NCBI GenBank assembly: GCA_049519355.1
Contig: JBEKQV010000001.1
Span: forward strand, 220,491 to 284,490
Reading direction: 5' to 3'
DNA from: Candidatus Microgenomates bacterium
GTDB taxonomy: Bacteria > Patescibacteriota > Microgenomatia > UBA8517
DNA: 64,000 bases
Shown here: positions 1-64,000 of the stretch, in pieces
How the letters are laid out: each line of letters begins with the position of its first letter
How positions within the stretch are numbered: position 1 is the first letter of the stretch
Translations under genes and position numbers: made by a program
The notes under the pieces: model-generated
The model's input: only the letters and a program-made list of their open reading frames with translations
Told to the model about the DNA's origin: nothing
The model's database searches: none

Positions 1-1379
1 CGGGGTGCGGGGGGAATTCCATCCAGAGTAAAAGTTCCGAGGGTTTTATTGTCGGCGCTCATCGGACGTTCTCCTTGTGTTACGACGATTTGTACTTGAG
101 TCTGATTATCACTGGCGGTTGAGAAGACTTCGGTTTTACTTGTAGGAACAGTGGTGTTTCTGGGAATCATCGGGGTTGCAATATTTCCCATGGTTTCTAT
201 AGCCAAGGTTAGAGGCGTCACATCAAGAAGAAGTATGTCTTTGACTTCGCCTCCCAAGACTCCGCCCTGAATCGCGGCTCCAACCGCAACAACCTCATCC
301 GGGTTAACCGACTGGTTAGGATCCTTACCGAAGAAATTCTTAACAACCTCAACAACTTTCGGCATTCTGGTCATGCCTCCAACCATTATTATTTCATCAA
401 GATCATGGGCATCAAGTTTGGCGTCCTTCAAACAGTTCTCTACCGGTTTGATTGTTTTCTGGATCAGGTCGTCAACCAAACTTTCCATCTTGGCACGGGT
501 GAGCTTCATGGTTAAGTGGAGAGGTTGGCCATCGTGTTGGGTAATATATGGCTGATTTATTTCAACCTCATTGGCTGCGGAAAGTTCAATCTTGGCTTTT
601 TCGGCGGCATCTCTGACTCTCTGAAGGGCTTGGGCATCGGCTTTGAGATCAACTCCGTTTTCTTTTTTGAATTCCGAAACAATGTAATCGACGATTACAG
701 CATCAAAATCATCGCCGCCAAGATGGGTATCACCATTTGTTGCCTTAACCTCAATTACCCCGTCGCCAATATCGAGAATGGAAATATCAAATGTTCCGCC
801 CCCAAGATCGTAGACGGCAATCTTTTCGGATTTCTTTTTATCCATCCCGTAGGCCAAGGCGCTCGCGGTAGGCTCATTAATAATGCGCTCAACTTTAAGT
901 CCTGCAATTTCTCCGGCCTGCCTGGTTGCCTGGCGCTGGGCATCGTCAAAATATGCCGGGACCGTGATAACCGCCTGGTCAATTTTTTCACCGATGTGGG
1001 CTTCGGCATCTTTTTTAAGCTTCATTAGAACCCTGGCGCCGATTTCCTGAGGAGTGTAATTCTTGCCTTCGATTTCGATATCGGCCATTCCGTTTTTACC
1101 TTCAACAATCTTGTAAGGAACCATTTCAATAGTCCTTTTGACTTCTTTATCCGTAAATCTCCTACCCATCAATCGTTTCGCGGAATAGACCGTGTTTTTG
1201 GCATTAAGAATCATTTGCCTCTTGGCAACATCTCCAACCAGATTTTTAACCGGTTCCACAACTGAAGGAGTGGTATTCTTGCCGGTATCAATTGCCGAAA
1301 TAACCACGGGTCTTCCTGCCTCCATAACGGCAACGCATGAATTTGTTGTTCCTAAATCAATACCAATTATTTTTCCCAT
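1..1379 (-). CDS. dnaK: Molecular chaperone DnaK (Hsp70), N-terminal part; C-terminus lies beyond the window start
   Basis: Reverse-strand translation from the ATG at 1377-1379 gives [27 protein letters not shown]..., followed by IINEPTAAALAYG and DLGGGTFD. These are canonical Hsp70 ATPase motifs. The ORF runs off the window edge, so it is absent from the ORF track. Confidence 0.95.
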
Positions 1380-1387
1380 ATGTTTTT

Positions 1388-1840
1388 TTAGTTACTTACT
1401 TTAAAAACCTTAACCTTCGCCGGTCTAATTATGAACTCTTGATCTTTAATTTTCCAGCCTATTTGCACTACTTCTGCAACTGTATTTTCTTTTCCTCCGG
1501 CGACCATCTCTATAGCCTCTTCTTCCAGAGGATTAAATTCATCCCCAACTGCCACCCGAATTTCTTCAACCCCCAAGTCCTGAATTGATTTCCTAAATTC
1601 CCCTATCACTATTTCCAGTCCCGCGTCTTTAAGATGCTCCTGGGCATCTAAAAGCATATCAAAAACAGGAAGCAGTCCCGAAATGGCCCTTGTCGCCGCT
1701 ATCTGCTCCCAAGCAATCTTTTCGGATTCAACTCTTTTTCTTAGGTTATCATAATCCGCCAAAGCCCTGGCGAGCTGCCCCTTTAAAAGTTCGACTTCCT
1801 GATTATTTTTTTTCGATTTAGCCATTTGCAACTTCTTCAA
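1388..1840 (-). CDS. grpE: Nucleotide exchange factor GrpE
   Basis: 150 aa with an N-terminal coiled-coil and C-terminal beta-domain pattern. It sits between hrcA and dnaK in the classical operon order. Confidence 0.88.
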
Positions 1841-2555
1841 TTAAATTTCCAAAATATCTTAAGATTGGGATCACGGTCCCGTAGTTTGACCTTGCCGGCC
1901 CAATCACTCCCAAAGCTCCCGGCTTTCCTTTTATCGTAAAGTGCGTGGCAATTACTCCTGCTGGTGCGAGCTCCGGCCAACCGAGTTCCTCGCCGAATAA
2001 TACTTCGAGGGGGGAGGCGGATGCTGTCATGCCAAAAAATAATCTGTCCATTTTGTCAAATTCATCAAAGATCGAAAATAAACTTTGGCAGGCTTCCATC
2101 TCTGCAAATTCGGGGTTGTTAAAAAGGTAAGATTGTCCCGCCTGCCAAAATCTGTCCTTTTTGTCTTTAATAGCTGCAACAGCCAAAGACCTTGTCCTTG
2201 TGGCCAACGCATGTGTTGCTTCATCCATCAGTTCGTCAATATCATCCCTGGAGTCCCAAACTTCCTCTTTGGCTTTGACCTCATCAACAAGACTCATTTG
2301 TTTCTCCTCCATCAGTTGGTTTATGTAAAACTTCATGGCAACCGGTGTCGGAATTCTTCCGGCTGAAGCGTGCGGCTGTTTCAAATAACCAGCCTTTGTC
2401 AATGCAACCATTTCGTTTCTAATCGTCGCCGGGGAAACTCCAAGGTTGTATTTTTTATCCATCGCCTCCGAACCGACAGGCTCGGCTGTCGTGATATATT
2501 CATCAACTATAGTTTTAAGAATCTGCGTCTGTCTTGATGTAAGTCCGTCTGCCAT
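1818..2555 (-). CDS. hrcA: Heat-inducible transcription repressor HrcA (short form)
   Basis: 245 aa with an N-terminal winged-helix region (LTSRQTQILKTIVDEYITTAEPVGS). It is the first gene of the hrcA-grpE-dnaK operon and a CIRCE element lies immediately upstream. Confidence 0.8.
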   Translation of the reverse strand: MADGLTSRQTQILKTIVDEYITTAEPVGSEAMDKKYNLGVSPATIRNEMVALTKAGYLKQPHASAGRIPTPVAMKFYINQLMEEKQMSLVDEVKAKEEVWDSRDDIDELMDEATHALATRTRSLAVAAIKDKKDRFWQAGQSYLFNNPEFAEMEACQSLFSIFDEFDKMDRLFFGMTASASPLEVLFGEELGWPELAPAGVIATHFTIKGKPGALGVIGPARSNYGTVIPILRYFGNLIEEVANG

Positions 2556-2562
2556 ATCTATA

Positions 2563-2589
2563 TTAGCAGTAACTTATCACGAGTGCTAA
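2563..2589 (-). promoter_or_regulatory. CIRCE operator (HrcA binding site) upstream of hrcA
   Basis: On the gene strand the site reads TTAGCACTC-GTGATAAGT-TACTGCTAA, against the consensus TTAGCACTC-N9-GAGTGCTAA. The left half is perfect and the right half matches 7/9. It lies 8-34 nt upstream of the hrcA start. Confidence 0.7.
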
Positions 2590-2599
2590 ATGTTGTCAA
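2571..2599 (-). promoter_or_regulatory. Putative sigma70-type promoter of the hrcA operon (-35 TTGACA, 17-nt spacer, -10 TAAGTT) overlapping CIRCE
   Basis: The reverse complement of 2594-2599 is TTGACA. The reverse complement of 2571-2576 is TAAGTT, with a 17-nt spacer. The -10 element lies inside the CIRCE site. Confidence 0.4.
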
Positions 2600-2609
2600 T
2601 ACCCCTTTT

Positions 2610-4334
2610 CTATTGTGCCTGGGTGCCAGTGGTTGGAGTAATTGGTTCCTGCTCCTTCGGGGGTATAGGGGGAAGCATCCTCTTAACAATCAACTTCTTC
2701 GCAGCATTTAAAAAATAGCTTGCCTCATCAATCCTAAGAAGAAGCGATAAAAGGGTATAAACAATTGCTCCAACAAGGAATGTCATTCCGGTCAAAATTA
2801 TTACGTTTCCGGTATAGCGGGTATCAAGCATAAATCTCTGAAACGGAAAGGTTGAAGTGACATCGACTCCATTTAAGAAAGATAATCTCTTTACCCAAAC
2901 GGATTTATCAAAGACCTTAAGAATAAAATACATTGCACCGCCGGAAACGACGGTAGCAATTAGAATCTTAAGAATATGAATCAGGAATTTGGAATTAATC
3001 AGATCCCCAACCTTTTTGTTTATTAAAATCAATAAGGTTACCGCCTCAACAATTGTGCTGGCCGCAAAAGAAGCCGCCAGGGCCCAGACATCAAAGTGGA
3101 ATCCTTTTACCAGTGTAAAATCCCCAACCACCAGAATAAAAAGCCCGACAAACGAAACTATTACCGGAGTCTTTGTGTCCCTGAGGGCAAAAAAAGCCCT
3201 GGCAAGAACCGACATTAATGTTTGAAATACTATAGAGACTGCAAAAACCGAAAGAACGGTTCCTGTTTCAATTGTTGATTCCCAGTCAAAGATTTTTGTT
3301 CCATAAACCAACCGGACCGCAGGAATTCTGAGAGCAATCAGAGCCGCCGAAAGCGGCAGGGTAAAAAACATTGCCTGATAAACCGCAACCAAAAGAATTT
3401 TCCTGTATTCTTTCCAGTTTCCCTCAACATGCGAAAGCATTGGCAGAACCGCCTTAGCTAAAGATGTTCCAAAAAGCGTTACGGGAAGAAGTTGAAGAGA
3501 GTTGGCAAAAGTGTAGTAAGTGTAGGACGCTTGAGAAATAATTGATGAAAGGAAAAGCTCCGTACTTTGACCAATCTGGTCAAAGGCAAGATCAATTACC
3601 CGCGGAAGTGCCAATTTCCCTATACTTTTTACTCCCTCGTCCGGTTTTATGTCTGTCGTAAACTTAAAGCCAAGTTTTCGGGAAAGAGGATACTGAATCA
3701 GAAAATGGGCAAACGCCCCAATTACAACTCCAACAGCCGGCGCGGTTAACCCCAAGTAAGGCGTCAGGACCACCGTACCGAAAATTATTCCCAGGTTATA
3801 GAAAATCGGCGCAAGTGCCGGAACGAGAAACCTTCTGAGAGATTCCAAAACACCCGTTAAAACATAACTGACAACAAAAAAACCTTGAGCCGCAAAAAGG
3901 ATCCTAGCAAGAAACGCAATTTCAGCGGTTCCGGCAGGTCCGTAACCCGGGGCAATAACCGAATAAATTTTAACGGCACCGAATCCGAATATGGCGGCGG
4001 CAAAAAGGAATATCGCAAGGCCTATAGAAACGACTTTACCGGCCAATAGCCAGGCTTTACCTTCACCTTCGCGGAGAGTCTTAGTAAAAACCGGAATAAA
4101 AGCGGATGAAAAAGTTCCAAAAACCAAAATCTGAAATATCGCATCGGGGAGCCTAAATGCCGCAAAAAAAAGTGAAAGTGAATCGGGCGTAAAATAGCCT
4201 GCCAGAACACGATTACTTATCAAACCTAAAACCATCGACACTCCGATCATCAGCATAATGAGGCTGGCGGCGGACAGAACCGAGTTTTGCTGAGAGTTAA
4301 TAATCTTTTTTCCCCGTGCGATTAGATCTTCCAT
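2610..4334 (-). CDS. murJ: Lipid II flippase MurJ (MviN family); the ORF extends to 4379 but the start is more likely the MEDLIARGKK Met
   Basis: A polytopic protein of about 14 TM helices with the MviN/MurJ length and hydrophobicity pattern. The longer ORF would overlap the divergent rpsT start. Confidence 0.75.
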   Translation of the reverse strand: MEDLIARGKKIINSQQNSVLSAASLIMLMIGVSMVLGLISNRVLAGYFTPDSLSLFFAAFRLPDAIFQILVFGTFSSAFIPVFTKTLREGEGKAWLLAGKVVSIGLAIFLFAAAIFGFGAVKIYSVIAPGYGPAGTAEIAFLARILFAAQGFFVVSYVLTGVLESLRRFLVPALAPIFYNLGIIFGTVVLTPYLGLTAPAVGVVIGAFAHFLIQYPLSRKLGFKFTTDIKPDEGVKSIGKLALPRVIDLAFDQIGQSTELFLSSIISQASYTYYTFANSLQLLPVTLFGTSLAKAVLPMLSHVEGNWKEYRKILLVAVYQAMFFTLPLSAALIALRIPAVRLVYGTKIFDWESTIETGTVLSVFAVSIVFQTLMSVLARAFFALRDTKTPVIVSFVGLFILVVGDFTLVKGFHFDVWALAASFAASTIVEAVTLLILINKKVGDLINSKFLIHILKILIATVVSGGAMYFILKVFDKSVWVKRLSFLNGVDVTSTFPFQRFMLDTRYTGNVIILTGMTFLVGAIVYTLLSLLLRIDEASYFLNAAKKLIVKRMLPPIPPKEQEPITPTTGTQAQ

Positions 4335-4363
4335 TTTAGCTTTGTTTCGATTATACTCACTAC

Positions 4364-4627
4364 ATGCCTGTAACGACAACAGCCAAAAGAGCGTTGAGGA
4401 GTTCCAAAAATAAAGAGTTTGTGAACAAGCTTATCTTAAAAAAGCTTGAGGTTGCAGTGAGAATTGCAAAAAGGAGTAAAGGAACCGAAAAAATTTTAGC
4501 TGCAGTTTCGATGGCTGATCGGGCGGCAAAGAAAAAGGTAATCCACAAAAATAAAGCCGCAAGAATTAAATCGCAACTGGCTAAACTCTTACCCAAGATT
4601 TCAAAAAAAGCCACAAAAAAGAATTAG
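4364..4627 (+). CDS. rpsT: 30S ribosomal protein S20
   Basis: 87 aa and very basic. The motif VIHKNKAARIKSQLAKL matches the conserved S20 motif IHKNKAARHKSRL. Confidence 0.85.
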   Translation: MPVTTTAKRALRSSKNKEFVNKLILKKLEVAVRIAKRSKGTEKILAAVSMADRAAKKKVIHKNKAARIKSQLAKLLPKISKKATKKN

Positions 4628-4684
4628 CTTCTTTCACGCTCTGACTTATGCTATATTGATTTAACTTAAGGTTACTGTGCCGTC

Positions 4685-5218
4685 ATGCCCAAAAATAACG
4701 CCATAAATTTATTGCCCGGAGAGGAATTTGAAGTCTCAACTTTAGGCCGCATATTGCACTGGGCCATGGGTACTTTTCGTATTATCGTTATTGTTACCGA
4801 GATGATTGTTATGGGAGCGTTTCTGTCACGTTTTTGGTTAGACGCGCAGAACTCCGATCTTAATGACTCGATTAACATTAAGGTTGCACAAATTTCGGCA
4901 CAAAGTTCAATTGAAAGTCAATTCAGGGGGCTACAAACAAAGTTAGCGATATTCACTCAAATTGCCCAAAACCCAACACCTTCTCAAAAAGTTGCAAATA
5001 TTACGTCAAAAATTCCCCCTGACGTAACCCTTTCAGGTCTTACAATTTCAGATGCCTCAATTGCAATTAACGGAGTTTCAAATTCGGAAGCCGGTATCTC
5101 ACAGTTCATTTCAAATTTGGAGGCGGACAAAACTTTTAAGACAGTAAACTTGGGCCAACTGAATTCGTCTGAAATTAATCCGTCACAAACTAATTTTTCT
5201 ATAAACATTACATACTAA
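4685..5218 (+). CDS. Type IV pilus assembly protein PilN-like
   Basis: N-terminal INLLP motif followed by a single TM helix, as in the PilN (fimbrial assembly) family. Confidence 0.5.
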   Translation: MPKNNAINLLPGEEFEVSTLGRILHWAMGTFRIIVIVTEMIVMGAFLSRFWLDAQNSDLNDSINIKVAQISAQSSIESQFRGLQTKLAIFTQIAQNPTPSQKVANITSKIPPDVTLSGLTISDASIAINGVSNSEAGISQFISNLEADKTFKTVNLGQLNSSEINPSQTNFSINITY

Positions 5219-5222
5219 AACT

Positions 5223-5876
5223 ATGGCACTTGGTTGGAGAGAATCATATTACAGATACAGAGGGTTTTTCCTGAATATCGCCGCCCTATATAAACAAAAG
5301 GCCGATCTACGGGCTTTTTTGGAAATCGTCCTTTCGATAACAACCGTTATTGTTTTTTTGCTGTTCGCCTTAAAACCCACCGCTCTGACTATAATTAATC
5401 TTCTTCAGCAAATAAATGAAAAGAAACAAACACTCGTAGGATTAACCCAAAAGGTAAATGATCTGCAAACAGTAAACGGTATTCTTGACCAAGACCAAAA
5501 TTTAATTCCGTCTATTGATGCGGCGGTTCCAAACGTACCCAACCCCGATATCCTATCGGAGCAAGCGGAGGGGCTCGCATCAAAAGATGCTGTAGAAATA
5601 CTCGGAATTTCCGTCAATCAAGTAACTCTTCTTGGTGCCAACTCCACAAAGAAAATAACCGGGGTAACACCTCTTCCGCAAGGAGCATACGAAATGCCAT
5701 TTTCGCTTAGTATCGAAGGTCCCTACACAAACTTAATTGCTTTCGTTAACGACTTCGAAAATCTGGGGCTGGCATCAAGAATCGACAGTCTCACAATTAG
5801 TTCTTCCGTAACCGATAAAGGAAGAGTTATAGTTGCAGTAATTTCCGGCAGGATACCGTTTTTAGGTAGTCAATAA
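5223..5876 (+). CDS. PilO-like pilus assembly / membrane-anchored coiled-coil protein
   Basis: N-terminal TM helix, then a coiled-coil segment and a periplasmic domain. It sits immediately downstream of the PilN-like gene. Confidence 0.4.
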   Translation: MALGWRESYYRYRGFFLNIAALYKQKADLRAFLEIVLSITTVIVFLLFALKPTALTIINLLQQINEKKQTLVGLTQKVNDLQTVNGILDQDQNLIPSIDAAVPNVPNPDILSEQAEGLASKDAVEILGISVNQVTLLGANSTKKITGVTPLPQGAYEMPFSLSIEGPYTNLIAFVNDFENLGLASRIDSLTISSSVTDKGRVIVAVISGRIPFLGSQ

Positions 5877-5877
5877 T

Positions 5878-6216
5878 ATGGAGAAAGAAAAGTTACCAAA
5901 TCCAATCTTGATTTTAATACTGACACTTATCACCGCCTTTATCTGGGTTTCCTTAAATATCTACCGTGCCATATCTACCAAGCCGACAGCTAGTGTTCCG
6001 CAGGCAATTTCTCAACCTTTGACACCGTTGCTGGATCCAAACGCTATCAAAAAAATTCAATCATCGATTCTTTTAAATAGTTCGCAAATCCCGCAAAATA
6101 TTATCACCCCCGCAGGAACTAATGCGCCGGCCGTTTTACCAACACTTTTACCGGTTGCTACTCCAATTGCCTCGCCAAGTTCATTACCAACCGCCAGCCC
6201 AAGCGCAACACCATGA
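5878..6216 (+). CDS. Small membrane-anchored Pro/Ala-rich protein (hypothetical)
   Basis: An N-terminal TM helix (ILILILTLITAFIWVSL) followed by a low-complexity P/A/S-rich tail. It has the same strand and tight spacing as its neighbours. Confidence 0.3.
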   Translation: MEKEKLPNPILILILTLITAFIWVSLNIYRAISTKPTASVPQAISQPLTPLLDPNAIKKIQSSILLNSSQIPQNIITPAGTNAPAVLPTLLPVATPIASPSSLPTASPSATP

Positions 6217-6240
6217 GGAGACAGTCCGAAACTATAAAAC

Positions 6241-7593
6241 ATGATTAAAAGAAGTAAAATTCCAACAATCTTAGGTATAGTAGTACTTCTTGTAGGAACA
6301 TTTGCGGGAGTATTTTTCCTGGGAAGAAATCAAGTTTTTAGGATCGGCGCCAATCCAACTTCAACTCCAAAAGATGTCAGGGTAAGCAATCTCTCGGATA
6401 TTTCAGCCACCGTTTCCTGGACAACGGGAGGCCAGACATCTGACTTTCTAAACTGGGGAACCACACAAAATGTAGGCAGTATTGAAAATGAAAGCCAAAC
6501 CAATGAAAAGTTCTTCAACCACAGTATTACATTAAGCGGGTTAAAAGCTTCAACCACATATTTTTATAAAATTAACTCTGAAGGAACAACTTTCGATAAT
6601 AACGGCGTTCCCTGGCAATTTACCACAGGGTCGACACTTGCAGCAAATCAAAACTCTATGCCTATTTCAGGCTCTGTCATCACGGCATCAAGCCAACCCT
6701 CAGCCAGAGCAATTGTTTACGTAACGGTAAACGGATACCTTCTTTCGACTTTGACATCTGATTCGGGTAGTTTTGTCATACAACTGGCACAAGTGCGCAC
6801 TTCGGACCTAACTTCCTATGCCGTAGTTGATCCCGCCACTACCCTTTTGGAAATATCCGTAGAAGCCGAAGACGGCGAAACTTCTTCAGCTCAAATATTT
6901 CCCCAATCCGCCAATCCAATTCCCACCCTTATCCTGGGGCAAACCCAAGATTACAGAAGTCTACAGCCGCAACAATCCGGCCAAAATCCCAGCGCCAATT
7001 TAAATTTGCCGGCCACGGCAACTCAAGAATCAAAAATCAACATTGGCACAACCTCGGCAACCCCCGCTCCAACAAGTGTAATTCTGGAAAGCTTAACCGA
7101 GGGAGAAACAGTAACAAGCAACCAACCCCAATTCTTTGGTAAGGGTCCGGGAGGGGAAACGATTACGGTCACCGTTCACTCACAGGATGTAGTTTCGGGA
7201 ACCGTCAAAATTCCTACCAATGGCTCCTGGAGTTGGAGTCCTCCTTCAACCCTTTCCGCGGGATCTCATTCAATTACAATTTCCTGGATAGACACCTCCG
7301 GAATCACAAGAACATTAACCCGGGATTTTATTGTTCAAGCGGGTGAGGCGCCAGCTTTTGTTGCCTCCCCCTCGGGCACTCCAATTTCCACATCAACCAT
7401 CTCTCCAAGTCCTGTCCCGACTCTTGTGCCTGTTTCTACGGCAACTCCAACCGCAATTCCTACTGAAATATCCTCTCCAACCGCGGAACCTGTACCAGTT
7501 ACTGGTGACTTGACTCCCACGTTCCTACTATCTATCATGGGATTAGCAATTCTTGCTTTCAGCGTTTTTGTGTGGAGATTTTCAGAAAAATAA
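6241..7593 (+). CDS. Cell-surface protein with an N-terminal signal anchor, a fibronectin type III-like domain, a Pro/Thr-rich stalk and a C-terminal TM anchor
   Basis: The FN3-like segment reads VRVSNLSDISATVSWTTGG...STTYFYKI. A long PT-rich linker follows. The C-terminus reads VPVTGD, then a hydrophobic helix, then WRFSEK, which looks like a sorting signal. Confidence 0.5.
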   Translation: MIKRSKIPTILGIVVLLVGTFAGVFFLGRNQVFRIGANPTSTPKDVRVSNLSDISATVSWTTGGQTSDFLNWGTTQNVGSIENESQTNEKFFNHSITLSGLKASTTYFYKINSEGTTFDNNGVPWQFTTGSTLAANQNSMPISGSVITASSQPSARAIVYVTVNGYLLSTLTSDSGSFVIQLAQVRTSDLTSYAVVDPATTLLEISVEAEDGETSSAQIFPQSANPIPTLILGQTQDYRSLQPQQSGQNPSANLNLPATATQESKINIGTTSATPAPTSVILESLTEGETVTSNQPQFFGKGPGGETITVTVHSQDVVSGTVKIPTNGSWSWSPPSTLSAGSHSITISWIDTSGITRTLTRDFIVQAGEAPAFVASPSGTPISTSTISPSPVPTLVPVSTATPTAIPTEISSPTAEPVPVTGDLTPTFLLSIMGLAILAFSVFVWRFSEK

Positions 7594-7599
7594 TTTTAC

Positions 7600-9117
7600 A
7601 TGCCCAATCAAAACGACCCTACCCAAAACCCAACCCCAGTAAATCCTGTTCCTCCGGTTATCTCTCCCCAGGCAGACCTCCCGCCGCTTCCTCCCGCATT
7701 TCAAAATCTTAATAATCCAACACCTCCTGTCGCGGCCTCGGAAAAAGAAAATACATCACCTCCTTCCGACAACGGTTCGGCAGCCCCTCCCGATATTTCT
7801 TCCGTTACCTCAAAACCCAAGAAAAAATTCGGGGGAGGAAGAATAATTGCAACGATATTGGGATTATTCCTCTTGGTTGGGGGAGTTGGCGCGGGAATAG
7901 TTTTAACTCAGCAACCCCAGCTTCTTCAACAAAAAGCATCCACTATTTGTCCTGTCACGGCTCCAGATCTTTGTAAGTGTTACAATTGTGACGGCAGTGT
8001 CAGAGGAAGTGGTTGCCTTCCTGCTTCTGAATCCTGCGATGCATACTGTGGCGGAAGTAGTACTCCAACAAACTGCAACAGTCAAACCTGTACACCAAAT
8101 ACCAGTACAAAATCGTGTACAGAATCAAATGGTTGCGCAGGAACTGAAACCTGTAACTCATCAGGAACTGGCTATGGAAGCTGTGTACAAAATGATTCCA
8201 GTTGTGGAAAATCCTCAGGAGGGGCTTCTTGTAGCGGAGGAATCGCCGATGGAAAAATCGGCTGCCTGGATAGTGCCACGGGGGTTGTCTGCAATAACGG
8301 TGCGTTCAGTCAAACTAAACAGTATTGTCCTCAAGGAACAAAGTGTGTAAATGGTTCCAGTCCGGGCAGTTTTTGTTCAGCTTGTTCACCCGCTACTAGT
8401 TGTTGTTTCGCTAATTCGACCGTTCCGTCCTCACCAGTCTGTACGGTAAGTCATAAGTATCTATGCTCGAACGGAAGCTGTATCGAAAACGACACCAACG
8501 GAACTTTCACATCAAATACTTGTGGAGGAACCTGTAGTGGAACTCCGAACCCGAACGTAGCAGACTGCGGAAGTGCGGCAGTCGGCGGGGCCTGCACAAC
8601 TGGAAGCGATTGCCATTGCCAGGGTGGGGACGCTTGCACAAGTCTTTTGTGTCAGCCGGATCAGCATCAATCCTGTCTTAGCCAAAGTAGAGCCTGGTGT
8701 GTAAACATGACAGGAAAGGGCATGACCTGTTGTGCTGCAGGATATGTCTGCGCCGTGGGTGTTAACGGATGTGTCTCTGGACCTTCGGCTCCGCCATCCA
8801 GCCCGCCGAATAATCCCACTGCTCCTTCCTGTGTGGCTGTCACGGCATACACCCCAACATGGACCGCTCTGACTTCTGCCCAACTTTCGGCACTAACCAC
8901 TGGGGCACAGATCAATTTCTGTGTTAGCGGTTCAAACGGTACGTTCGATCAGGCAGACTTCAAGATCAACTCAACAGTTGAGGCGGCAACTACTACCAAG
9001 AGGCCGAGTTCTAGTGATTTCTGCCAGTTATACACAATTCAGGCATCAGACACAACTATATCGGTTTCGGCGAAGATTCACGATACTACAAAGGGCTGGG
9101 TAGGAGAAAGTTTTTAA
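7600..9117 (+). CDS. Cysteine-rich extracellular protein with a Pro-rich cytoplasmic N-terminus and a single TM anchor
   Basis: The N-terminus is PTPVNPVPPVISP..., then one TM helix (IIATILGLFLLVGGVGAGIVL). The remaining roughly 380 aa are dominated by C/G/S/T with many CxxC and CxxxC spacings. Confidence 0.5.
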   Translation: MPNQNDPTQNPTPVNPVPPVISPQADLPPLPPAFQNLNNPTPPVAASEKENTSPPSDNGSAAPPDISSVTSKPKKKFGGGRIIATILGLFLLVGGVGAGIVLTQQPQLLQQKASTICPVTAPDLCKCYNCDGSVRGSGCLPASESCDAYCGGSSTPTNCNSQTCTPNTSTKSCTESNGCAGTETCNSSGTGYGSCVQNDSSCGKSSGGASCSGGIADGKIGCLDSATGVVCNNGAFSQTKQYCPQGTKCVNGSSPGSFCSACSPATSCCFANSTVPSSPVCTVSHKYLCSNGSCIENDTNGTFTSNTCGGTCSGTPNPNVADCGSAAVGGACTTGSDCHCQGGDACTSLLCQPDQHQSCLSQSRAWCVNMTGKGMTCCAAGYVCAVGVNGCVSGPSAPPSSPPNNPTAPSCVAVTAYTPTWTALTSAQLSALTTGAQINFCVSGSNGTFDQADFKINSTVEAATTTKRPSSSDFCQLYTIQASDTTISVSAKIHDTTKGWVGESF

Positions 9118-9126
9118 TTATAAATT

Positions 9127-9708
9127 ATGAAAAATTTTATGAAAGGTAAGTTGGGAACAGTTGTAGTTTTGATTTTCACCGTTATCTTAGCCGGAGTTGC
9201 CGTATTCACAGCCATTAGACTTTATCAGCTCAGACAGCAACCGGTTGCGCCAAATGTTCCCTCAAGTATTCCCCACGCTGCAGGAGTAACTTCCTGCACA
9301 CTTACTTTTACATTGGCTACGGCGACATCGACTGCAACCGCAACTGCAACAGCTACCGCAACTGCCACGGCAACAGCCACTGCTACAGCTACGGCAACAG
9401 CCACACCCACAGGAACTCCAGGACCAACCGGAACTCCTAATACCTGTGGAGGAACTTGCGGCAGCAACATTAACTGCGCAAGCGGCTACTATTGTAATAC
9501 GAGTGTTGGCTTTTGCCGAAATCCTTCTTGCCCAAGCCAGACAGACTGTAATTGTCCGGGTTCAACACCAACTCCTACTGGAACTAGTCACCCGACACCA
9601 ACCCCAACAGCTCCCGCTCTTCCCAGCTCTGGGACGGATTGGCCAACAATTGCAGGGGCAGGACTTGGTATATTTGTTGTAATCGGCTCGCTTCTCTTGG
9701 CTCTTTAG
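9127..9708 (+). CDS. Cysteine-rich surface protein with an (Ala-Thr)n low-complexity tract and a C-terminal hydrophobic anchor
   Basis: An N-terminal TM helix is followed by about 17 Ala-Thr dipeptides. A Cys-rich module (TCGGTCGSNINCASGYYCNTSVGFCRNPSCPSQTDCNCPG) shares the CGGTC motif with the upstream Cys-rich gene. The C-terminus is LPSSG plus a TM helix. Confidence 0.5.
   Translation: MKNFMKGKLGTVVVLIFTVILAGVAVFTAIRLYQLRQQPVAPNVPSSIPHAAGVTSCTLTFTLATATSTATATATATATATATATATATATATPTGTPGPTGTPNTCGGTCGSNINCASGYYCNTSVGFCRNPSCPSQTDCNCPGSTPTPTGTSHPTPTPTAPALPSSGTDWPTIAGAGLGIFVVIGSLLLAL
9304..9415 (+). repeat. Hexanucleotide tandem repeat (GCN-ACN)n encoding (Ala-Thr)n inside the CDS at 9127..9708
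   Basis: Directly visible as acggcgacatcgactgcaaccgcaactgcaacagctaccgca... It is in frame and lies within a coding region. Confidence 0.8.
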
Positions 9709-9717
9709 TTCTAAGTT

Positions 9718-10005
9718 GTGGACACACTAATTTCCTTAACAAAACCTCTCCTAAATTTTATCCACGCAAATTTTGTAAATATCCTTGTGGCAATAGGTAT
9801 TATTATAGTTTCCTATTTGGGTTTTCTGGCAACAACAGCTTCTCTCAGAAAATTGAAGGTAAAAGTTTACTCATATTACCCGTTCGACCAATTTTTCCCA
9901 CAAGCCGGAAAATGGTCTATCATTTATTTCTTAATAGTAATTCTTTTACTCGGAGCTCTTATATATTTCCTGGGGAAGGGAGGATTCTATTTAAGCCCAG
10001 CTTAA
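9718..10005 (+). CDS. Small two-TM membrane protein (hypothetical)
   Basis: A 95-aa ORF with two hydrophobic helices and no recognisable domain. Confidence 0.3.
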   Translation: MDTLISLTKPLLNFIHANFVNILVAIGIIIVSYLGFLATTASLRKLKVKVYSYYPFDQFFPQAGKWSIIYFLIVILLLGALIYFLGKGGFYLSPA

Positions 10006-10020
10006 GGTCAAGTTTTGTTT

Positions 10021-12468
10021 TTATCTCCAGCTTGAAAACCAGTAATAACTTTTATCCAGCCAAAGGGGAATGGAAAGCCCCGCCCAGTGAGGATAAAAAT
10101 AAATAAATAAAAGTCCCCCGGCAACAAAAAATGGGATTATCAACTTCGGAGTTCTTCTTAAAATATATCCTGTTGCAATCGTCAAAAACGGAATCGCAGG
10201 AAGATAGTGGTACAAAAACATAATCCGGGGAGAAAGCGCCCAGGGAACAAACATTACTAAATAACTGAAAACCACAAGACCAAGTTTTTTATTACGTTCA
10301 ACAAAAGCAACCATCGCGGAGACCACAACCGATGCAAATCCGAACCAAAAAACCAGCGGATTGCCAAAGGCATAAATTCTTGCAACCATTCCGCTTACCT
10401 CATCGCTTGTGTAAAGATAAATCGGCCGGATTAAAAATGGCCAGCTCCACCAAAGAGAGCTATACGGATGAGTAGCCCGAAGTCCAGTGTGATACCACCA
10501 CATTTGCTCCTGCATTCCCCACCAAACTGTAAGATTGTGACCGGTTAAAAACATGTCCGTATAGCTTAGGAGATAAACCGCAGCCGGCAAAATTAAAAAC
10601 CAAAGAATCGACTTGGTAAATTTCTTTTTCCTCCATAACCATAAAACTCCCAAAATCGGAATCGCCCAAACGGCCGACCATTTTGAAGCAAGAGCAAGAC
10701 CCAAAGATATCGCCGACCAGAAGTCGTGCTTCTTCATAAAAAGATAAATTGATAAAAGAGCAAAGAAAAGAATATAGCTATCGTTCATTCCAATTCTGCT
10801 CATAACCAGTGCAAGCCCATCAAGAGAAAATATTCCCGCGGACAGAAGTCCTATTGCCTCATCGTCAAAAATTTCTTTTCCCAAAAAATAAACCAAAAAC
10901 ACCGACCCGACTCCCAAAAGCGCACCCGGGATTCTCCAGCCAAATGAATTTTGCCCGAATATTGTCATTCCCAAAACCATTCCCAGTTTGGCCAAAGGCG
11001 GATGTGTCCACTCATATGCAAAACCGGGTGGGGGCGTGTTCCACCATTCCCAGGCCTTAGCCGCATCGGGGCCCATAATCACTTTTGCGGTAAAGGCGTG
11101 ATAGACCTCATCAAAATACATTGTGGAAGGGGAACTTAAATTAAAAACTCGGGTAATAAACGCAAAAGCCAATACGATAATCAGAAAAATCCTTGCCTTT
11201 TGTTTAGACAGGTGAATCTTGGGAATAACTTCTTCAGTTTTAACAGTCGGCTTGTTTCTACTGTCAATAAAACGATTTATAGCTGCAAACATTTTGCTCC
11301 ATTCCGATTTTAGGCCTTTATAAGCTAGGTAAAAAATATAAATTACAAAAGAAATATTTACTACCGCAAAAAATTTAACAACCATATATGAAAAAACTTC
11401 TTTGAAGTTGTCCGTTATCCAAATATAAGAGTAATAAAGATTAGCGCTATATGTCACGGAAAAACCAATGTACGGAATTAAAAAAAGAGGATTTTCAACC
11501 GCAATTATGGCCAAAGGCGCAAAAACCGGTAAAAGATGCCTTTCGTGCATTCTTGTAAAAAACATAAAACTTGATGCGAAAACAAAAGCAATCAAGTAAT
11601 AAGGTGCGTTTTTTATCTTTGATAACTTAAAACAAAGAAGTACCGTCACGCCAAGAACCACCAGATATCCGAATAGTTGAAAATAAATATTGTCGGGCTT
11701 CCAAAATCCGAAAAGGCTCCAAAAGTTGAAAGCGTTGAGTGATGTATACGGATATTGATTTAAGGAAATCCCCAGCCGCGAAAAAATAAATCCGATTAAG
11801 TTTCCAGAATTCCAAAACGGCACAAAACCGATTATGAAAACCGCAAGTGAAGTTAATGAATAAATTAAAAACTTAGAAAACTTCCATTTATCCCTTATCA
11901 TCACAAACAAAATCACCGGTAAAATAAATGCCGTTTGCGGTTTAATTAGAGTCCCCAAAGAAAGGATTGCCGCTGAAGCCAAATAAGAAGTATCCATAAG
12001 ATACACCGCCAAAACCGAAGTTAAGGCAGTTAGTGAGTCTACCTGCCCCCAAAGAGCTGAGTTTGCAAGGATAGCCGGATTAAATATGTAAATGCAGGCC
12101 CCGATTATGCCCCACCTCTCACCCTTGGATTTTTTGAGAATCTTGTAAATGAAAAGGCCCGTCAATAGATCCGAAAGTGTTGCCGGAATTTTATATAAAA
12201 CCACCTGAGGGAAAATGCCAAGAACGTTGATCTTTCCGAGTAACCATAAAAAATAAAGATACCCGGGTAGATAGTCACTCCAACTGTTATAAAAACTTTT
12301 GAGTCCATAATTAGCCAGGGATGTACTCCAGGCAATAAAGGTTCCCTGATCAAGGTGAAGTGTTCCAAAAAAAGAAAGAATAAATCTGACGATGAGACCG
12401 ATAACCAAAACGTATACAATATTGGGTATGAAGAAATTTCTGGGTTTGGCTTTTATTTTTTCTTTCAT
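10021..12468 (-). CDS. Large polytopic GT-C glycosyltransferase; the C-terminal half is PMT/GT39-like with a DE(V)YHA motif and the N-terminal half is a second GT-C-like membrane domain
   Basis: 815 aa. The motif FDEVYHAFTAKVIMG matches the DE motif of the first loop in protein O-mannosyltransferase (GT39) and ArnT-like enzymes. More than 20 predicted TM helices. Confidence 0.6.
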   Translation of the reverse strand: MKEKIKAKPRNFFIPNIVYVLVIGLIVRFILSFFGTLHLDQGTFIAWSTSLANYGLKSFYNSWSDYLPGYLYFLWLLGKINVLGIFPQVVLYKIPATLSDLLTGLFIYKILKKSKGERWGIIGACIYIFNPAILANSALWGQVDSLTALTSVLAVYLMDTSYLASAAILSLGTLIKPQTAFILPVILFVMIRDKWKFSKFLIYSLTSLAVFIIGFVPFWNSGNLIGFIFSRLGISLNQYPYTSLNAFNFWSLFGFWKPDNIYFQLFGYLVVLGVTVLLCFKLSKIKNAPYYLIAFVFASSFMFFTRMHERHLLPVFAPLAIIAVENPLFLIPYIGFSVTYSANLYYSYIWITDNFKEVFSYMVVKFFAVVNISFVIYIFYLAYKGLKSEWSKMFAAINRFIDSRNKPTVKTEEVIPKIHLSKQKARIFLIIVLAFAFITRVFNLSSPSTMYFDEVYHAFTAKVIMGPDAAKAWEWWNTPPPGFAYEWTHPPLAKLGMVLGMTIFGQNSFGWRIPGALLGVGSVFLVYFLGKEIFDDEAIGLLSAGIFSLDGLALVMSRIGMNDSYILFFALLSIYLFMKKHDFWSAISLGLALASKWSAVWAIPILGVLWLWRKKKFTKSILWFLILPAAVYLLSYTDMFLTGHNLTVWWGMQEQMWWYHTGLRATHPYSSLWWSWPFLIRPIYLYTSDEVSGMVARIYAFGNPLVFWFGFASVVVSAMVAFVERNKKLGLVVFSYLVMFVPWALSPRIMFLYHYLPAIPFLTIATGYILRRTPKLIIPFFVAGGLLFIYFYPHWAGLSIPLWLDKSYYWFSSWR

Positions 12469-13573
12469 TGTCTATTTACTTACTTCGGCAGGACGAACCC
12501 CTTATGACTATTTTACTCGACTTTCAGATTCTTTTTTACAGGGAAAGTTGTACCTGACCCAAAATCCGCCATGGCTTAACGAACTGATTCCGGCAGGACC
12601 AAACAAATTTTACGTAGTTTATCCCCCTATGCCGGCAATCTTGGCCATGCCTTTCAGATTAATTTTTGGGCAACTGTTTGAACAGCAATATCTGGCTCAA
12701 CTCCTAGGGGCCGGAATTGTGATTCTGACCATGTGTATATCATTTTCTATCAAAAAGGACAAAAAACTCGCCATTTGGGCTGGGTTTTTGGCGGGTTTCG
12801 GAACTATTATCTGGTTTTTGGCGGCAACCGGTTCGGCATGGTATCTTAGCCAAGTTAGCGCCGCTTTTTTTATGAGCGCCGCAATACTCGAATCTCTAAA
12901 TAAAAAAAGACCAATCTTAATTGGCGTACTTCTTGGCGCGGCATATCTAAGCAGAATTGAGATAATTTTATCTCTACCCTTTTTTCTATACATTCTTTGG
13001 GACAAAAATTGGTTAAAAAACTATTTAAAAATGGCAATGGGCCTTGCTCCTTTTATTTTCACCGACTTTCTTTATAACTTTTTAAGGTTTGGTGTCGTTT
13101 GGGACAAATCTTACATTTTAATTCCGGGGGTACTTAACGAAAGCTGGTATCAAAACGGACTTTTCAGTCCACTTAATATCCCCAATCATTTAAAAATAAT
13201 ATTTCTGGCCCTTCCAAAATTTATTCCCCAATTTCCTTATATCGAACCTTCGTGGGCAGGGCTCGCCATTTGGATTACGACACCCGCTTTTATTTATGCA
13301 TTAATAGCCAACATCAAAGAAAAGATTATACGGTTTTCCTGGCTTTCAATACTCTTAATTTCACTTTTGATTTTCAGTCATGGTACCACCGGCTTCTCCC
13401 AGTTCGGTTACAGATTTGCCGTAGATTTTTATCCGATTTTGATATTCCTAACAATAAAAGGCGCGGCCAAAACCGGACTAAAGTGGCACCACTATCTACT
13501 CCTAACTCTTTCAATTCTGGTTAACCTTTGGGGTGTAACTTGGATTAATAAATTTGGCTGGGTGAGTTTTTAA
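12428..13573 (+). CDS. Integral membrane GT-C-fold glycosyltransferase-like protein (start taken at MKKFLG; the ORF opens at 12392)
   Basis: About 380 aa and polytopic. The first extracytoplasmic loop (VVYPPMPAILAMPF) is typical of mannosyl/glucosyl GT-C transferases. The gene is divergent from the 10021..12468 gene with overlapping 5' ends. Confidence 0.45.
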   Translation: MKKFLGLAFIFSFIVYLLTSAGRTPYDYFTRLSDSFLQGKLYLTQNPPWLNELIPAGPNKFYVVYPPMPAILAMPFRLIFGQLFEQQYLAQLLGAGIVILTMCISFSIKKDKKLAIWAGFLAGFGTIIWFLAATGSAWYLSQVSAAFFMSAAILESLNKKRPILIGVLLGAAYLSRIEIILSLPFFLYILWDKNWLKNYLKMAMGLAPFIFTDFLYNFLRFGVVWDKSYILIPGVLNESWYQNGLFSPLNIPNHLKIIFLALPKFIPQFPYIEPSWAGLAIWITTPAFIYALIANIKEKIIRFSWLSILLISLLIFSHGTTGFSQFGYRFAVDFYPILIFLTIKGAAKTGLKWHHYLLLTLSILVNLWGVTWINKFGWVSF

Positions 13574-13575
13574 TA

Positions 13576-15063
13576 ATGAAAAGAAACATAATCTTTCTTG
13601 TAATTCTTCCCCTTACGGCTATTGGATTATTACTCCGTGTGTGGAATTTGAAATCCAACCCTCCGGAACTCTTTAGTGACGAAATTAGAGGAATCCTTTC
13701 CGCAAAAAGCATGATTGAAAGCGGCAAAGATATCAATGGAAAACCCGAACTTTATTTCTACAACCGGCTCGAACTTTACCCACCGGTCTACGGATACTTA
13801 GCTGCCTTAACTTCATATGCCATCGGTAATGACACGTTGGCGGTCCGTCTGCCTGCGGCAATTTCAGGAACTATTACAATAGCCCTTGTCTTCTACCTAA
13901 CCCTGTTGTTATTTAAGAACACTATTGTTGCCGCAACTTCCGCGTTTGTCATTACCTTTGCTCCCTGGGCAATACACTTCAGCCGTGTTGGCTGGGAACC
14001 GGGGATTTTCCTTCCGTTTATTATTCTTCCCATAATTTTATTCTTCCTTTTTTTGCATAAGAAGAAGAACATTTTTCTATTTTTATCTTTTATTTTCTTT
14101 GCTTTTGCGGTTTACACGACAAGATCTTCGGAATTCCTCTCGCCTTTATTTATGGTCATTTTACTCGCTCTCAACTTCCGCGAAATTAAGAAACACTACG
14201 TCCCGGTAGTTGCGAGTCTTGCAATTTTTTCTATTTTGATCATTCCTTACCTGTATATTTCCGCCACTCAACCTCTAATGCATGAAAGAGCGGATAGGAT
14301 TTTTACGTTCGCTGGCGGTGTTAATAAAACCACACTAGGGATTTTTGTCAGAAATTATTATTCTCACCTAACCCCTTCATTTCTATTTATAAACGGCGAT
14401 CCAAATCTTAGACAAGGGGCAGGAACTGGAGTTTTATTTTGGAGTTTCCTTCCGTTAATTATTCTTGGACTCGTTGAAACCTTCAAAAACATACCAAAAA
14501 AAGAATATAAATTTTTACTTTTGTGGTTCTTGGTTTTCCCTTTGGGAGGAAGTTTAACAAATGACGGAGTTCCTCACGCAACCAGAACGCTTATCGGCGT
14601 TGTAGCTTTTGCAATTCTTGCGGGACTCGGGGCAAGATTAATTTGGGAAAAAGGCCAAAAACTCTTCATAATATTCTCAATCATTTTATTCATTGCTTTC
14701 TCCCTCGAACTTTCAAGATTTTTGACAATTTATTTTAAAGATTATCCCATAAATTCCCAGGCTTGGTGGGAGTATGGACAAAGCCAAATATTTTCAATAA
14801 TTAAAACCAACACAAAAGGAGGTGAAAGTCTTTGTCTTTTAAACACCGATTACTGGCACGAAGAAACTTTGACAAAATATTACTTGGGCATAAATAATAA
14901 CTATAAAATTATTTACGACCCCAATAATCCCGACTGTTTTTCATCTCAAATCCTGGTTCTAAAACCCCAAGTTACTCCGCCTTTGGAATATGTTTCCATT
15001 AAAACAGTTAACAGCCTTGAGGGAAACCCAATTTGGACCGTTTACTCTTCATTGAAGAACTGA
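13576..15063 (+). CDS. ArnT/PMT-family (GT39/GT83) polyprenyl-phosphate-sugar dependent glycosyltransferase
   Basis: The N-terminus reads LLRVWNLKSNPPELFSDEIRGILSAKSM..., which is the ArnT/PMT signature DE-like loop plus a YPP motif. Polytopic. Confidence 0.65.
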   Translation: MKRNIIFLVILPLTAIGLLLRVWNLKSNPPELFSDEIRGILSAKSMIESGKDINGKPELYFYNRLELYPPVYGYLAALTSYAIGNDTLAVRLPAAISGTITIALVFYLTLLLFKNTIVAATSAFVITFAPWAIHFSRVGWEPGIFLPFIILPIILFFLFLHKKKNIFLFLSFIFFAFAVYTTRSSEFLSPLFMVILLALNFREIKKHYVPVVASLAIFSILIIPYLYISATQPLMHERADRIFTFAGGVNKTTLGIFVRNYYSHLTPSFLFINGDPNLRQGAGTGVLFWSFLPLIILGLVETFKNIPKKEYKFLLLWFLVFPLGGSLTNDGVPHATRTLIGVVAFAILAGLGARLIWEKGQKLFIIFSIILFIAFSLELSRFLTIYFKDYPINSQAWWEYGQSQIFSIIKTNTKGGESLCLLNTDYWHEETLTKYYLGINNNYKIIYDPNNPDCFSSQILVLKPQVTPPLEYVSIKTVNSLEGNPIWTVYSSLKN

Positions 15064-16209
15064 TAAAAACCATTGATTAATATCTTGCCATTTTCCGTTT
15101 CCGGCTTTTGGAATAAACACCGACTGTTGATCATAAACCGCATTTACCGGCGGGTTAATCAAAAGTTCCTGGGGGATAAGGTACTGCTTTATGTCTTTGT
15201 CATCCTCCAAGGCCTTTCTTGCCAATATCCCGGCTGTCGGCAAATTTAAGTCCGTCTCAACATATTTTTTGATAACTCCCAACATTGCCAGATCAATCTT
15301 CGGTGAAAGAAAAACTTTCGGCTGCATAATTTTAGTTTTAATTGCATCAATAACCAGTTGTTGTCGTGCCTCTCTTGCAATATCCGTTCCTTCAATCCCT
15401 GCGGCGTGGCGGGAGCGGACAAACTCCAAAGCTGTATCACCATTCATTGTCTGAGAACCGGCATTAAAGCTAACTGTCTGATACCTGCAGGCAAGAGTCG
15501 GGTCACCACCGCAAGTATCGTTTTCCTTACCGGCAACCGGATAAAGATTATCCGTAAAACTATTTTGAACATTTACCTGAATGCCGCCGAGGGCATCAAC
15601 AATATCCTTAAAGGCCGAAAAATCAATTACTACTCCATATTGAATCGGCTCTCCGACAACTTCAGCAGTAATTGTTTTTGCAAAACCAATTTTTCCTCCA
15701 GGATAACCCGAGTTATTAAAATATGGAGTAGTTTGATCGCCCCAATAGTAAGCCGAGTTTATTTTCGCGCGGATATCGGGAATCCAAAGATCTCTTGGAA
15801 TTGAAACAATCACCAAATCCGGCTTTGTCAGGGAAACCGAAACCAGAATCATCGTGTCCGTTAAATCTGGGCTATCTTCGGGCCTTGCCCCACCGGCCTT
15901 TCCCATTACTAAAATATTCACCCGGCCATTTGTTGAAGCTATTTGTCCTTCCGGAACAGCCAAAAAATTATAAGCGGATTTTATGTATGTAGAAAGACCA
16001 ACGGCACGCGCCCAAATACAAAATGAAAACAACAAACCCAAAACAACTACCAAAATAACCCATTTTAACCAAGCGTGTTTATTTTTCTTTAGAGGAGTAT
16101 TTTCCAACACTTCAGGTGTCTTTTGCGTAATAGAAATTCCTTCAGAATTTATAGCACCACGTTCCCGTCCCCTGGAATGTGTTGTAGAATTATCAGACAT
16201 GTCAGACAT
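15049..16209 (-). CDS. LytR-CpsA-Psr (LCP) family cell-wall glycopolymer ligase
   Basis: An N-terminal TM helix, then NILVMGKAGGARPEDSPDLTDTMILVSVSL, which is the LCP core motif. About 386 aa. Confidence 0.8.
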   Translation of the reverse strand: MSDMSDNSTTHSRGRERGAINSEGISITQKTPEVLENTPLKKNKHAWLKWVILVVVLGLLFSFCIWARAVGLSTYIKSAYNFLAVPEGQIASTNGRVNILVMGKAGGARPEDSPDLTDTMILVSVSLTKPDLVIVSIPRDLWIPDIRAKINSAYYWGDQTTPYFNNSGYPGGKIGFAKTITAEVVGEPIQYGVVIDFSAFKDIVDALGGIQVNVQNSFTDNLYPVAGKENDTCGGDPTLACRYQTVSFNAGSQTMNGDTALEFVRSRHAAGIEGTDIAREARQQLVIDAIKTKIMQPKVFLSPKIDLAMLGVIKKYVETDLNLPTAGILARKALEDDKDIKQYLIPQELLINPPVNAVYDQQSVFIPKAGNGKWQDINQWFLSVLQ

Positions 16210-18118
16210 AAGTATAACAGCTTCTAAAGCTGGTTCGACATATGATGTCGTAGCTGGTTTAAACGAACAACAAAAACAAGCAGTAACTTACACGGGAGGG
16301 CCACTTTTGGTTTTAGCAGGAGCCGGTAGCGGAAAAACCAAAGTTCTGACCCACCGCGTAGCTTACTTTATTTCCCGGGGCTTAATTAAACCTGAGAATG
16401 CTCTCTTACTCACTTTTACAAATAAAGCAGCGGGCGAAATGAAGGAAAGAATCTCGGCTCTCACAAACGGCAATCCGCCGTTCTCCGGAACTTTTCATTC
16501 CTTTTGCGCTAAGGTTTTAAGAATCGACGGCAGACAAATAGGCATCCCCATAAACTTCATTATTTATGACGAACAGGACCAGAAAGACGTAGTTAAACAG
16601 ATTCTTGAAAAAATGGATCTCTCTACGGATCAATACAACCCAGCCGCAATCCTATCCGGCATTTCTGAAGCCAAAAACCAGATGCTTAATCCCGAAGAAT
16701 ATAAAGAATTTATTAGAAGCGAGTGGCAGGAAATTGTCGCAAAAGTTTATAGCGAATACGAAAAGATGTTAAAAGAAATCGGGGCATTGGACTTTGACGA
16801 TTTGTTGATCAGGACCGTAAAACTTTTCAGGGAAGTGCCGGAGGTTCTGGAAAAATGGCAAAGAACTCTAACTCATATATTTGTCGATGAGTGGCAGGAC
16901 ACAAATAAAATTCAGTATGCTTTGACAAAACTCTTGGTGGGAAAAACAAAAAACATTACTGCAGTTGGGGATGCAAGCCAAAGTATTTATAGCTGGCGTG
17001 GGGCGGATTACAGAAACATTAATTATTTGATACGTGATTATCCCGATATAAAAGTAATAAATCTCGAGCAAAACTACCGCTCTACCCAAAATATTCTGGA
17101 CGCTGCAAATCTCGTCATCTCAAAAAACACAACACACCCGATTCTTAAACTCTGGACGGAAAAATCTGCCGGGGCAAAAATTAAACTTTACGCCGCCAGA
17201 AACGGTTTTGATGAAGCCGATTTTGTTGTCTCGGAAACCGAGTCGCTTTTATCGCAATCCCGAAAATATAGTGATATTGCCGTACTCTACAGGACCAATG
17301 CCCAATCCCGGGTTTTGGAAGAAGCCCTATTGCATGCCGGAATTCCTTACACCCTAGTCGGCGGAGTTAGATTTTACGACCGCAAAGAAATTAAAGATGT
17401 CATCAGCTATATTAAATATCTGGTCAATCCGAAAGACTCCGTCTCCAGAAAAAGAATTGAAAAAATAGGACTCCGGAGATTTGAAAAGTTAAAAGAAATG
17501 GGCACGATCGAAGGGATGACAACCCTTGATATTTTGGATGCAGTAATTCAAAAAACTGATTATCTGAGCCTTTTCCAACGTGAGAGTGAAGAAAATCTTG
17601 CACGGCTTGAAAACATAAAAGAACTTAGGAGTGTTGCCACCGAATTCCCCAACATCAACGAATTCTTGGAGAACGTTGCCTTGGTTGAAGCCCAACAGGA
17701 TTCCAAAAAACATATTGGCCTAAATATGCAAAAAGATGCCGTAACTTTAATGACACTTCATGCAGCCAAAGGTCTTGAGTTTCCGATTGTTTTTATTGTA
17801 GGAATGGAAGAAGGGCTTTTCCCTCATTCCCGAAGTTTAATGGATACAAATCAACTTGAAGAGGAGCGCCGCCTTGCCTACGTCGGGATTACCCGTGCCA
17901 AAGAACTCCTATACCTTACCTATGCCGCTTCCCGCCTCTATTTCGGAGAAAAAATCAGTAACCCTCCCAGTAGGTTCATTATGGATATTCCTGAAGATCT
18001 GATCGAAAACCTGGGGGAAAATAGTTTTTCCGCAGCGGGTGATTTAAAATTGGACTCAGTCGGGGACATTAAAGGAACTTTTGACGACATTATTGAGAAA
18101 TACCTAGACCATGAATAA
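16199..18118 (+). CDS. pcrA: ATP-dependent DNA helicase PcrA/UvrD (start taken at the MSDISIT Met; the ORF opens at 15983)
   Basis: Walker A (AGAGSGKTKVLTHR), a DEWQD-type motif (FVDEWQDTN), and the QNYRST and GITRAK motifs of the UvrD superfamily 1A helicases. Confidence 0.85.
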   Translation: MSDISITASKAGSTYDVVAGLNEQQKQAVTYTGGPLLVLAGAGSGKTKVLTHRVAYFISRGLIKPENALLLTFTNKAAGEMKERISALTNGNPPFSGTFHSFCAKVLRIDGRQIGIPINFIIYDEQDQKDVVKQILEKMDLSTDQYNPAAILSGISEAKNQMLNPEEYKEFIRSEWQEIVAKVYSEYEKMLKEIGALDFDDLLIRTVKLFREVPEVLEKWQRTLTHIFVDEWQDTNKIQYALTKLLVGKTKNITAVGDASQSIYSWRGADYRNINYLIRDYPDIKVINLEQNYRSTQNILDAANLVISKNTTHPILKLWTEKSAGAKIKLYAARNGFDEADFVVSETESLLSQSRKYSDIAVLYRTNAQSRVLEEALLHAGIPYTLVGGVRFYDRKEIKDVISYIKYLVNPKDSVSRKRIEKIGLRRFEKLKEMGTIEGMTTLDILDAVIQKTDYLSLFQRESEENLARLENIKELRSVATEFPNINEFLENVALVEAQQDSKKHIGLNMQKDAVTLMTLHAAKGLEFPIVFIVGMEEGLFPHSRSLMDTNQLEEERRLAYVGITRAKELLYLTYAASRLYFGEKISNPPSRFIMDIPEDLIENLGENSFSAAGDLKLDSVGDIKGTFDDIIEKYLDHE

Positions 18119-18122
18119 ATAA

Positions 18123-18749
18123 TTAGCTTTCAGGTATCGGGATTGGCTGCATAATTCCACTCATTGATTTGGCCTGTTCTTTACCTTCTTCTTTCTCCGA
18201 TTTTCCGGGTTTCCAAACTTCTATCTCTTTCGTGACATGACCCGAAGGTTCCGTCAGAACTTTAGCTCTCAAAAAGGTCCTAGCAAAATTTGTTGCATCA
18301 AGTTGAGTCTTAAACATATAAGGTATTAAACGAACTTCTGAAAATTCTGTACCCCCTTTACCGCTGGATCCTTCATTCGCTATATAGATAAATGGCAAAC
18401 CCCATTTTTTGTCCTTCTCAGTTGAAATCCAGCAGTAAGTTCTTCTTATTCTTTCTGAGCCATCAGCTGTCAATGTCGAACTACTTTTTTCAACGACAAT
18501 TGAATCTAAAGCAAATGGTTCGGCACCAAAATTAAAACTTTCACCATCTCTTTTATAATCCCTTACTTTAGTCCAAGAGGTTTCGGTCGCATCTTGTCTT
18601 CCAGTAACATTCTTACCCATAAATTCCCTAAAAGCTCGAATTCTCCTCTCAGCCGTAACTCTAAGCGAATCTATTTTGTCCAACTTTTCCGTTGCAGGCC
18701 AACCATGCCGAGATATTTCCGAGCGTATAACAGAGCTTACTTCAACCAT
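18123..18749 (-). CDS. Hypothetical protein (no recognisable domain), convergent with pcrA
   Basis: A 208-aa ORF with coding-like composition and an acidic/lysine-rich C-terminus. It does not resemble any family recognisable by eye. Confidence 0.4.
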   Translation of the reverse strand: MVEVSSVIRSEISRHGWPATEKLDKIDSLRVTAERRIRAFREFMGKNVTGRQDATETSWTKVRDYKRDGESFNFGAEPFALDSIVVEKSSSTLTADGSERIRRTYCWISTEKDKKWGLPFIYIANEGSSGKGGTEFSEVRLIPYMFKTQLDATNFARTFLRAKVLTEPSGHVTKEIEVWKPGKSEKEEGKEQAKSMSGIMQPIPIPES

Positions 18750-18785
18750 ATTTCAAATATACACCAAAGCCAATTTGTTTGAATG

Positions 18786-18791
18786 TATAAT
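18786..18791 (+). promoter_or_regulatory. Possible extended -10 element (TGTATAAT) 8 nt upstream of the fem operon start codon, implying a leaderless or near-leaderless transcript
   Basis: The sequence reads tttgtttgaaTGTATAATacaaattaATG. There is no Shine-Dalgarno sequence between the box and the ATG at 18800. Confidence 0.25.
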
Positions 18792-18799
18792 ACAAATTA

Positions 18800-19744
18800 A
18801 TGAATAACTTAGATAAAATCGCTACGCACCCTTTGCAAACCTCGGCCTGGGAGGAATTTCGTCGGGAGTGGGGGAACGAGATACTTGAAACGAAATATGG
18901 AATTTTGACTCTTCACAAAATCCCCCATACGAACTACAAAATTGCTATGTTTGAAAAAGGACCAATTCCAACTAAAGAGATGCTAATGGACCTGAAAAAA
19001 ATTGGCCACGAAAATAATTTGATTTTTATTAAACTCGAACCAAATTGTCCCAAAAGCGACAAACTCGTTAAGTTAATGCAGTCCGAAGGAGCAATTCATG
19101 GCCGCAGACTTTTCACCCCGACAACTTTTTGGATTGACCTAACCCCAAGCGAAGAAAACTTGATGAAAAGTTTCTCAAGTAAAACCCGCTACAATATCCA
19201 CCTTGCAGAAAGAAAAGGAGTTATTATAAAAGAAGATAGCTCCGACAAAGCCTTCGATAGGTACCTGGAATTAACACGCGAAACAATAGCAAGACAGGGT
19301 TTTTATGCCCATTCCGAAAGGTATCACCGCCTAATGTGGAAGATTCTTAGAAAAGCCAGAATCGCTCATCTAATGACCGCCACATATGAAGGAGAAATTA
19401 TTACCACCTGGATCCTTTTCGCCTGGAAAAAATTTCTTTACTATCCTTATGGCGCTTCAACCGAAAAACATAAAGAAGTTATGGCCAATAATTTAATGAT
19501 GTGGGAAGCCATAAGATTCGGCAAAAAATTAGGACTTACCACCTTCGACCTTTGGGGAAGGGAAGAGGGTAAAGGATTTACTAAATTCAAAGAAGGTTAT
19601 AACCCTAAAGTAATTGAATTCCTAGGAACATGGGACCTGATTATAAATAAACCGCTTTACGCTTTTTATAAAATCGGCGAATGGATCCGGTGGCCATCAT
19701 TAAAGTTGGCAGCTCAATTCGGACTCTCAAAACACAGATTTTAA
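18800..19744 (+). CDS. FemAB-family peptidyl transferase (peptidoglycan interpeptide bridge formation), paralog 1
   Basis: 314 aa with the FemABX GNAT-like pattern (SSKTRYNIHLAERKG...FAHSERYHRLMWKI...LFAWKKFLYYPYGAS). Confidence 0.7.
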   Translation: MNNLDKIATHPLQTSAWEEFRREWGNEILETKYGILTLHKIPHTNYKIAMFEKGPIPTKEMLMDLKKIGHENNLIFIKLEPNCPKSDKLVKLMQSEGAIHGRRLFTPTTFWIDLTPSEENLMKSFSSKTRYNIHLAERKGVIIKEDSSDKAFDRYLELTRETIARQGFYAHSERYHRLMWKILRKARIAHLMTATYEGEIITTWILFAWKKFLYYPYGASTEKHKEVMANNLMMWEAIRFGKKLGLTTFDLWGREEGKGFTKFKEGYNPKVIEFLGTWDLIINKPLYAFYKIGEWIRWPSLKLAAQFGLSKHRF

Positions 19745-19747
19745 ATT

Positions 19748-20581
19748 ATGGCAGATATCCGCCAATCCATCCATTTTGCCAATTATCTCAAAAGACAAGG
19801 CTGGACGGTAGAAAGAATCGGGGAAATCAACTACTTCATCAAAAAATTTCCCATTATTGGATCAATTCTAAAAGTTCAGCGGCCCGAAGAAATACAAATT
19901 GATATAGTACGCAAATTAATCCGAAAATACCGCATATTCCAGATAATTATTGAACCAAAAACCGAACTAGATGCCAAGTTCCTGGCCTCTATTGGCTTCA
20001 GACTGAGTAAATCGCCATACCTGCCATCAAAAACCCTCCAAATTGACCTGACACAACCCCGAAAAAAGATTTTTGCTCACATTAAGAAAGACGCTAGGTA
20101 TTCCATTAAAAGGGGAGAGTCATTATTAATTAAGTCCTATTCGACCCCCGATGAAATCAGAACGTGGCGTGAGGCGTGGAAAAATTCGGTTAATTATAAA
20201 AGATATGTGCCGCCGGTCCAACAATTAATTAATCTACGCAAAAGTTTTCCCAGCACTTACTCCCTTTTCCTTGCGTCGCACAATATATCTGGCAGAATTA
20301 TAGGTGGAGTGCTTTTCACGCGTTCTTCACACGACTTTGCATATTATTGGTACGGATTTACAAATTCCGAAGGGCGCACTTCCCTCGCCCAGTATTCACT
20401 CCTCTATCAGGGAATACTATGGGCTGAAAAGATGGGTTGTAAGATTTTTGACTTTGAAGGAGTCTATGATTCCCGCTTCCCCAACAAAAGCTGGCTAGGT
20501 TTTTCTCACTTCAAACGCTCTTTTGGTGGATACGAAGTTGAATATCCCGGGTGTTTCATTCAGAATAGACTTCCTATATGA
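19748..20581 (+). CDS. FemAB-family peptidyl transferase, paralog 2
   Basis: 277 aa with a FemABX-like core (ARYSIKRGE...YYWYGF...LLYQGILWAEKMGCKIFDFEG). It is translationally coupled to the gene at 20578. Confidence 0.65.
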   Translation: MADIRQSIHFANYLKRQGWTVERIGEINYFIKKFPIIGSILKVQRPEEIQIDIVRKLIRKYRIFQIIIEPKTELDAKFLASIGFRLSKSPYLPSKTLQIDLTQPRKKIFAHIKKDARYSIKRGESLLIKSYSTPDEIRTWREAWKNSVNYKRYVPPVQQLINLRKSFPSTYSLFLASHNISGRIIGGVLFTRSSHDFAYYWYGFTNSEGRTSLAQYSLLYQGILWAEKMGCKIFDFEGVYDSRFPNKSWLGFSHFKRSFGGYEVEYPGCFIQNRLPI

Positions 20582-20838
20582 AAATACGTAAGAAAACCTG
20601 GAATGACGCATTTGAAAAAATACTTTCCGGAGAAAAAACTTTTGATGCCCGCTTAGCCAACTTTGATTGCAAACCCGGCGATATTTTAATTTTGGAGGAA
20701 TATGATCCAAAGTTAAAGAAATATACGGGTAGAAAAATCGAAAAAGAAGTTACCTTTGTCCTAAACACTAAGGAGCAAAAATACTGGTCTCAAAGCGACA
20801 TAGCAAAAACCGGCCTTCAAATAATTGGGTTTAAATAA
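20578..20838 (+). CDS. DUF3850 / ASCH-like small domain protein
   Basis: 86 aa. The pattern W..AFE.I.SG.KTF..R....D...GDILIL.EYDP....YTGR matches DUF3850 (the ASCH superfamily). It overlaps the upstream gene as ATGA. Confidence 0.55.
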   Translation: MKIRKKTWNDAFEKILSGEKTFDARLANFDCKPGDILILEEYDPKLKKYTGRKIEKEVTFVLNTKEQKYWSQSDIAKTGLQIIGFK

Positions 20839-23706
20839 TTAATCGCTTTTGCAAAATAGTGAGAACTCACAACCCACTTTGCAAAACATATGGCCGCTAC
20901 ACTCAAAGTCCGACTTTTCTATTTCATCACGTACTTCAAATATTTTCTTCGCCGCTTCTTCCAATTGCTTGGCCGTACGCGTTGTAGAAAGTTTTTGCTG
21001 TTGATCCAAATAATATAGAGAGAGTTTGATTTTATCCGGAGCTTTTCCGAACGGCGGCGACGGGATTTTTGTTGCGGCTAAAGCGTAAAAACTTAATTGT
21101 AGGTTTTTATCGACTTCTCTTTGCGACGGAATTGTTGCGCCGGTTTTATAATCAATAATTTCAATTTCCCCGCCACCGATATCATCAACTCTGTCAAGTC
21201 TTCCACCGATTTTCAGATCTTTGCCTAAAGGAACCGTAAACGGCTGTTCCAAAGCAATAGCTGGAATCTTAGGATTAAATCCCTGTTTTAAAAATCCCGA
21301 AAGGTAAAGTTTTCCCTTTCCAAAAAAATCTTCCTCATGTTTTTTGCTTATATAACCCTCACTAACCCAGTTTGTCTCAAGTAAATCGTAAAGCAATTTA
21401 TCTGTTGGTTTCTTACCTGATGCAACTTCTTCAAAAAAGTTTTTAAGTACACCGTGCATTGCAGTCCCAAAACTTTGCGATGCGGAAGGAGGCGTCGGAA
21501 CTTTATAAACATAGTGAAGTTTGTAATGCATCGGACAAGTTTGGAAAGTTTCTATTTGAGAGTAGGATAGGTAATCAATGTGTAACGATTGTTTCTTGGT
21601 GGAACTTACCGAATCGACAGGTTTGTAGTCAAGAAAAGATAATTGGTCAACCTTTATGGAAGGTTTCTCTTTTAATGCAGTCTTTTCCCCTAAGGCTTCA
21701 AAAATAAACGGCGAAAGTTTCTTTTCGCGTTTACCTTCTCCATAATAATCCGCGGCGGTAAATATTAACTTTTCTTTTGCCCGGGTCATTCCGACATAAA
21801 ATAGTCTACGCTCTTCTTCGGTGTGATAATCCCCTACCGGCAAAACTTCTTTTATAAGTTTATCGGGAATCGGAATCTGTTCACGCCGCTCCATACTGGG
21901 AAATCTTTGCCCGACTAAATTTACAATGAACACCACCGGAAACTCCAATCCCTTAGCGGAATGTACTGTCAAAATATTTACCGCGTTTATATCACTCCAG
22001 TCGCTGTCCGTTGCCAATGGACTTTCTCCAAGTTCCATGGAAAGATTTAACCAATCAACAACAGCAGCAACAGAAGCATCTTCGTGAGAGGCTTCATAAC
22101 TCTTTAACTTGTCAAAAAGTTTAGAAATATTTTTGGCTCTATTCTCTGCCTCGACCGATTCGGGAGATAAAAGCTTCTGTAATAGCCCCGTAGTTTCCAA
22201 GAAAGAATAAAGAAGCTGTCCTGCCGATTCTTTGGAAACCTTATCAAATTGTTTGTTAATAATATCCGTTAAACTCTTAACTTTCTCGCTACCAATTTTT
22301 TCCGCCGCCTCAAATAAACTAACATTATTTTTTCTGGCATAATTCCCCAGTTCGGCAAGTTCCCTCCCTGCAATTTCAAAATGATCAATGCAAAGGAGAC
22401 GGTAAAAAGAAACTGAATCGGTAAAATCATAAAGAACTTTAAGGTAGGAAATTAAATCAATTATTTCCGGTTGTTTAAAAAGTCGGCCCGGTCCCAAAAA
22501 CTGGTATGGAATCCCATTTCTTCCAAGTGCTCTCATGATCGGTTCCGAATGGTTATTGGCACGGACTAAGACAGCGAAATCTTTATACAAATATTTTTCC
22601 TCCTTTTGAAGTTCCAATATTCTTTTTGCAATTCTGTCGGATTCGTTTTCGACCCTGTCTGAATGAATAAATTCGATTTCCTTACCGTCCTTAGTTATTT
22701 GAGACTTAAGACTTTTATCAATCTTCTCAACTACTTCTAATCTGTCGGGGTTGTTGTGTTCAATCAGATCATGACTTCTATCCAAAATTTCCTGAGTACT
22801 TCTATAATTCTTTGTTAAAACAATAACTTTTGTTTTGGGAAAACTTTTTCTGAATAAAATAATGTTGCTTACTGCCGCTCCTCTAAATTTGTAAACGCTT
22901 TGGTCGTCATCCCCCACTACATTTATGTTCCCGTTTTTACCTACCAAAAGTTTTATCAACTCATTTTGGGCATAGTTGGTATCTTGGAATTCATCAACAA
23001 GCAAATATTTAAACTGTTTTTGATATTCCCTAAGAATGTTTGGTCTGTCTCTAAAAAGTTTTAAGGTTTTAACTATCACATCACCAAAATCCATCATGCC
23101 CTCCCTGACTTTTATTTCATCGTATGCCTTGTAGGCTTTAGAAAGCTCACGCCATTTGTCAATTTCGATTTTTTCTTCAGGCACCACCACTTTTTGCTTC
23201 TTTACCCAGGCTTCATATTCGGTAGGAGAAACGTCTTCATCCTGAAGACGCGAAAAGTGTTGAAGCATTCCGCTCAAAAATTTATCGGGATTCCCAAGCG
23301 GTCGAAAATAATTTAGATCAAGTTTAAAAAGATTTTTTCGAAGCAGCTGTACCGACTCCGCCTCCGACATTAATATGTATTTCGGATCAAGCCCGATATG
23401 AAGTGCTTCGCGACGCAATATCTTGTCACAGAAAGAATGAAAGGTCATTATCCACATTTGTGTATAACCGTAAGGCATGGCAATATCTACCCGCTCCTCC
23501 ATTTCCCTTGCCGCTTTTTCCGTAAATGTTAGGGCCAAAATTTCCGAAGTTTTTGCCTTTTTGGAAAAAATTAAATACTTTATGCGCTCAGTTATAACTG
23601 TGGTTTTTCCGGTTCCCGCCCCAGCAATAATAAGAAGTGACCCCGGCCCAAATTTAATTGCGTCCTGTTGCTCTTTGTTTAACCTGAGATTTGAAGTTTT
23701 ATCCAC
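20839..23706 (-). CDS. UvrD/PcrA-like SF1 helicase fused to a C-terminal PD-(D/E)XK (RecB/Cas4/AddB-type) nuclease domain with a 4-Cys cluster
   Basis: Walker A GAGTGKTTVI, then LVDEFQDTN and KNYRSTQ motifs. The C-terminus carries QTCPMHYKL...IIDYKTG...LSLYY and a terminal C-x5-C-x3-C-x5-C arrangement typical of Fe-S containing RecB-family nucleases. Confidence 0.75.
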   Translation of the reverse strand: MDKTSNLRLNKEQQDAIKFGPGSLLIIAGAGTGKTTVITERIKYLIFSKKAKTSEILALTFTEKAAREMEERVDIAMPYGYTQMWIMTFHSFCDKILRREALHIGLDPKYILMSEAESVQLLRKNLFKLDLNYFRPLGNPDKFLSGMLQHFSRLQDEDVSPTEYEAWVKKQKVVVPEEKIEIDKWRELSKAYKAYDEIKVREGMMDFGDVIVKTLKLFRDRPNILREYQKQFKYLLVDEFQDTNYAQNELIKLLVGKNGNINVVGDDDQSVYKFRGAAVSNIILFRKSFPKTKVIVLTKNYRSTQEILDRSHDLIEHNNPDRLEVVEKIDKSLKSQITKDGKEIEFIHSDRVENESDRIAKRILELQKEEKYLYKDFAVLVRANNHSEPIMRALGRNGIPYQFLGPGRLFKQPEIIDLISYLKVLYDFTDSVSFYRLLCIDHFEIAGRELAELGNYARKNNVSLFEAAEKIGSEKVKSLTDIINKQFDKVSKESAGQLLYSFLETTGLLQKLLSPESVEAENRAKNISKLFDKLKSYEASHEDASVAAVVDWLNLSMELGESPLATDSDWSDINAVNILTVHSAKGLEFPVVFIVNLVGQRFPSMERREQIPIPDKLIKEVLPVGDYHTEEERRLFYVGMTRAKEKLIFTAADYYGEGKREKKLSPFIFEALGEKTALKEKPSIKVDQLSFLDYKPVDSVSSTKKQSLHIDYLSYSQIETFQTCPMHYKLHYVYKVPTPPSASQSFGTAMHGVLKNFFEEVASGKKPTDKLLYDLLETNWVSEGYISKKHEEDFFGKGKLYLSGFLKQGFNPKIPAIALEQPFTVPLGKDLKIGGRLDRVDDIGGGEIEIIDYKTGATIPSQREVDKNLQLSFYALAATKIPSPPFGKAPDKIKLSLYYLDQQQKLSTTRTAKQLEEAAKKIFEVRDEIEKSDFECSGHMFCKVGCEFSLFCKSD

Positions 23707-23710
23707 GAAG

Positions 23711-24703
23711 CTATTCTAACACTTTCTTTTTCTCAACACCGCTTCCTAAATTTTGCGTAGAACTAATTTTTTGACCCAGATTGGCAAAAGATGTAGAAAC
23801 ATTCCCCATCGTATTATGTGCATTCGTTAAATGCTTCTGCAAAACACCCAAGTTTTCCTCAACTTTGCCGTAATCGGATTTTATGGCCCTGAGGGATGCT
23901 AGGATTTCTTTTGCCTGGTCTTCAATCTTCTGCCCCTCAAAACTCATTAGGATTGCTTTAAGGTATGCGTAAAAAGTTGTCGGGGAAACCGGGAGAACTC
24001 GCTGCTCTCCCGCATAGTCAAAAAGTGCCTGGTTATTTACAATCTCGTAGTAAATCGATTCTGAAGGAATATACATCAAGGCATAATCGATTGTCCCCTC
24101 TTCCGTCAGAATATATTTTCTGGCAATGTCATCAATATGTTTTTTAACATCGCGTTCGAAGTCTTTGGCTGCAATTTTTTTGGAAGATTCATCCCCCTCC
24201 CCCGACATCTTTCTGAAGTTTTCCATCGGGAATTTGGAATCAACTGGAATAATGCCGCCTGAAGTTTTTATAGCAGCATCAACTTTTTCCCCAGATTTAA
24301 ATGTATATTGAAGATTAAAAGATTCCTTGGGCAAAAACTGCTTAAGCAGTTCCTTCAAAACTTGTTCGCCAATATTTCCCCTGAGTTTTGGAGAACTTAA
24401 AAATTCCTGCAGGTCTTTCATTCCCCGTCCGATTTCAGAAAATTCTCCGATATTTTTCTGCACGCCAGAAATAACTCTTGCCGCATTATCAAGCCGTTCG
24501 TTTAAATTCCTCGTTGACTCGGAAAGGGTGCGTGTAAAGTTTTTGTTTTGTTCATCAAGCCGTGTATTGGTTGTCTTCAAATATTCAAGAAGTTCGTCGG
24601 AAGGTTTTTGTGCATCCTTCAAATCGGTTAATTTCTTGTTGATAAAAACGGCTACAATAACCAAAGCCGCCAGGACTATAATTAGGATAATTACGGGGTC
24701 CAT
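23711..24703 (-). CDS. rmuC: DNA recombination protein RmuC (start taken at MDPVIIL; the ORF opens at 24757)
   Basis: An N-terminal TM helix, a long coiled-coil and a C-terminal RmuC nuclease-like domain (DYALMYIPSESIYYEIV). It lies 4 nt upstream of the helicase-nuclease gene on the same strand. Confidence 0.75.
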   Translation of the reverse strand: MDPVIILIIVLAALVIVAVFINKKLTDLKDAQKPSDELLEYLKTTNTRLDEQNKNFTRTLSESTRNLNERLDNAARVISGVQKNIGEFSEIGRGMKDLQEFLSSPKLRGNIGEQVLKELLKQFLPKESFNLQYTFKSGEKVDAAIKTSGGIIPVDSKFPMENFRKMSGEGDESSKKIAAKDFERDVKKHIDDIARKYILTEEGTIDYALMYIPSESIYYEIVNNQALFDYAGEQRVLPVSPTTFYAYLKAILMSFEGQKIEDQAKEILASLRAIKSDYGKVEENLGVLQKHLTNAHNTMGNVSTSFANLGQKISSTQNLGSGVEKKKVLE

Positions 24704-24730
24704 ATTCAAAGGTATTGTAGCATAGGGAAA

Positions 24731-25066
24731 ATGAAAAAGAATTCGCACAAACAACAAATTTTAAAAAGAAAAAACTTTTTGCCAACCCTCCTATTAACAA
24801 TTTTTCTTTGGGGACTCCTAGCCGGGCTTATTTATTTTATCGACCCTGCTTCCTTTGGCGTGGTTCCGCTTTTCTTTATTCTTGTTTTTTTCTGCCTTCT
24901 TTTTACCTTCTCGTTAATTTTTGCCAATAGCCGGAGGGGAATGGTGGCAACAGTTGCAACAACTTTTTTCCTTTTTCTTACATATCTGGGCGTAGGAAAC
25001 ATCCTTAATTTGATTCTCATCCTTGCAATTGCTCTCTGCATCGAGTTATATTTCAGCTTGAAATGA
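24731..25066 (+). CDS. Small polytopic membrane protein (hypothetical)
   Basis: 111 aa with three to four hydrophobic helices. It is divergent from rmuC. Confidence 0.3.
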   Translation: MKKNSHKQQILKRKNFLPTLLLTIFLWGLLAGLIYFIDPASFGVVPLFFILVFFCLLFTFSLIFANSRRGMVATVATTFFLFLTYLGVGNILNLILILAIALCIELYFSLK

Positions 25067-25401
25067 ATTCCTCACTAAAACGGCAACTACTCCGGACTTT
25101 TGCTCAAATGATGGACGATTTGAAAGATAAAAAAGAAATTGAAAAATTTTTGACGGATTTTTTTGATGACGCGGAGCTTGAAAAATACATTAAGAGGTTA
25201 GCAATTGCTTACTGGCTAAAAAAGGGCAGGGACAATGAAAACATCAAAAGAAATTTAAAGGCAACCCCCAAAGAAATCTCTGAAGCACAAAAATCTCTCA
25301 AGAAAGATGGAATCAAACTCGCACTCAAAAAAATCGAGGCGGAAGAATGGGCTAATCAATGGAGTGAAAAAATCAAAAATATTACGAAAACTAATAAATA
25401 G
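25063..25401 (+). CDS. TrpR-like YerC/YecD-family small DNA-binding protein (putative)
   Basis: The segment FLTDFFDDAELEKYIKRLAIAYWLKKG...KEISEAQKSL resembles the FFDDLCT...RLQVAKMIKQG...ATISRVKRSL core of YerC/YecD. Confidence 0.45.
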   Translation: MNSSLKRQLLRTFAQMMDDLKDKKEIEKFLTDFFDDAELEKYIKRLAIAYWLKKGRDNENIKRNLKATPKEISEAQKSLKKDGIKLALKKIEAEEWANQWSEKIKNITKTNK

Positions 25402-26476
25402 CTCGCTAATCATAATCCTGGTCGTTCTTTTTACCAAGATATCTCTTTTACAAAGAATCTTTTTCCAAAAAACTCCACTCTACGATTTTGATTTGTATTA
25501 TTCTCTTATCAACAGTATAAAACACGGAATTAACCCCTATTCGCCGGGTCTGACTTTTTCTCTTGGGCCACCGTTGGTTTTTTTATATTTTTTCCCTTTT
25601 TCTTTTCTTGCGTTAGAAAAAGCAAGAGTGGTAGCAACCTTAATAAACATTACCTCAGGATTCGTTCTTTGTTTCTTGCTTGCGAAAAAGTTTAACAAAA
25701 AATATTTATTAACCACATTTCTTGTCCTGGTTATTGTGTTCTTCTCCGCCTTTTTGCCACGATATTCCCTGGGGATGGGACAACCGTCTATTCTACTCAC
25801 ATTGTTTATCACCTACATAATTTGCAGCAAAAACAGTGTTTTGAAAGGAATATCTTTAGCTATTGCTTCTTCTTTGAAAACAATCTTACTTTTCCCAATT
25901 TTGGCATTTATCAAAAACAAGAAGTTCCTTATTGTCTTTCTATTAACACTGGTCCTATTAACACTTCTGTCATTAACTTTTATCAAGGTGGATTGGTATA
26001 AATATTATTTTCAAAATATATTTATCAGTCTTAATAATTCACCATTAGCCTCTTCCGGGATAGACTCTTACAACCAATCTTTAAAAAGCACCCTTTTTAG
26101 ATTTGGACTATTTGATTTATACAAAATAATATTTATCCCGGTATTAATCATCGCCTCTTTATTTATTGCCATTACCGCCAATTTCGAATTGTCTGTCATA
26201 ACCGCAATACTCCTTTCCCCTATTTCCTGGCAACACTACTTCGTCGTTTTATTCCCAATCTTTGTTGCCGCCGTTTTTAAAATGAAGTGGAATTTTAAAA
26301 ATTTATCAATATTTACCGTTTCGTTCATTTTGTGGTTTGTCCAATTTCCCTGGCTTAATTCTTCAAAGGTAGGTTTAGTAACCAGTATTCTTGCCTCACA
26401 CTTCTTTATTTCGGGTCTCATGCTTTTTTACCTCATCTGGAATAACAGAAATACGAAACTAGGCAAGAAGGACTAG
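25307..26476 (+). CDS. Polytopic membrane protein, probable GT-C-type glycosyltransferase (GT87/DUF2029-like); the start is uncertain and the ORF overlaps the preceding gene by 95 nt
   Basis: About 10-11 TM helices with a basic N-terminus before the first helix. No ATG occurs between 25307 and the first TM helix. Confidence 0.35.
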   Translation: MESNSHSKKSRRKNGLINGVKKSKILRKLINSSLIIILVVLFTKISLLQRIFFQKTPLYDFDLYYSLINSIKHGINPYSPGLTFSLGPPLVFLYFFPFSFLALEKARVVATLINITSGFVLCFLLAKKFNKKYLLTTFLVLVIVFFSAFLPRYSLGMGQPSILLTLFITYIICSKNSVLKGISLAIASSLKTILLFPILAFIKNKKFLIVFLLTLVLLTLLSLTFIKVDWYKYYFQNIFISLNNSPLASSGIDSYNQSLKSTLFRFGLFDLYKIIFIPVLIIASLFIAITANFELSVITAILLSPISWQHYFVVLFPIFVAAVFKMKWNFKNLSIFTVSFILWFVQFPWLNSSKVGLVTSILASHFFISGLMLFYLIWNNRNTKLGKKD

Positions 26477-26494
26477 CCACAGTATAATAGTGGC

Positions 26495-27910
26495 ATGGCA
26501 GACAAATTCTATATAACCACCACCCTTCCCTATGTTAACGCTGAGCCGCACATTGGCTTTGCTTTGGAAATTGTGCAGGCAGATGCAATTGCCAGATTCC
26601 ATGGACTTTCCGGAGAGGAAATATTTTTTAACTTTGGCACCGACGAGCACGGCCAAAAAATATACCAAAAAGCCAAAGAGCTGGGACGTGACCCCCAGGA
26701 ATATTGTGATGAATACGCCGCAAAATTTGACGAGCTTAAAACCGCTCTTAATCTAAGCTACAACCACTTTATCCGTACAACCGATCCGCATCACATTGCC
26801 GCGGCACAAGAATTCTGGAAATTATGCGATAAAAATGGAGATATTTATAAAAAACTCTATAAAACCAAATATTGCGTCGGCTGTGAGTTGGAAAAAACCG
26901 ATTCCGAACTTGTCGATGGTCATTGTCCGCTCCATCCCAAACTCGAAATCGAAATTATCGAGGAGGAAAACTATTTCTTCAAATTTAGTAAATACGAAAA
27001 AGTCCTATTAGATTTTTATGAAAAAAATCCGGACTTCGTGATCCCGTCCGGCAAATTTAACGAAATAAAGACTTTTGTCAAAGACGGCTTGCAGGATTTT
27101 TCGATTTCCCGTCTCAAAAGCAAGATGCCATGGGGAATTGATGTCCCCGGGGATGATACTCACGTAATGTACGTTTGGTTTGACGCTCTTATTAATTACA
27201 TTTCAACTTTGGGTTGGCCCGGAGACAAAAAGACGTTTACCGACTTTTGGCCGGGAGTTCAGGTTGCGGGAAAGGACAATTTACGCCAACAAACGGCAAT
27301 TTGGCAAGCGATGCTTCTATCCGCCGGACTCCCGAATTCAAAACAAGTATTTATTCACGGATTTATTACCGTTAACGGACAAAAAATAAGTAAAAGTCTG
27401 GGGAACACTATTAATCCGGTTAGCGTAACCGAAAAATACGGAACCGACGCTCTCCGTTATTATCTTTTGGCCAAAATTAATCCTTATGAAGATTCCGATT
27501 TCACTTTTGAAAAATTTGAGAATGCCTATTCCGGCGAGCTTGCCGACGGACTTGGGAATCTCGTTTCCCGAACTGCCAAACTTTGCGAAAATTCCGGTTT
27601 TGAATTTGCCCCAACCAAGGTTACCTTAGATAAAAATATTGAAAATGCGTTAAAGGAATATAAATTCGATGTAGCATTAAAAACCATTTGGGAAGAGGTT
27701 GGTGAAACCGACCAATTTATAAACAAGGAAGAACCTTGGACTCTCAAAGGAGAGGAACTCAAAAAAGTATTAACTCACCTTGTTGACCATCTACGTTCGA
27801 TCGCATACAACTTAAAACCGTTTCTTCCGAAAACTGCAGAAAAAATCGAAAGACAATTCGGTTCGGCGAAAATTAAAGCAGGATCCCCGCTTTTCCCCCG
27901 TTTGAGTTAA
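26495..27910 (+). CDS. metG: Methionine--tRNA ligase (short form without the C-terminal tRNA-binding domain)
   Basis: A class I HIGH region (PYVNAEPHIGFAL), a zinc knuckle (CVGCELEKTDSELVDGHCPLH) and a KMSKS motif (KISKSLGN). Confidence 0.9.
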   Translation: MADKFYITTTLPYVNAEPHIGFALEIVQADAIARFHGLSGEEIFFNFGTDEHGQKIYQKAKELGRDPQEYCDEYAAKFDELKTALNLSYNHFIRTTDPHHIAAAQEFWKLCDKNGDIYKKLYKTKYCVGCELEKTDSELVDGHCPLHPKLEIEIIEEENYFFKFSKYEKVLLDFYEKNPDFVIPSGKFNEIKTFVKDGLQDFSISRLKSKMPWGIDVPGDDTHVMYVWFDALINYISTLGWPGDKKTFTDFWPGVQVAGKDNLRQQTAIWQAMLLSAGLPNSKQVFIHGFITVNGQKISKSLGNTINPVSVTEKYGTDALRYYLLAKINPYEDSDFTFEKFENAYSGELADGLGNLVSRTAKLCENSGFEFAPTKVTLDKNIENALKEYKFDVALKTIWEEVGETDQFINKEEPWTLKGEELKKVLTHLVDHLRSIAYNLKPFLPKTAEKIERQFGSAKIKAGSPLFPRLS

Positions 27911-27920
27911 AATACAAGCT

Positions 27921-29411
27921 ATGCGCGACTATATTATTAAGCATGAAAAAGGAATTTTGCGGATTTTGGAAATTCTTCCAGGTTTTGTTTCCTGGAATTT
28001 GATTTTACTTCCCTACTGGGGAATTTTCGTTTTCCCGGTTTTTGTTGCTTACTTCATTCTGTTTTTTAACATTTATTGGTTTTACCAATCTCTTCAAATC
28101 GCTGTTTCTTCAATTATCTCGCATACCCGGATACAGGCCGCCAAAGTTTACGACTGGATGGGAGATGTCAAAGGTTTCCCCGATTGGCAAAAAGTACGGC
28201 ATGTTGTAATTATTCCCACCTACAAAGAGCCCCTTCATATTCTTGAAAGAACACTTGATTCTCTTGCGGCCCAAGAATTTCCGACAAAATTTATAATTCC
28301 GGTTTTGGCTATGGAAGAAAAGGAACAAGCCGCCGATAGAAACGCAAAATGGGAAGCGCTAAAAAACAAATACGGAAAAGTTTTCGGACATCTGTTCATG
28401 ACGGTCCACAAGCTTGAAATCGGAGAGGTTGCCGGCAAAGCTTCAAACGAGAGATTCGCGGCAATTTGGGTTAAGGAAAATTTTATCGACCCCAACAAAT
28501 TGGACATAGATTACTTTACGGTTACATCCTGCGATGCCGACCATAAGTTTCACCCCAAGCACTTTGCTAACTTAACTTATAAATTTCTGGACAACCCGAA
28601 TCGTTTCAAAATGTTTTGGCAACCTTCAGTTATGTTTTACAACAATATTTGGGAAATTCCGGCAATTACCAGAGTTCCCAATACTTTGATGACAATCTGG
28701 AATCTTTCCCAGCTTCCCAGAAAGGACCGTTTAATCAATGCTCAAAATTATTCCCTATCTTTCAAACTTCTTGATGAAGTCGGATATTGGGATGCGGATA
28801 AAATTCCCGAGGATTGGGGAATATTCTTTAAGGCCTTTTATAAAAAGGGTGGCGGAATTGAGGTTGACCCGATTTATCTGCCTCTAATGGCCGACGCGGC
28901 GCAATCCACCTCCTTCTGGAAAACCATAATGAGCCAGTACCAACAAATCCAAAGATGGGCCTGGGGTGTAAGCGATGATCCATGGATAATTAAAAGCTAC
29001 TTCTTGGCCCGGGACATTCCTTTTTGGGACAAAACAACCAGACTCATGCAAGTCATTTGGGCTCATTTTCTCTGGCCGGTCAATTGGTTTTTTATTACCT
29101 TGGGTCTTACCATCCCGACACTTCTAAACCCCGCTTTTGGTAGAACGGTTTTGGGTTACACTGTTCCCAAACTTTCATCTTTCGTTCTAACAATTTCTTT
29201 AGGATTCCTCGTCATAATGATTGCAATAGATAGCATGCATAAACCCAAAAGACCGAACAAGGTTTCCCTTTTCAGAACAATTTTAACTCCATTTGAATTT
29301 GTCCTAATGCCGATTGCGGGTTTTTTCTTTTCTGCTCTTCCGGGCATTGATGCCCACACCAGATTAATGTTGGGAAAATATATAGAGTATCGGGTTACGG
29401 AGAAAGTTTAG
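27921..29411 (+). CDS. Membrane-bound GT2 processive beta-glycosyltransferase (cellulose/chitin-synthase-like)
   Basis: N-terminal TM helices, a GT2 core with a DAD motif (TSCDADHKF) and a QxxRW motif (QQIQRWAWG), then C-terminal TM helices. Confidence 0.7.
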   Translation: MRDYIIKHEKGILRILEILPGFVSWNLILLPYWGIFVFPVFVAYFILFFNIYWFYQSLQIAVSSIISHTRIQAAKVYDWMGDVKGFPDWQKVRHVVIIPTYKEPLHILERTLDSLAAQEFPTKFIIPVLAMEEKEQAADRNAKWEALKNKYGKVFGHLFMTVHKLEIGEVAGKASNERFAAIWVKENFIDPNKLDIDYFTVTSCDADHKFHPKHFANLTYKFLDNPNRFKMFWQPSVMFYNNIWEIPAITRVPNTLMTIWNLSQLPRKDRLINAQNYSLSFKLLDEVGYWDADKIPEDWGIFFKAFYKKGGGIEVDPIYLPLMADAAQSTSFWKTIMSQYQQIQRWAWGVSDDPWIIKSYFLARDIPFWDKTTRLMQVIWAHFLWPVNWFFITLGLTIPTLLNPAFGRTVLGYTVPKLSSFVLTISLGFLVIMIAIDSMHKPKRPNKVSLFRTILTPFEFVLMPIAGFFFSALPGIDAHTRLMLGKYIEYRVTEKV

Positions 29412-30352
29412 AGAGATTTGTAGTACTCGATTGTTTTTTGAAGCCCTTCATCCAAACTCACTTTAGGTTCCCAGTCCAAAACTTTTTTGGCTTTTGAAAT
29501 ATCGGGCTGTCTCCTCATTGGATCGTCTTTCCTAAAAGTTCCCATATATTTTATTTCCGATTTTGAACCAGTCAATTTAATAATTTTTTCAGCTAAATAT
29601 TTTATTGTGTATTCATCTGAATTTCCCAAATTAAATATTTCTCCTTTTGTATTATCCGAAAACATTGCTGCACATATCCCCGTGATCATATCTGATATGT
29701 AGCAAAAAGATCTCGTTTGAGTTCCGTCCCCGTCAATGTTGATGGAATTATCCGCTAATGATTCGTTTATGAAATTACTTACCACACGCCCGTCGTCTTT
29801 CTTCATCCTGGGGCCATATGTATTAAAAATTCTGATTACCCTTGCATCGACTCCGTACTTGTGCAAATAAACATAAGTTGCGGCCTCGGCGAATCTTTTA
29901 CTTTCGTCATAACAACTCCTGGGCCCGAAAGTATTCACATTTCCGTAATACGACTCTTTTTGAGGATGCTCCAAGGGATCTCCATATATTTCCGAAGTTG
30001 AGGCAATAAGTATTTTAGCTCCGATTTTCTTTGCCAATTTAAGCATCTCAATTGTTCCCATAGAATTGGTTAAAAGTGTTTCTTCCGAGTAATTTTGATA
30101 ATCAATAGGAGATGCGGGGGATGCAAGGTGAAATATATAATCAACTTGTTTACCCTTCAGTTTATCGAGCGGTTTCGTCACGTCCATATCAATAAACTCA
30201 AAGTTTGGGTTTTTCAAAAGCTCCCCAATATTCCCCTTGGAGCCCGTCAGAAGATTATCCAGACAAAGTACCTTGTAATCCTTTCCAATCAAATAGTCAC
30301 AAAGATTACTCCCGATGAATCCCGCCCCGCCGGTGACCAAAATACTTTGCAT
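29408..30352 (-). CDS. UDP-glucuronate decarboxylase / UDP-xylose synthase (NAD-dependent epimerase/dehydratase family)
   Basis: The segment ILVTGGAGFIGSNLCDYLIGKDYKVLCLDNLLTG, plus YDESKRFAE (YxxxK), resembles UXS/ArnA-decarboxylase-type SDR enzymes. Confidence 0.8.
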   Translation of the reverse strand: MQSILVTGGAGFIGSNLCDYLIGKDYKVLCLDNLLTGSKGNIGELLKNPNFEFIDMDVTKPLDKLKGKQVDYIFHLASPASPIDYQNYSEETLLTNSMGTIEMLKLAKKIGAKILIASTSEIYGDPLEHPQKESYYGNVNTFGPRSCYDESKRFAEAATYVYLHKYGVDARVIRIFNTYGPRMKKDDGRVVSNFINESLADNSINIDGDGTQTRSFCYISDMITGICAAMFSDNTKGEIFNLGNSDEYTIKYLAEKIIKLTGSKSEIKYMGTFRKDDPMRRQPDISKAKKVLDWEPKVSLDEGLQKTIEYYKSL

Positions 30353-30383
30353 ATGGCCAAATTATACCTTAAACTGATTTTAT

Positions 30384-31892
30384 ATGAAATCCTTTTGGCA
30401 GAAACTTCATATAATCTCGGACAAACTTCACCTTCCCTCCCTCCCCAACTGGCTTGTTGGGATTCTTGCTTTGGTTTTTATTCTCCGAATTCCGTCTTTT
30501 TTTGAACCATACTATTACGGCGATGAAATGGTTTATCTGACACTTGGACAGGGAATCCGACAAGGACTCACTCTTTATAAAAATATCTACGACAACAAAC
30601 CACCCCTCCTTTATATAACCGCAGCTGTCGCCGGAAATCTTTTCTGGTTTAAAGTGATTTTGGCTTTTTGGAATTTAGTTACGATTGTCATTTTTTATAA
30701 ACTTGCAAAAAAGCTGTTTGAGAATAACCCCAAAACACAAAAGCTCTCCACTTTACTTTTTGGTCTTTTAACAACTCTTCCTCTACTGGAAGGACAAACC
30801 GTTAACTCTGAACTTTTCATGATAGCTTTTACAATCCTCGCACTTTTGATACTTCTCGAAAAGAATCTAAGCTCCAAGAAGGTCTTTTTTGCAGGTATCC
30901 TTTTTGGACTCGGAACTCTTTTTAAAGTCCCCGCAGCATTTGATGCCCCTGTAATTGTTTTTTACTGGTTTATAACCCAAGGCTTTGGCAATTGGAAAAA
31001 AATAATTAAAGATTCAGTTATTCTCGGAGCCGGATTTATATTGCCGTTATTTTTAACATTTATTTGGTATTTTTTCAAAGGAGCGCTTCCGCAGTATATC
31101 AATGCAGCATTCCTGCAAAATGTCGGTTATTTGAGCAGTTTTAGACCGGGAGATATCCAAAAACCGTTCCTCATTAGAAATGCACCGCTTCTTATCCGCG
31201 GACTAATTGTTCTTGCCGGTTCGGCAGCCCTCTTTTTATTCCGAAAAAAGCTTTCAGGCAAATTCATTCTCATTACCCTCTGGACTCTCTTTGCTCTTTT
31301 TGCCATAGCACTTTCCGAAAGACCATACCCTCACTACTTTGTCCAGGCGGTGGCTCCGATCTCATTTCTTTTGGCCATGCTTTTTACCGAAAAAAATCTT
31401 GAGCAATCCCTTACGGTCATACCCCTGGCCATAACACTTTTCGTACCCGTTTATTACAAATTCTGGTATTACCCAACCGTCAGTTATTACACACGCTTTA
31501 TCAACTTTGCCATGCATAGCGAAACTAAGGAGCAGTATTTTACCCAATTCTCTCCCACGGTAAACAGGGACTATGAATTGGCTCAATTTTTGGTAATGTC
31601 GAGTACACCGGCCGACCGGGTATTTATGTGGGACCCGGACTCCGCAACAGTCTATGCGCTAAGCAAGCGTCTTCCCCCGATCAAATATGTTGTAAATTAC
31701 CATATATTGGATTATTCAACGACGGCCCAGGAAGCAAAAAATATTGCGTTGAACCCTCCAAAATTCATTATACTGACTGACGGTAACCCCTACCCGGAAC
31801 TTACCCCACTGATAAAAGAAAGGTACGTCCTTGTTAACCGGATAGACGACGCCAGTGTTTATGCCAGGTTAGATTTTGCCCCAGCCAAGTAA
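30384..31892 (+). CDS. ArnT/PMT-family (GT39/GT83) membrane glycosyltransferase
   Basis: YYYGDEMVYLTLGQG...NKPPLLY is the signature loop-1 DE motif. 502 aa and polytopic. Confidence 0.65.
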   Translation: MKSFWQKLHIISDKLHLPSLPNWLVGILALVFILRIPSFFEPYYYGDEMVYLTLGQGIRQGLTLYKNIYDNKPPLLYITAAVAGNLFWFKVILAFWNLVTIVIFYKLAKKLFENNPKTQKLSTLLFGLLTTLPLLEGQTVNSELFMIAFTILALLILLEKNLSSKKVFFAGILFGLGTLFKVPAAFDAPVIVFYWFITQGFGNWKKIIKDSVILGAGFILPLFLTFIWYFFKGALPQYINAAFLQNVGYLSSFRPGDIQKPFLIRNAPLLIRGLIVLAGSAALFLFRKKLSGKFILITLWTLFALFAIALSERPYPHYFVQAVAPISFLLAMLFTEKNLEQSLTVIPLAITLFVPVYYKFWYYPTVSYYTRFINFAMHSETKEQYFTQFSPTVNRDYELAQFLVMSSTPADRVFMWDPDSATVYALSKRLPPIKYVVNYHILDYSTTAQEAKNIALNPPKFIILTDGNPYPELTPLIKERYVLVNRIDDASVYARLDFAPAK

Positions 31893-31914
31893 TATCGTAC
31901 AATAAGGCTACTGG

Positions 31915-32247
31915 ATGTGGAAAAAGATTGTTTTTAACAACTATTTTCTGGCGGCCTTTATTCTAAATGCAATTTCTCTGTTGGTACCTATTGTACTAAG
32001 GAGTTTCCTTCCCCCCGTAGTTCCTCTATTCTACGGACGTCCCGTGGGTGAAGGCCAGCTTACTACTTCCCTAGGTCTTGTCATAGCTCCCGCCGTTTCC
32101 ATCCTCATTACAATAATCAATCTGTTCTTAAATCTTTGGACAAAAGACGTTTTCCTTAAAAGGGTTCTCGCCGCTTCAGCTCTTGTTATTTCAGTTGTAA
32201 CGGTAATTACTGTTATAAAAATAGTTCTTTTGGTCGGATTTTTTTAA
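31915..32247 (+). CDS. Small three-TM membrane protein (hypothetical)
   Basis: 110 aa and hydrophobic. It sits immediately upstream of the WecA-like gene. Confidence 0.3.
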   Translation: MWKKIVFNNYFLAAFILNAISLLVPIVLRSFLPPVVPLFYGRPVGEGQLTTSLGLVIAPAVSILITIINLFLNLWTKDVFLKRVLAASALVISVVTVITVIKIVLLVGFF

Positions 32248-32248
32248 T

Positions 32249-33340
32249 ATGAATAATCTGCGCAGTCTTTTCTTAATCCCCTGGATAACATCGGCTATTT
32301 TGGCTTTTTTAGCCACACCTCTTGTCATCAAACTTGCCGGCAAACTCGGAATAATTGACGACCCGAGAAAAAATAAGCATCCGAAAGTAATTCATACTTA
32401 CCCTGTACCAAGAGGAGGAGGAATTCCGATTTTCATTGCTCTTCTTGTTAGTTCTTTACTATTTCTTCCCCTAGATAAACAAATCATCGGAATTTTAATA
32501 GGAGCCGTACTTCTGGTTGTCATGGGAACGCTTGACGATAGATATAACCTTAACCCATATCTAAGACTGGCCTTGGGCTTTCTTGCGGCCGCGGCCCCAA
32601 TTGCGGCGGGAATCGGCATTTCGTTTATATCAAACCCGCTGGGTGGAATATTTGATCTTAGCCATCCCCAAATAAGTTTTGTACTTTTCGGGGCAACGCA
32701 TAGTATCTGGATTCTTTCCGACTTATTTGCCCTTATCTGGATTACGTTTCTTATGAATATGGTAAATATGGGGGCGAAAGGAGTCGACGGACAACTTAGC
32801 GGCGTGACCGTTATTGCCGCACTAACCATTGCCTTCCTATCCCTGAAATTTTCGGCGGATATCACCCAGTGGCCAGTGATAATTTTGGCAGCAATCACGG
32901 CCGGTGCTTATTTGGGCTTTTTGCCCTGGCATATATTTCCACAAAAAATTATGCCCGGCTATGGCGGAAGCACGCTTGCCGGTTACCTTCTGGCAATTCT
33001 CTCAATTCTTTCTACCACAAAAGTCGGGGCGTTGATGGTTGTTCTGGGTGTTCCTTTAATCGATACCGGTTACACAATTGTCCGCCGTTTAATCAATCAT
33101 AAATCTCCCGTTTGGGGAGACCGCGGGCATTTGCATCACAGGCTATTGGACGCCGGGCTAACTAAAAGACAAGTGGCTTATTTCTACTGGGGAGTCACAG
33201 CCATCCTTGGGTTTCTGGCAATAAATTTGAATACCGCCTCCAAGCTCTATACAATGATAGGTATTGTTGCCTTTATTGGAGGTCTTATTTTATGGCTAAC
33301 CTACAGGCCGAAAAACCGGAACGAACAAAAGATAATTTGA
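32249..33340 (+). CDS. Polyprenyl-phosphate N-acetylhexosamine-1-phosphate transferase (MraY/WecA/TagO family, GT4)
   Basis: Polytopic, with DDRYNL (the DDxxN Mg-binding motif), NMVNMGAKGVDG (corresponding to NxxNxxDGIDGL) and a C-terminal VPLIDTGYTIVRR. Confidence 0.75.
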   Translation: MNNLRSLFLIPWITSAILAFLATPLVIKLAGKLGIIDDPRKNKHPKVIHTYPVPRGGGIPIFIALLVSSLLFLPLDKQIIGILIGAVLLVVMGTLDDRYNLNPYLRLALGFLAAAAPIAAGIGISFISNPLGGIFDLSHPQISFVLFGATHSIWILSDLFALIWITFLMNMVNMGAKGVDGQLSGVTVIAALTIAFLSLKFSADITQWPVIILAAITAGAYLGFLPWHIFPQKIMPGYGGSTLAGYLLAILSILSTTKVGALMVVLGVPLIDTGYTIVRRLINHKSPVWGDRGHLHHRLLDAGLTKRQVAYFYWGVTAILGFLAINLNTASKLYTMIGIVAFIGGLILWLTYRPKNRNEQKII

Positions 33341-34266
33341 TAATCGCCGCCTTCAAGGCAATGCGACCGGTCCATTGGATCAAAAACATTTCCCTGTTTG
33401 CTGCAATTTTCCTTACAGGATTTCTTTTCGACCAAGGACAATTTACAAAAGTCCTGTGGGCTTTCGTGGCCTTTTGTTTAACCACCTCAGCCACCTATGT
33501 ATTTAACGATATCTTGGATATCAAATCCGACAAACTTCATCCTATGAAAAAGTTTCGGCCTGTTGCCTCGGGAGCACTTCCAGTACGGGTCGCTGTCGTT
33601 GAATCGGCAATCTTGATTATTGCCTCAATCTTGATAGCTGTCGCGGGGGGGTTAAATTCGCTTTTTATAACAATTTTAATTGCATATCTTGTCATGCAGT
33701 TTTTCTACAGTCTTGGACTTAAAAATGTTGCCATCATTGATATCATAATCATTGCAGCGGGGTTTGTTTTTAGGGTCTATGCAGGTGCATTTGCGATCGA
33801 TGCTCACCTTTCCGTTTGGTTTTTGCTTTGTGTAATCTCGGCCGCACTTTTCCTTGCCTCGGGTAAACGAAGGGCTGAAATCAATATTGCCGAAAACCTG
33901 GATTTTGGAACAAGAAAAAGCCTGGGAACGTACAAGAAGGAGCTTTTAAACTCCTATGTAACAATGTTTGGAAACGCATCGTGGATGTCTTGGGCTTTGT
34001 TTACTTTTTTCGAAAGCCCAAGGGCATCTGTTCCTTTCTGGTTGGTCCTGGCGGAAATTTCCAAAACCACAACCATTACCAAACTTCTTATGCTGACTAT
34101 TCCCGTTACAATTTTTGGGGTAATGAGATATGAATCACTGATTTTCGAAGGTAAAACTGAAACGCCGGAAAAACTCCTTTTAACCGATAAAATGCTTATT
34201 GCGACGGTACTTATTTGGATAGGCCTCATTTATTGGGTCCTCTATGGTGGAATTGCCGCAATATAA
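33292..34266 (+). CDS. UbiA-superfamily prenyl-phosphate phosphoribosyltransferase-like protein (decaprenyl-phosphate 5-phosphoribosyltransferase/DPPR synthase-like)
   Basis: NDILDIKSDKLHPMKKFRPVASG closely matches the NDxxDxxxD...KRFRPIAAG motif of Rv3806c-type UbiA enzymes. About nine TM helices. Confidence 0.7.
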   Translation: MANLQAEKPERTKDNLIIAAFKAMRPVHWIKNISLFAAIFLTGFLFDQGQFTKVLWAFVAFCLTTSATYVFNDILDIKSDKLHPMKKFRPVASGALPVRVAVVESAILIIASILIAVAGGLNSLFITILIAYLVMQFFYSLGLKNVAIIDIIIIAAGFVFRVYAGAFAIDAHLSVWFLLCVISAALFLASGKRRAEINIAENLDFGTRKSLGTYKKELLNSYVTMFGNASWMSWALFTFFESPRASVPFWLVLAEISKTTTITKLLMLTIPVTIFGVMRYESLIFEGKTETPEKLLLTDKMLIATVLIWIGLIYWVLYGGIAAI

Positions 34267-34267
34267 A

Positions 34268-35164
34268 TTAAGGTATGAGAGCGGGAGTCGCGCTCGGAGT
34301 CGATATTAAGGGTTGAGGAATTTTTTGAGCAAACTGGCCTGAAACCCAACCTGTTACTCCACCTGGGACTGCCGATGATGAGGCTTCATATTGAATTTCC
34401 AGCCAACCGGTTGCAGCATCTATATCAATATACGGGTAAACACTTCCGGGCTTGGCTTCACCTATTTCTTTTCCCGCCGCCCCGGGAAGGGTTCTCACTC
34501 TTAAAAAGCCAGTAGGAGTATTTCCTATCTGAACATAAGGTTCCGGGGTTGGCGACGGTGATGGGTTCGATAGAGAAGATTCATCCGACGAAACGCCTTT
34601 TGCCAGCTTTGCAAAGACGGTAAGTCTATAACCAACCAAGGTCTTAATTGACATAACTCTGTCGGCATATCCGGGGGCTTTAACCGTGATCTGGTGCTGA
34701 GCCGGTGAAATTGTAGATGTCTCATAGGGGGCAAAACCTTGTGTTACACCGTCAACCGAAACCTGGGCATTATCCGGCGTAGAAACAACGACCATGCCGG
34801 CAGTAGTCCCTGCTTGCGTTTCAAATGAAATAACGTCTCCCGACGAAGCATCCTCGCTACTTCCGAATTCTCTTCGTACAACCGTCTGTATTTCGGAGAC
34901 CAATGTTATTTGAGTCTCATAAGGGGTTAGTGTAGTGTTCGTGGCATTTGGCACAAGTTTTAGAGTAATTTGTCCTGCTTTATAAAAACCTTGATACGGG
35001 GTAGTACCTACTAAATTTCCGTTAATATAAACGCTTGCGGGAGGACTGGTGTCAACCAAAATTCCGCCGGGTTTGGGCTTAAAATAACCGATTAAAAAAA
35101 GTGCTGCTGCAACAAGTGAGGCCAAAGAAACAATTGAAATTAGTATTATATTGACAGTCTTCAT
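34268..35164 (-). CDS. PEGA-domain surface protein (start taken at MKTVNIILI; the ORF opens at 35263)
   Basis: An N-terminal signal anchor and two PEGA-like repeats (VYINGNLVGTTPYQ and VSVDGVTQGFAPYE), then a C-terminal beta-rich domain. Confidence 0.6.
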   Translation of the reverse strand: MKTVNIILISIVSLASLVAAALFLIGYFKPKPGGILVDTSPPASVYINGNLVGTTPYQGFYKAGQITLKLVPNATNTTLTPYETQITLVSEIQTVVRREFGSSEDASSGDVISFETQAGTTAGMVVVSTPDNAQVSVDGVTQGFAPYETSTISPAQHQITVKAPGYADRVMSIKTLVGYRLTVFAKLAKGVSSDESSLSNPSPSPTPEPYVQIGNTPTGFLRVRTLPGAAGKEIGEAKPGSVYPYIDIDAATGWLEIQYEASSSAVPGGVTGWVSGQFAQKIPQPLISTPSATPALIP

Positions 35165-35265
35165 TGTGTCCGAGTTTAACACATGGCAAGTAAAGCTTGC
35201 CACTCGGCTAAATACAAGCCTCGTGGTACGCAAAGCTGACACTGCGTGATAAAATACAAGCATCC

Positions 35266-35337
35266 GGCCGGATGGCGAAGAGGAAACGCAGCGGTCTGCA
35301 AAACCGTTATGCGCGGGTTCGATTCCCGCTCCGGCCT
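35266..35337 (+). tRNA. tRNA-Cys (anticodon GCA)
   Basis: A manually folded cloverleaf. The acceptor stem pairs GGCCGGA with TCCGGCC. The anticodon stem GCGGT/ACCGT encloses the loop CT-GCA-AA. The T-arm is GCGGG-TTCGATT-CCCGC. The discriminator is U, a tRNA-Cys identity element. CCA is not encoded. Confidence 0.85.
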
Positions 35338-35387
35338 CATCTCAAACTTGACTTTAGCCGTTTTCATACGGTAAACTAACGGCTCAT

Positions 35388-35409
35388 CCCGCACAAAGCG
35401 GGATTTTTT
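35388..35409 (+). terminator. Rho-independent terminator downstream of tRNA-Cys
   Basis: A CCCGC-acaaa-GCGGG stem-loop followed by ATTTTTT. Confidence 0.7.
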
Positions 35410-35415
35410 GTGCCT

Positions 35416-36096
35416 ATGAAAAAAATCAGCCTTGAACTACCTGTATACCGCTTACAGTTTGATATGAAACTGGTCAAAAGGCGGAAGCCTCTCTTGGATA
35501 AAACTCTTGTCCCCACCCGATCAGTTGTAAACAAAAAATACAGAAGCGGGACCTTTACGGGGAGACTTGTCAGGTACTTTGCAGACCACAAAAGCATAAG
35601 GAAGATCTTTGCTTCCAGCTTTGCCGTTCTTGCGATATCTGCAAGTTTTATTCCCCAAACCTCGAGCGTACGTGCACAAAGTGACGATGCTATTATTCAA
35701 ACCCAAACCAACCTTGTAACCGAAACGAGCATGAAATACCCAGTTGAGCCCGTACTTATTAACCAGAACTACAGCTTCCTTCATCCAGCCATAGATTTTG
35801 GAGGAGAACTGGGAGAATCTATTAAACCTGTCATGGCCGGAATTGTTACTTATGCCGGCTGGGACTATTCCGGATACGGAAACTTGGTGGTAATTGGCTC
35901 AAAAACCGCCGATGACACTTATGAAATATACTACGCTCATCTTTCAAAGATAGAGGTCAAAACCGGACAAACAATTGATGTAAATACCGAAATCGGTAAA
36001 TTGGGAGAAACGGGTCATGCCACGGGTCCTCACCTTCACCTAGAAATCTACCAAAACGGAGTTCACCTTAATCCCCTAACTGTCTTGTCCCAATAA
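35416..36096 (+). CDS. M23-family (LytM-type) metallopeptidase
   Basis: An N-terminal signal/TM region, then HPAIDFGG and GHATGPHLHLE, which are the HxxxD and HxH zinc-binding motifs of M23 peptidases. Confidence 0.75.
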   Translation: MKKISLELPVYRLQFDMKLVKRRKPLLDKTLVPTRSVVNKKYRSGTFTGRLVRYFADHKSIRKIFASSFAVLAISASFIPQTSSVRAQSDDAIIQTQTNLVTETSMKYPVEPVLINQNYSFLHPAIDFGGELGESIKPVMAGIVTYAGWDYSGYGNLVVIGSKTADDTYEIYYAHLSKIEVKTGQTIDVNTEIGKLGETGHATGPHLHLEIYQNGVHLNPLTVLSQ

Positions 36097-36522
36097 ATAC
36101 TGCTGGGCAAGTAAAACTACATACTTAGAATCTGCAAAAGGCAACATTTCTGAAGCTTTATCGACATCAACCCATATGTGGTTTGACTTTCCTTCGACAT
36201 TCTTTATTTCACCATCATAACCGGTTACAAAATAAGCGGAAATATCATAAAGGTGATTACTGATAGAAGTACATAAAAATCTGTCCAGGCAAATAAATTC
36301 AGTAATTTCGACACCGCACTCTTCCCTAACTTCTCTTTTTAATGCCTCCTCATGACTTTCATTTGTTGACTTTTCCACCTTACCTCCGGGAATAATTGTG
36401 TATCCGTAATATGCTTTTTCGGGGGTTTTCCTTTCTTCAAGAAGAACTTTGCCGCTTTTATATATTAAAAAGTAGACGCCTTCCCTTTCCGGTAGTCTTT
36501 GTTCCTTCACTTCAACCGACAT
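36076..36522 (-). CDS. NUDIX hydrolase
   Basis: The Nudix box reads GGKVEKSTNESHEEALKREVREECGVEI (GX5EX7REUXEEXGU). Confidence 0.75.
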   Translation of the reverse strand: MSVEVKEQRLPEREGVYFLIYKSGKVLLEERKTPEKAYYGYTIIPGGKVEKSTNESHEEALKREVREECGVEITEFICLDRFLCTSISNHLYDISAYFVTGYDGEIKNVEGKSNHIWVDVDKASEMLPFADSKYVVLLAQQYLLGQDS

Positions 36523-36569
36523 TCGAGGAATATTTACACAAAAACTGATTTTTTACAAGCAACTGGAGT

Positions 36570-38488
<1,919 letters not shown>

Positions 38489-38490
38489 TT

Positions 38491-38523
38491 TAGCGAAAAA
38501 AGAATGCTAATCGCTTAGCATTC
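38491..38523 (-). repeat. Extra CIRCE half-site forming a perfect 9-bp hairpin (GAATGCTAA-gcga-TTAGCATTC) followed by a T6 tract on the gene strand, immediately 5' of the groES start
   Basis: The inverted repeat at 38502-38523 is directly visible. On the minus strand it is followed by TTTTTTCGCTAAAATG (groES ATG). Confidence 0.5.
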
Positions 38524-38541
38524 ATACCATACGAGTGCTAT
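38515..38541 (-). promoter_or_regulatory. CIRCE operator upstream of groES
   Basis: The plus strand reads TTAGCATTC-ATACCATAC-GAGTGCTAT, against the consensus TTAGCACTC-N9-GAGTGCTAA. Each half matches 8/9 and the spacer is 9 nt. It lies 27-53 nt upstream of the groES ATG. Confidence 0.65.
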
Positions 38542-38569
38542 TGTAAATTAGTGTCGAAGCTGTTGTCAA
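38540..38569 (-). promoter_or_regulatory. Putative sigma70-type promoter of groES-groEL (-35 TTGACA, 18-nt spacer, -10 TACAAT) abutting CIRCE
   Basis: The reverse complement of 38564-38569 is TTGACA. The reverse complement of 38540-38545 is TACAAT. The element lies in the 3' end of the upstream nucleotidyltransferase gene. Confidence 0.4.
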
Positions 38570-39420
38570 GTGCTAAGCCTGGATAAAACCACCTTACCCC
38601 AGTCATTGGGGTGGAAAATAGCCCGCGTTCTTGTAATTATCTCGCGGGTGAGTTTTCCCTTCATATGAAGATATTGAAAACGGAATGCCAAAATTTCAAA
38701 AATGTTTTGTCTTGAGTGCATTTTTCGAGTTCTAAGCTTGGGGCTTTTGATCTTTACGGAGTTTGGCCAATATTTTAATATCCATCTGTTTTTAGACAAA
38801 AACTCTTCGTAGGTTTCCTTTTTATTCACAAGCGGAACAATTTGAGCAATCTCGTGAGCTGTATAAATATTTCTTGGATTTCTCCATATTAAATCGCTCT
38901 CATCCATCCACATATTTAAACAAAGCTTGTCTTTTTGGCTTGAATCATTTGACCTTCTGGCACTAAAACCAAATAGACTAATAACAATATAAGCAAACAA
39001 ACGTGTTGACCAAAGATGACCACTTTTAGTAATTATTAGAAAATCAATATCACTTTCCTCGCCCGAATTTGCCATAGCCAATGAACCGGTAACGCCAATC
39101 ATCTTAATGCCTTGTAAACGAGATAGAACCTTTGCCGCATTCTTGGCAATTTCCATCTTTTGGGAGGAAATCCGTTCGCGAAGTGCCCTTTTATAAACCA
39201 GACCTTCTTTTTTCTTCAAAACAAAATAACCGTTTTTACAAACCACAGAAAGATTTCGTTTTGAAGTTCGATATGCACTCCCAACATTCCACTTAATGAG
39301 ATCAGCAAAAGTCAAAGGATAATCGAAGATGTCGTGATAATAAACACTGAGCTTCTCGCCTTCCCCTAACGCTTCCTTGGGGTCTCCGTTTTTGTCTGAA
39401 ATTGCATAAAAATCTAGCAT
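38566..39420 (-). CDS. Nucleotidyltransferase-domain protein (Pol-beta superfamily) (start taken at MLDFYAISDK)
   Basis: GVTGSLAMANSGEESDIDFLIIT is the GS...DxD minimal nucleotidyltransferase motif. Its start codon overlaps the stop of the upstream gene (TAATG). Confidence 0.55.
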   Translation of the reverse strand: MLDFYAISDKNGDPKEALGEGEKLSVYYHDIFDYPLTFADLIKWNVGSAYRTSKRNLSVVCKNGYFVLKKKEGLVYKRALRERISSQKMEIAKNAAKVLSRLQGIKMIGVTGSLAMANSGEESDIDFLIITKSGHLWSTRLFAYIVISLFGFSARRSNDSSQKDKLCLNMWMDESDLIWRNPRNIYTAHEIAQIVPLVNKKETYEEFLSKNRWILKYWPNSVKIKSPKLRTRKMHSRQNIFEILAFRFQYLHMKGKLTREIITRTRAIFHPNDWGKVVLSRLST

Positions 39421-40844
39421 TATTTCGCGACCAGTCCGTATTGGGCAAGAACCTGTGCTACACCTTGTGCACAAGTGGCAAGAGCTTCGGTCGCCGTCTC
39501 ACTTCCGTTAGCAACCGCGTTGACTGCATCTCCAAAATAATTTATGAGTTGCGAGTTCATTCCTGTGGGTCCGTCAAAAGTTCTACTATCAAGATACCAG
39601 CTTTCCGCTCCGGGTGCCTGGGCCACAATCGAACCGAGGATTGGATGGTTTGTGAGAAGTGATGCCATATCGGGTCTGGGATAGGGTTCACCAAAAGACC
39701 TCTCTACCGATTCGTTCTGAAACATCTTTTGCAGGGAATCTTGAGTACTTAAAAATTTGAGAAAATCCCAGGCAACAGCTTTGTTGGTGCTTTTTGACCA
39801 AACCCCCTGTGCCCAATATGTAGCGTAGGTTATATCCGGCTGATTTGGATTATCTTTAGGGAGTTGAGGAATCGGGACTGTTTTGAACTTAAGGTTTGGG
39901 TTCGCCTGCTGTACCTGAAAAGCCTCCCAACTCGGTCCGATGTACATTGCCAAATTTCCTGCAGCAAACATCTGTGTGGACGGAGGAAGCGTCGCATCCC
40001 AAACCCCGTCGATTGTGGAAAAAACGGTAAAGAAGGTCAAGGCATCTTCGGCCGGCTTCCCTGTTGGGTTATTTAAATCAACCCCATTTTGCAACATAAG
40101 AAGTGCCAAAATCTCCGGCCAATTATCAACATTCTCGGTCCTTCCCAGTGCCACTCCGGATTGGGTAATTACTCCCTGATCATTTTTAATGGTCAACTCC
40201 CTGGCGGTGGTCCGCAGATCGTCCCATGTAGTCGGGGGTGTTTTTCCGGCTGCATTGAAAATATCCTCATTGATAAAAAGTGTGAGGCCATCATATTCAA
40301 GCGGAATCCCGACAATCGAACTCCCGTTCGTTAAATCCGATGAGGCAATCGGATAAAATGTCTTGGAATATTCATCTGCGCCCATTACGGATGCTGGCAA
40401 ACTGTCCAAATCATCCTTAAACATCGGAACCCAAGAATTATGAAATGCAAAAATGTCCGGCCCCGTCCCTTTCGCCAGAGAATTTGTTAATCTTTCCCTG
40501 TAATCCTGGTCGGATTGTGCCACGTAGGTAATCTTAACTCCGGGATGCGCCGATTCATAGGCCGATATTAATGGCGAAACAATAGAAGAATCTTCCCAAA
40601 GTCCCCACCATGTAATTTGTCCTGAAGGAGAACTTTTTTTGCTTAAAATCCTACCGACCAAAAGTGCCAGGACCAAAATTAAAACCACTGCGCCGGCAAT
40701 TATGAGAATAGTTGGAATTCTTTTTTTTGGTAAAGGAGGAATAATTGGCTGTGGCACGGCGGATTGGGGCGGTGGTACCTGGACTTGACCTGCCGGTTGC
40801 GAAGCGGCAGAGTTTGTATTTACGTAAATATCCTTGGGTGGCAT
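39420..40844 (-). CDS. Extracellular solute-binding protein (ABC transporter family 1, sugar-type) with a Pro-rich cytoplasmic N-terminus and a TM anchor
   Basis: After the TM helix the protein reads ITWWGLWEDSSIVSPLISAYESAHPGVKITYV...GPDIFAFHNSWVPMF, a typical maltose/oligosaccharide SBP fold signature. Confidence 0.65.
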   Translation of the reverse strand: MPPKDIYVNTNSAASQPAGQVQVPPPQSAVPQPIIPPLPKKRIPTILIIAGAVVLILVLALLVGRILSKKSSPSGQITWWGLWEDSSIVSPLISAYESAHPGVKITYVAQSDQDYRERLTNSLAKGTGPDIFAFHNSWVPMFKDDLDSLPASVMGADEYSKTFYPIASSDLTNGSSIVGIPLEYDGLTLFINEDIFNAAGKTPPTTWDDLRTTARELTIKNDQGVITQSGVALGRTENVDNWPEILALLMLQNGVDLNNPTGKPAEDALTFFTVFSTIDGVWDATLPPSTQMFAAGNLAMYIGPSWEAFQVQQANPNLKFKTVPIPQLPKDNPNQPDITYATYWAQGVWSKSTNKAVAWDFLKFLSTQDSLQKMFQNESVERSFGEPYPRPDMASLLTNHPILGSIVAQAPGAESWYLDSRTFDGPTGMNSQLINYFGDAVNAVANGSETATEALATCAQGVAQVLAQYGLVAK

Positions 40845-40877
40845 TTTTTGTTTTTGCTGAGTCTAAATCTTAACTAA

Positions 40878-42686
40878 ATGGTATCATATGCGGGGAATAT
40901 GGCAAAGCAACATAATCTCAAGCGTACAAAGAAAGTTTTCCGCCAAGTAAGTAAAATAAAGTTCTCGCGACTCATTACACCGCTTCTTTTTGTTCTTGCA
41001 ATTATTCTGGGTTCATTTGCGTCATATCTCATCGCCTATTACGGAAAGATCTATCCCAATACAAAGATTGCCGGTTTGGATATTAGCGGAAGAAGCCCGA
41101 CCGATTCAATAACTTTACTAAACCAGTACATAGTTCCTCCCGAAGAATTAACACTATATTACCAAGGCCATCTTTATAATATAAAGACTAATGATATTGA
41201 CTTTTCCTACGATTTCGCCGTCTCAGCCGAGACGGCTTATGAATATACCCGGACTGGGTTTATCTTAAAAGATCTCGTCAACCGTCTCGATATCATTGTC
41301 CACCCCAAAGATTTTCCCCTGGTGACAAATATCAATAATGATAAATTAAATAAAATTCTCTCTTCCATTTCAGGACAGATTTCTGTCAAACCAGTCAACC
41401 CGACAATTAATCTTGTCGACGGCAAGATAATTATTAACAAAGGGTCTCCCGGCATAGAAGTTAATCAGGAAGCCCTAACCGCGTTGATCGAAAAAAACCT
41501 GGCAACGGCTAAAACGGCAGAAATAGAAATTCCCGTAAGTATAACCGACAATACACTAAGTCAAACCGAGGCGGATTCCCTTCAGTCACGCGCGGCAAAA
41601 TATCTCGGCAAAAACATTCAAATGAAGTTTGAGTACAACACATTAGTACTTAATGATAGCGATATACTCAAACTTCTGGATCCGGAATCCGGATACAACG
41701 AGCAAGCTATTACGGATTTTATTCAAAAAACTGCAACTTCCGTTGATCGGAATCCTGTAAATCCAAAGTTTGTTTTTACCGGCGGAAAAGTAACCGAATT
41801 TCAGCCGGCCCTGGACGGGATCAAAACCGACCAAGAAAGTTTTAAAAACCAACTTACCGCTTCACTCGACAAACTCGAATCCACCGCAGATTTGTCCGAA
41901 ACTTTCGACATTCCTGTTGCTAAAAACCTACCCGAAGTTTCAACTGATGAAGTGAACAATCTTGGTATTAAGGAGCTTATCGGTAGAGGCGTTTCGACTT
42001 ATTTCCATTCGGCCGACTCCCGCGTCCACAACGTCGTCCTTGCTGCCTCCAGAATAAACGGCACATTGGTTAAACCTGGCGACACTTTTTCTTTTAATAC
42101 TACACTCGGTGACGTTTCTGCCTTTACAGGATACCAGCAAGCTTACATTATTTCTGAAGGAAGAACGGTTCTCGGTGACGGAGGAGGTGTTTGCCAGGTT
42201 TCTACCACTCTTTTCAGAGCAATCTTAAATGCCGGTCTCCCTGTAATCGAAAGGACAGCACACGCGTACAGAGTTGGTTACTACGAGCAGGATTCGCCCC
42301 CGGGATTCGACGCAACTGTTTACGGGCCTGAGCCGGACCTGAAGTTCAAAAACGATACTCCGGCATACATACTAATAGAGGCCCAGGACGATCCGAAAAA
42401 CTACTCTCTTACCTTTGAACTTTACGGCACCAGTGACGGAAGAGTCGCAAATACCTCTAAACCTGTTGTTTCCAATATTACCCCTGCTCCCCCAGCCTTA
42501 TATCAAGATGACCCAACGCTACCGGCAGGAACAATTAAACAAACCGATTTTGCGGCATCCGGTGCAAAAGTTGTATTTAATTATTCGGTAACAAGAGACG
42601 GAAAACAAATTTATCAAAAAACCTTTGTCAGTAATTATCAACCCTGGCAGGCGGTTTATTTACGAGGAACAGGGCCAGCAATTTAG
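40878..42686 (+). CDS. VanW-family protein (peptidoglycan-binding plus VanW domain)
   Basis: An N-terminal TM helix and a C-terminal VanW core (GRGVSTYFHS...GGGVCQVSTTLFRAILNAGLPVIERTAHAYRVGYY). Confidence 0.7.
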   Translation: MVSYAGNMAKQHNLKRTKKVFRQVSKIKFSRLITPLLFVLAIILGSFASYLIAYYGKIYPNTKIAGLDISGRSPTDSITLLNQYIVPPEELTLYYQGHLYNIKTNDIDFSYDFAVSAETAYEYTRTGFILKDLVNRLDIIVHPKDFPLVTNINNDKLNKILSSISGQISVKPVNPTINLVDGKIIINKGSPGIEVNQEALTALIEKNLATAKTAEIEIPVSITDNTLSQTEADSLQSRAAKYLGKNIQMKFEYNTLVLNDSDILKLLDPESGYNEQAITDFIQKTATSVDRNPVNPKFVFTGGKVTEFQPALDGIKTDQESFKNQLTASLDKLESTADLSETFDIPVAKNLPEVSTDEVNNLGIKELIGRGVSTYFHSADSRVHNVVLAASRINGTLVKPGDTFSFNTTLGDVSAFTGYQQAYIISEGRTVLGDGGGVCQVSTTLFRAILNAGLPVIERTAHAYRVGYYEQDSPPGFDATVYGPEPDLKFKNDTPAYILIEAQDDPKNYSLTFELYGTSDGRVANTSKPVVSNITPAPPALYQDDPTLPAGTIKQTDFAASGAKVVFNYSVTRDGKQIYQKTFVSNYQPWQAVYLRGTGPAI

Positions 42687-42710
42687 CTTCAAAATTGGTA
42701 CAATAGCCTC

Positions 42711-43769
42711 ATGCAGGTAATTAAATTAAAAGGTAAAGCCGTCGGAGCTGCGGTAGAAATTTTGAAAAAGGGCGGACTTATTGTTTATCCGACCGAAACT
42801 CTTTATGGCATCGGGGCCGATGCAACTAATTCTCAGGCTATTAAAAAACTGACAGAATACAAAAATCGGCCTTTTGGAAAACCTTATTCTATTGCCGTAA
42901 CCGACCGAAAAATGGCTGAGGATTATGTTGAACTAAACGAAACCGCCAGTAATCTCTACAAAGAATTTCTTCCCGGCCCTTTAACCGTAATATCTAAAGG
43001 AAAACACAAAGTGTCCACGGGTGTTGAAAGCGAGGACGGAACTTTAGGAATACGTATCCCCGACTATAAATTGGTAATAGAAATTGTAAAAAAATTTGGG
43101 AAACCCATCACCTCGACTTCCGCAAATGCAAGTTATAAAAAACGTCCTTATAAAATTTCCGACATACTTGAAAATATTAGCGCAAAGCAAAAAAAACTGG
43201 TTGATTTAATTATTGATGCGGGAACTCTTCCACACAATGAACCTTCGACAGTAATTGATACGACGCTGGACAATCCAGTAACTTTGCGCCAAGGGAAAAT
43301 TAAATTAACCGATAAAAACGAGGTACTAACCAGAAGTGAGGAAAACACTGAAAATCTTGCAAAAGAAATCTGGCAAAAATACGAAATGCATATAGGAAAA
43401 CGCGCAATTATTTTTGCTCTTCAAGGAAAAATGGGTACCGGCAAAACTATTTTTACCAAAGGCCTCGCGCGTGCTATGGGAATAAGTGAACTGGTTACCT
43501 CCCCCACTTTCGCACTCGAAAATGAATACGAAACCGGTAAGAAAAAATTATTTCATTTTGATGCTTGGAGACTCGATAAATCGACTGAACTAAGAGCCCT
43601 AGGGTTTGAAAATCTTATTAAAAACAGGTCTGTCGTTTCAATCGAGTGGGCCGAAAGGGTTGCCGACATTATTCGTGAGTTCGACGACGAGGCAATAATC
43701 ATTTGGATAAAACTGGAGTTTGGGAAAAAGGAAAACGAAAGAAAAATTTCTTGGGGGGTTACACAATGA
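42711..43769 (+). CDS. Fusion protein: L-threonylcarbamoyladenylate synthase TsaC/YrdC domain (N-terminal) plus t6A P-loop ATPase TsaE/YjeE domain (C-terminal)
   Basis: The N-terminus reads LIVYPTETLYGIGADATNSQAIKKLTEYKNRPFGKPYSIAV (YrdC fold). The C-terminus reads ALQGKMGTGKTIFTKGLARAMGI..VTSPTFALENEY...HFDAWRL (TsaE Walker A plus SPTF motif). Confidence 0.7.
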   Translation: MQVIKLKGKAVGAAVEILKKGGLIVYPTETLYGIGADATNSQAIKKLTEYKNRPFGKPYSIAVTDRKMAEDYVELNETASNLYKEFLPGPLTVISKGKHKVSTGVESEDGTLGIRIPDYKLVIEIVKKFGKPITSTSANASYKKRPYKISDILENISAKQKKLVDLIIDAGTLPHNEPSTVIDTTLDNPVTLRQGKIKLTDKNEVLTRSEENTENLAKEIWQKYEMHIGKRAIIFALQGKMGTGKTIFTKGLARAMGISELVTSPTFALENEYETGKKKLFHFDAWRLDKSTELRALGFENLIKNRSVVSIEWAERVADIIREFDDEAIIIWIKLEFGKKENERKISWGVTQ

Positions 43770-44794
43770 AAATTTTGGCAATTGATACAAGTTGCGATGA
43801 AACAGCCGCCGCGGTAACTGAAGGAACAAACATCACATCAAACGTGATTTGGTCTCAGGCCTCGGCTCATGCGAAATTCGGTGGAGTCATGCCATCTCTT
43901 GCACAACGCATGCATGAGGAAAGAATCGATTGGGTTATCGATAGAGCACTGGGAAAAGATTATAAAAACCTGAACGGAATTGATGCTATTGCGGTAACGG
44001 TTGGCCCCGGACTTTCGATTGCACTTGGTGTTGGAATCGACAGAGCCAAAAAGCAGGCAATAAAACACAATATAAAAATAATCGCCATAAACCATCTAGA
44101 GGGCCATGTGTTAAGTCCGCTGGCAAATAATAAAAAAGTCAGTGATATTGTCTTCCCCGCACTGGGACTAGTGATTTCCGGTGGCAATACACTATTCATC
44201 AAAATTAAAAAAATCGGTTCCTACCAAATTTTGGCGCAAACTACAGATGATGCTCTAGGAGAAGCTCTTGACAAGGGTGCACGAATGATGGGCCTCGGCT
44301 ACCCGGGCGGCGCGGTTTTGGAACGGATGGCAAGACTTGGAAACTCCAAAAAATATAAATTGCCCATTCCGATCGTCGGACAAGAAGCACGCAGAATGTT
44401 CACCTATTCCGGTTTAAAAACGGCAATGTACCGTCTGGTGGAATCAGAAAAACCTCTAACAAAGCGAAAGATTTACGATCTCGCCGCTTGTTTTCAGGAT
44501 GTAGCTTTTTCCCACTTAACCAGAACCATCAAATATATTCTTAGAAATGATTTTGCGGTAAAACCAGGCACTCTTTTGGTCGGAGGCGGAGTTGCCGCCA
44601 ACGTGGAAGTCCGCAAAAGATTAAGAAAACTCGGAAAAGAGTTCGGAATTAAAGTCCTATTTCCGTATTCAAAAAAAATCACGGGTGATAACGCCGCCAT
44701 GATTGGAGTTGCCGCATCTTTTAAATATGAATGTCAAGAATTTGCAAAAACCGAAAGTGTCGATAGAAAACCAAACGCAAAGATAACCGATTGA
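43766..44794 (+). CDS. tsaD: tRNA N6-adenosine threonylcarbamoyltransferase TsaD (Kae1/YgjD) (start taken at MKILAIDTS)
   Basis: MKILAIDTSCDETAAAV, HLEGH (a metal-binding His pair) and GGGVAAN motifs. It overlaps the tsaC-tsaE stop as ATGA. Confidence 0.85.
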   Translation: MKILAIDTSCDETAAAVTEGTNITSNVIWSQASAHAKFGGVMPSLAQRMHEERIDWVIDRALGKDYKNLNGIDAIAVTVGPGLSIALGVGIDRAKKQAIKHNIKIIAINHLEGHVLSPLANNKKVSDIVFPALGLVISGGNTLFIKIKKIGSYQILAQTTDDALGEALDKGARMMGLGYPGGAVLERMARLGNSKKYKLPIPIVGQEARRMFTYSGLKTAMYRLVESEKPLTKRKIYDLAACFQDVAFSHLTRTIKYILRNDFAVKPGTLLVGGGVAANVEVRKRLRKLGKEFGIKVLFPYSKKITGDNAAMIGVAASFKYECQEFAKTESVDRKPNAKITD

Positions 44795-44810
44795 TGTTAC
44801 AATTGTAGCC

Positions 44811-46925
44811 ATGGACCCCCAATACAACCACCAAAGATACGAAACGGATATTTATAAAAAATGGGAGGATTCAGGTGCTTTCTCCCCTGCTAAAAATGAT
44901 AAAACTCCTTTTACTATTATTATGCCTCCCCCCAACGCAAACGACCCGCTCCATATTGGCCACGCTAGGTTTATTGCAATTGAAGACGTTCTAATCCGCT
45001 ACCATAGAATGCTTGGTGAGCCGACACTTTGGCTCCCCGGAAGTGATCACGCCGGAATTGAAACCCAGTTTATGTTTGAAAAAAAGCTGGATAAGGAAGG
45101 CAAAAGCAGATTCGACTATGGCCGTGATACGCTTTACAAAATGATCTGGGACTTTGTCCAGGAGAATACAGGAACAATGGAGTCCCAACTCAAAAGACTG
45201 GGCGCTTCCTGCGATTGGACAAGGTTTAAATTCACACTGGATCCCAAAATAATAAAAATTATTTACCAAACATTCAAAAAACTCTATGACGACGGTCTAG
45301 TTTACAGGGGTGAAAGGATCGTAAATTATTGCACAAAATGCGGAACCGCCTATTCTCAACTCGAAGTTGATTATGTGGAACGCGACGACAAACTCTATTA
45401 TTTAGACTACGGACCGATTACGATCGCAACAACACGCCCCGAAACTATTTTCGCCGACGTGGCCGTTGCCGTAAACCCCGCGGACAAAAAGTATGCAAAG
45501 TTGGTAGGATTAACCGCAAAAATCCCGCTTATTAACCGCGAAGTTCCGGTAATTGAGGATAAGTTGGTGGATATAAGCTTCGGAACAGGGGCCCTGAAAA
45601 TTACACCGGCACATGACGCAACCGATTTCGAGATCGGACGGGCTCATAATTTACCAACAATTTCCGTAATCGATGAAAACGGGCGTATGACTGGCACTCC
45701 GAGCAAATATATCGGTATGAAAGCGGCAACTGCACGCGATGAGGTTGTCAAAGATTTAATTGCCGCGGGCAAGATTGTAAAAACAGAATCAATCCACCAC
45801 CCCGTGGGAACATGTTATAAGGACCACTCAACCATTGAACCGATGGTTTCCAAACAATGGTTTCTGAAAGTTGAGCCGCTGGTCAAGAAATCCCTTGAGG
45901 CAATGAAAAAGGGTGAAGTCAAATTCACAGCCGAGAAATTTGAAAAAATCGCCAAGAACTGGTTTAAAAACTTAAGGGATTGGAATATCAGCCGTCAAAT
46001 TGTTTGGGGCATAAGAATCCCCGCCTGGAGATGCGAAAAGTGTCTTGAGTGGACAATTACAGACGGAGAAGAACCATTAAAATGCGAAAAATGCGGACAC
46101 GGCAAATTAACACAGGATAATGATACTTTTGACACTTGGTTTTCCTCAGGGCAGTGGCCGTTTGCAACTCTTAAGACAACAAAAGCAGAAGATTTTGAAA
46201 GATTTTATCCAACAACAGTTATGGAAACCGCATATGACATACTCCCCTTCTGGGTAATAAGAATGATCATGCTGGGAATTTATGCAACAGGCAAGGTACC
46301 GTTTAAAGAAGTACTCATCCACGGACTCGTCCGTGATCGTGAGGGGCAAAAAATCAGTAAATCGAAGGGAAATGTAATTAACCCCATTGAGATGGCGGAT
46401 AAATATGGAGCGGATGCCCTGAGGATGGGACTTTTGTGGGGGGCACTCGTTGAAAACGACGTTGCACTTTCCGAGGAAAACATCAATGCACAGAGAAAAT
46501 TTGCCAACAAGATTTGGAATGCAGCACGTTATCTAATTCTAGAACCGATAGATGAAATACAGGATGTTGGCCTTGTTTCCAGAAAGTTCTCGGGCGTTGA
46601 CATTAAAGAAGACACCAAGAAAGCTTATTTGGAAGAGGCTAAGCAAAGAATGGCTAAAAACATTAGAGAAATATCAAAACATTTAAAGAATCTTGATATT
46701 ACATTTGCCACTGAAAAGGTTTACTCCGAATTTTGGCATTGGTATTGTGATGAGTTAATTGAAAAGTGTAAAGACAATATTATTGAAAAACGAGAAATAA
46801 AGAAGATGTTTCTTGACTTCCTTAAGCTTCTTCATCCTTTCATGCCTTTCCTGACGGAGCAAGTTTGGCACGAGATGGGAGAGGAAGGACTTCTAATAAA
46901 CGCTTCTTGGCCAAAAGCTTACTAA
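44811..46925 (+). CDS. valS: Valine--tRNA ligase (short form, class I aminoacyl-tRNA synthetase with editing domain)
   Basis: PPPNANDPLHIGHA (the ValS-type HIGH region), KISKSKGN (KMSKS), a Zn-knuckle (CEKCLEW...CEKCGHG) and WFSSGQWPF. Confidence 0.75.
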   Translation: MDPQYNHQRYETDIYKKWEDSGAFSPAKNDKTPFTIIMPPPNANDPLHIGHARFIAIEDVLIRYHRMLGEPTLWLPGSDHAGIETQFMFEKKLDKEGKSRFDYGRDTLYKMIWDFVQENTGTMESQLKRLGASCDWTRFKFTLDPKIIKIIYQTFKKLYDDGLVYRGERIVNYCTKCGTAYSQLEVDYVERDDKLYYLDYGPITIATTRPETIFADVAVAVNPADKKYAKLVGLTAKIPLINREVPVIEDKLVDISFGTGALKITPAHDATDFEIGRAHNLPTISVIDENGRMTGTPSKYIGMKAATARDEVVKDLIAAGKIVKTESIHHPVGTCYKDHSTIEPMVSKQWFLKVEPLVKKSLEAMKKGEVKFTAEKFEKIAKNWFKNLRDWNISRQIVWGIRIPAWRCEKCLEWTITDGEEPLKCEKCGHGKLTQDNDTFDTWFSSGQWPFATLKTTKAEDFERFYPTTVMETAYDILPFWVIRMIMLGIYATGKVPFKEVLIHGLVRDREGQKISKSKGNVINPIEMADKYGADALRMGLLWGALVENDVALSEENINAQRKFANKIWNAARYLILEPIDEIQDVGLVSRKFSGVDIKEDTKKAYLEEAKQRMAKNIREISKHLKNLDITFATEKVYSEFWHWYCDELIEKCKDNIIEKREIKKMFLDFLKLLHPFMPFLTEQVWHEMGEEGLLINASWPKAY

Positions 46926-46942
46926 TTTGATTAGCCCGAAGG

Positions 46943-47431
46943 TCAATACCCGGCAGGTGATGCTGAAGGAGAAACTAATGGCAAAGCCGACGGAATTGCC
47001 GAAGGCGAAGCACTAGCCACCGGAGTTCCTGAGCCGGTTGCCGCCGGAGTTTCGGTAGGAATTACAGTCGGGAGCGGTGCAATCGTTGTTATCGGAGTTG
47101 GAACGGGTTGTGGCGAAAGAAGTTTCGCCCCGAAAACATATGCAACAACCGCCAGTACTGCAATTACAGCAAGAATTATCGCAACCACCATTAAAGGTGA
47201 ACCTTTCTTCGGGCTTTCGGGAAGTGGAGTGCTCGGTTCAACCGGAGCAGCGGGGGGTGCGGCAGGTATATCCTCAACAACAGATTGAACAGTAGGTGTT
47301 TGAACAGGTGGAGGTGGCGGGGCTACCGGCTGTTGAGTAGCCGCAGCTTTTACGGAAAGGTTTTGCAAATCTTCTTCCAGCTTCTTTACCGCTTCTCCAT
47401 CCCCTTGCGGCTGTGGTGTGTTTGGGTCCAT
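46943..47431 (-). CDS. Proline-rich single-pass membrane protein (hypothetical)
   Basis: A 162-aa ORF with a Pro-rich N-terminus, one TM helix (LMVVAIILAVIAVLAVVAYVF) and a Pro/Thr/Ser-rich extracellular tail. Confidence 0.35.
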   Translation of the reverse strand: MDPNTPQPQGDGEAVKKLEEDLQNLSVKAAATQQPVAPPPPPVQTPTVQSVVEDIPAAPPAAPVEPSTPLPESPKKGSPLMVVAIILAVIAVLAVVAYVFGAKLLSPQPVPTPITTIAPLPTVIPTETPAATGSGTPVASASPSAIPSALPLVSPSASPAGY

Positions 47432-47446
47432 AATTTAGAATATCAT

Positions 47447-47707
47447 ATGTCTGCCAAAACGGTCAACAGGGCCGCAATAGATTTACTTATTTTTGTAGCA
47501 ATCCTCTTTGTTTTACTTTTAACTTCCGTAAATATTGATAACTATTTGGCTCCCAAAAAAGTACTTGGCATTGAAACACAAGTTGGCTCGAATGAAAAAT
47601 TCTGGGAAGATTTTCTAAATAAAAACCCCAACTATATTCCGGGGTGGATAGAAATTGGAAGAACCGACAAAATGAAAGAAATTGATCCGAACTACATTAG
47701 GCCTTAG
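47447..47707 (+). CDS. Small membrane-anchored protein (hypothetical)
   Basis: 86 aa (start at MSAKTVN) with one TM helix. Its 3' end overlaps rplY convergently. Confidence 0.3.
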   Translation: MSAKTVNRAAIDLLIFVAILFVLLLTSVNIDNYLAPKKVLGIETQVGSNEKFWEDFLNKNPNYIPGWIEIGRTDKMKEIDPNYIRP

Positions 47708-48389
47708 GTTCTTCTTTTGGAGCTGTGCCTTCTGCCGGTTGTCCCTCGGCAGGTGTTTCACCTTCTGCAGGAACCGCACCTTCCGCGGGAACTTCACCCT
47801 CAGCCGAGGCCGGAGGTGCAACAACTTCCTCCTTTTGAGGGGGTTCAACTTTGACAACAATTTCGTCAGCCCCTGTTTTGACATCAACTTTGCTCCTGTC
47901 AACTTTCAAATCCTTGACAAGTATTGCTTGATCAACTTCAGCAAGGGCCGACATATCGACCGTAAACTTTTCCGGTAAGTCCATTGGAAGCGCTTCAACT
48001 TTAATTTCGTTTATATATTGGACAACGGTGCCGATCGCCTGTTTTTCCGCCGGGGACTCTCCCGTTAGCTCGACAGGTACTTCTGCTTCAACCTTCTCTT
48101 TAAGGTCTACCTGCAAAAAATCGACATGGACGGGGGCATCGCTAACCGGGTTTACCTGAAGGTTATGAACCAAAACGGGCTTTTCGTCTTTACCGATTAC
48201 AAGAGTAAGCAAACCCGTCTCTCCAACTTCCTTATAGACTTTTTCAAAATCTTTAAGAACTACCTGAACCGCCTCTGATTTAATTTTTTTGCCAAAAATA
48301 TTTCCGGGTAAAATTCCTTCTTTTCGAAGATTTTTTACTTTCCGCCCTGAAATTTTTCTGACTTCAGCTTTTAATTCTTGTTTTTGCAT
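47697..48389 (-). CDS. rplY: 50S ribosomal protein L25 / general stress protein Ctc with an acidic repeat tail
   Basis: RKEGILPGNIFGK...HNLQVNPVSDAPVHVDF is the L25/Ctc core. The C-terminal tail carries five PAEGx repeats. Confidence 0.8.
   Translation of the reverse strand: MQKQELKAEVRKISGRKVKNLRKEGILPGNIFGKKIKSEAVQVVLKDFEKVYKEVGETGLLTLVIGKDEKPVLVHNLQVNPVSDAPVHVDFLQVDLKEKVEAEVPVELTGESPAEKQAIGTVVQYINEIKVEALPMDLPEKFTVDMSALAEVDQAILVKDLKVDRSKVDVKTGADEIVVKVEPPQKEEVVAPPASAEGEVPAEGAVPAEGETPAEGQPAEGTAPKEEPKA
47714..47837 (-). repeat. Tandem 15-nt repeats encoding (A/P)AEGx pentapeptides in the rplY C-terminal tail
   Basis: The plus strand shows ccttctgccgg / cctcggcaggtg / ccttctgcagga / ccttccgcggga / ccctcagccgag periodicity. 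Confidence 0.5.
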
Positions 48390-48393
48390 ATCT

Positions 48394-51027
48394 TTACCAG
48401 GAAAAACTTGAGAACAAATCCTGGGTCAAGGTTGTATTATAAAGGTAACTGCCGTCCTGGGTCAAGCTAAACCTCGGGTCTGTGTTTGAAGTAACACCAG
48501 GTAGCTTGATATTTAGTGTAACAGGGACGTCCCCAACACCCGCCTGTTTCCGAAGATACAAACCGTATGAGGTTACAGGAGAGTTCGCTTGTAACTGCGA
48601 TTTCCACTCAAAGGCGATGCTTTTTTCGTCGCCTTCCAAAACCGTAACCCAAACACCAATTTCCTTTATACCGTTTTCCTCAGTGACATCCACAGGAAGA
48701 CTCTCCTGGTCTTGACCGGAAATACTTTCAGCGCCAATCGCGGTTGCGTCGTCGGGAACTATAACTCTTATATAGTCTTTGTAGATACCGGATGGACCAA
48801 ATCCCACATTTGCCGTGTTCTTAAGGTTTAACTCCAGGGTTCTGTCGATTTCATAAGAACCTACGTTCACGGAGAGAGTCATGCTTCTCTGAATAAAATA
48901 GTCCGCCTTATTCACCCCGAGATTGGCTTCAACTAACCCCGCCAGGTCGGCGTAGCATGTTTGTCCGCAAGACGGGGTGTTAACAGAGCCGTCCCACCCC
49001 AGTAAATTAAGAGCGTTCTGGGACTCGGTGTCGTGTAAAAATGCTTGCACATGCCGTCCTTCAAGTGCCGTATAAAACACCTGTAAAACCGACATCTTTT
49101 GTTGAGAATCTAATTTACCCAGTTCTCCCAAAAGAGTTTGAGAAAGTCCCGTCAAAAAACTTGCCTTCTGATGTGTTCCCGGAAAGAAATTGTCTTGAAC
49201 TTCGGCCTGTGTTTCTTCATAAAGATTGTCCGTGGAGATATCAAGGTCGTAGTCCGACAGAAAAACTGGACCCGTATATTTTAAGATTTCCTTTATTGGC
49301 TCCAGGTCGATGGCCACCACTCCGTCTACTTGTTTTCCTATCTCTTTATCTAAAAACCATTCCGCCCTTTGCGCTGATGTCGGAAAATCCGGATCCCAGT
49401 TTGAATCCCTCAACCACCAATTGGCCTCTCCAAGATAATTCTTAATAGGTGCGGGTGGTTCAACATGACCATTGAGTTGTCCGTCTGCAGAATATACATC
49501 GTTTACGGTTAAGTCAGATAGTCTGCCGCTGTCGAACGTAAGAAGACCGTACGAACCGATAAAACCACCCGTGGGTCTTAATTCCATATTGTTTTCAAAA
49601 AGCACTAAGTAAGTTTTGCTTTGGTTTTCACCCAGAATCTCCGGAACCCTACTTGCAAGGATCTTTCCCTGGGAAACAAGGTTTTTGTATTTTTCAAAAT
49701 CAACCCGTGATAAAACGTTCTTTGCCAAGACAACGTTTTCGGAAGCCGCTATTTGGGTTGTTTTTTGAAGAAGAAGAATGTTGTCGTAAAGATTTGACAG
49801 GTTAGTCCCCAAACTTAAAGAAACTGCCGTGGGGTCGTAGGCCTGGTCTCCCAACATATTATTAAAAAGCGATGTTGTGTTTCTAACAACAGGAACCGCG
49901 TTTTCGGCGGCTAATGATAAATCTTTGGAAAGACTGGCACCATAATCCGTTTCTTTATAAAGACGTCCGACAACCGGAATATAACTTAAAACCTTACTTT
50001 CTTCACCTCCTGTAACCACAATTGTCTCAGCGATTAAAATTGTATTCCTTGCAACATCGTCTTTGCCGGAAAGAAACTCTTTGTAAGCCACAAACGACAT
50101 GCCGGCAAAAATCGAAAGGGTAAGGAAGGGAAAAATTAAAACTAAAAGTAAAAGCAAAACTGCTGTTTTTATCCTTCTGGAAACCCTCACGTTAAACCTG
50201 TGTACCGGCATCTTTGACCTTTTCAAAATTTTTCCGGAATTAACATATTTGTGCCAATTCTGACTAAGCCACCCATACGTTTCCGATAATGAAAATGCTG
50301 GGTCACGGTTAAGCCGCTGTATCTCAATCCCCCTCGGCAGCACCCGGTTTTCCATAGATTTGTCAATCTTCATGGAAATTTCACCTACAAGTCTCTTATT
50401 CTTTTCAAAGAATGTGGTTTCCGACATATCGGGACCAATTAGAAGAAGTTCTTTGCCGTATGGCCCAAAAGAAAACAACCACTTAATTAACAACCTAACC
50501 GCGTCGGGAGCAAACACAGGATAAAATATCTCTCCGACTCCCAAGGTCAAACTCCTCTTACCAACAATCTCTGAAATACAAGTTGGTAAAAATAAATCAC
50601 TTTGCAGATCTAGTCTGGGTCCAAGCAAATCCCCCACATAAATTACGGCGGAGTTATCATTTATTTTGATTTTGGCGGCATTTTTGACGTCGTAAATTTC
50701 AAATGGAAAAAGAACTAATGTCTTTGCCCTCTGCAAATTTACCGATAAAGAAAATTTTTCGTATTCTTGGTAGGCATTAGCCTTATTCAAAAAACCTCCG
50801 CAAAAAATTGTGTAATCATAAATTTGTTCAGAGTTAAAATTTTTCCGTGAAGTTATCCCAAATCTGTTTTTCACCGGAAGGCGTGAGGTGTTTTCTTCCC
50901 AGCCCTCTGTGTCGTCAGATATAATATTTACCAAACAGTTTTTGGAAAGTAAATTTTCCAAAATATTCAACGCAAAGAAATTGGCATCGGAAAAAAGACA
51001 GATAAATAGTTTACCCTCGGAGTTCAT
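48394..51027 (-). CDS. Large membrane-anchored DUF4012-like protein with an N-terminal cytoplasmic Rossmann-like domain
   Basis: 877 aa. One TM helix (TAVLLLLLVLIFPFLTLSIFAGM), then an extracellular region containing KTYLVLFENNMELRPTGGFIGSYGLLTF and NWWLRDSNWDPDFPTSAQ, which match my recollection of DUF4012 signature motifs. Confidence 0.45.
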   Translation of the reverse strand: MNSEGKLFICLFSDANFFALNILENLLSKNCLVNIISDDTEGWEENTSRLPVKNRFGITSRKNFNSEQIYDYTIFCGGFLNKANAYQEYEKFSLSVNLQRAKTLVLFPFEIYDVKNAAKIKINDNSAVIYVGDLLGPRLDLQSDLFLPTCISEIVGKRSLTLGVGEIFYPVFAPDAVRLLIKWLFSFGPYGKELLLIGPDMSETTFFEKNKRLVGEISMKIDKSMENRVLPRGIEIQRLNRDPAFSLSETYGWLSQNWHKYVNSGKILKRSKMPVHRFNVRVSRRIKTAVLLLLLVLIFPFLTLSIFAGMSFVAYKEFLSGKDDVARNTILIAETIVVTGGEESKVLSYIPVVGRLYKETDYGASLSKDLSLAAENAVPVVRNTTSLFNNMLGDQAYDPTAVSLSLGTNLSNLYDNILLLQKTTQIAASENVVLAKNVLSRVDFEKYKNLVSQGKILASRVPEILGENQSKTYLVLFENNMELRPTGGFIGSYGLLTFDSGRLSDLTVNDVYSADGQLNGHVEPPAPIKNYLGEANWWLRDSNWDPDFPTSAQRAEWFLDKEIGKQVDGVVAIDLEPIKEILKYTGPVFLSDYDLDISTDNLYEETQAEVQDNFFPGTHQKASFLTGLSQTLLGELGKLDSQQKMSVLQVFYTALEGRHVQAFLHDTESQNALNLLGWDGSVNTPSCGQTCYADLAGLVEANLGVNKADYFIQRSMTLSVNVGSYEIDRTLELNLKNTANVGFGPSGIYKDYIRVIVPDDATAIGAESISGQDQESLPVDVTEENGIKEIGVWVTVLEGDEKSIAFEWKSQLQANSPVTSYGLYLRKQAGVGDVPVTLNIKLPGVTSNTDPRFSLTQDGSYLYNTTLTQDLFSSFSW

Positions 51028-51122
51028 ATGGCGTAAATATTCCCCGCAAAAATAAATCTTTCAAATCTCGTCTAAATCCTAACTGCAACGTGAAATTTTC
51101 ACAGAAAAATTCCCGAAACACA

Positions 51123-51545
51123 TTAGTGGTTTTTGTCGAGTTCCTCATTAACCAATGCATCTGCAATTTTATTCTTGCCCCTTAGAACATGATTAAAAAC
51201 AATCTTTCTTTCCAAACTTCTTACTAATCCCATTACTTGAAGATTTAGACCGGCAAGAACTCTATTTTTAATTTTGTATACTCCGGTCAACTGCCTGACA
51301 ACTAACTCCGAGTCCAAAAAGAATGTTATGTCTTGACCTGAAAATTTTTCTTTGTTCTTATTAATCCATTCAAGAGCAAGAATCACTCCCTGGTACTCCG
51401 CAAAATTATTTGTTTTTATACCCAGATGTTTTGAAAGTTTAAAAAGTTCCGTCCCGTTTATTTCGGCGACAAAAGCGCAGGCGGCCGGCCCGGGATTTCC
51501 TCTTGCTCCCCCATCAGTATGAATTAAAAGTTCGCTTTGTTTCAT
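51123..51545 (-). CDS. rnhA: Ribonuclease HI (start taken at MKQSELLIHTDGG)
   Basis: HTDGGARGNPGPAACAFV...NNFAEYQGVILAL is the RNase H DEDD catalytic core pattern. Confidence 0.75.
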   Translation of the reverse strand: MKQSELLIHTDGGARGNPGPAACAFVAEINGTELFKLSKHLGIKTNNFAEYQGVILALEWINKNKEKFSGQDITFFLDSELVVRQLTGVYKIKNRVLAGLNLQVMGLVRSLERKIVFNHVLRGKNKIADALVNEELDKNH

Positions 51546-51565
51546 GGAACCAGTGTACCACAAAA

Positions 51566-52822
51566 TCAACTTTTGGCACTGAAGGAATTACCGGCAAGAA
51601 ACGCCAAAAGAAGGCTGTTTTGCTGAAGCGTTAACCAGTAATGATCAAAAAGCCCCGTGACCATTATAAAAAGGATGGCCAAAAAAAGTCCCGTTCGTTC
51701 ATGAATAAGTGCCCCGTTAATCATTTTGGAAAAAAGAATATACAAAAGCAAAACCCCACCAATTCCGGCTTCGCTCATCGCCAGTAAATAGATGTTATGA
51801 ACCGGTTGTAAAAGCCAAAGGTGAGAATTGGTAACTATTCCTTCCGCCTCGTTTATAACAAATGTATTTAAACCTGTGCCAATAAAAAACCTGCTAGAAA
51901 TTACGTTACCGGAAATCACAGCCAAATCTAAACGCTGACCTATGCTTTGATTAAAGTTGATCTGTAAAGAAAGCAAGTATTTGGAAATACCGGGAAGAAA
52001 CAGACTTAAAACAAAAAACAAAAGAACCAACACCGAAACCATATTCTTCCCTGCCGTCAGTTTGGTCATTATCAAATACAAGACCAAGCAGAAAACCGCT
52101 GCCACAAAAGCAGCAAGTGAAAACGTCAGGATAAGCGCCGCTAAGATAATTAGAAGCCCTATTGTTTTTACGGAAAACACTTTTTTAATATATACGCCGG
52201 ACAACATAAGAGTCCCGACCGCCAAAAAACCCGCCAAAGCATTAGGATGTGGAAGAGTAGAATATGCGCGCAAAAAAATTCTTCCTCCTATACTTATAAG
52301 TGCAATTCCCGGAGTTGAAAGATTAAAACTCCGCTCACCCAGATAATACATTATGCCACCGATTGTTTTACCCTCAAGAAACTGTACGACGCCGATTATC
52401 GAAAAGATTGTTAGGGAGAGAAAAAGAGACGTTTGAGCTGAACCGGACCCAAAAACCTCGCGTCTGACCCAAACGTAAAAAGCAAATAAACCAAACTCGG
52501 TCACTTTCGCCCATTCGTAAAGGGTTGGGAGGGGTGAAATGGAAAAAAAGATATTGGTAGAGGCAAACACAAGAAAAAAACCTATGTAAACCGCGTTCTT
52601 CTTTATCCAGGTCCAAAGCCTACTGCGTGTTTTTATTGCCCAAGGTACAAAAAGCAAAAAAAACAAGACATCCGTGGCGTAAATAGTGGGAGCCAGATAG
52701 TTTACCCTTATTCCGAAAACAAACGCAAACGGCGGCCAAAAATGCAATGCAAGTTGTGTAGGAAGCAAAAAAATCAGAAGGTAATTGAGAAACCTTTCTG
52801 CCTTAATGTAGCGGTCAATCAC
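51566..52822 (-). CDS. O-antigen ligase / Wzy-like polytopic membrane protein (putative)
   Basis: 418 aa with about 11 TM helices and a larger extracytoplasmic loop near the C-terminal third, as in the WaaL/Wzy_C family. Confidence 0.4.
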   Translation of the reverse strand: MIDRYIKAERFLNYLLIFLLPTQLALHFWPPFAFVFGIRVNYLAPTIYATDVLFFLLFVPWAIKTRSRLWTWIKKNAVYIGFFLVFASTNIFFSISPLPTLYEWAKVTEFGLFAFYVWVRREVFGSGSAQTSLFLSLTIFSIIGVVQFLEGKTIGGIMYYLGERSFNLSTPGIALISIGGRIFLRAYSTLPHPNALAGFLAVGTLMLSGVYIKKVFSVKTIGLLIILAALILTFSLAAFVAAVFCLVLYLIMTKLTAGKNMVSVLVLLFFVLSLFLPGISKYLLSLQINFNQSIGQRLDLAVISGNVISSRFFIGTGLNTFVINEAEGIVTNSHLWLLQPVHNIYLLAMSEAGIGGVLLLYILFSKMINGALIHERTGLFLAILFIMVTGLFDHYWLTLQQNSLLLAFLAGNSFSAKS

Positions 52823-53280
52823 TTTTTCAACTTAACTACCAAATATCTATCCTCACCCTCTCCAACCGATTCCGTAGTTAGATCTTTGTCTTCAGAAAGC
52901 GCAAGATGAATAACCCTTCTTTGCCAGGGCTTAAGGTTGTAAAGACTCTGTGGTTCGCCTGTCTCTTTGGCTCTTTGGGCGGTGGAAACGGCCAGACTGT
53001 TTAGATAGTCTTCTTCTTTTTCACGATAGTCCCCCACGTTCACCACTACCCTATTCCATTCATTTGTTTTTTGTTTAAATAAAATTCCCAAAACCGTTTG
53101 TATGCTCGAAAGAGTTTCCCCTTTTTTGCCTATCAGAAGACCTGTTTCATCCCCTGCTTCAATGTCCACAACATACGCTTCATTTTCTTTGTCGTAGGAA
53201 ACTTCAGCCTTTGCCCGACTGGTTGTCAGGCTCAAAAGTTCGTCAACCAGTTCTTGTAAGATTTTTATTTTATTTTTCAT
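52819..53280 (-). CDS. jag: Jag/KhpB-like RNA-binding protein (KH plus R3H domains)
   Basis: LLIGKKGETLSSIQ (KH GxxG loop) and WQRRVIHLAL (R3H). It sits directly downstream of yidC. Confidence 0.75.
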   Translation of the reverse strand: MKNKIKILQELVDELLSLTTSRAKAEVSYDKENEAYVVDIEAGDETGLLIGKKGETLSSIQTVLGILFKQKTNEWNRVVVNVGDYREKEEDYLNSLAVSTAQRAKETGEPQSLYNLKPWQRRVIHLALSEDKDLTTESVGEGEDRYLVVKLKK

Positions 53281-54110
53281 TTATTTCTTGTAAGTTTTGA
53301 TTTTACCAGATTAATAGCTGGCGTCAAACTTCCCCAACCCGACATTGAAACCTGTTGCCAGACGTTTACTACAGAGAAAACCAGCCAGTAAAGCGCAAGT
53401 CCTGACGGGAATCTCAATCCAAAAATGAGAGTCATAAGGGGAAGTGTATAGGTCATCGAACTCTGCATGGCAACCTGCATATCATCAACCCCCGACTTGG
53501 TCTTTTTGGCTAGTTTTTCCTCTTCGGATATGTAAGGTGTTGTAATTTTTACGGATAGAAACTGTGCGAGTGTAGCCAAAAGAAGGAAAAGACCAGGAAG
53601 CGCAAACGGTATTCCGTGAATATTGAACGTGTCCGGCTTACTTATATCCAAATACAAAAACTTTGTGTTTATTGCCTGGCCCTGTGCAAATTTTAACGGT
53701 GCATATAAAAGAGCATTAAGTTTACCTGAGGCTATATCGGCTCCCGATAACGCTGCCGTAAAAACCTGGAAAAGTGCTATCAGCACCACAAACTGCAAAA
53801 GGTAGGGGATACAGCCGGCGGTGGGATTAATTTTGTTCTGTTTATAAAGCTCCGCCTGAGCCTGTGACAGTCTCATTTTGTCTTTCCCAAACTTCTTCCT
53901 TAACTTTGCAAGTTGGGGTTCCATTTCCCTCATCTTCTTCATAGACTGAAGGTATGGCTTGGTCAGGGGCCGTAAAAGAAAAATTAAAGCAAGGCTGAAC
54001 ACAAGTATCGCAACCCCCAAGTTCTGCCCCAAAAATCTATAAAAAAGAACAAGGCCGTTTGTTAACGGCTGTGTCAGAATTATTGTAAAAATGTTTCCGA
54101 TACTTCCCAT
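53277..54110 (-). CDS. yidC: Membrane protein insertase YidC (short Gram-positive type)
   Basis: GVAILVFSLALIFLLRPLTKP...MREMEPQLAKLRKKFGKDK...NPTAGCIPYLLQFVVLIALF is the YidC/Oxa1 core. Confidence 0.85.
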   Translation of the reverse strand: MGSIGNIFTIILTQPLTNGLVLFYRFLGQNLGVAILVFSLALIFLLRPLTKPYLQSMKKMREMEPQLAKLRKKFGKDKMRLSQAQAELYKQNKINPTAGCIPYLLQFVVLIALFQVFTAALSGADIASGKLNALLYAPLKFAQGQAINTKFLYLDISKPDTFNIHGIPFALPGLFLLLATLAQFLSVKITTPYISEEEKLAKKTKSGVDDMQVAMQSSMTYTLPLMTLIFGLRFPSGLALYWLVFSVVNVWQQVSMSGWGSLTPAINLVKSKLTRNK

Positions 54111-54117
54111 TTGATGT

Positions 54118-54348
54118 TTATTTTAGCTCAGGAACAGGATCAAACCCCGAACTACCCCAAGGGTGGCATTTCGCCAATCTTTTAAAACCCAGGGTTAAAC
54201 CCGTAATCACTCCGTATTTACCCAAGGCTGTAATTGTATACTCAGAACAGGTTGGTGTAAACCTGCAAGCCCTGCCAAACATTGTCTCAAGAACCGGGGA
54301 AATAAATTTTTTATACGTTTTTAGCCCTGAAATCAAAAGTTTCTTCAT
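54118..54348 (-). CDS. yidD: Membrane protein insertion efficiency factor YidD
   Basis: CRFTPTCSEYTITALGKYGVITGLTLGFKRLAKCHPWG is the YidD signature. Confidence 0.85.
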   Translation of the reverse strand: MKKLLISGLKTYKKFISPVLETMFGRACRFTPTCSEYTITALGKYGVITGLTLGFKRLAKCHPWGSSGFDPVPELK

Positions 54349-54689
54349 TTTAGTAAACCACTGTCTTTAAGGGCCACGCGGACCTCTTTCATAACTTCGG
54401 ATGTTGGCACTCTTGCTATTGATGTTTTTGCCAAAAAAACAACATCATAACCGTTTTTCAAATCTATACTAGAAATCCTTACGGCCTCACTCATTGCACG
54501 CTTAAATCTGTTTCTGTCGACAGCGTCTTTTGCAATTTTTGTCGAAACAATAAAAGCAAACTTGCTGGGGGCTTCGTCATTCCTTGAGAAGCGCGCAATT
54601 CCAAAATTTGCGGATTGGTAAACCTTTCCGGCTTTCTGCACGCGATCAAAGTTCTTTACACCGGTAAGTTTAAATTTCTTTGCAAGCAT
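54345..54689 (-). CDS. rnpA: Ribonuclease P protein component
   Basis: 114 aa and basic. The RNR-like motif reads RNRFKRAMSEAVR. It sits between rpmH and yidD. Confidence 0.8.
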   Translation of the reverse strand: MLAKKFKLTGVKNFDRVQKAGKVYQSANFGIARFSRNDEAPSKFAFIVSTKIAKDAVDRNRFKRAMSEAVRISSIDLKNGYDVVFLAKTSIARVPTSEVMKEVRVALKDSGLLK

Positions 54690-54700
54690 AAATCAGGAGG

Positions 54701-54841
54701 CTAGACCGAAAGATGTTTTCTTCCTTTTTCTCTCCTTCTTTTCAAAACCCTTCTTCCGTCCTTTGACTGCATCCTCTTTCTAAAGCCGTGAACCCTTGCT
54801 CTTTTTATTTTACTGGGTTGATAAGTTCGTTTAGTACTCAT
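54701..54841 (-). CDS. rpmH: 50S ribosomal protein L34
   Basis: A 46-aa ORF found by manual translation (too short for the ORF track): [46 protein letters not shown]. This matches the L34 consensus [10 protein letters not shown]...HGFR.RM.T..GR.VL..RR.KGRK.L. Confidence 0.85.
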
Positions 54842-54899
54842 ACGGCTGTAATTATAACAGAACTAATAGCTATACCGCAATAATTGGCCCTTGACTGAT

Positions 54900-54908
54900 T
54901 GTGGATAA
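54900..54908 (-). promoter_or_regulatory. Perfect DnaA box (TTATCCACA, on the minus strand) in the rpmH-dnaA intergenic region
   Basis: The plus strand reads TGTGGATAA, 12 nt upstream of the dnaA ORF start. Confidence 0.55.
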
Positions 54909-54919
54909 CTTTGTAAATA

Positions 54920-56287
54920 GTGCAATACATGGACAACACTCAGGCGTGGAAAGATTCTCTGGAGATTATTAAGGTTTCTGTTTCTCCGGCTATTTTTTCA
55001 ACCTGGTTTTCCCAAACCCATCTTGCCTCGGTTACCGATGCGGGGGAGAGGGTGGTCGCCGAAGTGGGTTGCCCGACCTCCTTTGCCAAGAACACTATTG
55101 AGACAAGGTATTTCGGTCTTGTACAGGATTCTCTATCCAAAGTTCTGGGGAAAAACTGTGACTTAACTTTTATAGTTAAAGGAAACCCTGCAAAACTTGT
55201 GTCCAATCAAGACTCCGCAGCTCCTCTTTTCTCACCGGAAAAAGACGGTGACATGCTTGAGGTCTTACAAAGAGCTCGGCTTAGACCAAGTTTTACATTT
55301 GAAAACTTTGCAGTTTCTTCCTCGAACCAAATGGCCCATGCGGCAGCCGAAGCTGTATCGCAAAGTTTGGGTGACGCTTATAATCCTTTATTTATTTGGG
55401 GTGGGGTGGGGGTCGGAAAAACCCACCTTATGGTTTCTGTCGGTAACTACATTCTCAGAAACAATTCATCAAAGAAGGTCTTTTTTTGTACGGGTGAGGA
55501 TTTTACAAACGACATCGTCGAGGGAATAAGAAACAAAACCACGCAAGCGTTCAGGAATAAGTACAGAAAACTTGATTTGCTTCTAATCGACGATATTCAA
55601 TTTATTGCCGGCAAGGACACTGTCCAGGAAGAATTTTTCCACACATTTAATGCCGTAACCTCAGTCGGCGGACAAATAATCCTAACTTCCGATAGGCCCC
55701 CTTCAGAAATCTCAAAACTTGAGGAGAGACTCAGGAGCCGTTTTGAAGCGGGTTTAATTGTTGATGTAGCTCCGCCGGATTTTGAGCTGCGGTGTGCAAT
55801 AACTCAAATTAAAGCAAAAGAAAAAGGAATCGACCTAACTTCCGAGCAGGCCCAAATGATTGCGGCAAATTCCGAGTCGGCCAGAAAAATTGAAGGTCTT
55901 CTTACCAAACTCTTAACCGAGATCCATGTTAAAAAGGTTCCGATAACAAACGATCTTATTGAATCTTCCTTTGCAAAGAATTTGGAAAACGGGACAAGAA
56001 TCACAAAAAGCACACCCGACGAAGTTACGGAGGTTGTTTCCAAATATTACCAGGTAGGAAAAAGGCTTCTTCTGGGGGAAAGCCGAGCCCGCCCGATTGC
56101 CAGACCCCGACAAGTTCTTATGTATCTCCTTAGAACCCATCTTGGAATTCCGTTGGAAGAAGTGGGAAGGGTAGTGGGGGGGAGAGATCACACTACTGTT
56201 ATGCACGCTGTGGAAAAGATTACAGATTTGGCCATGCGCGATGTGCAAATCCGTGAGGATATTTTGAGGATAAAACAAAGCATTTGA
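54920..56287 (+). CDS. dnaA: Chromosomal replication initiator protein DnaA
   Basis: The AAA+ Walker A is NPLFIWGGVGVGKTHL and the Walker B is LLLIDDIQF. The C-terminal DnaA-box-binding HTH reads LGIPLEEVGRVVGGRDHTTVMHA. Confidence 0.9.
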   Translation: MQYMDNTQAWKDSLEIIKVSVSPAIFSTWFSQTHLASVTDAGERVVAEVGCPTSFAKNTIETRYFGLVQDSLSKVLGKNCDLTFIVKGNPAKLVSNQDSAAPLFSPEKDGDMLEVLQRARLRPSFTFENFAVSSSNQMAHAAAEAVSQSLGDAYNPLFIWGGVGVGKTHLMVSVGNYILRNNSSKKVFFCTGEDFTNDIVEGIRNKTTQAFRNKYRKLDLLLIDDIQFIAGKDTVQEEFFHTFNAVTSVGGQIILTSDRPPSEISKLEERLRSRFEAGLIVDVAPPDFELRCAITQIKAKEKGIDLTSEQAQMIAANSESARKIEGLLTKLLTEIHVKKVPITNDLIESSFAKNLENGTRITKSTPDEVTEVVSKYYQVGKRLLLGESRARPIARPRQVLMYLLRTHLGIPLEEVGRVVGGRDHTTVMHAVEKITDLAMRDVQIREDILRIKQSI

Positions 56288-56485
56288 GGACAAGTTTCGC
56301 AAATCAGTATTTATCAACAACCGCTTGAATGTTATCCACAAAATTATTCACATTTATTCACGCTCGTTATGAACACGAAGATGTCCCGAAACCCAAGTTT
56401 AATTTACAATTGTTTTCAACTTATCAACACCGCCTACTACTAGAACTACTAGTTAATATATGATAAGAAGAGAAAGATAAAATCA
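56288..56485 (+). promoter_or_regulatory. Putative oriC: a DnaA-box cluster plus an AT-rich unwinding region in the dnaA-dnaN intergenic space
   Basis: TTATCCACA lies at 56332-56340. TTATCAACA lies at 56311-56319 and at 56421-56429. TTATTCACA lies at 56344-56352 and TTATTCACG at 56354-56362. An AT-rich stretch (ttaatatatgataagaagagaaagataaaatca) precedes dnaN. Confidence 0.6.
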
Positions 56486-57601
56486 ATGAAATTACAAATA
56501 CTTCAGGAGAATTTGGAAAAGGCCGTAAGCATAACATCCCGCTTTGCCAGTGTAAAAGCACAACTTCCCATTTTGGGGAACATTCTTCTTTCAACACAAA
56601 AAAGTAAAATCTACATTTCCTCAACCAATTTGGAGATTTCAGCGTCGGTTCAAGTTGGAGCAAAAATAGACGAGGAAGGAGAAATAAGTATTCCTTCAAA
56701 AGTTATTTCTGAGCTGGTCGCGAACTTGCCCAAAGAGACCATATCTCTAACAGCAGAAAAGGAACAACTGAAAATTTCCGCTTCAGGTTTTTCATCGACC
56801 ATTCTGGGAATGAACTCGTCGGATTTTCCGAAAGTGATCAACTCATTAAGTAAAGAAAAGGCAATAGTTTTTTCTCAGGAAGAGTTGTCTAAGGCTTTGG
56901 GACAGGTTGTTTTTGCCACATCGACCGACGAAACTAGGCCGATTTTGACCGGGGTTCTTTTTTTGTTTGGAAAAAATTCGATATCGCTTGTGGCAACCGA
57001 CGGTTTCAGACTTTCGCGCAAGACGTTTTTGGTTAAAGAGGTTAAAGGAAGTGAAAATAGTGTAGTTATTCCGAAGGGTGTTTTGGGTGAGCTTTTAAGA
57101 ACGGTTTCGGAAAACGGAGAGATTCTTTTCGGGTTACAGGAGAAAGAAAAACAAGTTGTATTCAGTCTTGGAGATGTTGTGTTAACCTCAAGGCTTTTGG
57201 AAGGGGAGTATCCTGATTTTGAGAAAATCATTCCTAAGTCTTCCAACATAAAAATTCTTTTAGATAAAGAGGAATTAACAAGAGCGGTTAAACTCGCCTC
57301 TATTTTTGCAAGAGAATCTGCAAACATAGTTAAATTACAAATACTAAAAGACGAAATTAAAGTTTCCGCCGAAAGTTCCTCTGCAGGAAGTCAGGAGACG
57401 AGCGTTGAGGCAAAGATAGAATCCTCACAAAAAGATTTTGAGATAGCCTTTAATTACAGATTTTTAGAAGACTTTTTGCATTCCGTTCAAGGAGAAGAAG
57501 TAAAAATGGAATTTTCTGGGGTTTCTTCTGCTGGAGTGTTTACGGACACCTCTGACAATTCTTATCTTCATTTAATAATGCCGGTAAAAGTTCAAAGCTG
57601 A
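56486..57601 (+). CDS. dnaN: DNA polymerase III beta subunit (sliding clamp)
   Basis: 371 aa. It begins MKLQILQENLEKAVSITSRF and shows a three-domain clamp pattern. It sits immediately downstream of dnaA. Confidence 0.9.
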   Translation: MKLQILQENLEKAVSITSRFASVKAQLPILGNILLSTQKSKIYISSTNLEISASVQVGAKIDEEGEISIPSKVISELVANLPKETISLTAEKEQLKISASGFSSTILGMNSSDFPKVINSLSKEKAIVFSQEELSKALGQVVFATSTDETRPILTGVLFLFGKNSISLVATDGFRLSRKTFLVKEVKGSENSVVIPKGVLGELLRTVSENGEILFGLQEKEKQVVFSLGDVVLTSRLLEGEYPDFEKIIPKSSNIKILLDKEELTRAVKLASIFARESANIVKLQILKDEIKVSAESSSAGSQETSVEAKIESSQKDFEIAFNYRFLEDFLHSVQGEEVKMEFSGVSSAGVFTDTSDNSYLHLIMPVKVQS

Positions 57602-58014
57602 TTTCCGTTTAAATCAACCACATAATATTTGACGGGTGCCGGAACGCCAATTGCTTGCAAATCGAAAACGGCACCGGCAACAATACTTTTTTCCTGGGTG
57701 GCTGTCGCAGGAACTTTTAACCGGATTCTGAAAGACTGAGTGTTAAAATCGTAGACGGCTTCGTAGTTTGTTGTTTCCAGAGGAAGTTTTGAATACCATG
57801 GGTATTGTGTATTAAGAATCGTTAGAGCCTGACCATACTTGAGATCGTCAGGTAGCGCCGTACTGGTAACCAGGGGTGGAGTTGTTTCTGGAGTGGGGGA
57901 TGGTGTTAGAGAAGCGACCGGCTTCGGTGTGGGGTGTTGCAAGACAACAACCACAAGAATGATGATACAAATTAATGAAACAGCACCGAGCACAATTATA
58001 AGTTTTTTCTTCAT
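57592..58014 (-). CDS. Small signal-anchored secreted protein (hypothetical), last gene of the T4SS-like operon (start taken at MKKKLIIV)
   Basis: An N-terminal TM/signal (LIIVLGAVSLICIIILVVVVL) then a PT-rich linker and a roughly 90-aa beta-rich domain. It overlaps the 3' end of dnaN convergently. Confidence 0.4.
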   Translation of the reverse strand: MKKKLIIVLGAVSLICIIILVVVVLQHPTPKPVASLTPSPTPETTPPLVTSTALPDDLKYGQALTILNTQYPWYSKLPLETTNYEAVYDFNTQSFRIRLKVPATATQEKSIVAGAVFDLQAIGVPAPVKYYVVDLNGNQL

Positions 58015-58033
58015 ATTTAATTCTACTCCCCCC

Positions 58034-60361
58034 TTAGGGTTTACCGAACCCAATTATACTAATTGTAAAAGATTGTCCACTTGAAGTTTTTAACGGAATT
58101 GTTTCAAAGTGCCCCGAAGAATCCACTGAATAAAACCACCCCGGTTTATAAGGGGCATTCGATTCATATGTGTGGATACCTGCTGAGGATGAATCGGCAA
58201 CGACGCCAACATGGGAGATGGCGTCTGGGCCGTCAAGAGAATTGTTAAAAAAAATAGTGTCGCCGGCGCAGACGTCGTCGTAGGTGGCGGCATTACCTGG
58301 AACCCATTTTCCAGGTTCATTTTTGAAATAGTTTACCATTGTGGGAAGAGGAAATGGAATGTTTTCGTTGATTGCCAGGTAAGATTTTGTTGCCATGTAA
58401 TTGCACCAAAACATGTCTTGGCTGCCTATTACCGCTTCTTGATTAGGCGGGTTTGGGTTTTGTGCAAAAAGAGTGGCGTTCCAGAGATCTGGGTAATCGG
58501 AAGAGTGGTTATAGTATAGGTCAAACCCCAAAGAAAGGTTGTTGGCGATAACTTTTGCGCGGTTGGCAATTTCTGGAGAACAGCCGGCGGCACCACTAAG
58601 AGTGCCCGAACTCGCAGGTACAACATAAGCCCCGGAATTGATGACAAAAAGGATTAGTGCAACGGCAATTGGTAGGGAGAGGAGGGTTATTACAACTGGT
58701 ACGACAATGGTGTCAAGGTAAACACCCGCAAGTCCGGTAAAAAACCTTCCTAAGCCGGAACTCAAACCGGAAAGAGATGACCTTAGTCCCGGAATGCCCT
58801 CATTCCAGACAGTGGCACCACCGTAACCGATCAACCCAGCTGCGGCTGCGGTTACAACAGACCCTCCTGTTAGGAAAAAAGCCGCTATGGCCGCAACGAA
58901 CGCGATAGCAATTTTCCCGTATTTGGCTAAAACATCTTTGACTTTGCCAAGAATTTTTACCCCGACGACTTCGACAAAAAAGGCCACGACCGGACCCACA
59001 ATCGGCGCGAGAGGGCCGAGGACCGGCACAAGAGCCGCCGTAATAGTTGCCGAAAGGCTAAGCCCCGTTGCCCCCTCCAAACCCTTTTCGGCTGCAACCT
59101 GGACCACTTTTTTAATGCCGAAATCTACTCCCGTTTTTTCTCCAAGCCAACCCAAAACAGGTGCTAAGCCTGAACCAACGGCAAGCTTTCCAAGAAAAGA
59201 TCCCCCAACAGCTTCCCAAGCCACAGGCGACCCAAGTCCGGCGATTGGCAAAAGGGCATGTACAGCCTCATTGCTAAAAATGCTTTTAAGAGCGCTGTCT
59301 GCCGGCAGTTTTGTGATTTCTTGACTTAAAAAGGAGCCAACCTTAGAGAGAATATGAGCACGGACATTTTCTATGCCGAAATCGGTTAAGCCTTCTAGAA
59401 AAGAACCCTGCCGGCTCATCAGAGAAGAAAAACCCCTTGCGATTAGACTAAAACCAAGCTTATTAAACCCTTCTTTGGGAGAATTCGAGAGACTGATATT
59501 GAAGTCCGGCAGAAACTCTTTTTGGAAGGAGTCGCCGAAAGCGGCGCGGGTAACGGCCTGACTTATTTCCTGTCTGGTTGCTCCCTGGTCAGACAAAACC
59601 TGAACCCAGTTTTTTAGAGTATCTGCTGTGGTTTTACTTTTGATCGCGGCGTCAACCTGTCCAGGGTTTGCAGACATTGCTGAAAACAAAGATGTTTGAA
59701 CAGAGAGAGAATCTTCCGTTTGTGCATTTTGAACAATGTCCAATGCAGCTTGTTTTGCCGCTGTGTCGGGAATGTTAGAAATTCTTGCCTTTATCTCCCC
59801 TTCGATTACCTCCGCCGTTCTGGGACCGTCAGCTTTGGCAAGTTGTCTTAACTTTTCTCCTTGCACGGTTTTAACATCGGAGGTTTTTTTGGCTTGGTAA
59901 TAAAGCCCTTCATCTTTTAAATTGGCTTCCGCCTGTTTTGCTCTTGCTGCCGCCTTCTCGTAAAGTTCCTGTTGTATTTTAATTACGCGTTTTACTTCCG
60001 CTCCCGAATTTTCAATTGTTTTTTGTTCTTCGGCTTTGCTTTTTGCCGCTTTAGTTTTGAGCTCCTCGAGGTTTTTTGGGACTGTTTGTTGACCTTCGTT
60101 GTTGACGGGTGCAATAAGTGCCCACGAATCAAGAATTTTATTGGCACTGATTACATCGTTAGTCCCAGTGATGTGTTTTATATAATCTCCGAATTCTTTT
60201 GGAGTTTTCCAACTTAATCCGAGACCTTTTACAGACCAGGGTTTCGGTTTTACGCCCTCATATCCGCTTCCAAGAATTTCTTTCGGGAAAAAATTAGTGG
60301 CGGCTTCCTGGAGATCGAAAACAATTTCTTTTGTATATCCGAAGGGTAATTCTTTTGCCAT
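58034..60361 (-). CDS. T4SS-associated fusion protein: N-terminal soluble Lys/Ala-rich domain, central VirB6/TrbL-like polytopic membrane domain, C-terminal CHAP (Cys/His amidohydrolase-peptidase) peptidoglycan hydrolase domain
   Basis: Residues 1-430 are hydrophilic. Residues 430-630 hold six to seven Gly/Ala-rich TM helices. The C-terminus reads QDMFWCNYMATKS...GDTIFF...DAISHVGVV, which places the Cys and His of a CHAP domain. The stop lies 1 nt before the VirB4 gene. Confidence 0.55.
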   Translation of the reverse strand: MAKELPFGYTKEIVFDLQEAATNFFPKEILGSGYEGVKPKPWSVKGLGLSWKTPKEFGDYIKHITGTNDVISANKILDSWALIAPVNNEGQQTVPKNLEELKTKAAKSKAEEQKTIENSGAEVKRVIKIQQELYEKAAARAKQAEANLKDEGLYYQAKKTSDVKTVQGEKLRQLAKADGPRTAEVIEGEIKARISNIPDTAAKQAALDIVQNAQTEDSLSVQTSLFSAMSANPGQVDAAIKSKTTADTLKNWVQVLSDQGATRQEISQAVTRAAFGDSFQKEFLPDFNISLSNSPKEGFNKLGFSLIARGFSSLMSRQGSFLEGLTDFGIENVRAHILSKVGSFLSQEITKLPADSALKSIFSNEAVHALLPIAGLGSPVAWEAVGGSFLGKLAVGSGLAPVLGWLGEKTGVDFGIKKVVQVAAEKGLEGATGLSLSATITAALVPVLGPLAPIVGPVVAFFVEVVGVKILGKVKDVLAKYGKIAIAFVAAIAAFFLTGGSVVTAAAAGLIGYGGATVWNEGIPGLRSSLSGLSSGLGRFFTGLAGVYLDTIVVPVVITLLSLPIAVALILFVINSGAYVVPASSGTLSGAAGCSPEIANRAKVIANNLSLGFDLYYNHSSDYPDLWNATLFAQNPNPPNQEAVIGSQDMFWCNYMATKSYLAINENIPFPLPTMVNYFKNEPGKWVPGNAATYDDVCAGDTIFFNNSLDGPDAISHVGVVADSSSAGIHTYESNAPYKPGWFYSVDSSGHFETIPLKTSSGQSFTISIIGFGKP

Positions 60362-60362
60362 A

Positions 60363-62198
60363 TTATTTTACTTGGTACGGCCCGGTGTTGATTTTTACAA
60401 CCTCCTGCGGTTTAGTTGTAATAAGTTTATTTTCTTCTTCAGACGCAACAACACGGATGGGGGCGTGGTGTGGTCCGGCAAAAAATATTCCCTCACCAAC
60501 ATTTGCTGCCAATAAGAGCTGTTTTTCTCCTTGGCTCAGATAAAAGACCTCACCAATCTTGTCTATTGCCGCGGGCGACTGTTTTAAAAGGACCTGCATG
60601 GCGCTGTTTGTAACGATGGCCTTTCCAATGTCCTGTCCGAGGAAGTCTTCGACGTCCTGCGTTATTGTAGTGAGTCCCAGGAAGTATTTACGGGCCCTCT
60701 TGACAACACTCCAAAGAAATTGCGCCGTGTCAGGGTATCTCATCATGTGCCAGGCCTCATCTACGATTAAAATTCTTTTCTTCATGTCCTTTTTGACGCG
60801 GGTCCAAATGTAATCGAGAATAATAAACATAGCAATTGGTCTAAGTGCGTCTTGCAGATCCTTGACTGAAAAGACGGTAAACGGATTTGTGATATTAATA
60901 TTTGTTTGTTTATCAAAAATTCCGATGAAACTTCCCCTGACGAACTTTTCAATTCTTGCCGAGAGATCAAGCGCTTCAGGAACTTCCATTCCGATTAAGG
61001 TTTTATAAAGATCTTCCATAAGCGGCGGTTCTTTTCCTTGGGTGTCGGGATCCATTGTTATTCCCTTGGCTCGGTAGGTCATGACAAGCGCTCTATCGAG
61101 GAGGGCCTCCTGTATTGGGGTAATTGCTCCCATAATAACTTTCATTAAAGAGTGAAGAGAAAGAATCTTCAGGCCCAACTGATTTTCGCCTTCCTCTCGG
61201 ATTTGAGAGAGATCAAACGGATTTATTTTGGCGGTCGAGTTGTAGGCGAAGGAAATATATTCACCTCCAACGGCAGTTGCAAGAGGTTGGTATTCGCTTT
61301 CGGGATCGATTACTATTACCTCAACGCCCGTCATAAGAGAGCGTAGTGCCTCAAGTTTTACGAAGTAGGATTTTCCGGCACCTGATGTTGCAAAAATTGT
61401 CATGTTTGCGTTTTCAAGGCTGAAGCGGTCGAAAATTATAAAGGATTCGTTTTGGGAATTAATACCGTATAAAACTCCTCGGTCGCTTGAAAGCTCGGTT
61501 GAAGTTAAAGGAAATGTCGTGGCAACGCTCGTTGTATCCATATTCCTTGTTATATTTAATCTGTCCATTCCGAAAGGCGCAGTCGAAAGAAACCCTGACT
61601 CCTGATCAAGAAGGGCGTGTTTACTTACAATGAGGAGAGACCCGAGTTGGGACTCTACCTGTTTGGTTATTTGGTTTAGCTCCTCGACCGAGTTGGCAGG
61701 AATTGTGATATAAAAGCTGAATTCGTAAAATCTTTCAATACCTTTTACAAGTTGTTCCTGAAGGGCCTGGGCATCTTCGAGTTTTGCTTGGGTTGTGGGG
61801 TCAACTATTTTTCCGCGTTCGATGTCGGTTGACATTTCCGCCTCCATCTCTGCAATTTTCCGTCTGAGGTCGTCAAGAACGCTTTTACCGTCAACAGGGT
61901 AAACATAAAAAGCAATATCAAGTGAAGTGTCCATGTTGATTACGGGCTCAAGCCACCCCGGGGCGACAAAACGCGGATATCCTCCTACAAAAATTGTTCG
62001 GAAATAAATGTCGTTAATTTTTATATAATCGAAATCCTCTTCTATTGATTGGGGAGCTATGGCGTCAAGCAGGTTCATTCCTTGCGAAATGGCAAGGTTG
62101 GGGTTGATTACCTTAGGCTTTACCTCATTTGGTTGAGTGGCCGGAGCGGGGTTTATTGTTTGAACCTGTTTTTGTTTTTTTGTAAATAAATTAGGCAT
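60363..62198 (-). CDS. VirB4/TraE/TrbE-family conjugal-transfer-type ATPase
   Basis: Walker A reads NMTIFATSGAGKSYFVKL and Walker B reads KRILIVDEAWHMM. CagE/TrbE/VirB4-type N-terminal motifs are also present (YFRTIFVGGYPRFVAPGWL). Confidence 0.8.
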   Translation of the reverse strand: MPNLFTKKQKQVQTINPAPATQPNEVKPKVINPNLAISQGMNLLDAIAPQSIEEDFDYIKINDIYFRTIFVGGYPRFVAPGWLEPVINMDTSLDIAFYVYPVDGKSVLDDLRRKIAEMEAEMSTDIERGKIVDPTTQAKLEDAQALQEQLVKGIERFYEFSFYITIPANSVEELNQITKQVESQLGSLLIVSKHALLDQESGFLSTAPFGMDRLNITRNMDTTSVATTFPLTSTELSSDRGVLYGINSQNESFIIFDRFSLENANMTIFATSGAGKSYFVKLEALRSLMTGVEVIVIDPESEYQPLATAVGGEYISFAYNSTAKINPFDLSQIREEGENQLGLKILSLHSLMKVIMGAITPIQEALLDRALVMTYRAKGITMDPDTQGKEPPLMEDLYKTLIGMEVPEALDLSARIEKFVRGSFIGIFDKQTNINITNPFTVFSVKDLQDALRPIAMFIILDYIWTRVKKDMKKRILIVDEAWHMMRYPDTAQFLWSVVKRARKYFLGLTTITQDVEDFLGQDIGKAIVTNSAMQVLLKQSPAAIDKIGEVFYLSQGEKQLLLAANVGEGIFFAGPHHAPIRVVASEEENKLITTKPQEVVKINTGPYQVK

Positions 62199-62886
62199 TT
62201 GTTTGTGCGTGTTCCAGTGTTACCTCGGGTTCTTTTTTGACCGCGGGATGTTCGGGATTATAGACGGACCAGTAAAGATCAATTAAGTCTGCTGTTCCAA
62301 GTTGTTTGAATTTAATTCCAAGGCGGCCCGCCTGGCGGATTAAATGGTCCCGTCTTGGGTAGAGAGTTATTTTTGCTTTTTTGATGACATACGACTTGGG
62401 GAATGGCAATGGACCTCCGCGTTTTGTAATAGCTGCGACGGATTTTCCTATTCCGAGCTCAAGAGGTGATAAATATAAAACAATGAAAAACCTTTTTCCT
62501 AAGACATTTTTCTTTTTAACGGATTCCGTAATAAAACCCCGGTAGTCTTGCATAAGCTTGGCCAAAAGGGGGTGGGTGATTTTTTTGGCCTGTTCATCCA
62601 GAAAATTTAAATATGAGCTTACATCCTTCCTTTGTGTCAGAACGACTATTTGAACGGAGAAGGTAAGTGAATTAATCATGGCGGCGTAGGCGGCAATTAC
62701 CGCTTCCTGCTCTTTTTCCGAAAGAAGACCAAAGTTAAGTGAGGTAGACTCCATTACAAGAGCTGCACCTCCGTCCCGGTAAACAACAACGTCATTTGTG
62801 ATATCGGCAATAGGAAGATGCTCCTCGGTTGTTGCGGTTAAGGGTTTGTCGGGAATATTTAAATACGGAATTTTAGGTAATGCCAT
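62191..62886 (-). CDS. Hypothetical 231-aa protein overlapping the VirB4 start by 8 nt; possibly the detached N-terminal domain of a Gram-positive-type VirB4
   Basis: VVVYRDGGAALVMESTSLNFGLLSEKEQEAVIAAYAAMINSLTFSVQIVVLTQRKD resembles, from memory, the N-terminal region of long (about 800-aa) VirB4 homologs. It has no TM segment. Confidence 0.4.
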   Translation of the reverse strand: MALPKIPYLNIPDKPLTATTEEHLPIADITNDVVVYRDGGAALVMESTSLNFGLLSEKEQEAVIAAYAAMINSLTFSVQIVVLTQRKDVSSYLNFLDEQAKKITHPLLAKLMQDYRGFITESVKKKNVLGKRFFIVLYLSPLELGIGKSVAAITKRGGPLPFPKSYVIKKAKITLYPRRDHLIRQAGRLGIKFKQLGTADLIDLYWSVYNPEHPAVKKEPEVTLEHAQTNA

Positions 62887-62889
62887 TTT

Positions 62890-63972
62890 TTAAAATTGTG
62901 CCGCCGGTTGAGCACTAAATTGATTTATCGCTTGAACGGCGTTCTCGGTTGCCATAACCCTTCTTCCTTGAACGAGAATCGGAGGAACGAGAACTCCTGT
63001 TGCGTCAAAACTTACCGGTGCAAATTGATATCCGTCTTTTTCGGTCACGATGTCATATCTTCCGCTATCAAGAGGGGTAACTGTAATGAAATGCCCAACC
63101 TTATTGCTTCGGAGGGCTCTAACCGGCCGCCCCGTCTCGTCTTTTATTTCCATTATTGCCCCCTCGACGATCTTTCTTTGTTCGTCGACCACCTGTCCGA
63201 CCACCACATTTGGAGTGGTGGGGGGATTTGGGGGAGCGGCGTCAACCGAAAACATTGCCTGTTTGGTTGAAATCATTTCTTCACCTGCAACAATTGGTGC
63301 AACCTGTTGGGCAGTCATTTGGATTGTGGGGGTTCCGGATTGGGGTTTTTCTTCGACGACAAGATGAGGAGCTCCGGGGGAGGGAATTCTAACGGGTTCC
63401 ATAACCGGGATTTGCAGGTTTTTCTCTGCCTGCTGGATGGGAATGTTTGCAACCGGAGCCGTCGGGGAGGTTTGGGATAAGGCCGGTGCACCCTTTCCTG
63501 CAAGTCCTGCGAAAATTCCGCTTAAGGTTGACAGAAAACCTTCCTCGGCGCCTTCAAGTTTGGCAAAGGAACCGGAGGGGTTTTTTGTCGTTGAAAGGTA
63601 TGTTTTAAGGGCGGCTTCCTGTTCGGGTGAAGCAGTAGTCGGAGCCGGGCCCACTTCTTCGTTTTGGAAAAACTTTGGAGGGGTGGTTGTTTTTTTCCAG
63701 AAAAATTCGGTAGGGGTATAAATTGCTTTAAAAAATGCAAAAATCCAGCGTTCAAGAGGTCTTTCTTCTAGGGGCATAAAAGCTAAGGCTACGCCAAGAA
63801 TTACGGAGATTATTGCCAGCGGCCATTTAACTATTCCGATAATAGGAGCTGCGTAGAAAATGATTCCGGCCAAAATTCCTCCGGCAAGCTGGAAGAATTG
63901 TTTAAGAGTCATATCTCCCACAAGTCGGAATTGATACGAAGAAATTTGTTGCGGAATAGGATGTTGTTCCAT
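62890..63972 (-). CDS. PrgI/VirB3-like two-TM protein extended by a Pro-rich linker and a C-terminal beta-sandwich (carboxypeptidase-regulatory-like) domain
   Basis: The N-terminus reads MEQHPIPQQISSYQFRLVGDMTLKQF and is followed by two TM helices. The C-terminus reads GQVVDEQRKIVEGAIMEIKDETGRPVRALRSNKVGHFITVTPLDSGRYDIVTEKDGYQF, a prealbumin-like pattern. Confidence 0.4.
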   Translation of the reverse strand: MEQHPIPQQISSYQFRLVGDMTLKQFFQLAGGILAGIIFYAAPIIGIVKWPLAIISVILGVALAFMPLEERPLERWIFAFFKAIYTPTEFFWKKTTTPPKFFQNEEVGPAPTTASPEQEAALKTYLSTTKNPSGSFAKLEGAEEGFLSTLSGIFAGLAGKGAPALSQTSPTAPVANIPIQQAEKNLQIPVMEPVRIPSPGAPHLVVEEKPQSGTPTIQMTAQQVAPIVAGEEMISTKQAMFSVDAAPPNPPTTPNVVVGQVVDEQRKIVEGAIMEIKDETGRPVRALRSNKVGHFITVTPLDSGRYDIVTEKDGYQFAPVSFDATGVLVPPILVQGRRVMATENAVQAINQFSAQPAAQF

Positions 63973-64000
63973 AGGACAGTAAAAGCAGTGAACTCTACTC

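Follow-up and report, generated by a model that had tools for sequence, protein, structure and literature searches.

Six back-to-back open reading frames (ORFs) on the plus strand span exactly positions 4685–9708 of the window, the 64-kb stretch of DNA that was analysed, and are separated by intergenic gaps of 1–24 nt (Table 1). All six were present at the coordinates and in the order given by an earlier, sequence-only reading of this DNA, which had described a PilN-like gene, a PilO-like gene, a small anchored Pro-rich protein, an FN3-domain surface protein and two extremely Cys-rich proteins. The window derives from a Microgenomates/Woesebacteria genome, of an ultra-small, uncultivated member of the CPR. 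Each product is an N-in single-pass protein with an extracytoplasmic domain.

Upstream, rpsT ends 57 nt before pilN. It precedes pilN in 79 loci (median gap 70 nt), with IS21-type transposase genes between the two in one locus (L084) and another inserted gene in a second (L075), and is a conserved neighbour that probably lies outside the functional unit. Downstream, ORF7 is kept only in closer relatives (27 loci by phmmer, median ORF6–ORF7 gap 6.5 nt) and has a weak DUF2232 match (18.4 against a cut-off of 27.8); it is an uncertain member of the unit. Shortly after the six genes come those for PMT glycosyltransferases and an LCP enzyme, which, together with murJ, are the wall-related neighbours of the locus.

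Table 1. Genes of the locus and its immediate flanks, with positions in the window.
Feature	Position	Strand	Length (aa)	Evidence
rpsT (ribosomal protein S20)	4364..4627	+		Pfam Ribosomal_S20p match of an identical gene (locus L001)
pilN (ORF1)	4685..5218	+	177	PF05137 match; PDB profile match
pilO (ORF2)	5223..5876	+	217	Ortholog profile; family-level Pfam match; AlphaFold2 (AF2) model with Foldseek
ORF3, small single-pass (N-in) protein	5878..6216	+	112	No known family; ortholog alignment
ORF4, surface stalk protein	6241..7593	+	450	Pfam domains; LPXTG-like C-terminal signal
ORF5, single-pass (N-in) protein	7600..9117	+	505	No known family; orthologs; AF2 model
ORF6	9127..9708	+	193	Conserved N-terminal helix; LPxSG-type C-terminal signal
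ORF7, small hydrophobic membrane protein, probably with two helices	9718..10005	+	95	

PilN and PilO

The pilN product has a short cytoplasmic N-terminus with the INLLP motif at residues 7–11 (nt 4703–4717), a membrane helix (aa 31–51) in which T38-E39 is invariant and, after a coiled coil, a PilN domain (aa 105–175). It matched PF05137 (PilN) at 43.8 bits (cut-off 22.8), and its profile found Myxococcus xanthus PilN as the top PDB match (3jc8_N, E 7.6e-6). I7-N8-L9-L10-P11 was invariant in an alignment of 24 PilN orthologs, and the NCBI label on a protein identical to the ORF1 product is [quoted passage not shown]. Judged by these matches, ORF1 is a true PilN, in line with the earlier call from the motif.

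The pilO product begins with a cytoplasmic segment and a membrane helix (aa 33–52), followed by a long coiled-coil helix reaching aa 94 and a core of two alpha-beta-beta units (aa 108–213). Scored alone it stayed below threshold for PF04350 (16.1, cut-off 22), but 54 of 61 orthologs matched the family (best E 1.9e-11). The ortholog profile was led by M. xanthus and Pseudomonas aeruginosa PilO structures (first 3jc8_O, E 2e-8, then 5uvr and 2rjz). An AF2 model (mean pLDDT 79.7) reproduced the two-unit core, with 3jc8_O (1.5e-6) and 2rjz (2.6e-4) as the leading Foldseek matches. Just behind these came Amuc_1100 of Akkermansia muciniphila (6lad, 6kny; E 6.6e-4 to 3e-3), where the match reflects the common alpha-beta-beta core at an identity of only 8–12%. 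On profile and model evidence ORF2 is thus likewise a true PilO. The HMM search for PilN and PilO, set beforehand as the test on which the sequence-only reading could fail, favoured it, directly for PilN and at family level for PilO.

Four downstream envelope proteins

ORF3 is the small anchored Pro-rich protein described earlier (17 Pro in 112 aa). It has a conserved core of ~66 aa, comprising a membrane helix (aa 9–29) and a short conserved extracytoplasmic segment, and a variable Pro/Ser/Thr-rich tail that is missing in some lineages. W23 is invariant in the alignment, with P7, T16, T19 and P50 nearly so. Neither Pfam nor NCBIfam yielded a family for ORF3 or for ORF5.

ORF4 starts with a signal or anchor helix (aa 7–28) and a conserved F-R-I-G-A, and continues with an FN3-like domain (aa 41–124), a CarboxypepD_reg-like domain from ~aa 142, a Big_13 Ig-like domain (aa 291–362) and a Pro/Thr linker. 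Two of these domains exceeded the Pfam cut-offs (Pur_ac_phosph_N/FN3, 34.1 against 30; Big_13, 35 against 27), bearing out its description as an FN3-domain surface protein, and they recur among 69 orthologs (fn3/Pur_ac_phosph_N, n = 63; Big_13, n = 61; CarboxypepD_reg, n = 49). The predicted C-terminal sorting signal consists of VPVTG (aa 418–422, nt 7492–7506), a helix (aa 427–445) and a basic tail, and the orthologs keep the pattern [VLIT]P-x-[TS]-G-x3-PT, helix and K/R. TIGR01167 (LPXTG_anchor) scored 15.6 on ORF4 (cut-off 15.9); among 65 ortholog tails, 35 matched EF0750_LPXTG and 20 LPXTG_anchor.

The Pro-rich tail of ORF5 is cytoplasmic and carries two conserved motifs, DLPPLPPxFQ (aa 26–35) and PKKKFGGG (aa 73–80); a membrane helix (aa 81–102) is the sole anchor of the protein. 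Outside the membrane lie a hypervariable Cys-rich stalk (aa 113–395), which includes a Cys-rich subdomain at aa 321–395, and a conserved C-terminal beta-sandwich (aa 405–505); the subdomain and the sandwich were both modelled at pLDDT >90. The sandwich has a generic Ig/FN3/CBM-like fold (best Foldseek E 0.067), and the family counts 609 representatives at E<=1e-30 among 1.84 billion.

ORF6 combines a conserved N-terminal helix (aa 9–30) and RLYQLRQ..VAPNVP segment with a (Thr-Ala)n run (aa 69–91), a 9-Cys module and a Pro/Thr linker. It ends in LPSSG (aa 165–169, nt 9619–9633) and 24 residues closing on LLLAL, without a basic tail; LP-x-[S/A/V]-G followed by 24 (rarely 25) residues is kept in nearly all orthologs. 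Among 66 ortholog tails, 20 matched LPXTG_anchor and 11 EF0750_LPXTG; the ORF6 tail of the window matched neither of these, nor any other model searched.

Two earlier descriptions thus need adjusting. Extreme Cys richness holds for ORF5 (43 Cys, 8.5%; residues 113–395 contain 40) and less so for ORF6 (9 Cys, 4.7%), and it is not a conserved trait of the locus: ORF5 orthologs carry 1–48 Cys and align mostly as gaps along the Cys-rich stretch, which is a variable, lineage-specific insert rather than a trait of the family. ORF4, ORF5 and ORF6 are all anchored, as proposed, but unevenly, with sortase-type (LPXTG-like) C-terminal signals in ORF4 and ORF6 and the N-terminal helix alone in ORF5. With the sortase-anchored proteins of monoderms, ORF4 and ORF6 share Pro/Thr linkers, Ig-like stalks and, at the C-terminus, the motif and hydrophobic helix (in ORF4 also the basic tail); of the known models for sorting signals, the sortase type matches their tails best. 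They differ in the motif itself ([VLIT]PxTG or LPx[SAV]G, and four residues on a conserved PT), in scores at or below the curated cut-off, and in the fixed length of the ORF6 tail.

Conservation and genomic context of the operon

Conservation of the locus, which the sequence-only reading had named as a check, was confirmed. The order murJ / rpsT-pilN-pilO-ORF3-ORF4-ORF5-ORF6 / PMT recurs in ~80 species-level genomes, extends to Blackburnbacteria and reaches a locus with just 37% PilN identity. Orthologs of all six genes keep this order in ~60–75 of the 80, hence the genes are real and not chance ORFs. Median gaps are 2 nt (pilN–pilO), -1 (pilO–ORF3), -4 (ORF3–ORF4), 10.5 (ORF4–ORF5) and 5 nt (ORF5–ORF6), and across ~80 species the packing is tight enough for translational coupling. 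ORF3, present in 75 loci, has a start overlapping the pilO stop in 38 of them. Departures from the pattern also occur: ORF4 is missing or unanchored in eight loci, ORF4 and ORF5 lie more than 100 nt apart in 14 of 60, other genes separate these two in locus L020, and L017, L074 and L097 carry a tandem duplication of the ORF5–ORF6 pair. In a reverse test, ORF5 homologs picked independently of PilN were located downstream of pilN-pilO in three of three cases. The whole 30-kb surroundings (infB...murJ, PMT, LCP, uvrD) are also syntenic, so part of the operon's conservation reflects general genome stability.

No prepilin-type motif was detected in any frame of the window, nor a PilT/PilB-like ATPase, nor PilM among its ORFs, as the earlier reading had stated; pilM, pilB/T, prepilin and sortase genes were equally absent within 10 kb of every related locus. 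Pilin and pilM/B/T/C genes never adjoin pilN-pilO in 94 loci, which makes the locus a detached piece and not a self-contained appendage locus. Of the proposed surface-appendage or adhesion locus, the PilN and PilO assignments stand; a role in adhesion is at most suggested by the Ig-like domains and anchors.

HMM, profile and fold all show PilN and PilO to be homologs of their counterparts in the type IVa PilMNOP(Q) alignment subcomplex of P. aeruginosa and M. xanthus (3jc8, 2rjz, 5uvr). The topology (short cytoplasmic N-terminus, one membrane helix, coiled coil, alpha-beta-beta core) is shared, as are the PilM-binding INLLP and the order pilN-pilO followed by further envelope components. Here, however, rpsT takes the upstream place of pilM, neither PilP (a lipoprotein signal and an HR beta-domain are both missing) nor the PilQ secretin is present, and the downstream genes encode unrelated single-pass and LPXTG-like anchored proteins. 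Another CPR bacterium, Saccharibacteria TM7x, and the Gram-positive Clostridium, both lacking an outer membrane, do without a secretin and use PilM/N/O together with PilB/C/T (PMC11623550; PMC6744442), but keep pilM-pilN-pilO together inside the pilus locus (PMC11623550), whereas here pilN-pilO is split off into an operon with four other conserved envelope genes.

Possible role of the locus

Our preferred reading, to which we give a probability of roughly 40%, is that of a Woesebacteria/Microgenomates (CPR) operon in which the type IV pilus (T4P) PilN-PilO alignment pair is functionally linked to four lineage-specific envelope proteins. The invariant INLLP of PilN would dock a PilM encoded elsewhere with pilB/T/C, and PilN-PilO heterodimers would form the membrane-proximal ring of the machine. 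ORF3–ORF6 may carry this ring further out and fasten it to the cell wall. In such a structure ORF4 and ORF6 would be Ig-domain stalks bound covalently to the wall, ORF3 would serve as a small adaptor in the membrane whose tail is unstructured, and ORF5, rooted in the membrane, would be a stalk bearing the conserved beta-sandwich at its end and a peptide tail in the cytoplasm. In diderms, PilP uses an unstructured region to bind PilNO and reaches across to the secretin (PMC5805733); lacking an outer membrane, these cells could use ORF3–ORF6 in place of PilP, PilQ and TsaP to align the machine across the envelope and anchor it to the wall, perhaps also lining the exit point or presenting binding domains there. 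T4P parts are widespread in CPR with PilQ absent, and sortase is near-ubiquitous in Microgenomates (PMC6744442). ORF3–ORF6 show no T4P-related family or fold (Pfam and NCBIfam; Foldseek for the ORF5 model), and the missing basic tail of ORF6 departs from the canonical sortase signal.

Rather unlikely, in our judgement, is that ORF3–ORF6 are merely co-transcribed from a promoter shared in a compact genome and act independently, as adhesins or as proteins of the cell surface (S-layer-associated or host-contact), with PilN-PilO serving the pilus and no physical link between them. ORF4–ORF6 do resemble typical monoderm surface proteins in their domains, linkers and tails, their hypervariable stalks and the duplicating ORF5–ORF6 pair are typical of proteins facing a host or the environment, PMT and LCP genes follow closely, and the entire region is syntenic anyway. 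However, about half of 70 species have overlapping stop/start codons between pilO, ORF3 and ORF4, a sign of coupled synthesis, the linkage holds down to 37% PilN identity, and in ortholog alignments the N-terminal anchors and cytoplasmic ORF5 motifs are better conserved than the exposed domains, which is unexpected for free-standing adhesins.

We also regard as unlikely a T2SS-like export module, in which the T4P machine would act as a piston pushing folded proteins through the wall, with ORF4–ORF6 as dedicated cargo encoded beside the PilN-PilO that recognise them. The large, multi-domain, extracytoplasmic ORF4–ORF6, the disulfide-rich ORF5 and ORF6, and the PilO orthologs that also match T2SS protein M models (T2SSM_b, 31 of 61) would suit such a role. 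Yet ORF3–ORF6 retain conserved N-terminal membrane helices, the 80-aa cytoplasmic tail of ORF5 implies that this protein stays in the membrane and is not released as cargo, and PilN and PilO have no known cargo-recognition element.

Repurposed PilN/PilO paralogues without a pilus role, scaffolding wall synthesis or division (near murJ) or the sorting of the neighbouring anchored proteins, would fit the detachment of the pair from all other T4P genes, the wall-related neighbours, the weak DivIC matches in 41 of 61 PilO orthologs and the JGI labels FtsB or FtsL on some of these, but are improbable given that INLLP is the PilM-binding motif in solved complexes (PMC5805733), that the ORF2 core has the PilO fold and not a short FtsB/DivIC C-terminus (AF2 model, Foldseek), that the DivIC matches are below cut-off and limited to the membrane helix and coiled coil, and that the single T4P locus listed for a complete Microgenomates genome, with PilM and without PilN/O, leaves room for a detached pair (PMC7143001).

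If the reading of an alignment pair with linked envelope partners is true, the four uncharacterised proteins ORF3–ORF6 may make up the outer portion of the pilus machinery in a cell type without an outer membrane.

A PilN–PilO pair in a six-gene operon

The ORF listing of the window returned six ORFs that span exactly the 4685–9708 stretch of the sequence-only reading, separated from one another by 1–24 nt, with a small seventh ORF after ORF6 and rpsT 57 nt 5' of pilN. Sequence details noted earlier were likewise confirmed, namely INLLP at aa 7–11 of ORF1 and 17 Pro among the 112 residues of ORF3. On the opposite strand the operon is flanked by murJ on one side and a PMT-family glycosyltransferase on the other. 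A promoter/terminator scan of 4200–10300 gave counts not above those in shuffles. The window DNA recurs in several peat metagenomes, and over 4685–10005 nine of 10 such contigs matched it base for base, the tenth differing by one base.

Features of the window (ORF listing and side observations), with the spacing to the next gene across homologous loci (a negative median gap denotes an overlap)
Feature	Position	Strand	Median gap to next gene (nt)	Overlaps with next gene (loci)
rpsT	4364–4627	+	70	0/79
ORF1 (pilN)	4685–5218	+	2	13/75
PilN helix, aa 31–51	4775–4837			
ORF2 (pilO)	5223–5876	+	-1	38/75
ORF3	5878–6216	+	-4	37/69
ORF4	6241–7593	+	10.5	12/60
ORF5	7600–9117	+	5	7/61
ORF5 N-terminal stretch, aa 1–80	7600–7839			
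ORF6	9127–9708	+		
ORF6 (Thr-Ala)n run	9319–9404			
ORF7	9718–10005	+		
PMT, 393-aa polytopic protein, PMT_2, LCP	10021–16209			
PEGA/SH3-domain membrane protein	34268–35263	-		
DUF4012 protein, 877 aa	48394–51027	-		
Type IV secretion cluster	57592–63972			
VirB4/TraG P-loop ATPase of that cluster	60363–62198			

On its sequence, ORF1 is PilN. The HMM check proposed earlier gave a match to Pfam PF05137 well above the cut-off (43.8 bits against 22.8, aa 105–175), and the domain was present in 120 of 120 ORF1 homologs among the matches listed. The sole significant PDB match of the ORF1 ortholog profile was PilN of M. xanthus (3jc8, E 7.6e-6), and NCBI names a protein 100% identical to ORF1 ‘PilN domain-containing protein [Candidatus Microgenomates bacterium]’. 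Across 24 orthologs (58–73% identity) I7-N8-L9-L10-P11 is invariant, as are most residues of the membrane helix (aa 31–51) that follows the short cytoplasmic N-terminus. An N-terminal motif of the INLLP type fills the PilM binding pocket in Thermus and Pseudomonas structures (PMC5805733), hence PilM is expected in this organism, encoded outside the window. Conservation in PilN is higher in the helix and the juxtamembrane stretch than in the periplasmic domain. Within the helix, Thr38-Glu39 is both invariant and membrane-embedded, which suggests that it may mark an intramembrane contact with a partner.

ORF2 is PilO, as settled by three independent tests. Taken alone, the window protein stayed below the PF04350 cut-off (16.1 bits against 22). 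First, the profile of 61 orthologs matched M. xanthus PilO (3jc8_O, E 2e-8), with P. aeruginosa PilO (5uvr, 2rjz) as the next relevant PDB matches. Second, 54 of these 61 orthologs matched PF04350 at E<=0.1 (best E 1.9e-11), and 31 of 61 matched the T2SS protein M-b model. Third, the AlphaFold2 model (mean pLDDT 79.7) consists of a long membrane/coiled-coil helix (27–94) and two alpha-beta-beta motifs (H108-121/E125-131/E156-165 and H168-179/E186-197/E200-213), and its top Foldseek matches in the PDB were PilO 3jc8_O (1.5e-6) and 2rjz (2.6e-4), then Amuc_1100 and 5uvr. The gap between pilN and pilO is 4 nt in the window. Public records do not agree on a name for the ORF2 family, giving hypothetical, PilO, FtsB or FtsL. 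An FtsB/DivIC identity was ruled out by the PilO fold of the core; the DivIC model scored 17.9 (cut-off 28.9), in the helix/coiled-coil part only. ORF1 and ORF2 are thus a true PilN–PilO pair.

Four envelope proteins downstream of pilO

Each of ORF3–6 encodes an envelope protein of N-in single-pass topology, and ORF4 and ORF6 end in sortase-type tails. ORF3 has a conserved core of ~66 aa, formed by a membrane helix and a short segment, followed by a variable Pro/Ser/Thr tail that is missing from some lineages. The N-terminal helix is plain, the protein contains neither Cys nor a folded domain, and it matched no family. ORF3 occupies the position of PilP, and its unstructured tail is like the PilNO-binding region of PilP, but it lacks the lipoprotein signal (lipobox) and the C-terminal HR beta-sandwich domain and is therefore not a PilP member.

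ORF4 is a chain of beta-sandwich domains, with Pfam matches to Pur_ac_phosph_N (34.1, cut-off 30) and Big_13 (35, cut-off 27); the fn3 model itself gave 18.5 (cut-off 25) and CarboxypepD_reg-like matches were weak. Among 69 orthologs, Pur_ac_phosph_N and fn3 were each found in 63, Big_13 in 61 and CarboxypepD_reg in 49. The C-terminus conserved across orthologs reads [VLIT]P-x-[TS]-G-x3-PT, then a hydrophobic helix and a basic tail (VPVTG, helix and RFSEK in the window), and that of the window scored 15.6 against TIGR01167 (cut-off 15.9). EF0750_LPXTG was matched by 35 of 65 ortholog tails and TIGR01167 by 20 of 65.

In ORF6 the N-terminal helix with RLYQLRQ..VAPNVP is highly conserved, and the Thr/Cys-rich middle is variable. 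Its C-terminus carries LP-x-[S/A/V]-G and then 24 residues (25 rarely) ending LLLAL, without a basic tail. The window copy (LPSSG and helix) matched no sorting-signal model; TIGR01167 was found in 20 of 66 ortholog tails. The best NCBIfam sorting-signal models for the ORF4 and ORF6 tails were sortase-type, with no match to exosortase, archaeosortase or rhombosortase models when all NCBIfam sorting-signal models were used. ORF4 and ORF6 are the only carriers of such signals in the 64-kb window, and neither the window nor any of 94 loci contained a TLxTC-type sortase ORF. Nearly all Microgenomates have a sortase, and CPR are enriched in disulfide enzymes of the MdbA/VKOR type (PMC6744442). In ORF6 an imperfect 6/12/24-nt tandem repeat underlies the (Thr-Ala)n run. 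The repeat did not vary in length across the 10 metagenome contigs, which represent one population, and the region was 100% identical in 9 of 10, giving no sign of phase variation.

Three parts of ORF5, a protein without a known family, are conserved: the Pro-rich cytoplasmic tail, the membrane helix and a domain of ~100 aa at the C-terminus. The AlphaFold2 model has pLDDT above 90 for residues 321–395 and 405–505, the latter forming a generic Ig/FN3/CBM-like sandwich without a specific PDB relative (best E 0.067). The sequence-only reading had described ORF5 and ORF6 as extremely cysteine-rich, which suits the window copy of ORF5 (43 Cys, 40 of them inside residues 113–395) better than that of ORF6 (9 Cys). 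In the ORF5 family the richness is incidental: the Cys-rich middle is a variable-length insert and orthologs carry 1 to 48 Cys, hence the richness is a trait of the lineage. In the N-terminal 80 residues, DLPPLPPxFQ, GSAAPPD and PKKKFGGG are kept within an otherwise variable Pro-rich stretch, and these motifs look like docking peptides for a cytoplasmic partner. BLASTP comparisons of ORF5 with ORF6 (shared Cys module, E 0.097) and of ORF4 with ORF5 (similar anchors, E 0.05) were weak only, and we do not claim homology.

Public gene calls for two loci carrying the same DNA as window 7600–9708 (L001 and L002) conflict over ORF5 and ORF6: one annotation pipeline broke ORF5 into fragments and another replaced ORF6 by an antisense 81-aa ORF. 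Public annotation of the operon genes is inconsistent, and ORF5 and ORF6 are often mis-called.

Conservation of the operon

PilN relatives were sought in one genome per species and 155 were found. The best 80 of these 155 loci were compared, nearly all from Woesebacteria/Microgenomates with one Blackburnbacteria genome. The order murJ(-), rpsT-pilN-pilO-ORF3-ORF4-ORF5-ORF6-(ORF7), PMT(-) was retained in essentially all sufficiently long loci; even the most divergent (37% PilN identity) has ORF5- and ORF6-like genes, missed by phmmer. In the reverse test, ORF5 homologs chosen independently of PilN lay directly downstream of pilN-pilO in three of three cases. The six genes are a tightly coupled operon conserved across the class.

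Departures from this arrangement also occur. Four loci have no ORF4 and four more have ORF4 without its anchor; ORF4 and ORF5 lie more than 100 nt apart in 14 of 60 loci, and in one locus (L020) a 2-kb insert of unrelated genes separates them. Tandem copies of the ORF5-ORF6 pair are present in three loci (L017, L074 and L097), and in a further locus (L092:12973-16055) the ORF5- and ORF6-type proteins have one internal extracytoplasmic domain in common, which together suggests that ORF5 and ORF6 evolve and act as a pair.

No pilM lies directly 5' of pilN, rpsT being there instead, in the window and 79 related loci. Insertions recur at the rpsT-pilN junction: IS21-type transposase genes (IstA/IstB-like) together with further ORFs in L084:4358-10001, and in L075:2088-3001 an unrelated ORF of 312 aa that runs on the opposite strand. 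Neither insertion hides a pilM.

Surroundings in the window

Directly 3' of the operon, synteny is conserved over PMT, a 393-aa polytopic membrane protein (no family match), PMT_2 and LCP (LytR_cpsA_psr). These proteins could add sugars to the Thr/Pro-rich linkers or join polymers to the wall. The remaining content is typical of a CPR genome (grpE, hrcA, murJ, several PMT-like glycosyltransferases, an LCP enzyme, uvrD, groEL, tRNA synthetases and dnaA/dnaN). Further envelope proteins without characterisation are a large DUF4012 protein and a PEGA/SH3-domain membrane protein. At the 3' end, adjoining dnaN/dnaA, is a Gram-positive-type type IV secretion cluster with a PrgI-like protein, a TraC-like protein, a 775-aa polytopic protein and a VirB4/TraG ATPase, and several T4SS_pilin (PF18895) genes lie within 10 kb past the window end (locus L095).

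A PilN–PilO pair away from other pilus genes

Type IV pili (T4P) are thought to be central to the attachment of CPR bacteria to host cells and to the exploitation of those hosts. In these cells the machine has to cross, and be fixed in, an envelope without an outer membrane and secretin. The operon is not a complete T4P cluster, with no PilB/PilT, PilC, PilD or pilins nearby: pilM, pilB/T/C, pilD and prepilin genes were found neither in the 64-kb window nor in the 10 kb past its 3' end, and an approximate PilT query sequence found no PilT/PilB-like ATPase within 10 kb of pilN in 94 loci. A class III signal, sought as a short basic leader ending in Gly before a hydrophobic helix with Glu at +5, was absent from every frame of the window; in ORF6, orthologs do not keep the Gly that precedes the helix, and Glu5 is absent. 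ORF3–6 are therefore ruled out as atypical pilins. Elsewhere in CPR, T4P components including PilM/N/O are widespread and PilQ is absent (PMC6744442), pilM-N-O are grouped inside the pilus loci of Saccharibacteria (PMC11623550), and a closed Microgenomates genome has one T4P locus, listed with PilA, minor pilins and PilD, B, T, C and M but not with PilN/O (PMC7143001).

We favour, at a probability of about 0.4, the reading that a PilN–PilO pilus pair is joined here to the wall-anchoring envelope proteins ORF3–6. PilN would dock PilM supplied by the main pilus locus, PilN–PilO would make up a membrane-proximal ring, and ORF3–6 would carry this ring outward and fix it to the wall, taking the place of PilP/PilQ/TsaP in a cell that has no outer membrane. 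For ORF3, the analogy with PilP draws on its position and tail. More tentatively, in Woesebacteria the ring may nucleate an undescribed wall-anchored, envelope-spanning assembly that replaces PilP-PilQ-TsaP of diderms, with ORF3 as adaptor, stalks formed by sortase-linked ORF4 and ORF6, and a further, membrane-rooted stalk formed by ORF5, whose cytoplasmic tail would serve in signalling or docking.

It is rather unlikely that ORF3–6 are independent surface proteins merely co-transcribed with pilN-pilO. Unlikely, too, is that ORF4–6 are T2SS-like cargo of the pilus machine, a reading with a precedent in BsaC of C. perfringens. That PilN/O are repurposed paralogues serving wall or division processes appears improbable, set beside the PilO fold of ORF2 and the intact INLLP motif.

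The surface-appendage or adhesion locus proposed by the sequence-only reading thus stands in its pilus-assembly part, PilN and PilO being confirmed; adhesion is unproven. PilN annotation in public records and T4P in CPR are already known. A literature search gave no description of a detached pilN-pilO pair, its operon with ORF3–6, the ORF3, ORF5 and ORF6 families or the sorting signal. The operon defines an LPXTG-like sorting signal specific to the lineage, and ORF5, outside every Pfam family, has 609 representatives (50% identity) at E<=1e-30 in an exhaustive profile search among 1.84 billion proteins. A class-wide operon of PilN–PilO and four uncharacterised anchored proteins offers concrete candidates for the missing envelope part of the machine. 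If the envelope-spanning assembly proves real, it would give a T4P machine of CPR or of a monoderm-type envelope its first defined ‘outer half’.

Follow-up and report, generated by a model that had tools for sequence, protein, structure and literature searches.

The window, meaning the whole 64-kb stretch of DNA analysed, ends in a block of five ORFs that lie on the minus strand between 57592 and 63972, at the coordinates given in an earlier note on this DNA. In gene order, they encode a VirB3/PrgI-like protein, a TrsD-like protein, a VirB4 ATPase, a probable PrgK/VirB1-like hydrolase and a small protein that appears to be the partner of that hydrolase (Table 1). The first two genes are 3 nt apart, the TrsD-like gene overlaps the start of virB4 by 8 nt, and gaps of 1 nt and 19 nt follow. 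The earlier description of five co-directional and tightly packed genes therefore holds, with junctions of -8 to +19 nt. The last junction depends on the start assigned to the partner gene. An ATG at 58014 (140 aa) is better supported than the mechanically assigned TTG at 58053 (153 aa, 57592-58053), which would overlap the hydrolase gene by 20 nt, because GGGGGGAG lies in front of it and all relatives (209/209) align from that methionine. The window extends 28 nt past the start of the first gene, and its remaining 57 kb contain housekeeping genes.

The partner gene converges on dnaN and overlaps its stop codon by 10 nt, and a cluster of DnaA boxes is found ~1.1 kb from this convergent end. 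The four DnaA-box-like sites in the dnaA-dnaN spacer (56311, 56332, 56344 and 56421, spanning 56311-56429, with a perfect box at 56332), a further perfect box at 54900 and a cumulative GC-skew minimum at ~54-56 kb mark the spacer as the probable origin, which is context for the locus and not part of the machine. Across the window, 32 DnaA-box matches are observed versus 15 expected. These features agree with the earlier claim that the operon abuts dnaN and the replication origin.

Table 1. Features of the five-gene block and the adjacent origin region (positions in the window)
Feature	Position (nt)	Strand	Size or residues	Remarks
VirB3/PrgI-like membrane protein	62890..63972	-	360 aa
PrgI domain	63712-63960	-	aa 5-87	N-terminal, two-helix
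Linker of VirB3/PrgI-like protein				Pro/Ala/Thr-rich, between PrgI domain and beta-sandwich
Beta-sandwich	63025-63204	-	aa 257-316	C-terminal
TrsD/TraC-like protein	62191..62886	-	231 aa
VirB4 ATPase	60363..62198	-	611 aa
Walker A	61368-61385	-		SGAGKS
Walker B	60750-60767	-		IVDEAW
Probable PrgK/VirB1-like membrane-anchored cell-wall hydrolase	58034..60361	-	775 aa
N-terminal region of hydrolase			aa 1-429	Fast-evolving, no signal peptide
TM bundle of hydrolase	58643-59074	-	aa ~430-573	Hydrophobic
Junction motif of hydrolase	58616-58642	-	aa 574-582	INSGAYVVP, conserved
CHAP-like catalytic domain	58037-58615	-	aa 583-775	Cys653, His717, Glu733-x-Asn735
Small type-specific putative hydrolase partner	57592..58014	-	140 aa	From ATG 58014
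dnaN	56486-57601	+
dnaA-dnaN spacer	56288..56485	none		DnaA-box cluster, probable oriC
dnaA	54920-56287

The VirB3, TrsD and VirB4 homologues

The first protein of the block just reaches the PF12666 (PrgI) cutoff in an HMM search (27.3 bits versus 27), in keeping with its earlier assignment as PrgI/VirB3-like. It also gives a CarboxypepD_reg-like match below cutoff (E 1.7e-4) and a weak match to the collagen-binding-type beta-sandwich of 8BDW (E 0.032). The N- and C-terminal parts are both preserved in 68-69 of 71 related loci.

The 231-aa protein exists as the earlier note described it, but can now be given an identity. It matches the TrsD family (NF041427, E 4.6e-6, below the family cutoff), maps to positions 132-234 of NF045975 (VirB4_plasma) and 29-109 of NF045971, again below both cutoffs, aligns weakly to PrgJ residues 68-149, and carries a precomputed Pfam assignment as TraC-like (PF26593). 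A TrsD-like gene precedes that of VirB4 in 74 of 80 loci, and the 611-aa ATPase has no N-terminal domain of its own. On this sequence evidence, the protein is TrsD-like and corresponds to the VirB4 N-terminal domain, which here has a gene of its own.

Membership of the ATPase in the VirB4 family, as previously proposed, is established by a match to NF045971 (conju_CD1110) above cutoff (372.8 bits versus 325, E 3e-111, model positions 181-735), by similarity to the solved monoderm VirB4 domain (PDB 4AG5, E 5.5e-45) and by 26% identity to residues 241-782 of pCF10 PrgJ (E 2e-43). PF19044 is matched as well (E 1e-27). Judged from family HMMs and relatives, the ATPase is predicted to be a VirB4 of the monoderm (MPF-FATA, CD1110) type.

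The probable hydrolase and its small partner

The fourth gene, which directly follows virB4 as prgK does in pCF10, had been described as a VirB6-like/CHAP fusion. This description is not retained, as no TrbL/VirB6 signal is seen in the 775-aa protein, its CHAP similarity is below threshold, and a better VirB6 candidate is encoded upstream, outside the window. The protein itself matches no Pfam or NCBIfam family. CHAP (PF05257) is matched, below cutoff, by the closest homologue of its C-terminal part (P0002, 59% identical; 3.6e-4) and by the L028 orthologue (1.2e-4). The cysteine and histidine motifs of the 775-aa protein align with the CHAP domain of pCF10 PrgK in hhalign (residues 765-841; probability 60%, E 8e-5). 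The protein is thus better read as a putative PrgK/VirB1-like hydrolase with a CHAP-like domain, in a topology that is assumed to place the C-terminus outside. AF2 gave no usable structure for the C-terminal domain (pLDDT 39.7).

The junction motif occurs in 16 of 31 positional orthologues, and the catalytic domain behind it is polymorphic, being of CHAP, M23 or HExxH type. When this domain is exchanged between close relatives, the downstream partner specific to its type is exchanged too, and this holds for pairs at other positions in the locus as well. This exchange of matched pairs across species may be a new result, and the pattern resembles an effector-immunity module.

The partner in the present locus combines an N-terminal membrane anchor, a proline- and threonine-rich linker and an extracytoplasmic alpha-beta-beta-alpha-beta domain of ~85 aa. 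Its hydrophobic stretch of 21 residues forms a TM helix in the model, and no signal-peptidase-type cleavage motif is recognisable by eye after it. The protein is therefore small, as the earlier note had it, but membrane-anchored rather than freely secreted.

Continuation of the locus

How the locus continues past position 64000 is taken from another assembly, whose contig L001 is 100% identical to the window end over a 3,329-bp overlap. The 10 kb that follow the window encode at least eight VirB2-like pilins (PF18895 / NF045849; E 1e-9 to 1e-6 for NF045849, just below cutoff), an 828-aa lysozyme-like secreted protein, a 554-aa polytopic membrane protein and two unknown proteins. SLT_3 is matched at 1.4e-7 by two of the 15 members of the lysozyme-like family. 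The polytopic protein, with 10-11 TM helices, is a VirB6 candidate on its topology and on one weak TrbL match among 17 orthologues. A search for a VirB8-like component yielded none, and the small partner is not NTF2-like.

A large soluble protein (755 aa) is also encoded in the locus. Its position is conserved in 27 related loci while its sequence is hypervariable, and it has neither a TM helix nor a signal peptide.

In relatives, the far side of the locus is bounded by smpB and comF-like housekeeping genes, the comF-like gene beyond the pilin array being a by-eye assignment. The match to CPR and Gram-positive T4SS-like machines drawn earlier is correct as to CPR/monoderm type, but "minimal" understates a locus of ~20 kb.

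Comparison with known systems

The closest counterpart is the published Patescibacteria T4SS. Quinonero-Coronel et al. 2025 (PMC12102498) describe a Patescibacteria VirB4 clade within MPF-FATA, with TrsD, PrgI and pilin arrays, without a relaxase, and close to dnaA/dnaN in Microgenomatia and Paceibacteria. The present locus and this system share the MPF-FATA-derived VirB4, the separate TrsD, PrgI/VirB3, hydrolases beside virB4, VirB2-like pilin arrays (abundant in Microgenomatia) and the dnaA/dnaN-adjacent position, and neither has a relaxase or a T4CP close by. There is no essential difference, and the locus represents one instance of that system. As the same system has already been published (Wang 2023; Quinonero-Coronel 2025), the T4SS interpretation is not novel. 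Three features are absent from the published T4SS accounts found: the polymorphic catalytic domain behind INSGAY with its type-specific partner, which may be new, the conserved C-terminal beta-sandwich on the VirB3 homologue, and the hypervariable large soluble protein within the locus.

Among conjugative systems, prgH-prgL of pCF10 show the same order of PrgI, VirB4, large TM-anchored CHAP hydrolase and small bitopic protein, so that prgI-prgJ-prgK-prgL correspond to the VirB3-like protein, the split VirB4, the hydrolase and the partner. The separate TrsD-like domain is as in pGO1 (pGO1/pSK41 trs). However, PrgH and PrgL have no detectable similarity to the VirB6 candidate and the small partner, respectively (hhalign negative in both cases), and the present hydrolase is anchored by several TM segments and has an extended N-terminal region. 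Unlike MPF-FATA conjugative T4SSs, the locus has no PcfC/VirD4, relaxase or adhesin, has a pilin array, and is chromosomal and vertically inherited. The T4SS of Mycoplasma ICEs (Mbov_0395 pilin-like, Mbov_0397 VirB4) is also similar, with pilins matching NF045849 and VirB4 and TrsD matching NF045975, but these scores fall below equivalog cutoffs and the mycoplasma systems are ICE-borne and conjugative.

The VirB4-driven import systems without a T4CP, H. pylori ComB and archaeal Ced, likewise have VirB4 and no other ATPase near the locus, along with small pilin-like membrane proteins and a polytopic one, and they too have no relaxase. Similarity to Ced is of the generic VirB4 level (CedB 54.5 bits versus a cutoff of 700), ComB is a diderm system with VirB7-10, and neither has polymorphic hydrolase-partner modules. 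Such modules recall X-Tfe/X-Tfi of the Xanthomonas X-T4SS, Tae/Tai of T6SSs and polymorphic toxins with their conserved pre-toxin junctions. Here too, a variable peptidoglycan-hydrolase domain follows a conserved junction, a small membrane-tethered extracytoplasmic protein that co-varies with the enzyme type is encoded directly downstream, and tandem pairs occur in some genomes. In contrast to X-T4SS effectors, the present hydrolase lacks a VirD4-binding (XVIPCD) domain and is itself membrane-anchored; the likeness is genetic and architectural.

Interpretation of the locus

The locus is very probably the 3' module of a chromosomal, vertically inherited T4SS of the Patescibacteria type from Microgenomatia (Woesebacteria-related), derived from MPF-FATA and no longer a conjugation device. 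The homology and pCF10/pGO1-type arrangement of VirB4, PrgI, TrsD and the hydrolase, together with a window that ends so close to the first gene, could instead suggest an ordinary conjugative element, either an ICE or an integrated plasmid, with its integrase, relaxase and coupling protein encoded beyond the part seen here. This alternative is largely refuted. In 63 of 80 species-level relatives (Microgenomatia), PrgI-TrsD-VirB4 adjoins dnaN/dnaA at the same site, flanked by housekeeping genes, which shows core-chromosome status, and in the nearest species VirB4 and TrsD (91/86% identical) are more conserved than DnaA and DnaN (84/79%). GC content (0.452 versus 0.416) is inside the normal range of the window, and no tRNA or flanking repeats are present at the locus. 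Neither the 64-kb window, including the 57 kb on the other side of the block, nor the 10 kb beyond it, where pilins were found instead, yielded a relaxase, coupling protein or integrase, although the screen consisted of Pfam searches on 20 large ORFs (no VirD4, relaxase or integrase among them) and single-sequence phmmer, which divergent or small proteins could escape. With pCF10 VirD4, relaxase and integrase as queries, phmmer gave zero matches in the window and 148 related loci and none across the 80 species loci, whereas PrgJ gave 84 matches across the 1.9 Mb of related loci searched. Relaxases are reported in only 103 of 3,035 genomes in the literature. Most genomes of Patescibacteria have VirD4 homologues, as a rule a long way from virB4 (PMC12102498), and a T4CP may be encoded elsewhere in this genome, beyond the 64 kb and 10 kb seen. 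The earlier claims of a chromosomal, origin-adjacent T4SS-like operon of CPR/monoderm type, without VirD4-like ATPase, relaxase or integrase in view and not an obvious plasmid or ICE, are thus upheld by the HMM matches, the synteny and the conservation of VirB4.

The genetic signature of the hydrolase-partner pairs, a polymorphic catalytic domain behind a conserved junction with type-specific downstream pairing, is that of effector-immunity modules such as those of Xanthomonas X-T4SS effectors (PMC10933484). It may suggest a translocator that exports proteins into or onto the host, such as the hypervariable 755-aa protein, whose fixed position and soluble character would fit, the polymorphic hydrolase domain, or both, with the partner as the producer's immunity factor; protein export or effector delivery is a speculation of Wang 2023 and a 2024 PNAS perspective. 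We consider this possible but unlikely, as neither a T4CP nor a recognisable secretion signal was found, the hydrolase has its own membrane anchor and could therefore get outside without the T4SS, and VirB1/PrgK-type hydrolases are ordinary assembly factors of monoderm T4SSs. It is similarly doubtful that the co-variation is structural rather than antagonistic, the partner being a divergent VirB8-like or ring scaffold, or a targeting or activating subunit, and no inhibitor or immunity factor. The partner does hold the prgL (VirB8-like) position of pCF10, and AF2 confidently predicts an alpha-beta-beta-alpha-beta topology that is also that of ring-building motifs; Foldseek gives weak matches to FliF RBM2 and T3SS ring proteins. 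However, all of these fold matches are insignificant, VirB8/NTF2 structures are absent from the top structure matches, and PrgL is not matched. A core scaffold would also be expected to follow VirB4 rather than the type of hydrolase, yet 24 of the 26 nearest VirB4 neighbours have a different partner family, and stand-alone pairs occur in tandem (L082, L084). Competence-type uptake of environmental DNA, without host contact, is improbable. It would account for the ComB- and Ced-like composition, the weak CedB signal, the comF, recG and radA neighbours of the locus in class ABY1 and the comF-like gene past the pilin array, but weak CedB matches are common to all VirB4 proteins, and polymorphic wall hydrolases and pilin diversification point to the envelope of another cell. 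Moreover, in the Saccharibacterium S. epibionticum, transformation needs comEC and type IV pili, and comEC loss abolishes competence with viability unaffected (PMC10633639; PMC12857230), while the T4SS (cluster SEML1_0006-0019) is essential (Wang et al. 2023, PMC10633639).

In the preferred reading, that of a Patescibacteria-type T4SS, VirB4 hexamers, which the TrsD domain completes and the VirB3-like protein holds at the membrane, would drive the building of a pilin tube and of a membrane channel formed by the 554-aa polytopic protein, as general T4SS biology suggests. The lysozyme-like and CHAP-like enzymes would open the peptidoglycan for this structure, and the small anchored partner may restrain or guide its cognate hydrolase. 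As to cargo, uptake of host macromolecules may be given somewhat less than an even chance, protein export into the host perhaps one chance in three, and other roles a smaller share. This weighting follows from a VirB4-only, pilin-bearing locus without relaxase or nearby T4CP, like ComB and Ced, and from a 2026 preprint on tubular T4SS-like structures and host-RNA uptake (bioRxiv 10.64898/2026.06.21.733656). With cultivated relatives as a guide, where the essentiality and imaging evidence comes from classes other than Microgenomatia, the machine would work at the contact zone with the host bacterium and would be needed for epibiotic growth.

Organization and setting of the operon

The five minus-strand ORFs reported in the earlier note were all found just as described, and they are tightly packed. 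A gap of 3 nt separates the PrgI-like gene from the 231-aa gene, the latter overlaps the VirB4 gene by 8 nt, and a single nucleotide lies between the VirB4 gene and that of the 775-aa protein. The last gene was initially given a mechanical TTG start (58053), from which it encodes 153 aa and overlaps the preceding gene by 20 nt; starting from the ATG at 58014, the product is instead 140 aa and a 19-nt gap remains. This ATG is preceded by a strong Shine-Dalgarno sequence, GGGGGGAG, and 209 of 209 relatives start at the same methionine. The TTG is probably the wrong start, and the ATG the more plausible one.

The 3' end of the operon reaches 10 nt into the convergent dnaN gene. The dnaA-dnaN spacer contains a cluster of DnaA boxes which, together with the minimum of the cumulative GC skew, places a likely origin about 1.1 kb from the operon end (see the table of coordinates). 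A promoter and terminator scan and a repeat search gave no signal above chance, an Rfam scan returned a tRNA as its sole match, and PADLOC found nothing beyond generic P-loop matches to VirB4.

Coordinates of the features discussed. L001 is an overlapping Logan contig that continues the locus past window position 64000; L078, L082 and L084 are related loci.
Feature	Sequence	Position	Strand	Remarks
T4SS-like operon	window	57592-63972	-	five genes
775-aa hydrolase	window	58034-60361	-
Junction motif INSGAYVVP	window	58616-58642	-	Ser at -3, Ala at -1
Small partner	window	57592-58014	-	140 aa
dnaN	window	56486-57601	+
DnaA-box cluster	window	56311-56429		dnaA-dnaN spacer
dnaA	window	54920-56287
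GC-skew minimum	window	54-56 kb		cumulative skew
877-aa protein	window	48394-51027		sole match DUF4012, E 1.7e-28
Five membrane glycosyltransferase genes	window	10021-15063, 25307-31892		three PMT_2/ArnT-like, one GT87, one GT2
Two adjacent FemAB-family genes, M23 peptidase, VanW/PG_binding_4 protein	window	18800-20581, 35410-36096, 40878-42686
UvrD-type helicase, AddA-like helicase with PD-(D/E)XK nuclease domain, RmuC	window	15983-18118, 20839-23706, 23711-24757		recombination/repair cluster
152-aa protein	L001			no assigned family
755-aa soluble protein	L001	6909-9176	-	about 0.8-3.1 kb past 64000; opposite strand to operon; no TM helix, signal peptide or family match
554-aa protein	L001			VirB6 candidate; 10-11 TM helices
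828-aa secreted protein	L001			SLT_3 lysozyme-like domains in 2 of 15 family members, E 1.4e-7
VirB2-like T4SS pilin genes	L001	125-2671		at least 8 in tandem; 7-10 kb upstream
Additional small proteins or pairs	L078	13722-14635		after main hydrolase
Additional small proteins or pairs	L082	14478-15938		after main hydrolase
Additional small proteins or pairs	L084	14079-15432		after main hydrolase

A scan of species-representative genomes yielded 588 VirB4 relatives, the closest of which (91% identical) is from a Microgenomates MAG. Among the best 80 of the 588, PrgI-TrsD-VirB4 adjoins dnaN/dnaA in 63 loci, and the exceptions are mostly contig ends. Between the window and the nearest species, VirB4 and TrsD are 91% and 86% identical, compared with 84% for DnaA and 79% for DnaN, which points to the ATPase being under very strong purifying selection. 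Synteny and conservation together mark the locus as core chromosome and not an island, and the comparison thus bears out the position proposed in the earlier note.

Most of these 80 relatives are titled Microgenomates, Woesebacteria or Patescibacteria. The remaining titles comprise several dozen uncultured Gammaproteobacteria or Pseudomonadales, one Nevskiaceae, one Saccharibacteria, one WWE3 and a few records named simply 'bacterium', and these oddly titled relatives share the same synteny. Dozens of records with a typical Microgenomatia locus beside dnaN/dnaA are titled 'uncultured Gammaproteobacteria bacterium' or 'uncultured Pseudomonadales bacterium' (for example the loci L010, L014, L018, L019, L026 and L027); such titles look like placeholder or wrong taxonomy for these MAGs.

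No VirD4, relaxase or integrase was found in the other 57 kb of the window or in the 10 kb beyond it, and phmmer searches with PcfC, PcfG and Int of the conjugative plasmid pCF10 gave no matches in the window and 148 related loci (1.9 Mb), from which PrgJ recovers 84 VirB4 genes. Within the 64 kb plus 10 kb, then, the cluster is chromosomal, near dnaA/dnaN, and has no relaxase, type IV coupling protein or integrase linked to it, as would be the case in a conjugative ICE or plasmid. The lack of a relaxase or coupling protein that had been remarked in the visible sequence is upheld over this span and in the 148 related loci. The DNA upstream of position 64000, where such genes might have appeared, instead carries the pilins and the 554-aa and 828-aa proteins.

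In its other 57 kb the window carries housekeeping genes, namely DnaK/GrpE/HrcA and GroEL (recognized by eye), MurJ, glycosyltransferases, UvrD- and AddA-like helicases, RmuC, FemAB and M23 genes. The five membrane glycosyltransferase genes, located within 22 kb, suggest a heavy investment in envelope glycosylation. The FemAB family functions in peptidoglycan cross-bridge formation, and its presence with the M23 peptidase and the VanW/PG_binding_4 protein implies that the organism makes and remodels its own peptidoglycan; this capacity is relevant to whether the cell must be shielded from its own T4SS-linked hydrolases.

PrgI-like protein, TrsD and VirB4

The 611-aa protein belongs with the VirB4 ATPases of the monoderm (MPF-FATA) type. 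It matches NF045971 (the CD1110 monoderm family) at 372.8 bits against a cutoff of 325, a match which covers model positions 181-735 only; it aligns with the solved VirB4 ATPase domain (PDB 4AG5) at E 5.5e-45, and its Walker motifs (SGAGKS and IVDEAW) are intact. It is 26% identical to residues 241-782 of pCF10 PrgJ. The preceding 231-aa protein, which carries a precomputed TraC-like Pfam label, has matches to TrsD and to N-terminal segments in the models of the VirB4 family, and aligns weakly to PrgJ residues 68-149. From this complementary coverage, VirB4 is encoded by two translationally coupled genes, the same arrangement that is reported for pGO1 and most Patescibacteria.

The 360-aa protein sits at the Pfam threshold for PrgI (27.3 vs 27 bits), and the match of its C-terminal beta-sandwich falls below threshold. 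Both the N- and C-terminal halves are kept in 68-69 of 71 related loci. Among the best 80 of the 588 relatives, a TrsD-like gene adjoins virB4 in 74 and a VirB3/PrgI gene does so in 71.

The locus beyond the window

Over the final 3,329 bp of the window L001 matches it at 100% identity, and the contig runs 9,972 bp further. The tandem VirB2-like pilin genes of L001 thus lie near virB4, and in relatives SmpB, ComF-like and other housekeeping genes (identified by eye from N-terminal sequences) follow beyond the pilin array. The pilins fall slightly short of the cutoff for NF045849, which is the mycoplasma-ICE family of Mbov_0395 and similar pilin-like proteins, and VirB4 and TrsD also match the family of Mbov_0397, a neighbor of Mbov_0395. 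These similarities suggest that some monoderm MPF-FATA systems also possess pilin-like subunits, a point that touches on the origin of the Patescibacteria pilins. The 554-aa family aligned negatively with pCF10 PrgH in hhalign.

A large soluble protein (466-1443 aa elsewhere) is found between the VirB6-candidate and PrgI genes in 27 related loci. These proteins have almost no detectable similarity between species, even at 91% VirB4 identity, and searching the large proteins of the reverse strand with iterated HMMs yielded no family. Hypervariable in sequence and conserved in position, this protein is a candidate substrate or host-interaction factor.

The putative 775-aa hydrolase

The 775-aa protein, entered in the database as a hypothetical protein from a Candidatus Microgenomates MAG, has no Pfam or NCBIfam family match. 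Its N-terminal region of about 430 aa shows no signal peptide in the sequence. A hydrophobic bundle and the INSGAYVVP motif come next, and a C-terminal domain of 190 aa, carrying Cys653, His717 and Glu733-x-Asn735, completes the protein. In a four-sequence alignment (A5), Cys653, His717 and Asn735 are invariant, and position 733 is Glu in three sequences and Asp in one.

This protein had been described in the earlier note as a VirB6-like/CHAP fusion. The CHAP component is tentative: the query itself has no match, a 59%-identical homologue and the orthologue in the related locus L028 are CHAP-like at 21-24 bits, short of the cutoff (26), and in hhalign the motifs containing Cys and His fall on the PrgK CHAP domain of pCF10 with a probability of 60%. 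The VirB6 component is not sustained, as no TrbL, VirB6 or PrgH match from Pfam or NCBIfam was obtained for the protein or for 31 positional orthologues, and the sole TrbL signal of the locus is a weak match in the upstream 554-aa family (one of 17 orthologues, E 0.0015). The pCF10 order is prgH-prgI-prgJ(VirB4)-prgK(hydrolase)-prgL, and the 775-aa gene occupies the prgK position. On the basis of this position and the CHAP-like C-terminal motifs, we read the protein as a VirB1/PrgK-class hydrolase rather than a VirB6.

When the C-terminal profile was compared with the PDB, a cell-wall hydrolase was matched at E 0.018 only, and PDB sequence and profile searches gave nothing significant for the 775-aa protein, its C-terminal family, or the 554-aa, 828-aa and small-partner families. 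The AF2 model of the C-terminal domain, built from a three-sequence alignment, had a pLDDT of 39.7, too low for the model to be used. Word-index searches for homologues returned one match for the whole protein, two for the C-terminal domain and one for a junction-region profile. With the whole-protein and junction queries, low-complexity TM and Ala/Gly-rich words probably saturated the candidates; the C-terminal query had few candidates (11). The analysis of the family was therefore based on positional orthologues from 80 genome loci. Two of these orthologues (alignment A1) contain a DnaJ domain (best E 5.5e-14), which, if N-terminal as expected, would put the long N-terminal region in the cytoplasm. 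In many orthologues a DUF11/DUF7507-like Ig domain is present between the junction motif and the catalytic domain.

Pairing of hydrolase and partner

The two genes after VirB4 occupy the same position in about 30 related species and evolve very fast, such that in a genome with 91% VirB4 identity the 775-aa protein retains only 30%. An almost invariant LFIINSGAY(I/V)VPP marks the end of the last TM helix in 16 of the 31 positional orthologues, and more distant orthologues keep a degenerate junction (STGAF, NSSAF or TTGAL). The conserved N-terminal part and junction precede non-homologous C-terminal enzymes: Peptidase_M23 in 13 of the 31, CHAP in three by Pfam and about five by motif, and, as further types, HExxH metallopeptidase-like and NAGPA domains. 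These types are intermixed among genomes whose VirB4 proteins are 81-91% identical.

The small anchored proteins encoded downstream form sequence families that match the enzyme type. Pairs of loci with the same partner family share a catalytic-domain cluster in 35 of 37 cases (permutation mean 7.2, maximum 25, p<=1e-4), and several pairings are without exception: HExxH enzymes with partner family S1 (9/9), M23 with S10 (13/13), CHAP of the type in locus L006 with S5 (6/6) and CHAP of the window type with S4 (3/3). VirB4 identity averages 63.6% for same-cassette pairs against 64.9% for the rest, and 24 of the 26 nearest VirB4 neighbors have a partner from another family, so that the pairing does not follow VirB4 phylogeny. 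It is also independent of position: where VirB4 directly abuts dnaN or dnaA, hydrolase and partner are located upstream of PrgI with their pairings unchanged, and two Daviesbacteria-like loci contain stand-alone hydrolase-partner pairs in tandem. The co-variation could be viewed as the swap of one block between the INSGAY-coding DNA and dnaN, but the pairs upstream of PrgI and the stand-alone tandem pairs contradict this. Because pairs are kept together outside these anchors, simple block replacement is ruled out, and functional coupling is argued. We found no description of this pairing in the literature consulted.

Small residues at -3 and -1 constitute the signal-peptidase I rule, and the junction, with Ser or Thr at -3 (Ser in the window) and Ala at -1, fits it. 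It is therefore possible that the catalytic domain might be released from its membrane anchor at INSGAY. The partner is itself membrane-anchored, with a TM helix, a linker and an alpha-beta-beta-alpha-beta domain (AF2, pLDDT 91.4). A VirB8-like identity (PrgL/TraM/TcpC) was rejected on fold: the model had no VirB8 or NTF2-like match in a fold search, and its ring-building-motif-like matches were insignificant. An hhalign comparison of the small-partner family with pCF10 PrgL was negative. The partner may inhibit the enzyme or confer immunity to it, direct it to its target, or serve as a scaffold. Tentatively, and with rather less than even confidence, the last two genes can be read as a polymorphic exchangeable module in which CHAP, M23, HExxH and glycosidase domains, each with its own partner family, would be T4SS effectors that breach the host wall and are matched to the host peptidoglycan chemotype, and the partners would be cognate immunity or inhibitor proteins.

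In three related loci, two to three consecutive small anchored proteins, or stand-alone pairs of a different type, follow the main hydrolase. This arrangement recalls arrays of orphan immunity genes.

Identity and possible function of the system

Systems of this kind have been described previously. VirB4 was detected in 2,417 of 3,035 Patescibacteria genomes, as a clade nested in MPF-FATA, with TrsD as the most frequent associated component, a PrgI-type VirB3, VirB2 arrays especially in Microgenomatia and Saccharimonadia, VirB6 and VirB8 scarcely detected in Microgenomatia, relaxases in 103 genomes only, and a cluster near dnaA/dnaN/rnpA/rpmH in Microgenomatia and Paceibacteria (Quinonero-Coronel et al. 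2025, PMC12102498). The Saccharibacterial T4SS (SEML1_0006-0019), which has pilins and lacks a relaxase or coupling protein, is essential for epibiotic growth (Wang et al. 2023, PMC10633639). As these studies report the same system, the initial interpretation as a CPR/monoderm-type T4SS-like machine was correct and already published; it is supported by a VirB4 score above cutoff, by dnaN/dnaA synteny and by the matching literature. The feature is real, well supported and already known as a kind.

The role of the T4SS was called unknown by a 2025 review (PMC12857230) and a 2024 perspective (PMC11665869), and a 2026 preprint on a cultivated member describes uptake of host RNA as well as T4SS-like tubes (bioRxiv 10.64898/2026.06.21.733656). 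Gene content, order, conservation and placement are observed; beyond these, and by analogy with T4SS biology, VirB4 hexamers tethered by VirB3 and completed by TrsD would energize assembly of a VirB2-like pilus, a channel driven to assemble by VirB4 would form through a polytopic membrane protein, and lysozyme-like and CHAP-like enzymes would cut peptidoglycan. To judge from its relatives, the machine would work at the epibiont-host interface and be needed for growth. A VirB4-only, pilin-bearing composition without a relaxase or nearby coupling protein is common to this machine, ComB and Ced, and this make-up, with the reported uptake of host RNA, gives import of host macromolecules slightly more weight than export of effectors. 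Two features keep the export reading alive: the polymorphism of the hydrolase-partner modules and the hypervariability of the soluble protein.

The locus is a further instance of a system already recognized in nearly all Patescibacteria; in the sole genetically tractable species this system is essential. What is added is the matched-pair exchange of hydrolase domain and partner within a strongly conserved locus. The hydrolase-partner pairs and the hypervariable soluble protein are candidates for host specificity, as sites where selection by the host would act; they are clonable and suited to simple toxicity and neutralization assays. The residual interest of the locus lies in these two polymorphisms as leads on host specificity, and, if the tentative reading of the module is true, the module would mark host range in the genomes of Microgenomatia that are uncultivated.

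Follow-up and report, generated by a model that had tools for sequence, protein, structure and literature searches.

A T4SS-linked membrane protein with a predicted C-terminal CHAP-type hydrolase domain encoded directly downstream of virB4 in Microgenomates

Gene order and conservation at the locus

The analyzed window, a stretch of 64,000 nucleotides from a Candidatus Microgenomates bacterium, carries on its reverse strand an open reading frame, here termed X, which encodes 775 amino acids as originally predicted. X is part of a T4SS operon with the gene order PrgI/VirB3 - TrsD - VirB4 - X - Y that adjoins dnaN/dnaA and comprises the following genes:

57592..58014 (-), Y, 140 aa from ATG, with an N-terminal TM helix, a Pro/Thr-rich linker and a small domain
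58034..60361 (-), X, 775 aa, with an N-terminal domain, a Gly-rich hydrophobic block, a strong TM helix and a CHAP domain
60363..62198 (-), VirB4-like ATPase of the CD1110 family (NCBIfam conju_CD1110, 3e-111)
62191..62886 (-), TrsD/TraC-like protein, 231 aa (PF26593 on record; PMC12102498)
62890..63972 (-), PrgI/VirB3-like protein with a C-terminal CarboxypepD_reg-like domain

Only a single nucleotide separates the stop codon of virB4 from the start codon of X. Across the loci of 44 GTDB species, the synteny PrgI-TrsD-VirB4-X-Y-dnaN-dnaA was found to be near-universal, and X directly follows virB4 in 43 of them, with contig ends cutting some loci. The same gene order is kept in a relative carrying an Amidase_2 domain. 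Y occupies the position of PrgL/TrsH and co-varies with X, and the housekeeping genes near X are dnaN, dnaA, yidC and rnpA. About 3.2 kb upstream of PrgI, a separate protein of 554 aa, Z, is encoded, which possesses a signal peptide and at least seven strong TM helices; strongly polytopic proteins of this type occur within 10 kb in 27 of the 44 loci. The C-terminus of a further upstream protein of 827 aa gave no match in a PDB sequence search.

Homologues of X were identified 345 times among 1.84e9 representative proteins (top non-self match 1e-136); X is a real gene. A word-index homologue search with full-length X recovered the query alone, and with the C-terminal domain one fragment. Sequence searches against the PDB, both with the single sequence and with the family profile, returned only compositional TolA or coiled-coil matches, and Foldseek comparison of the full-length model to the PDB gave nothing significant.

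The C-terminal domain and its exchange among relatives

The original prediction placed a CHAP peptidoglycan hydrolase at the C-terminus of X, with the catalytic residues in the strings FWCNYMATKS and DAISHVGVV, both of which are present (at residues 651 and 713). The corresponding features are:

58037..58579 (-), divergent CHAP/NlpC-P60 domain, residues 595-775
58403..58405 (-), catalytic Cys653 codon; in the AF2 model this residue begins helix 653-664
58211..58213 (-), catalytic His717 codon; in the AF2 model this residue begins strand 717-725
58157..58165 (-), codons of Glu733-Ser734-Asn735

X itself had no Pfam or NCBIfam match at E<=1 and hence remains below the gathering score of PF05257. 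This family was, however, matched by 57 of 60 alignable relatives (E<=0.1; best 1e-7), one of which, P0009, reached 26.2 bits at a gathering score of 26. The CHAP membership of X is thus transitive, as it is the homologues and not X that match PF05257. Within the tail alignment, Cys653, His717 and Asn735 are invariant, and position 733 is occupied by Gln, Glu or Asp among relatives. When the family profile was aligned by hhalign to the CHAP domain of PrgK, an E-value of 5e-5 was obtained with Cys and His in register; TrsG gave a weak CHAP alignment only. The domain-only AF2 model (pLDDT 89.5) displays a papain-like alpha+beta fold, and the residues expected of this clan are in place, with the Cys at a helix N-terminus, the His on a following strand and a third polar residue. 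The top Foldseek matches of this model in the PDB were all NlpC/P60-CHAP hydrolases, namely 4hpe (probability 1.00), RipD, NlpC2 and 2vpm (the CHAP domain of trypanothione amidase), at E-values of 1.5e-3 or worse and TM-scores of 0.35-0.57, and in the BFVD viral CHAP proteins and endolysins were matched at a probability of 1.00. The CHAP claim was thus borne out by the relatives, the invariant residues, the profile alignment and the modeled fold, whereas the direct domain scan of X was empty. The C-terminal domain is a divergent CHAP/NlpC-P60 domain with predicted hydrolase activity. An SLT, muramidase or lysozyme domain was detected neither in X nor in any scanned relative.

At the same position, 20 of 46 other family members scanned carry Peptidase_M23 instead (best 2e-21), and six of seven carry Amidase_2. 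Tail-class parsimony on the tree of the X scaffold, which is poorly resolved, was uninformative (38 changes vs. a shuffle mean of 43), and the VirB4 tree was used instead. The hydrolase, be it M23, CHAP or Amidase_2, is a module that has been swapped repeatedly on one scaffold: every CHAP or Amidase_2 tip of the VirB4 tree is nested among M23 tips.

What makes X unusual is its place in a module-swapping cassette that it forms together with Y. This cassette is hypervariable and has sharp boundaries, although the rest of the operon is very conserved:

57600..60352 (no strand), hypervariable X-Y cassette, within which no DNA similarity to the closest loci was detectable

Right up to the boundaries at 57600 and 60352, the DNA of the flanks shows 73-78% identity to the closest loci. 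Between genomes whose VirB4 proteins are about 92% identical, X retains 22-30% identity and Y is unrecognizable, and several unrelated Y families occur among the loci.

N-terminal domain and membrane region

Upstream of the hydrolase domain, the following parts of X were distinguished:

59312..60361 (-), N-terminal domain, residues 1-350 (AF2 pLDDT >90)
58706..59269 (-), Gly/Ala-rich, marginally hydrophobic block, residues 365-552 (low AF2 confidence)
58631..58705 (-), last TM helix, residues 553-577 (simple-sum dG -3 to -6.5 kcal/mol in most of the family)
58616..58645 (-), juxtamembrane motif VINSGAYVVP, residues 573-582, where conservation in X is highest

The N-terminal region had been described as a Lys/Ala-rich domain of about 430 aa; it is, instead, about 350 aa long, confidently folded and not of low complexity (Lys 10%, Ala 11%). 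The structure check proposed for this domain yielded a confident AF2 fold, which is mostly helical with a long helix (98-147) and small beta-sheets, but no significant Foldseek match in the PDB or BFVD. The domain likewise belongs to no Pfam or NCBIfam family and does not resemble the N-domain of either PrgK or TrsF in the hhalign comparison of the family profile. X lacks a signal peptide, and the N-domain is therefore presumed to be cytoplasmic. With a mean identity of 21% to relatives, it evolves faster than any other part of X, which is odd for a presumably cytoplasmic domain that is supposed to dock to the ultra-conserved VirB4.

Gly makes up 14.6% of residues 351-590. According to hydropathy, X has two strong segments, 484-502, which is situated within the Gly-rich block and preceded by a Lys-rich loop (471-483), and 556-574, in addition to three marginal Gly-rich ones, so that the six to seven TM helices originally proposed were an over-count. 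AF2 placed four to five helices in this region at low confidence (pLDDT 25-67), and glycine-zipper Pfam matches occurred in the block region of a few relatives. The last TM helix is the only strongly hydrophobic one in 100 of 133 relatives and runs into the juxtamembrane motif, for which the family pattern is [IV]INS[GS]AY[VIL][VA]P. As a signal peptide is absent and the last TM helix alone is strong in most relatives, an N-in, C-out orientation would be the simplest reading of the sequence. That peptidoglycan hydrolases of three unrelated folds occur at the same place in the protein also argues for an extracytoplasmic location of this domain. Were the two strong segments of X its sole membrane spans, the CHAP domain would lie in the cytoplasm.

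Relation to known systems and proposed function

By gene order and body plan, the closest analogue of X is the Gram-positive VirB1-type hydrolase PrgK, which belongs to the DELTA class. In pCF10 of Enterococcus faecalis, the order prgI-prgJ(VirB4)-prgK(hydrolase)-prgL places PrgK in the slot that X takes in PrgI-TrsD-VirB4-X-Y, and trsC-D-E-F-G(CHAP)-H of pGO1 is collinear with the X operon. As for PrgK, TraG (pIP501) and TrsG, the gene after virB4 is followed by that for a small bitopic protein, and the protein would have a basic hydrophilic N-domain, a membrane anchor and then the hydrolase; with PrgK, the C-terminal CHAP domains align in addition, with both catalytic residues in register. 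PrgK and TraG are membrane-anchored proteins in which a TM helix separates an N-domain inside the cell from hydrolase domains outside it, the N-domain of PrgK being Lys-rich and its TM helix located at 254-274 (PMC11323569; PMC12857230 for the shared organization). The premise that a tethered hydrolase would be unusual is therefore weak. X differs from PrgK, TraG and TrsG in that it has a single hydrolase module without an SLT/muramidase or LytM domain beside CHAP, an N-domain that has a confidently predicted fold and an unrelated sequence, and a Gly-rich hydrophobic block of about 200 aa before the anchor instead of one plain TM helix, and in that the hydrolase module is swapped among its relatives (CHAP, M23, Amidase_2). 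[quoted passage not shown] In Microgenomates, the locus is smaller and encodes a hydrolase joined to a distinctive N-domain and a hydrophobic scaffold.

The original prediction had interpreted the hydrophobic block as VirB6-like, and X might accordingly be a VirB6-hydrolase fusion in which the Gly-rich block is the VirB6-equivalent translocon and a single polypeptide serves both as channel and in wall cutting. X shares with the VirB6/TrbL family (PrgH, TrsL/TraL, Tn916 Orf15/ConG) that it is a membrane protein encoded in a T4SS gene cluster near virB4, and with extended VirB6 proteins the combination of hydrophobic helices and large hydrophilic domains in 700-900 aa (PMC12857230). VirB6 homologues have been reported to be scarce in Microgenomatia (PMC12102498), X lies next to virB4, the hydrophobic region of X covers about 200 aa and is family-conserved, glycine-zipper-like and far larger than a simple anchor, and a fusion would be collinear with the order VirB4 - Orf15 (VirB6-like) - Orf14 (hydrolase) of Tn916. 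However, no TrbL/VirB6 (PF04610) or PrgH match was obtained in Pfam for any of 113 family members, nor in NCBIfam, and alignment of the family profile to pCF10 PrgH, pGO1 TrsL and Tn916 Orf15 gave probabilities of 0.1-1.5%, albeit with single-sequence templates of limited sensitivity; TrsF was also negative. The segments of X are mostly just marginally hydrophobic and of low model confidence, its hydrophilic domain is N-terminal, and in contrast to VirB6 proteins it carries a hydrolase domain, a fusion for which a literature search found no report. Moreover, the separate polytopic protein Z is architecturally closer to VirB6 than X. The VirB6 assignment was thus not supported; X is not demonstrably a VirB6 channel fusion, and we regard this explanation as unlikely.

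A tape-measure-like penetration module or a polymorphic effector exported or extruded by the T4SS, with Y as cognate partner or immunity protein, is an improbable alternative. Here, the Gly-rich segments would enter the target membrane and the hydrolase would open the wall of the host, in the manner of phage tape-measure proteins and tail-associated lysins such as T5 pb2. X resembles these proteins in the order of its parts, with a helical region followed by Gly-rich hydrophobic segments and a C-terminal CHAP/M23-type muralytic domain. PHROG tape-measure families were matched by four of 60 relatives (best 2e-6) and tail-associated-lysin families by six of 60 (best 3.5e-6), the matches falling in the N-domain and Gly-rich region in two members checked. 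The top match in the BFVD was a tape-measure protein (E 0.016), one member matched the T3SS translocon protein SseD, and the bounded cassette with swapped hydrolases and unrelated Y families resembles polymorphic effector-immunity loci. Yet the matches are weak, are seen in the minority of the family only and may reflect composition; X itself matched one unknown PHROG family only (E 0.008) and no tape-measure or tail-lysin family. In addition, the N-domain of X is globular and not a long coiled coil, the neighbors are virB4 and dnaN rather than phage genes, no export signal is known, and polymorphic toxins keep their N-terminal part conserved, which in X is the most variable. A related view, which we likewise hold to be rather doubtful, sees in X-Y a polymorphic host-interaction cassette, with X combining a VirB6- or tape-measure-like channel or membrane-insertion part with an exchangeable enzyme matched to the host peptidoglycan chemotype, and Y as partner or immunity protein; if so, the range of hosts would be set or shifted by exchange of the cassette between its conserved flanks, virB4 and dnaN. 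That X is a housekeeping hydrolase for wall remodeling or division near oriC, without a functional link to the T4SS, appears highly improbable: CHAP, M23 and Amidase_2 enzymes often serve cell separation and the locus has housekeeping neighbors, but the tight coupling to virB4, its retention in almost all loci, the gene order as in plasmid T4SS operons and a hypervariability atypical of housekeeping autolysins stand against it.

The most probable explanation, to which we assign a probability of roughly 0.65, is that X is the VirB1-function subunit, a hydrolase of the PrgK/TraG/TrsG type, of an origin-proximal Gram-positive-like (MPF_FATA-like) T4SS in Microgenomates of the Woesebacteria type. 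The original proposal of a membrane protein that is linked to the T4SS and ends in a CHAP-type peptidoglycan hydrolase is supported. As a VirB1-type subunit, X would be translated together with VirB4 from a single, tightly packed operon, and its N-domain of 350 aa would remain cytoplasmic, at the machine's base. Membrane anchorage may be provided by the conserved last TM helix, perhaps assisted by helical hairpins rich in Gly, so that the CHAP domain would be positioned outside the membrane to locally cut peptide stems or cross-links of the peptidoglycan. Wall cutting by X would allow the secretion apparatus to pass the cell wall, either its own, that of a host, or both. The hydrolase is the exchangeable module of X, and X forms the hypervariable cassette with the downstream Y. 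The analysis establishes the operon context, the CHAP identity and its catalytic residues, the exchange of modules and the boundaries of the cassette, and from these we infer the topology, the enzymatic activity and the role in secretion.

According to a previous survey, VirB1 homologues are not associated with virB4 in most classes, including Microgenomatia (PMC12102498), and X would therefore fill this gap: the X family, universally encoded directly 3' of virB4 in genomes of the Woesebacteria type, probably supplies the missing wall-hydrolase component. The pattern of variation points to the part of the machine that most likely faces the host or the wall, and relating the cassette type to host or wall chemistry would provide a concrete handle on these not-yet-culturable organisms.

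Gene X and its operon

The open reading frame under study, here called X, lies on the minus strand and encodes 775 amino acids, as originally predicted; the two motif strings quoted in that prediction were recovered at residues 651 and 713. X comes from a Candidatus Microgenomates bacterium (CPR/Patescibacteria), and an identical protein is deposited at NCBI as ABSE04_01475 (on contigs as long as 872 kb). Exhaustive searching of 1.84e9 representative proteins with phmmer yielded 345 relatives at E<=1e-3, of which 58 also passed E<=1e-30; the top non-self match reached 1e-136 at 42% identity. X is a real gene. The operon reads, 5' to 3':

62890-63972, minus strand: PrgI/VirB3-like gene, first in the operon
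62191-62886, minus strand: TrsD/TraC-like gene, second in the operon
60363-62198, minus strand: VirB4 ATPase gene (NCBIfam conju_CD1110, 3e-111)
58034..60361, minus strand: X, beginning 1 nt past the VirB4 stop codon
57592-58014, minus strand: Y, small bitopic gene directly after X

Beyond Y lie convergent dnaN and dnaA, followed by rnpA, yidC and jag. An origin-proximal T4SS locus is known for Patescibacteria, and the X operon represents such a locus (PMC12102498). The PrgI/VirB3-like protein carries a C-terminal CarboxypepD_reg-like beta-sandwich of ~100 aa behind a Pro-rich linker; Y consists of an N-terminal TM helix, a Pro/Thr-rich linker and a ~90-aa domain, and sits in the position of the PrgL/TrsH (VirB8-like) slot. 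The Microgenomates-type locus also occurs in MAGs titled 'uncultured Gammaproteobacteria' or 'Alphaproteobacteria' (L004, L008, L010, L014, L018, L020, L024, L036 and others), one of them a complete 0.81-Mb chromosome; these titles are probably taxonomic mislabels. In locus L013 (also P0144), X reaches ~2012 aa and carries the scaffold C-terminally; one further family member (alignment A1) is apparently joined to ribosomal protein L25, which probably reflects an error of gene calling or assembly.

The exchangeable C-terminal hydrolase

The predicted C-terminal CHAP domain was not recovered by a direct scan, as X itself gave no Pfam or NCBIfam match at E<=1, a result that, taken at face value, fulfils the refuting condition set in the original prediction; the domain was nevertheless confirmed indirectly by deeper tests on relatives, profile and model. 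Among the 60 relatives with tails alignable to that of X, scanned singly, 57 matched CHAP PF05257 (best 1e-7) and six NLPC_P60; the relative P0009 reached the gathering score for PF05257. F651-W652-C653, G700, H717 and N735 are invariant in the clean tail alignment, and residue 733 is Gln, Glu or Asp throughout. When pCF10 PrgK was aligned with the X-family profile by hhalign, only the two CHAP domains aligned (E 5e-5), with the catalytic Cys and His in register. Cys653 begins a helix and His717 begins a strand, the arrangement of papain-like hydrolases. For the AF2 model of residues 572-775 (pLDDT 89.5, pTM 0.84), the top Foldseek PDB matches were exclusively NlpC/P60-CHAP hydrolases, at E-values of only 1.5e-3 or worse: C. 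difficile CD630_03720 (probability 1.00), RipD, MAP1204, T. vaginalis NlpC2 and the CHAP domain of trypanothione synthetase-amidase; a viral structure library returned CHAP and endolysin proteins (probability 1.00). Taken together, these lines of evidence identify the domain as a divergent CHAP/NlpC-P60 hydrolase. A conserved GFG[LAK]P (residues 771-775 of X, window 58037-58051) forms the exact C-terminus of nearly all CHAP-class tails.

A scaffold of N-domain, hydrophobic block and juxtamembrane motif is common to all X relatives, and the tails fall into four BLAST classes, two of which are CHAP, one an Ig-like region with Peptidase_M23 (20/46 scanned, best 2e-21) and one Amidase_2 (6/7). At 43 typed loci, i.e., GTDB species loci and the window, the tail was M23 in 37 cases, CHAP in five (including the window) and Amidase_2 in one. 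When 40 of these loci were placed on a VirB4 tree, each non-M23 tip was nested among M23 tips, and the tail class changed six times, the maximum possible, indicating from the tree that the hydrolase modules were replaced independently of each other.

The hypervariable X-Y cassette

Table. Identity to the window of the nearest GTDB loci (L005, L022, L007).
Gene: identity
VirB4: 91-92%
TrsD: 86-89%
DnaA: 84-87%
DnaN: 78-79%
PrgI: 63-67%
X: 22-30%
Y: not detectable

The PrgI-TrsD-VirB4 DNA is 73-78% similar up to window position ~60352, similarity is lost over X and Y, and it returns at ~57590-57600, the dnaN stop codon, with the same boundaries in 4/4 comparisons. At locus L001, which is equally distant in DnaN (78% identity), the CHAP tail is 58% and Y 51% identical. 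The confinement of the gap to X-Y and this retention argue for cassette replacement, not uniform fast drift. The Y proteins themselves represent several families without kinship to each other, and M23-type X is paired with at least three of these; at related loci the Y slot is filled by unrelated proteins about 150, 190, 335 or 380 aa long. Variability of the PrgI/VirB3-like gene is moderate, at 63-67% identity compared with 92% for VirB4. Across related genomes the median best-HSP identity is 81% for VirB4, 66% for DnaA and 56% for DnaN (window 60363-62198 versus 54920-56287), and the better conservation of VirB4 points to a T4SS ATPase under very strong constraint in genomes as reduced as these.

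Membrane topology and function of X

The N-domain, described in the original prediction as Lys/Ala-rich and hydrophilic, is no low-complexity tract of these residues: Lys makes up 10% and Ala 11%, and AF2 models residues 10-330 at pLDDT >90 as a globular, predominantly helical domain in which small sheets accompany a helix of 50 residues. It gave no match in Pfam, NCBIfam or PDB sequences and no significant Foldseek match, and the PrgK and TrsF N-domains are not similar to it. Residues 351-590 contain 14.6% Gly. When Hessa-scale values are simply summed, 484-502 (dG -0.4) and 556-574 (dG -2.9) alone are clearly membrane-competent, and three further segments are marginal (dG 4.0-5.4). Exactly one strong segment occurs in 100/133 full-length relatives, always the last one, directly before the motif [IV]INS[GS]AY[VIL][VA]P. 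AF2 confidence within the block is low (25-67). The 'six to seven TM helices' of the original prediction are therefore probably an over-count. Conservation within the protein is highest in the last TM helix and the motif (mean identity of 59%, versus 21% for the N-domain).

58616-58645 (residues 573-582 of X): motif VINSGAYVVP, with S-G-A|Y 4 residues past the hydrophobic core

We take S-G-A|Y to resemble a signal-peptidase-I cleavage site (A-x-A type), and the last TM helix could therefore be an internal signal sequence releasing the hydrolase. X would be oriented N-in/C-out, since no signal peptide precedes the 350-aa N-domain, most relatives have one strong TM helix, three unrelated peptidoglycan-hydrolase folds interchange at the C-terminus, and the charged loops fit a three-span model: loop 471-483, ahead of segment 484-502, is Lys-rich (36% K/R family-wide), and Arg527 and Arg539 lie in the next loop. 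A cytoplasmic CHAP domain may nevertheless result if only the two strong segments of X span the membrane.

The proposed fusion of a VirB6-like channel to a hydrolase is unlikely, as no test supported VirB6 character of the hydrophobic block: TrbL/VirB6 and PrgH models matched 0/113 family members, an NCBIfam scan gave nothing consistent, and hhalign against PrgH, pGO1 TrsL (TrbL family) and Tn916 Orf15 gave probabilities of 0.1-1.5%, with single-sequence templates by which very remote kinship could be missed. In addition, a separate protein of the same genome, upstream of PrgI, is architecturally nearer to VirB6, so that X is not the sole candidate:

L051:1617-3281 (locus ~3.2 kb beyond the window end), plus strand: protein Z, 554 aa

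In protein Z a signal peptide and a ~170-aa ecto-domain are combined with at least seven strongly hydrophobic TM helices, and such a protein was found within 10 kb in 27/44 related loci. Its 1937 relatives are all unannotated, none with a Pfam match; VirB6 similarity was likewise undetected. Protein Z is plausible as a candidate for a highly divergent VirB6, but hhalign against TrsL gave only E 0.013. Upstream of it, L051:1-1568 (plus strand) encodes an 827-aa Cys-rich, apparently secreted protein, with no Pfam match on record and no PDB sequence match; a C-terminal stretch, LAIWLNESGASNY, looks like the catalytic Glu-Ser motif found in SLT/GH23 lysozymes, and the protein might supply the glycosidase that the locus otherwise lacks. 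A speculative reading, slightly less probable than the VirB6 fusion, is that X is tape-measure-like or a polymorphic effector. Its order of helical region, Gly-rich hydrophobic segments and lysin recalls phages, PHROG families of tape-measure proteins and tail-associated lysins are matched by a few relatives (in the two members checked, within the N-domain and Gly-rich region), the best BFVD match is a tape-measure protein (E 0.016), and one family member matches the T3SS translocon SseD; however, these matches are weak and possibly compositional.

The order PrgI-(TrsD)-VirB4-X-Y is collinear with prgI-prgJ-prgK-prgL of pCF10 and trsC-trsD-trsE-trsF-trsG (CHAP)-trsH of pGO1. The N-domain of PrgK is intracellular, Lys-rich and ~250 aa long, and a single TM helix (254-274) separates it from LytM, muramidase and CHAP domains outside the cell (PMC11323569); Gram-positive VirB1-like hydrolases are generally membrane-anchored (PMC12857230). 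By gene order X occupies the VirB1 slot, and its body plan would be of the VirB1 type. A published survey of Patescibacterial T4SS lists no virB4-associated VirB1 in this class (PMC12102498), and our literature search found no report of the X family or of a VirB6-CHAP fusion. We consider X best explained, with a probability of roughly 65%, as a PrgK-like membrane-anchored wall hydrolase that would serve the VirB1 function in the Microgenomates T4SS. A hydrolase tethered at the T4SS machine is in itself already known; X is set apart from known systems by its unclassified N-domain, the Gly-rich hydrophobic block, the strongly conserved juxtamembrane motif, the single exchangeable hydrolase module and its cassette-like hypervariable locus.
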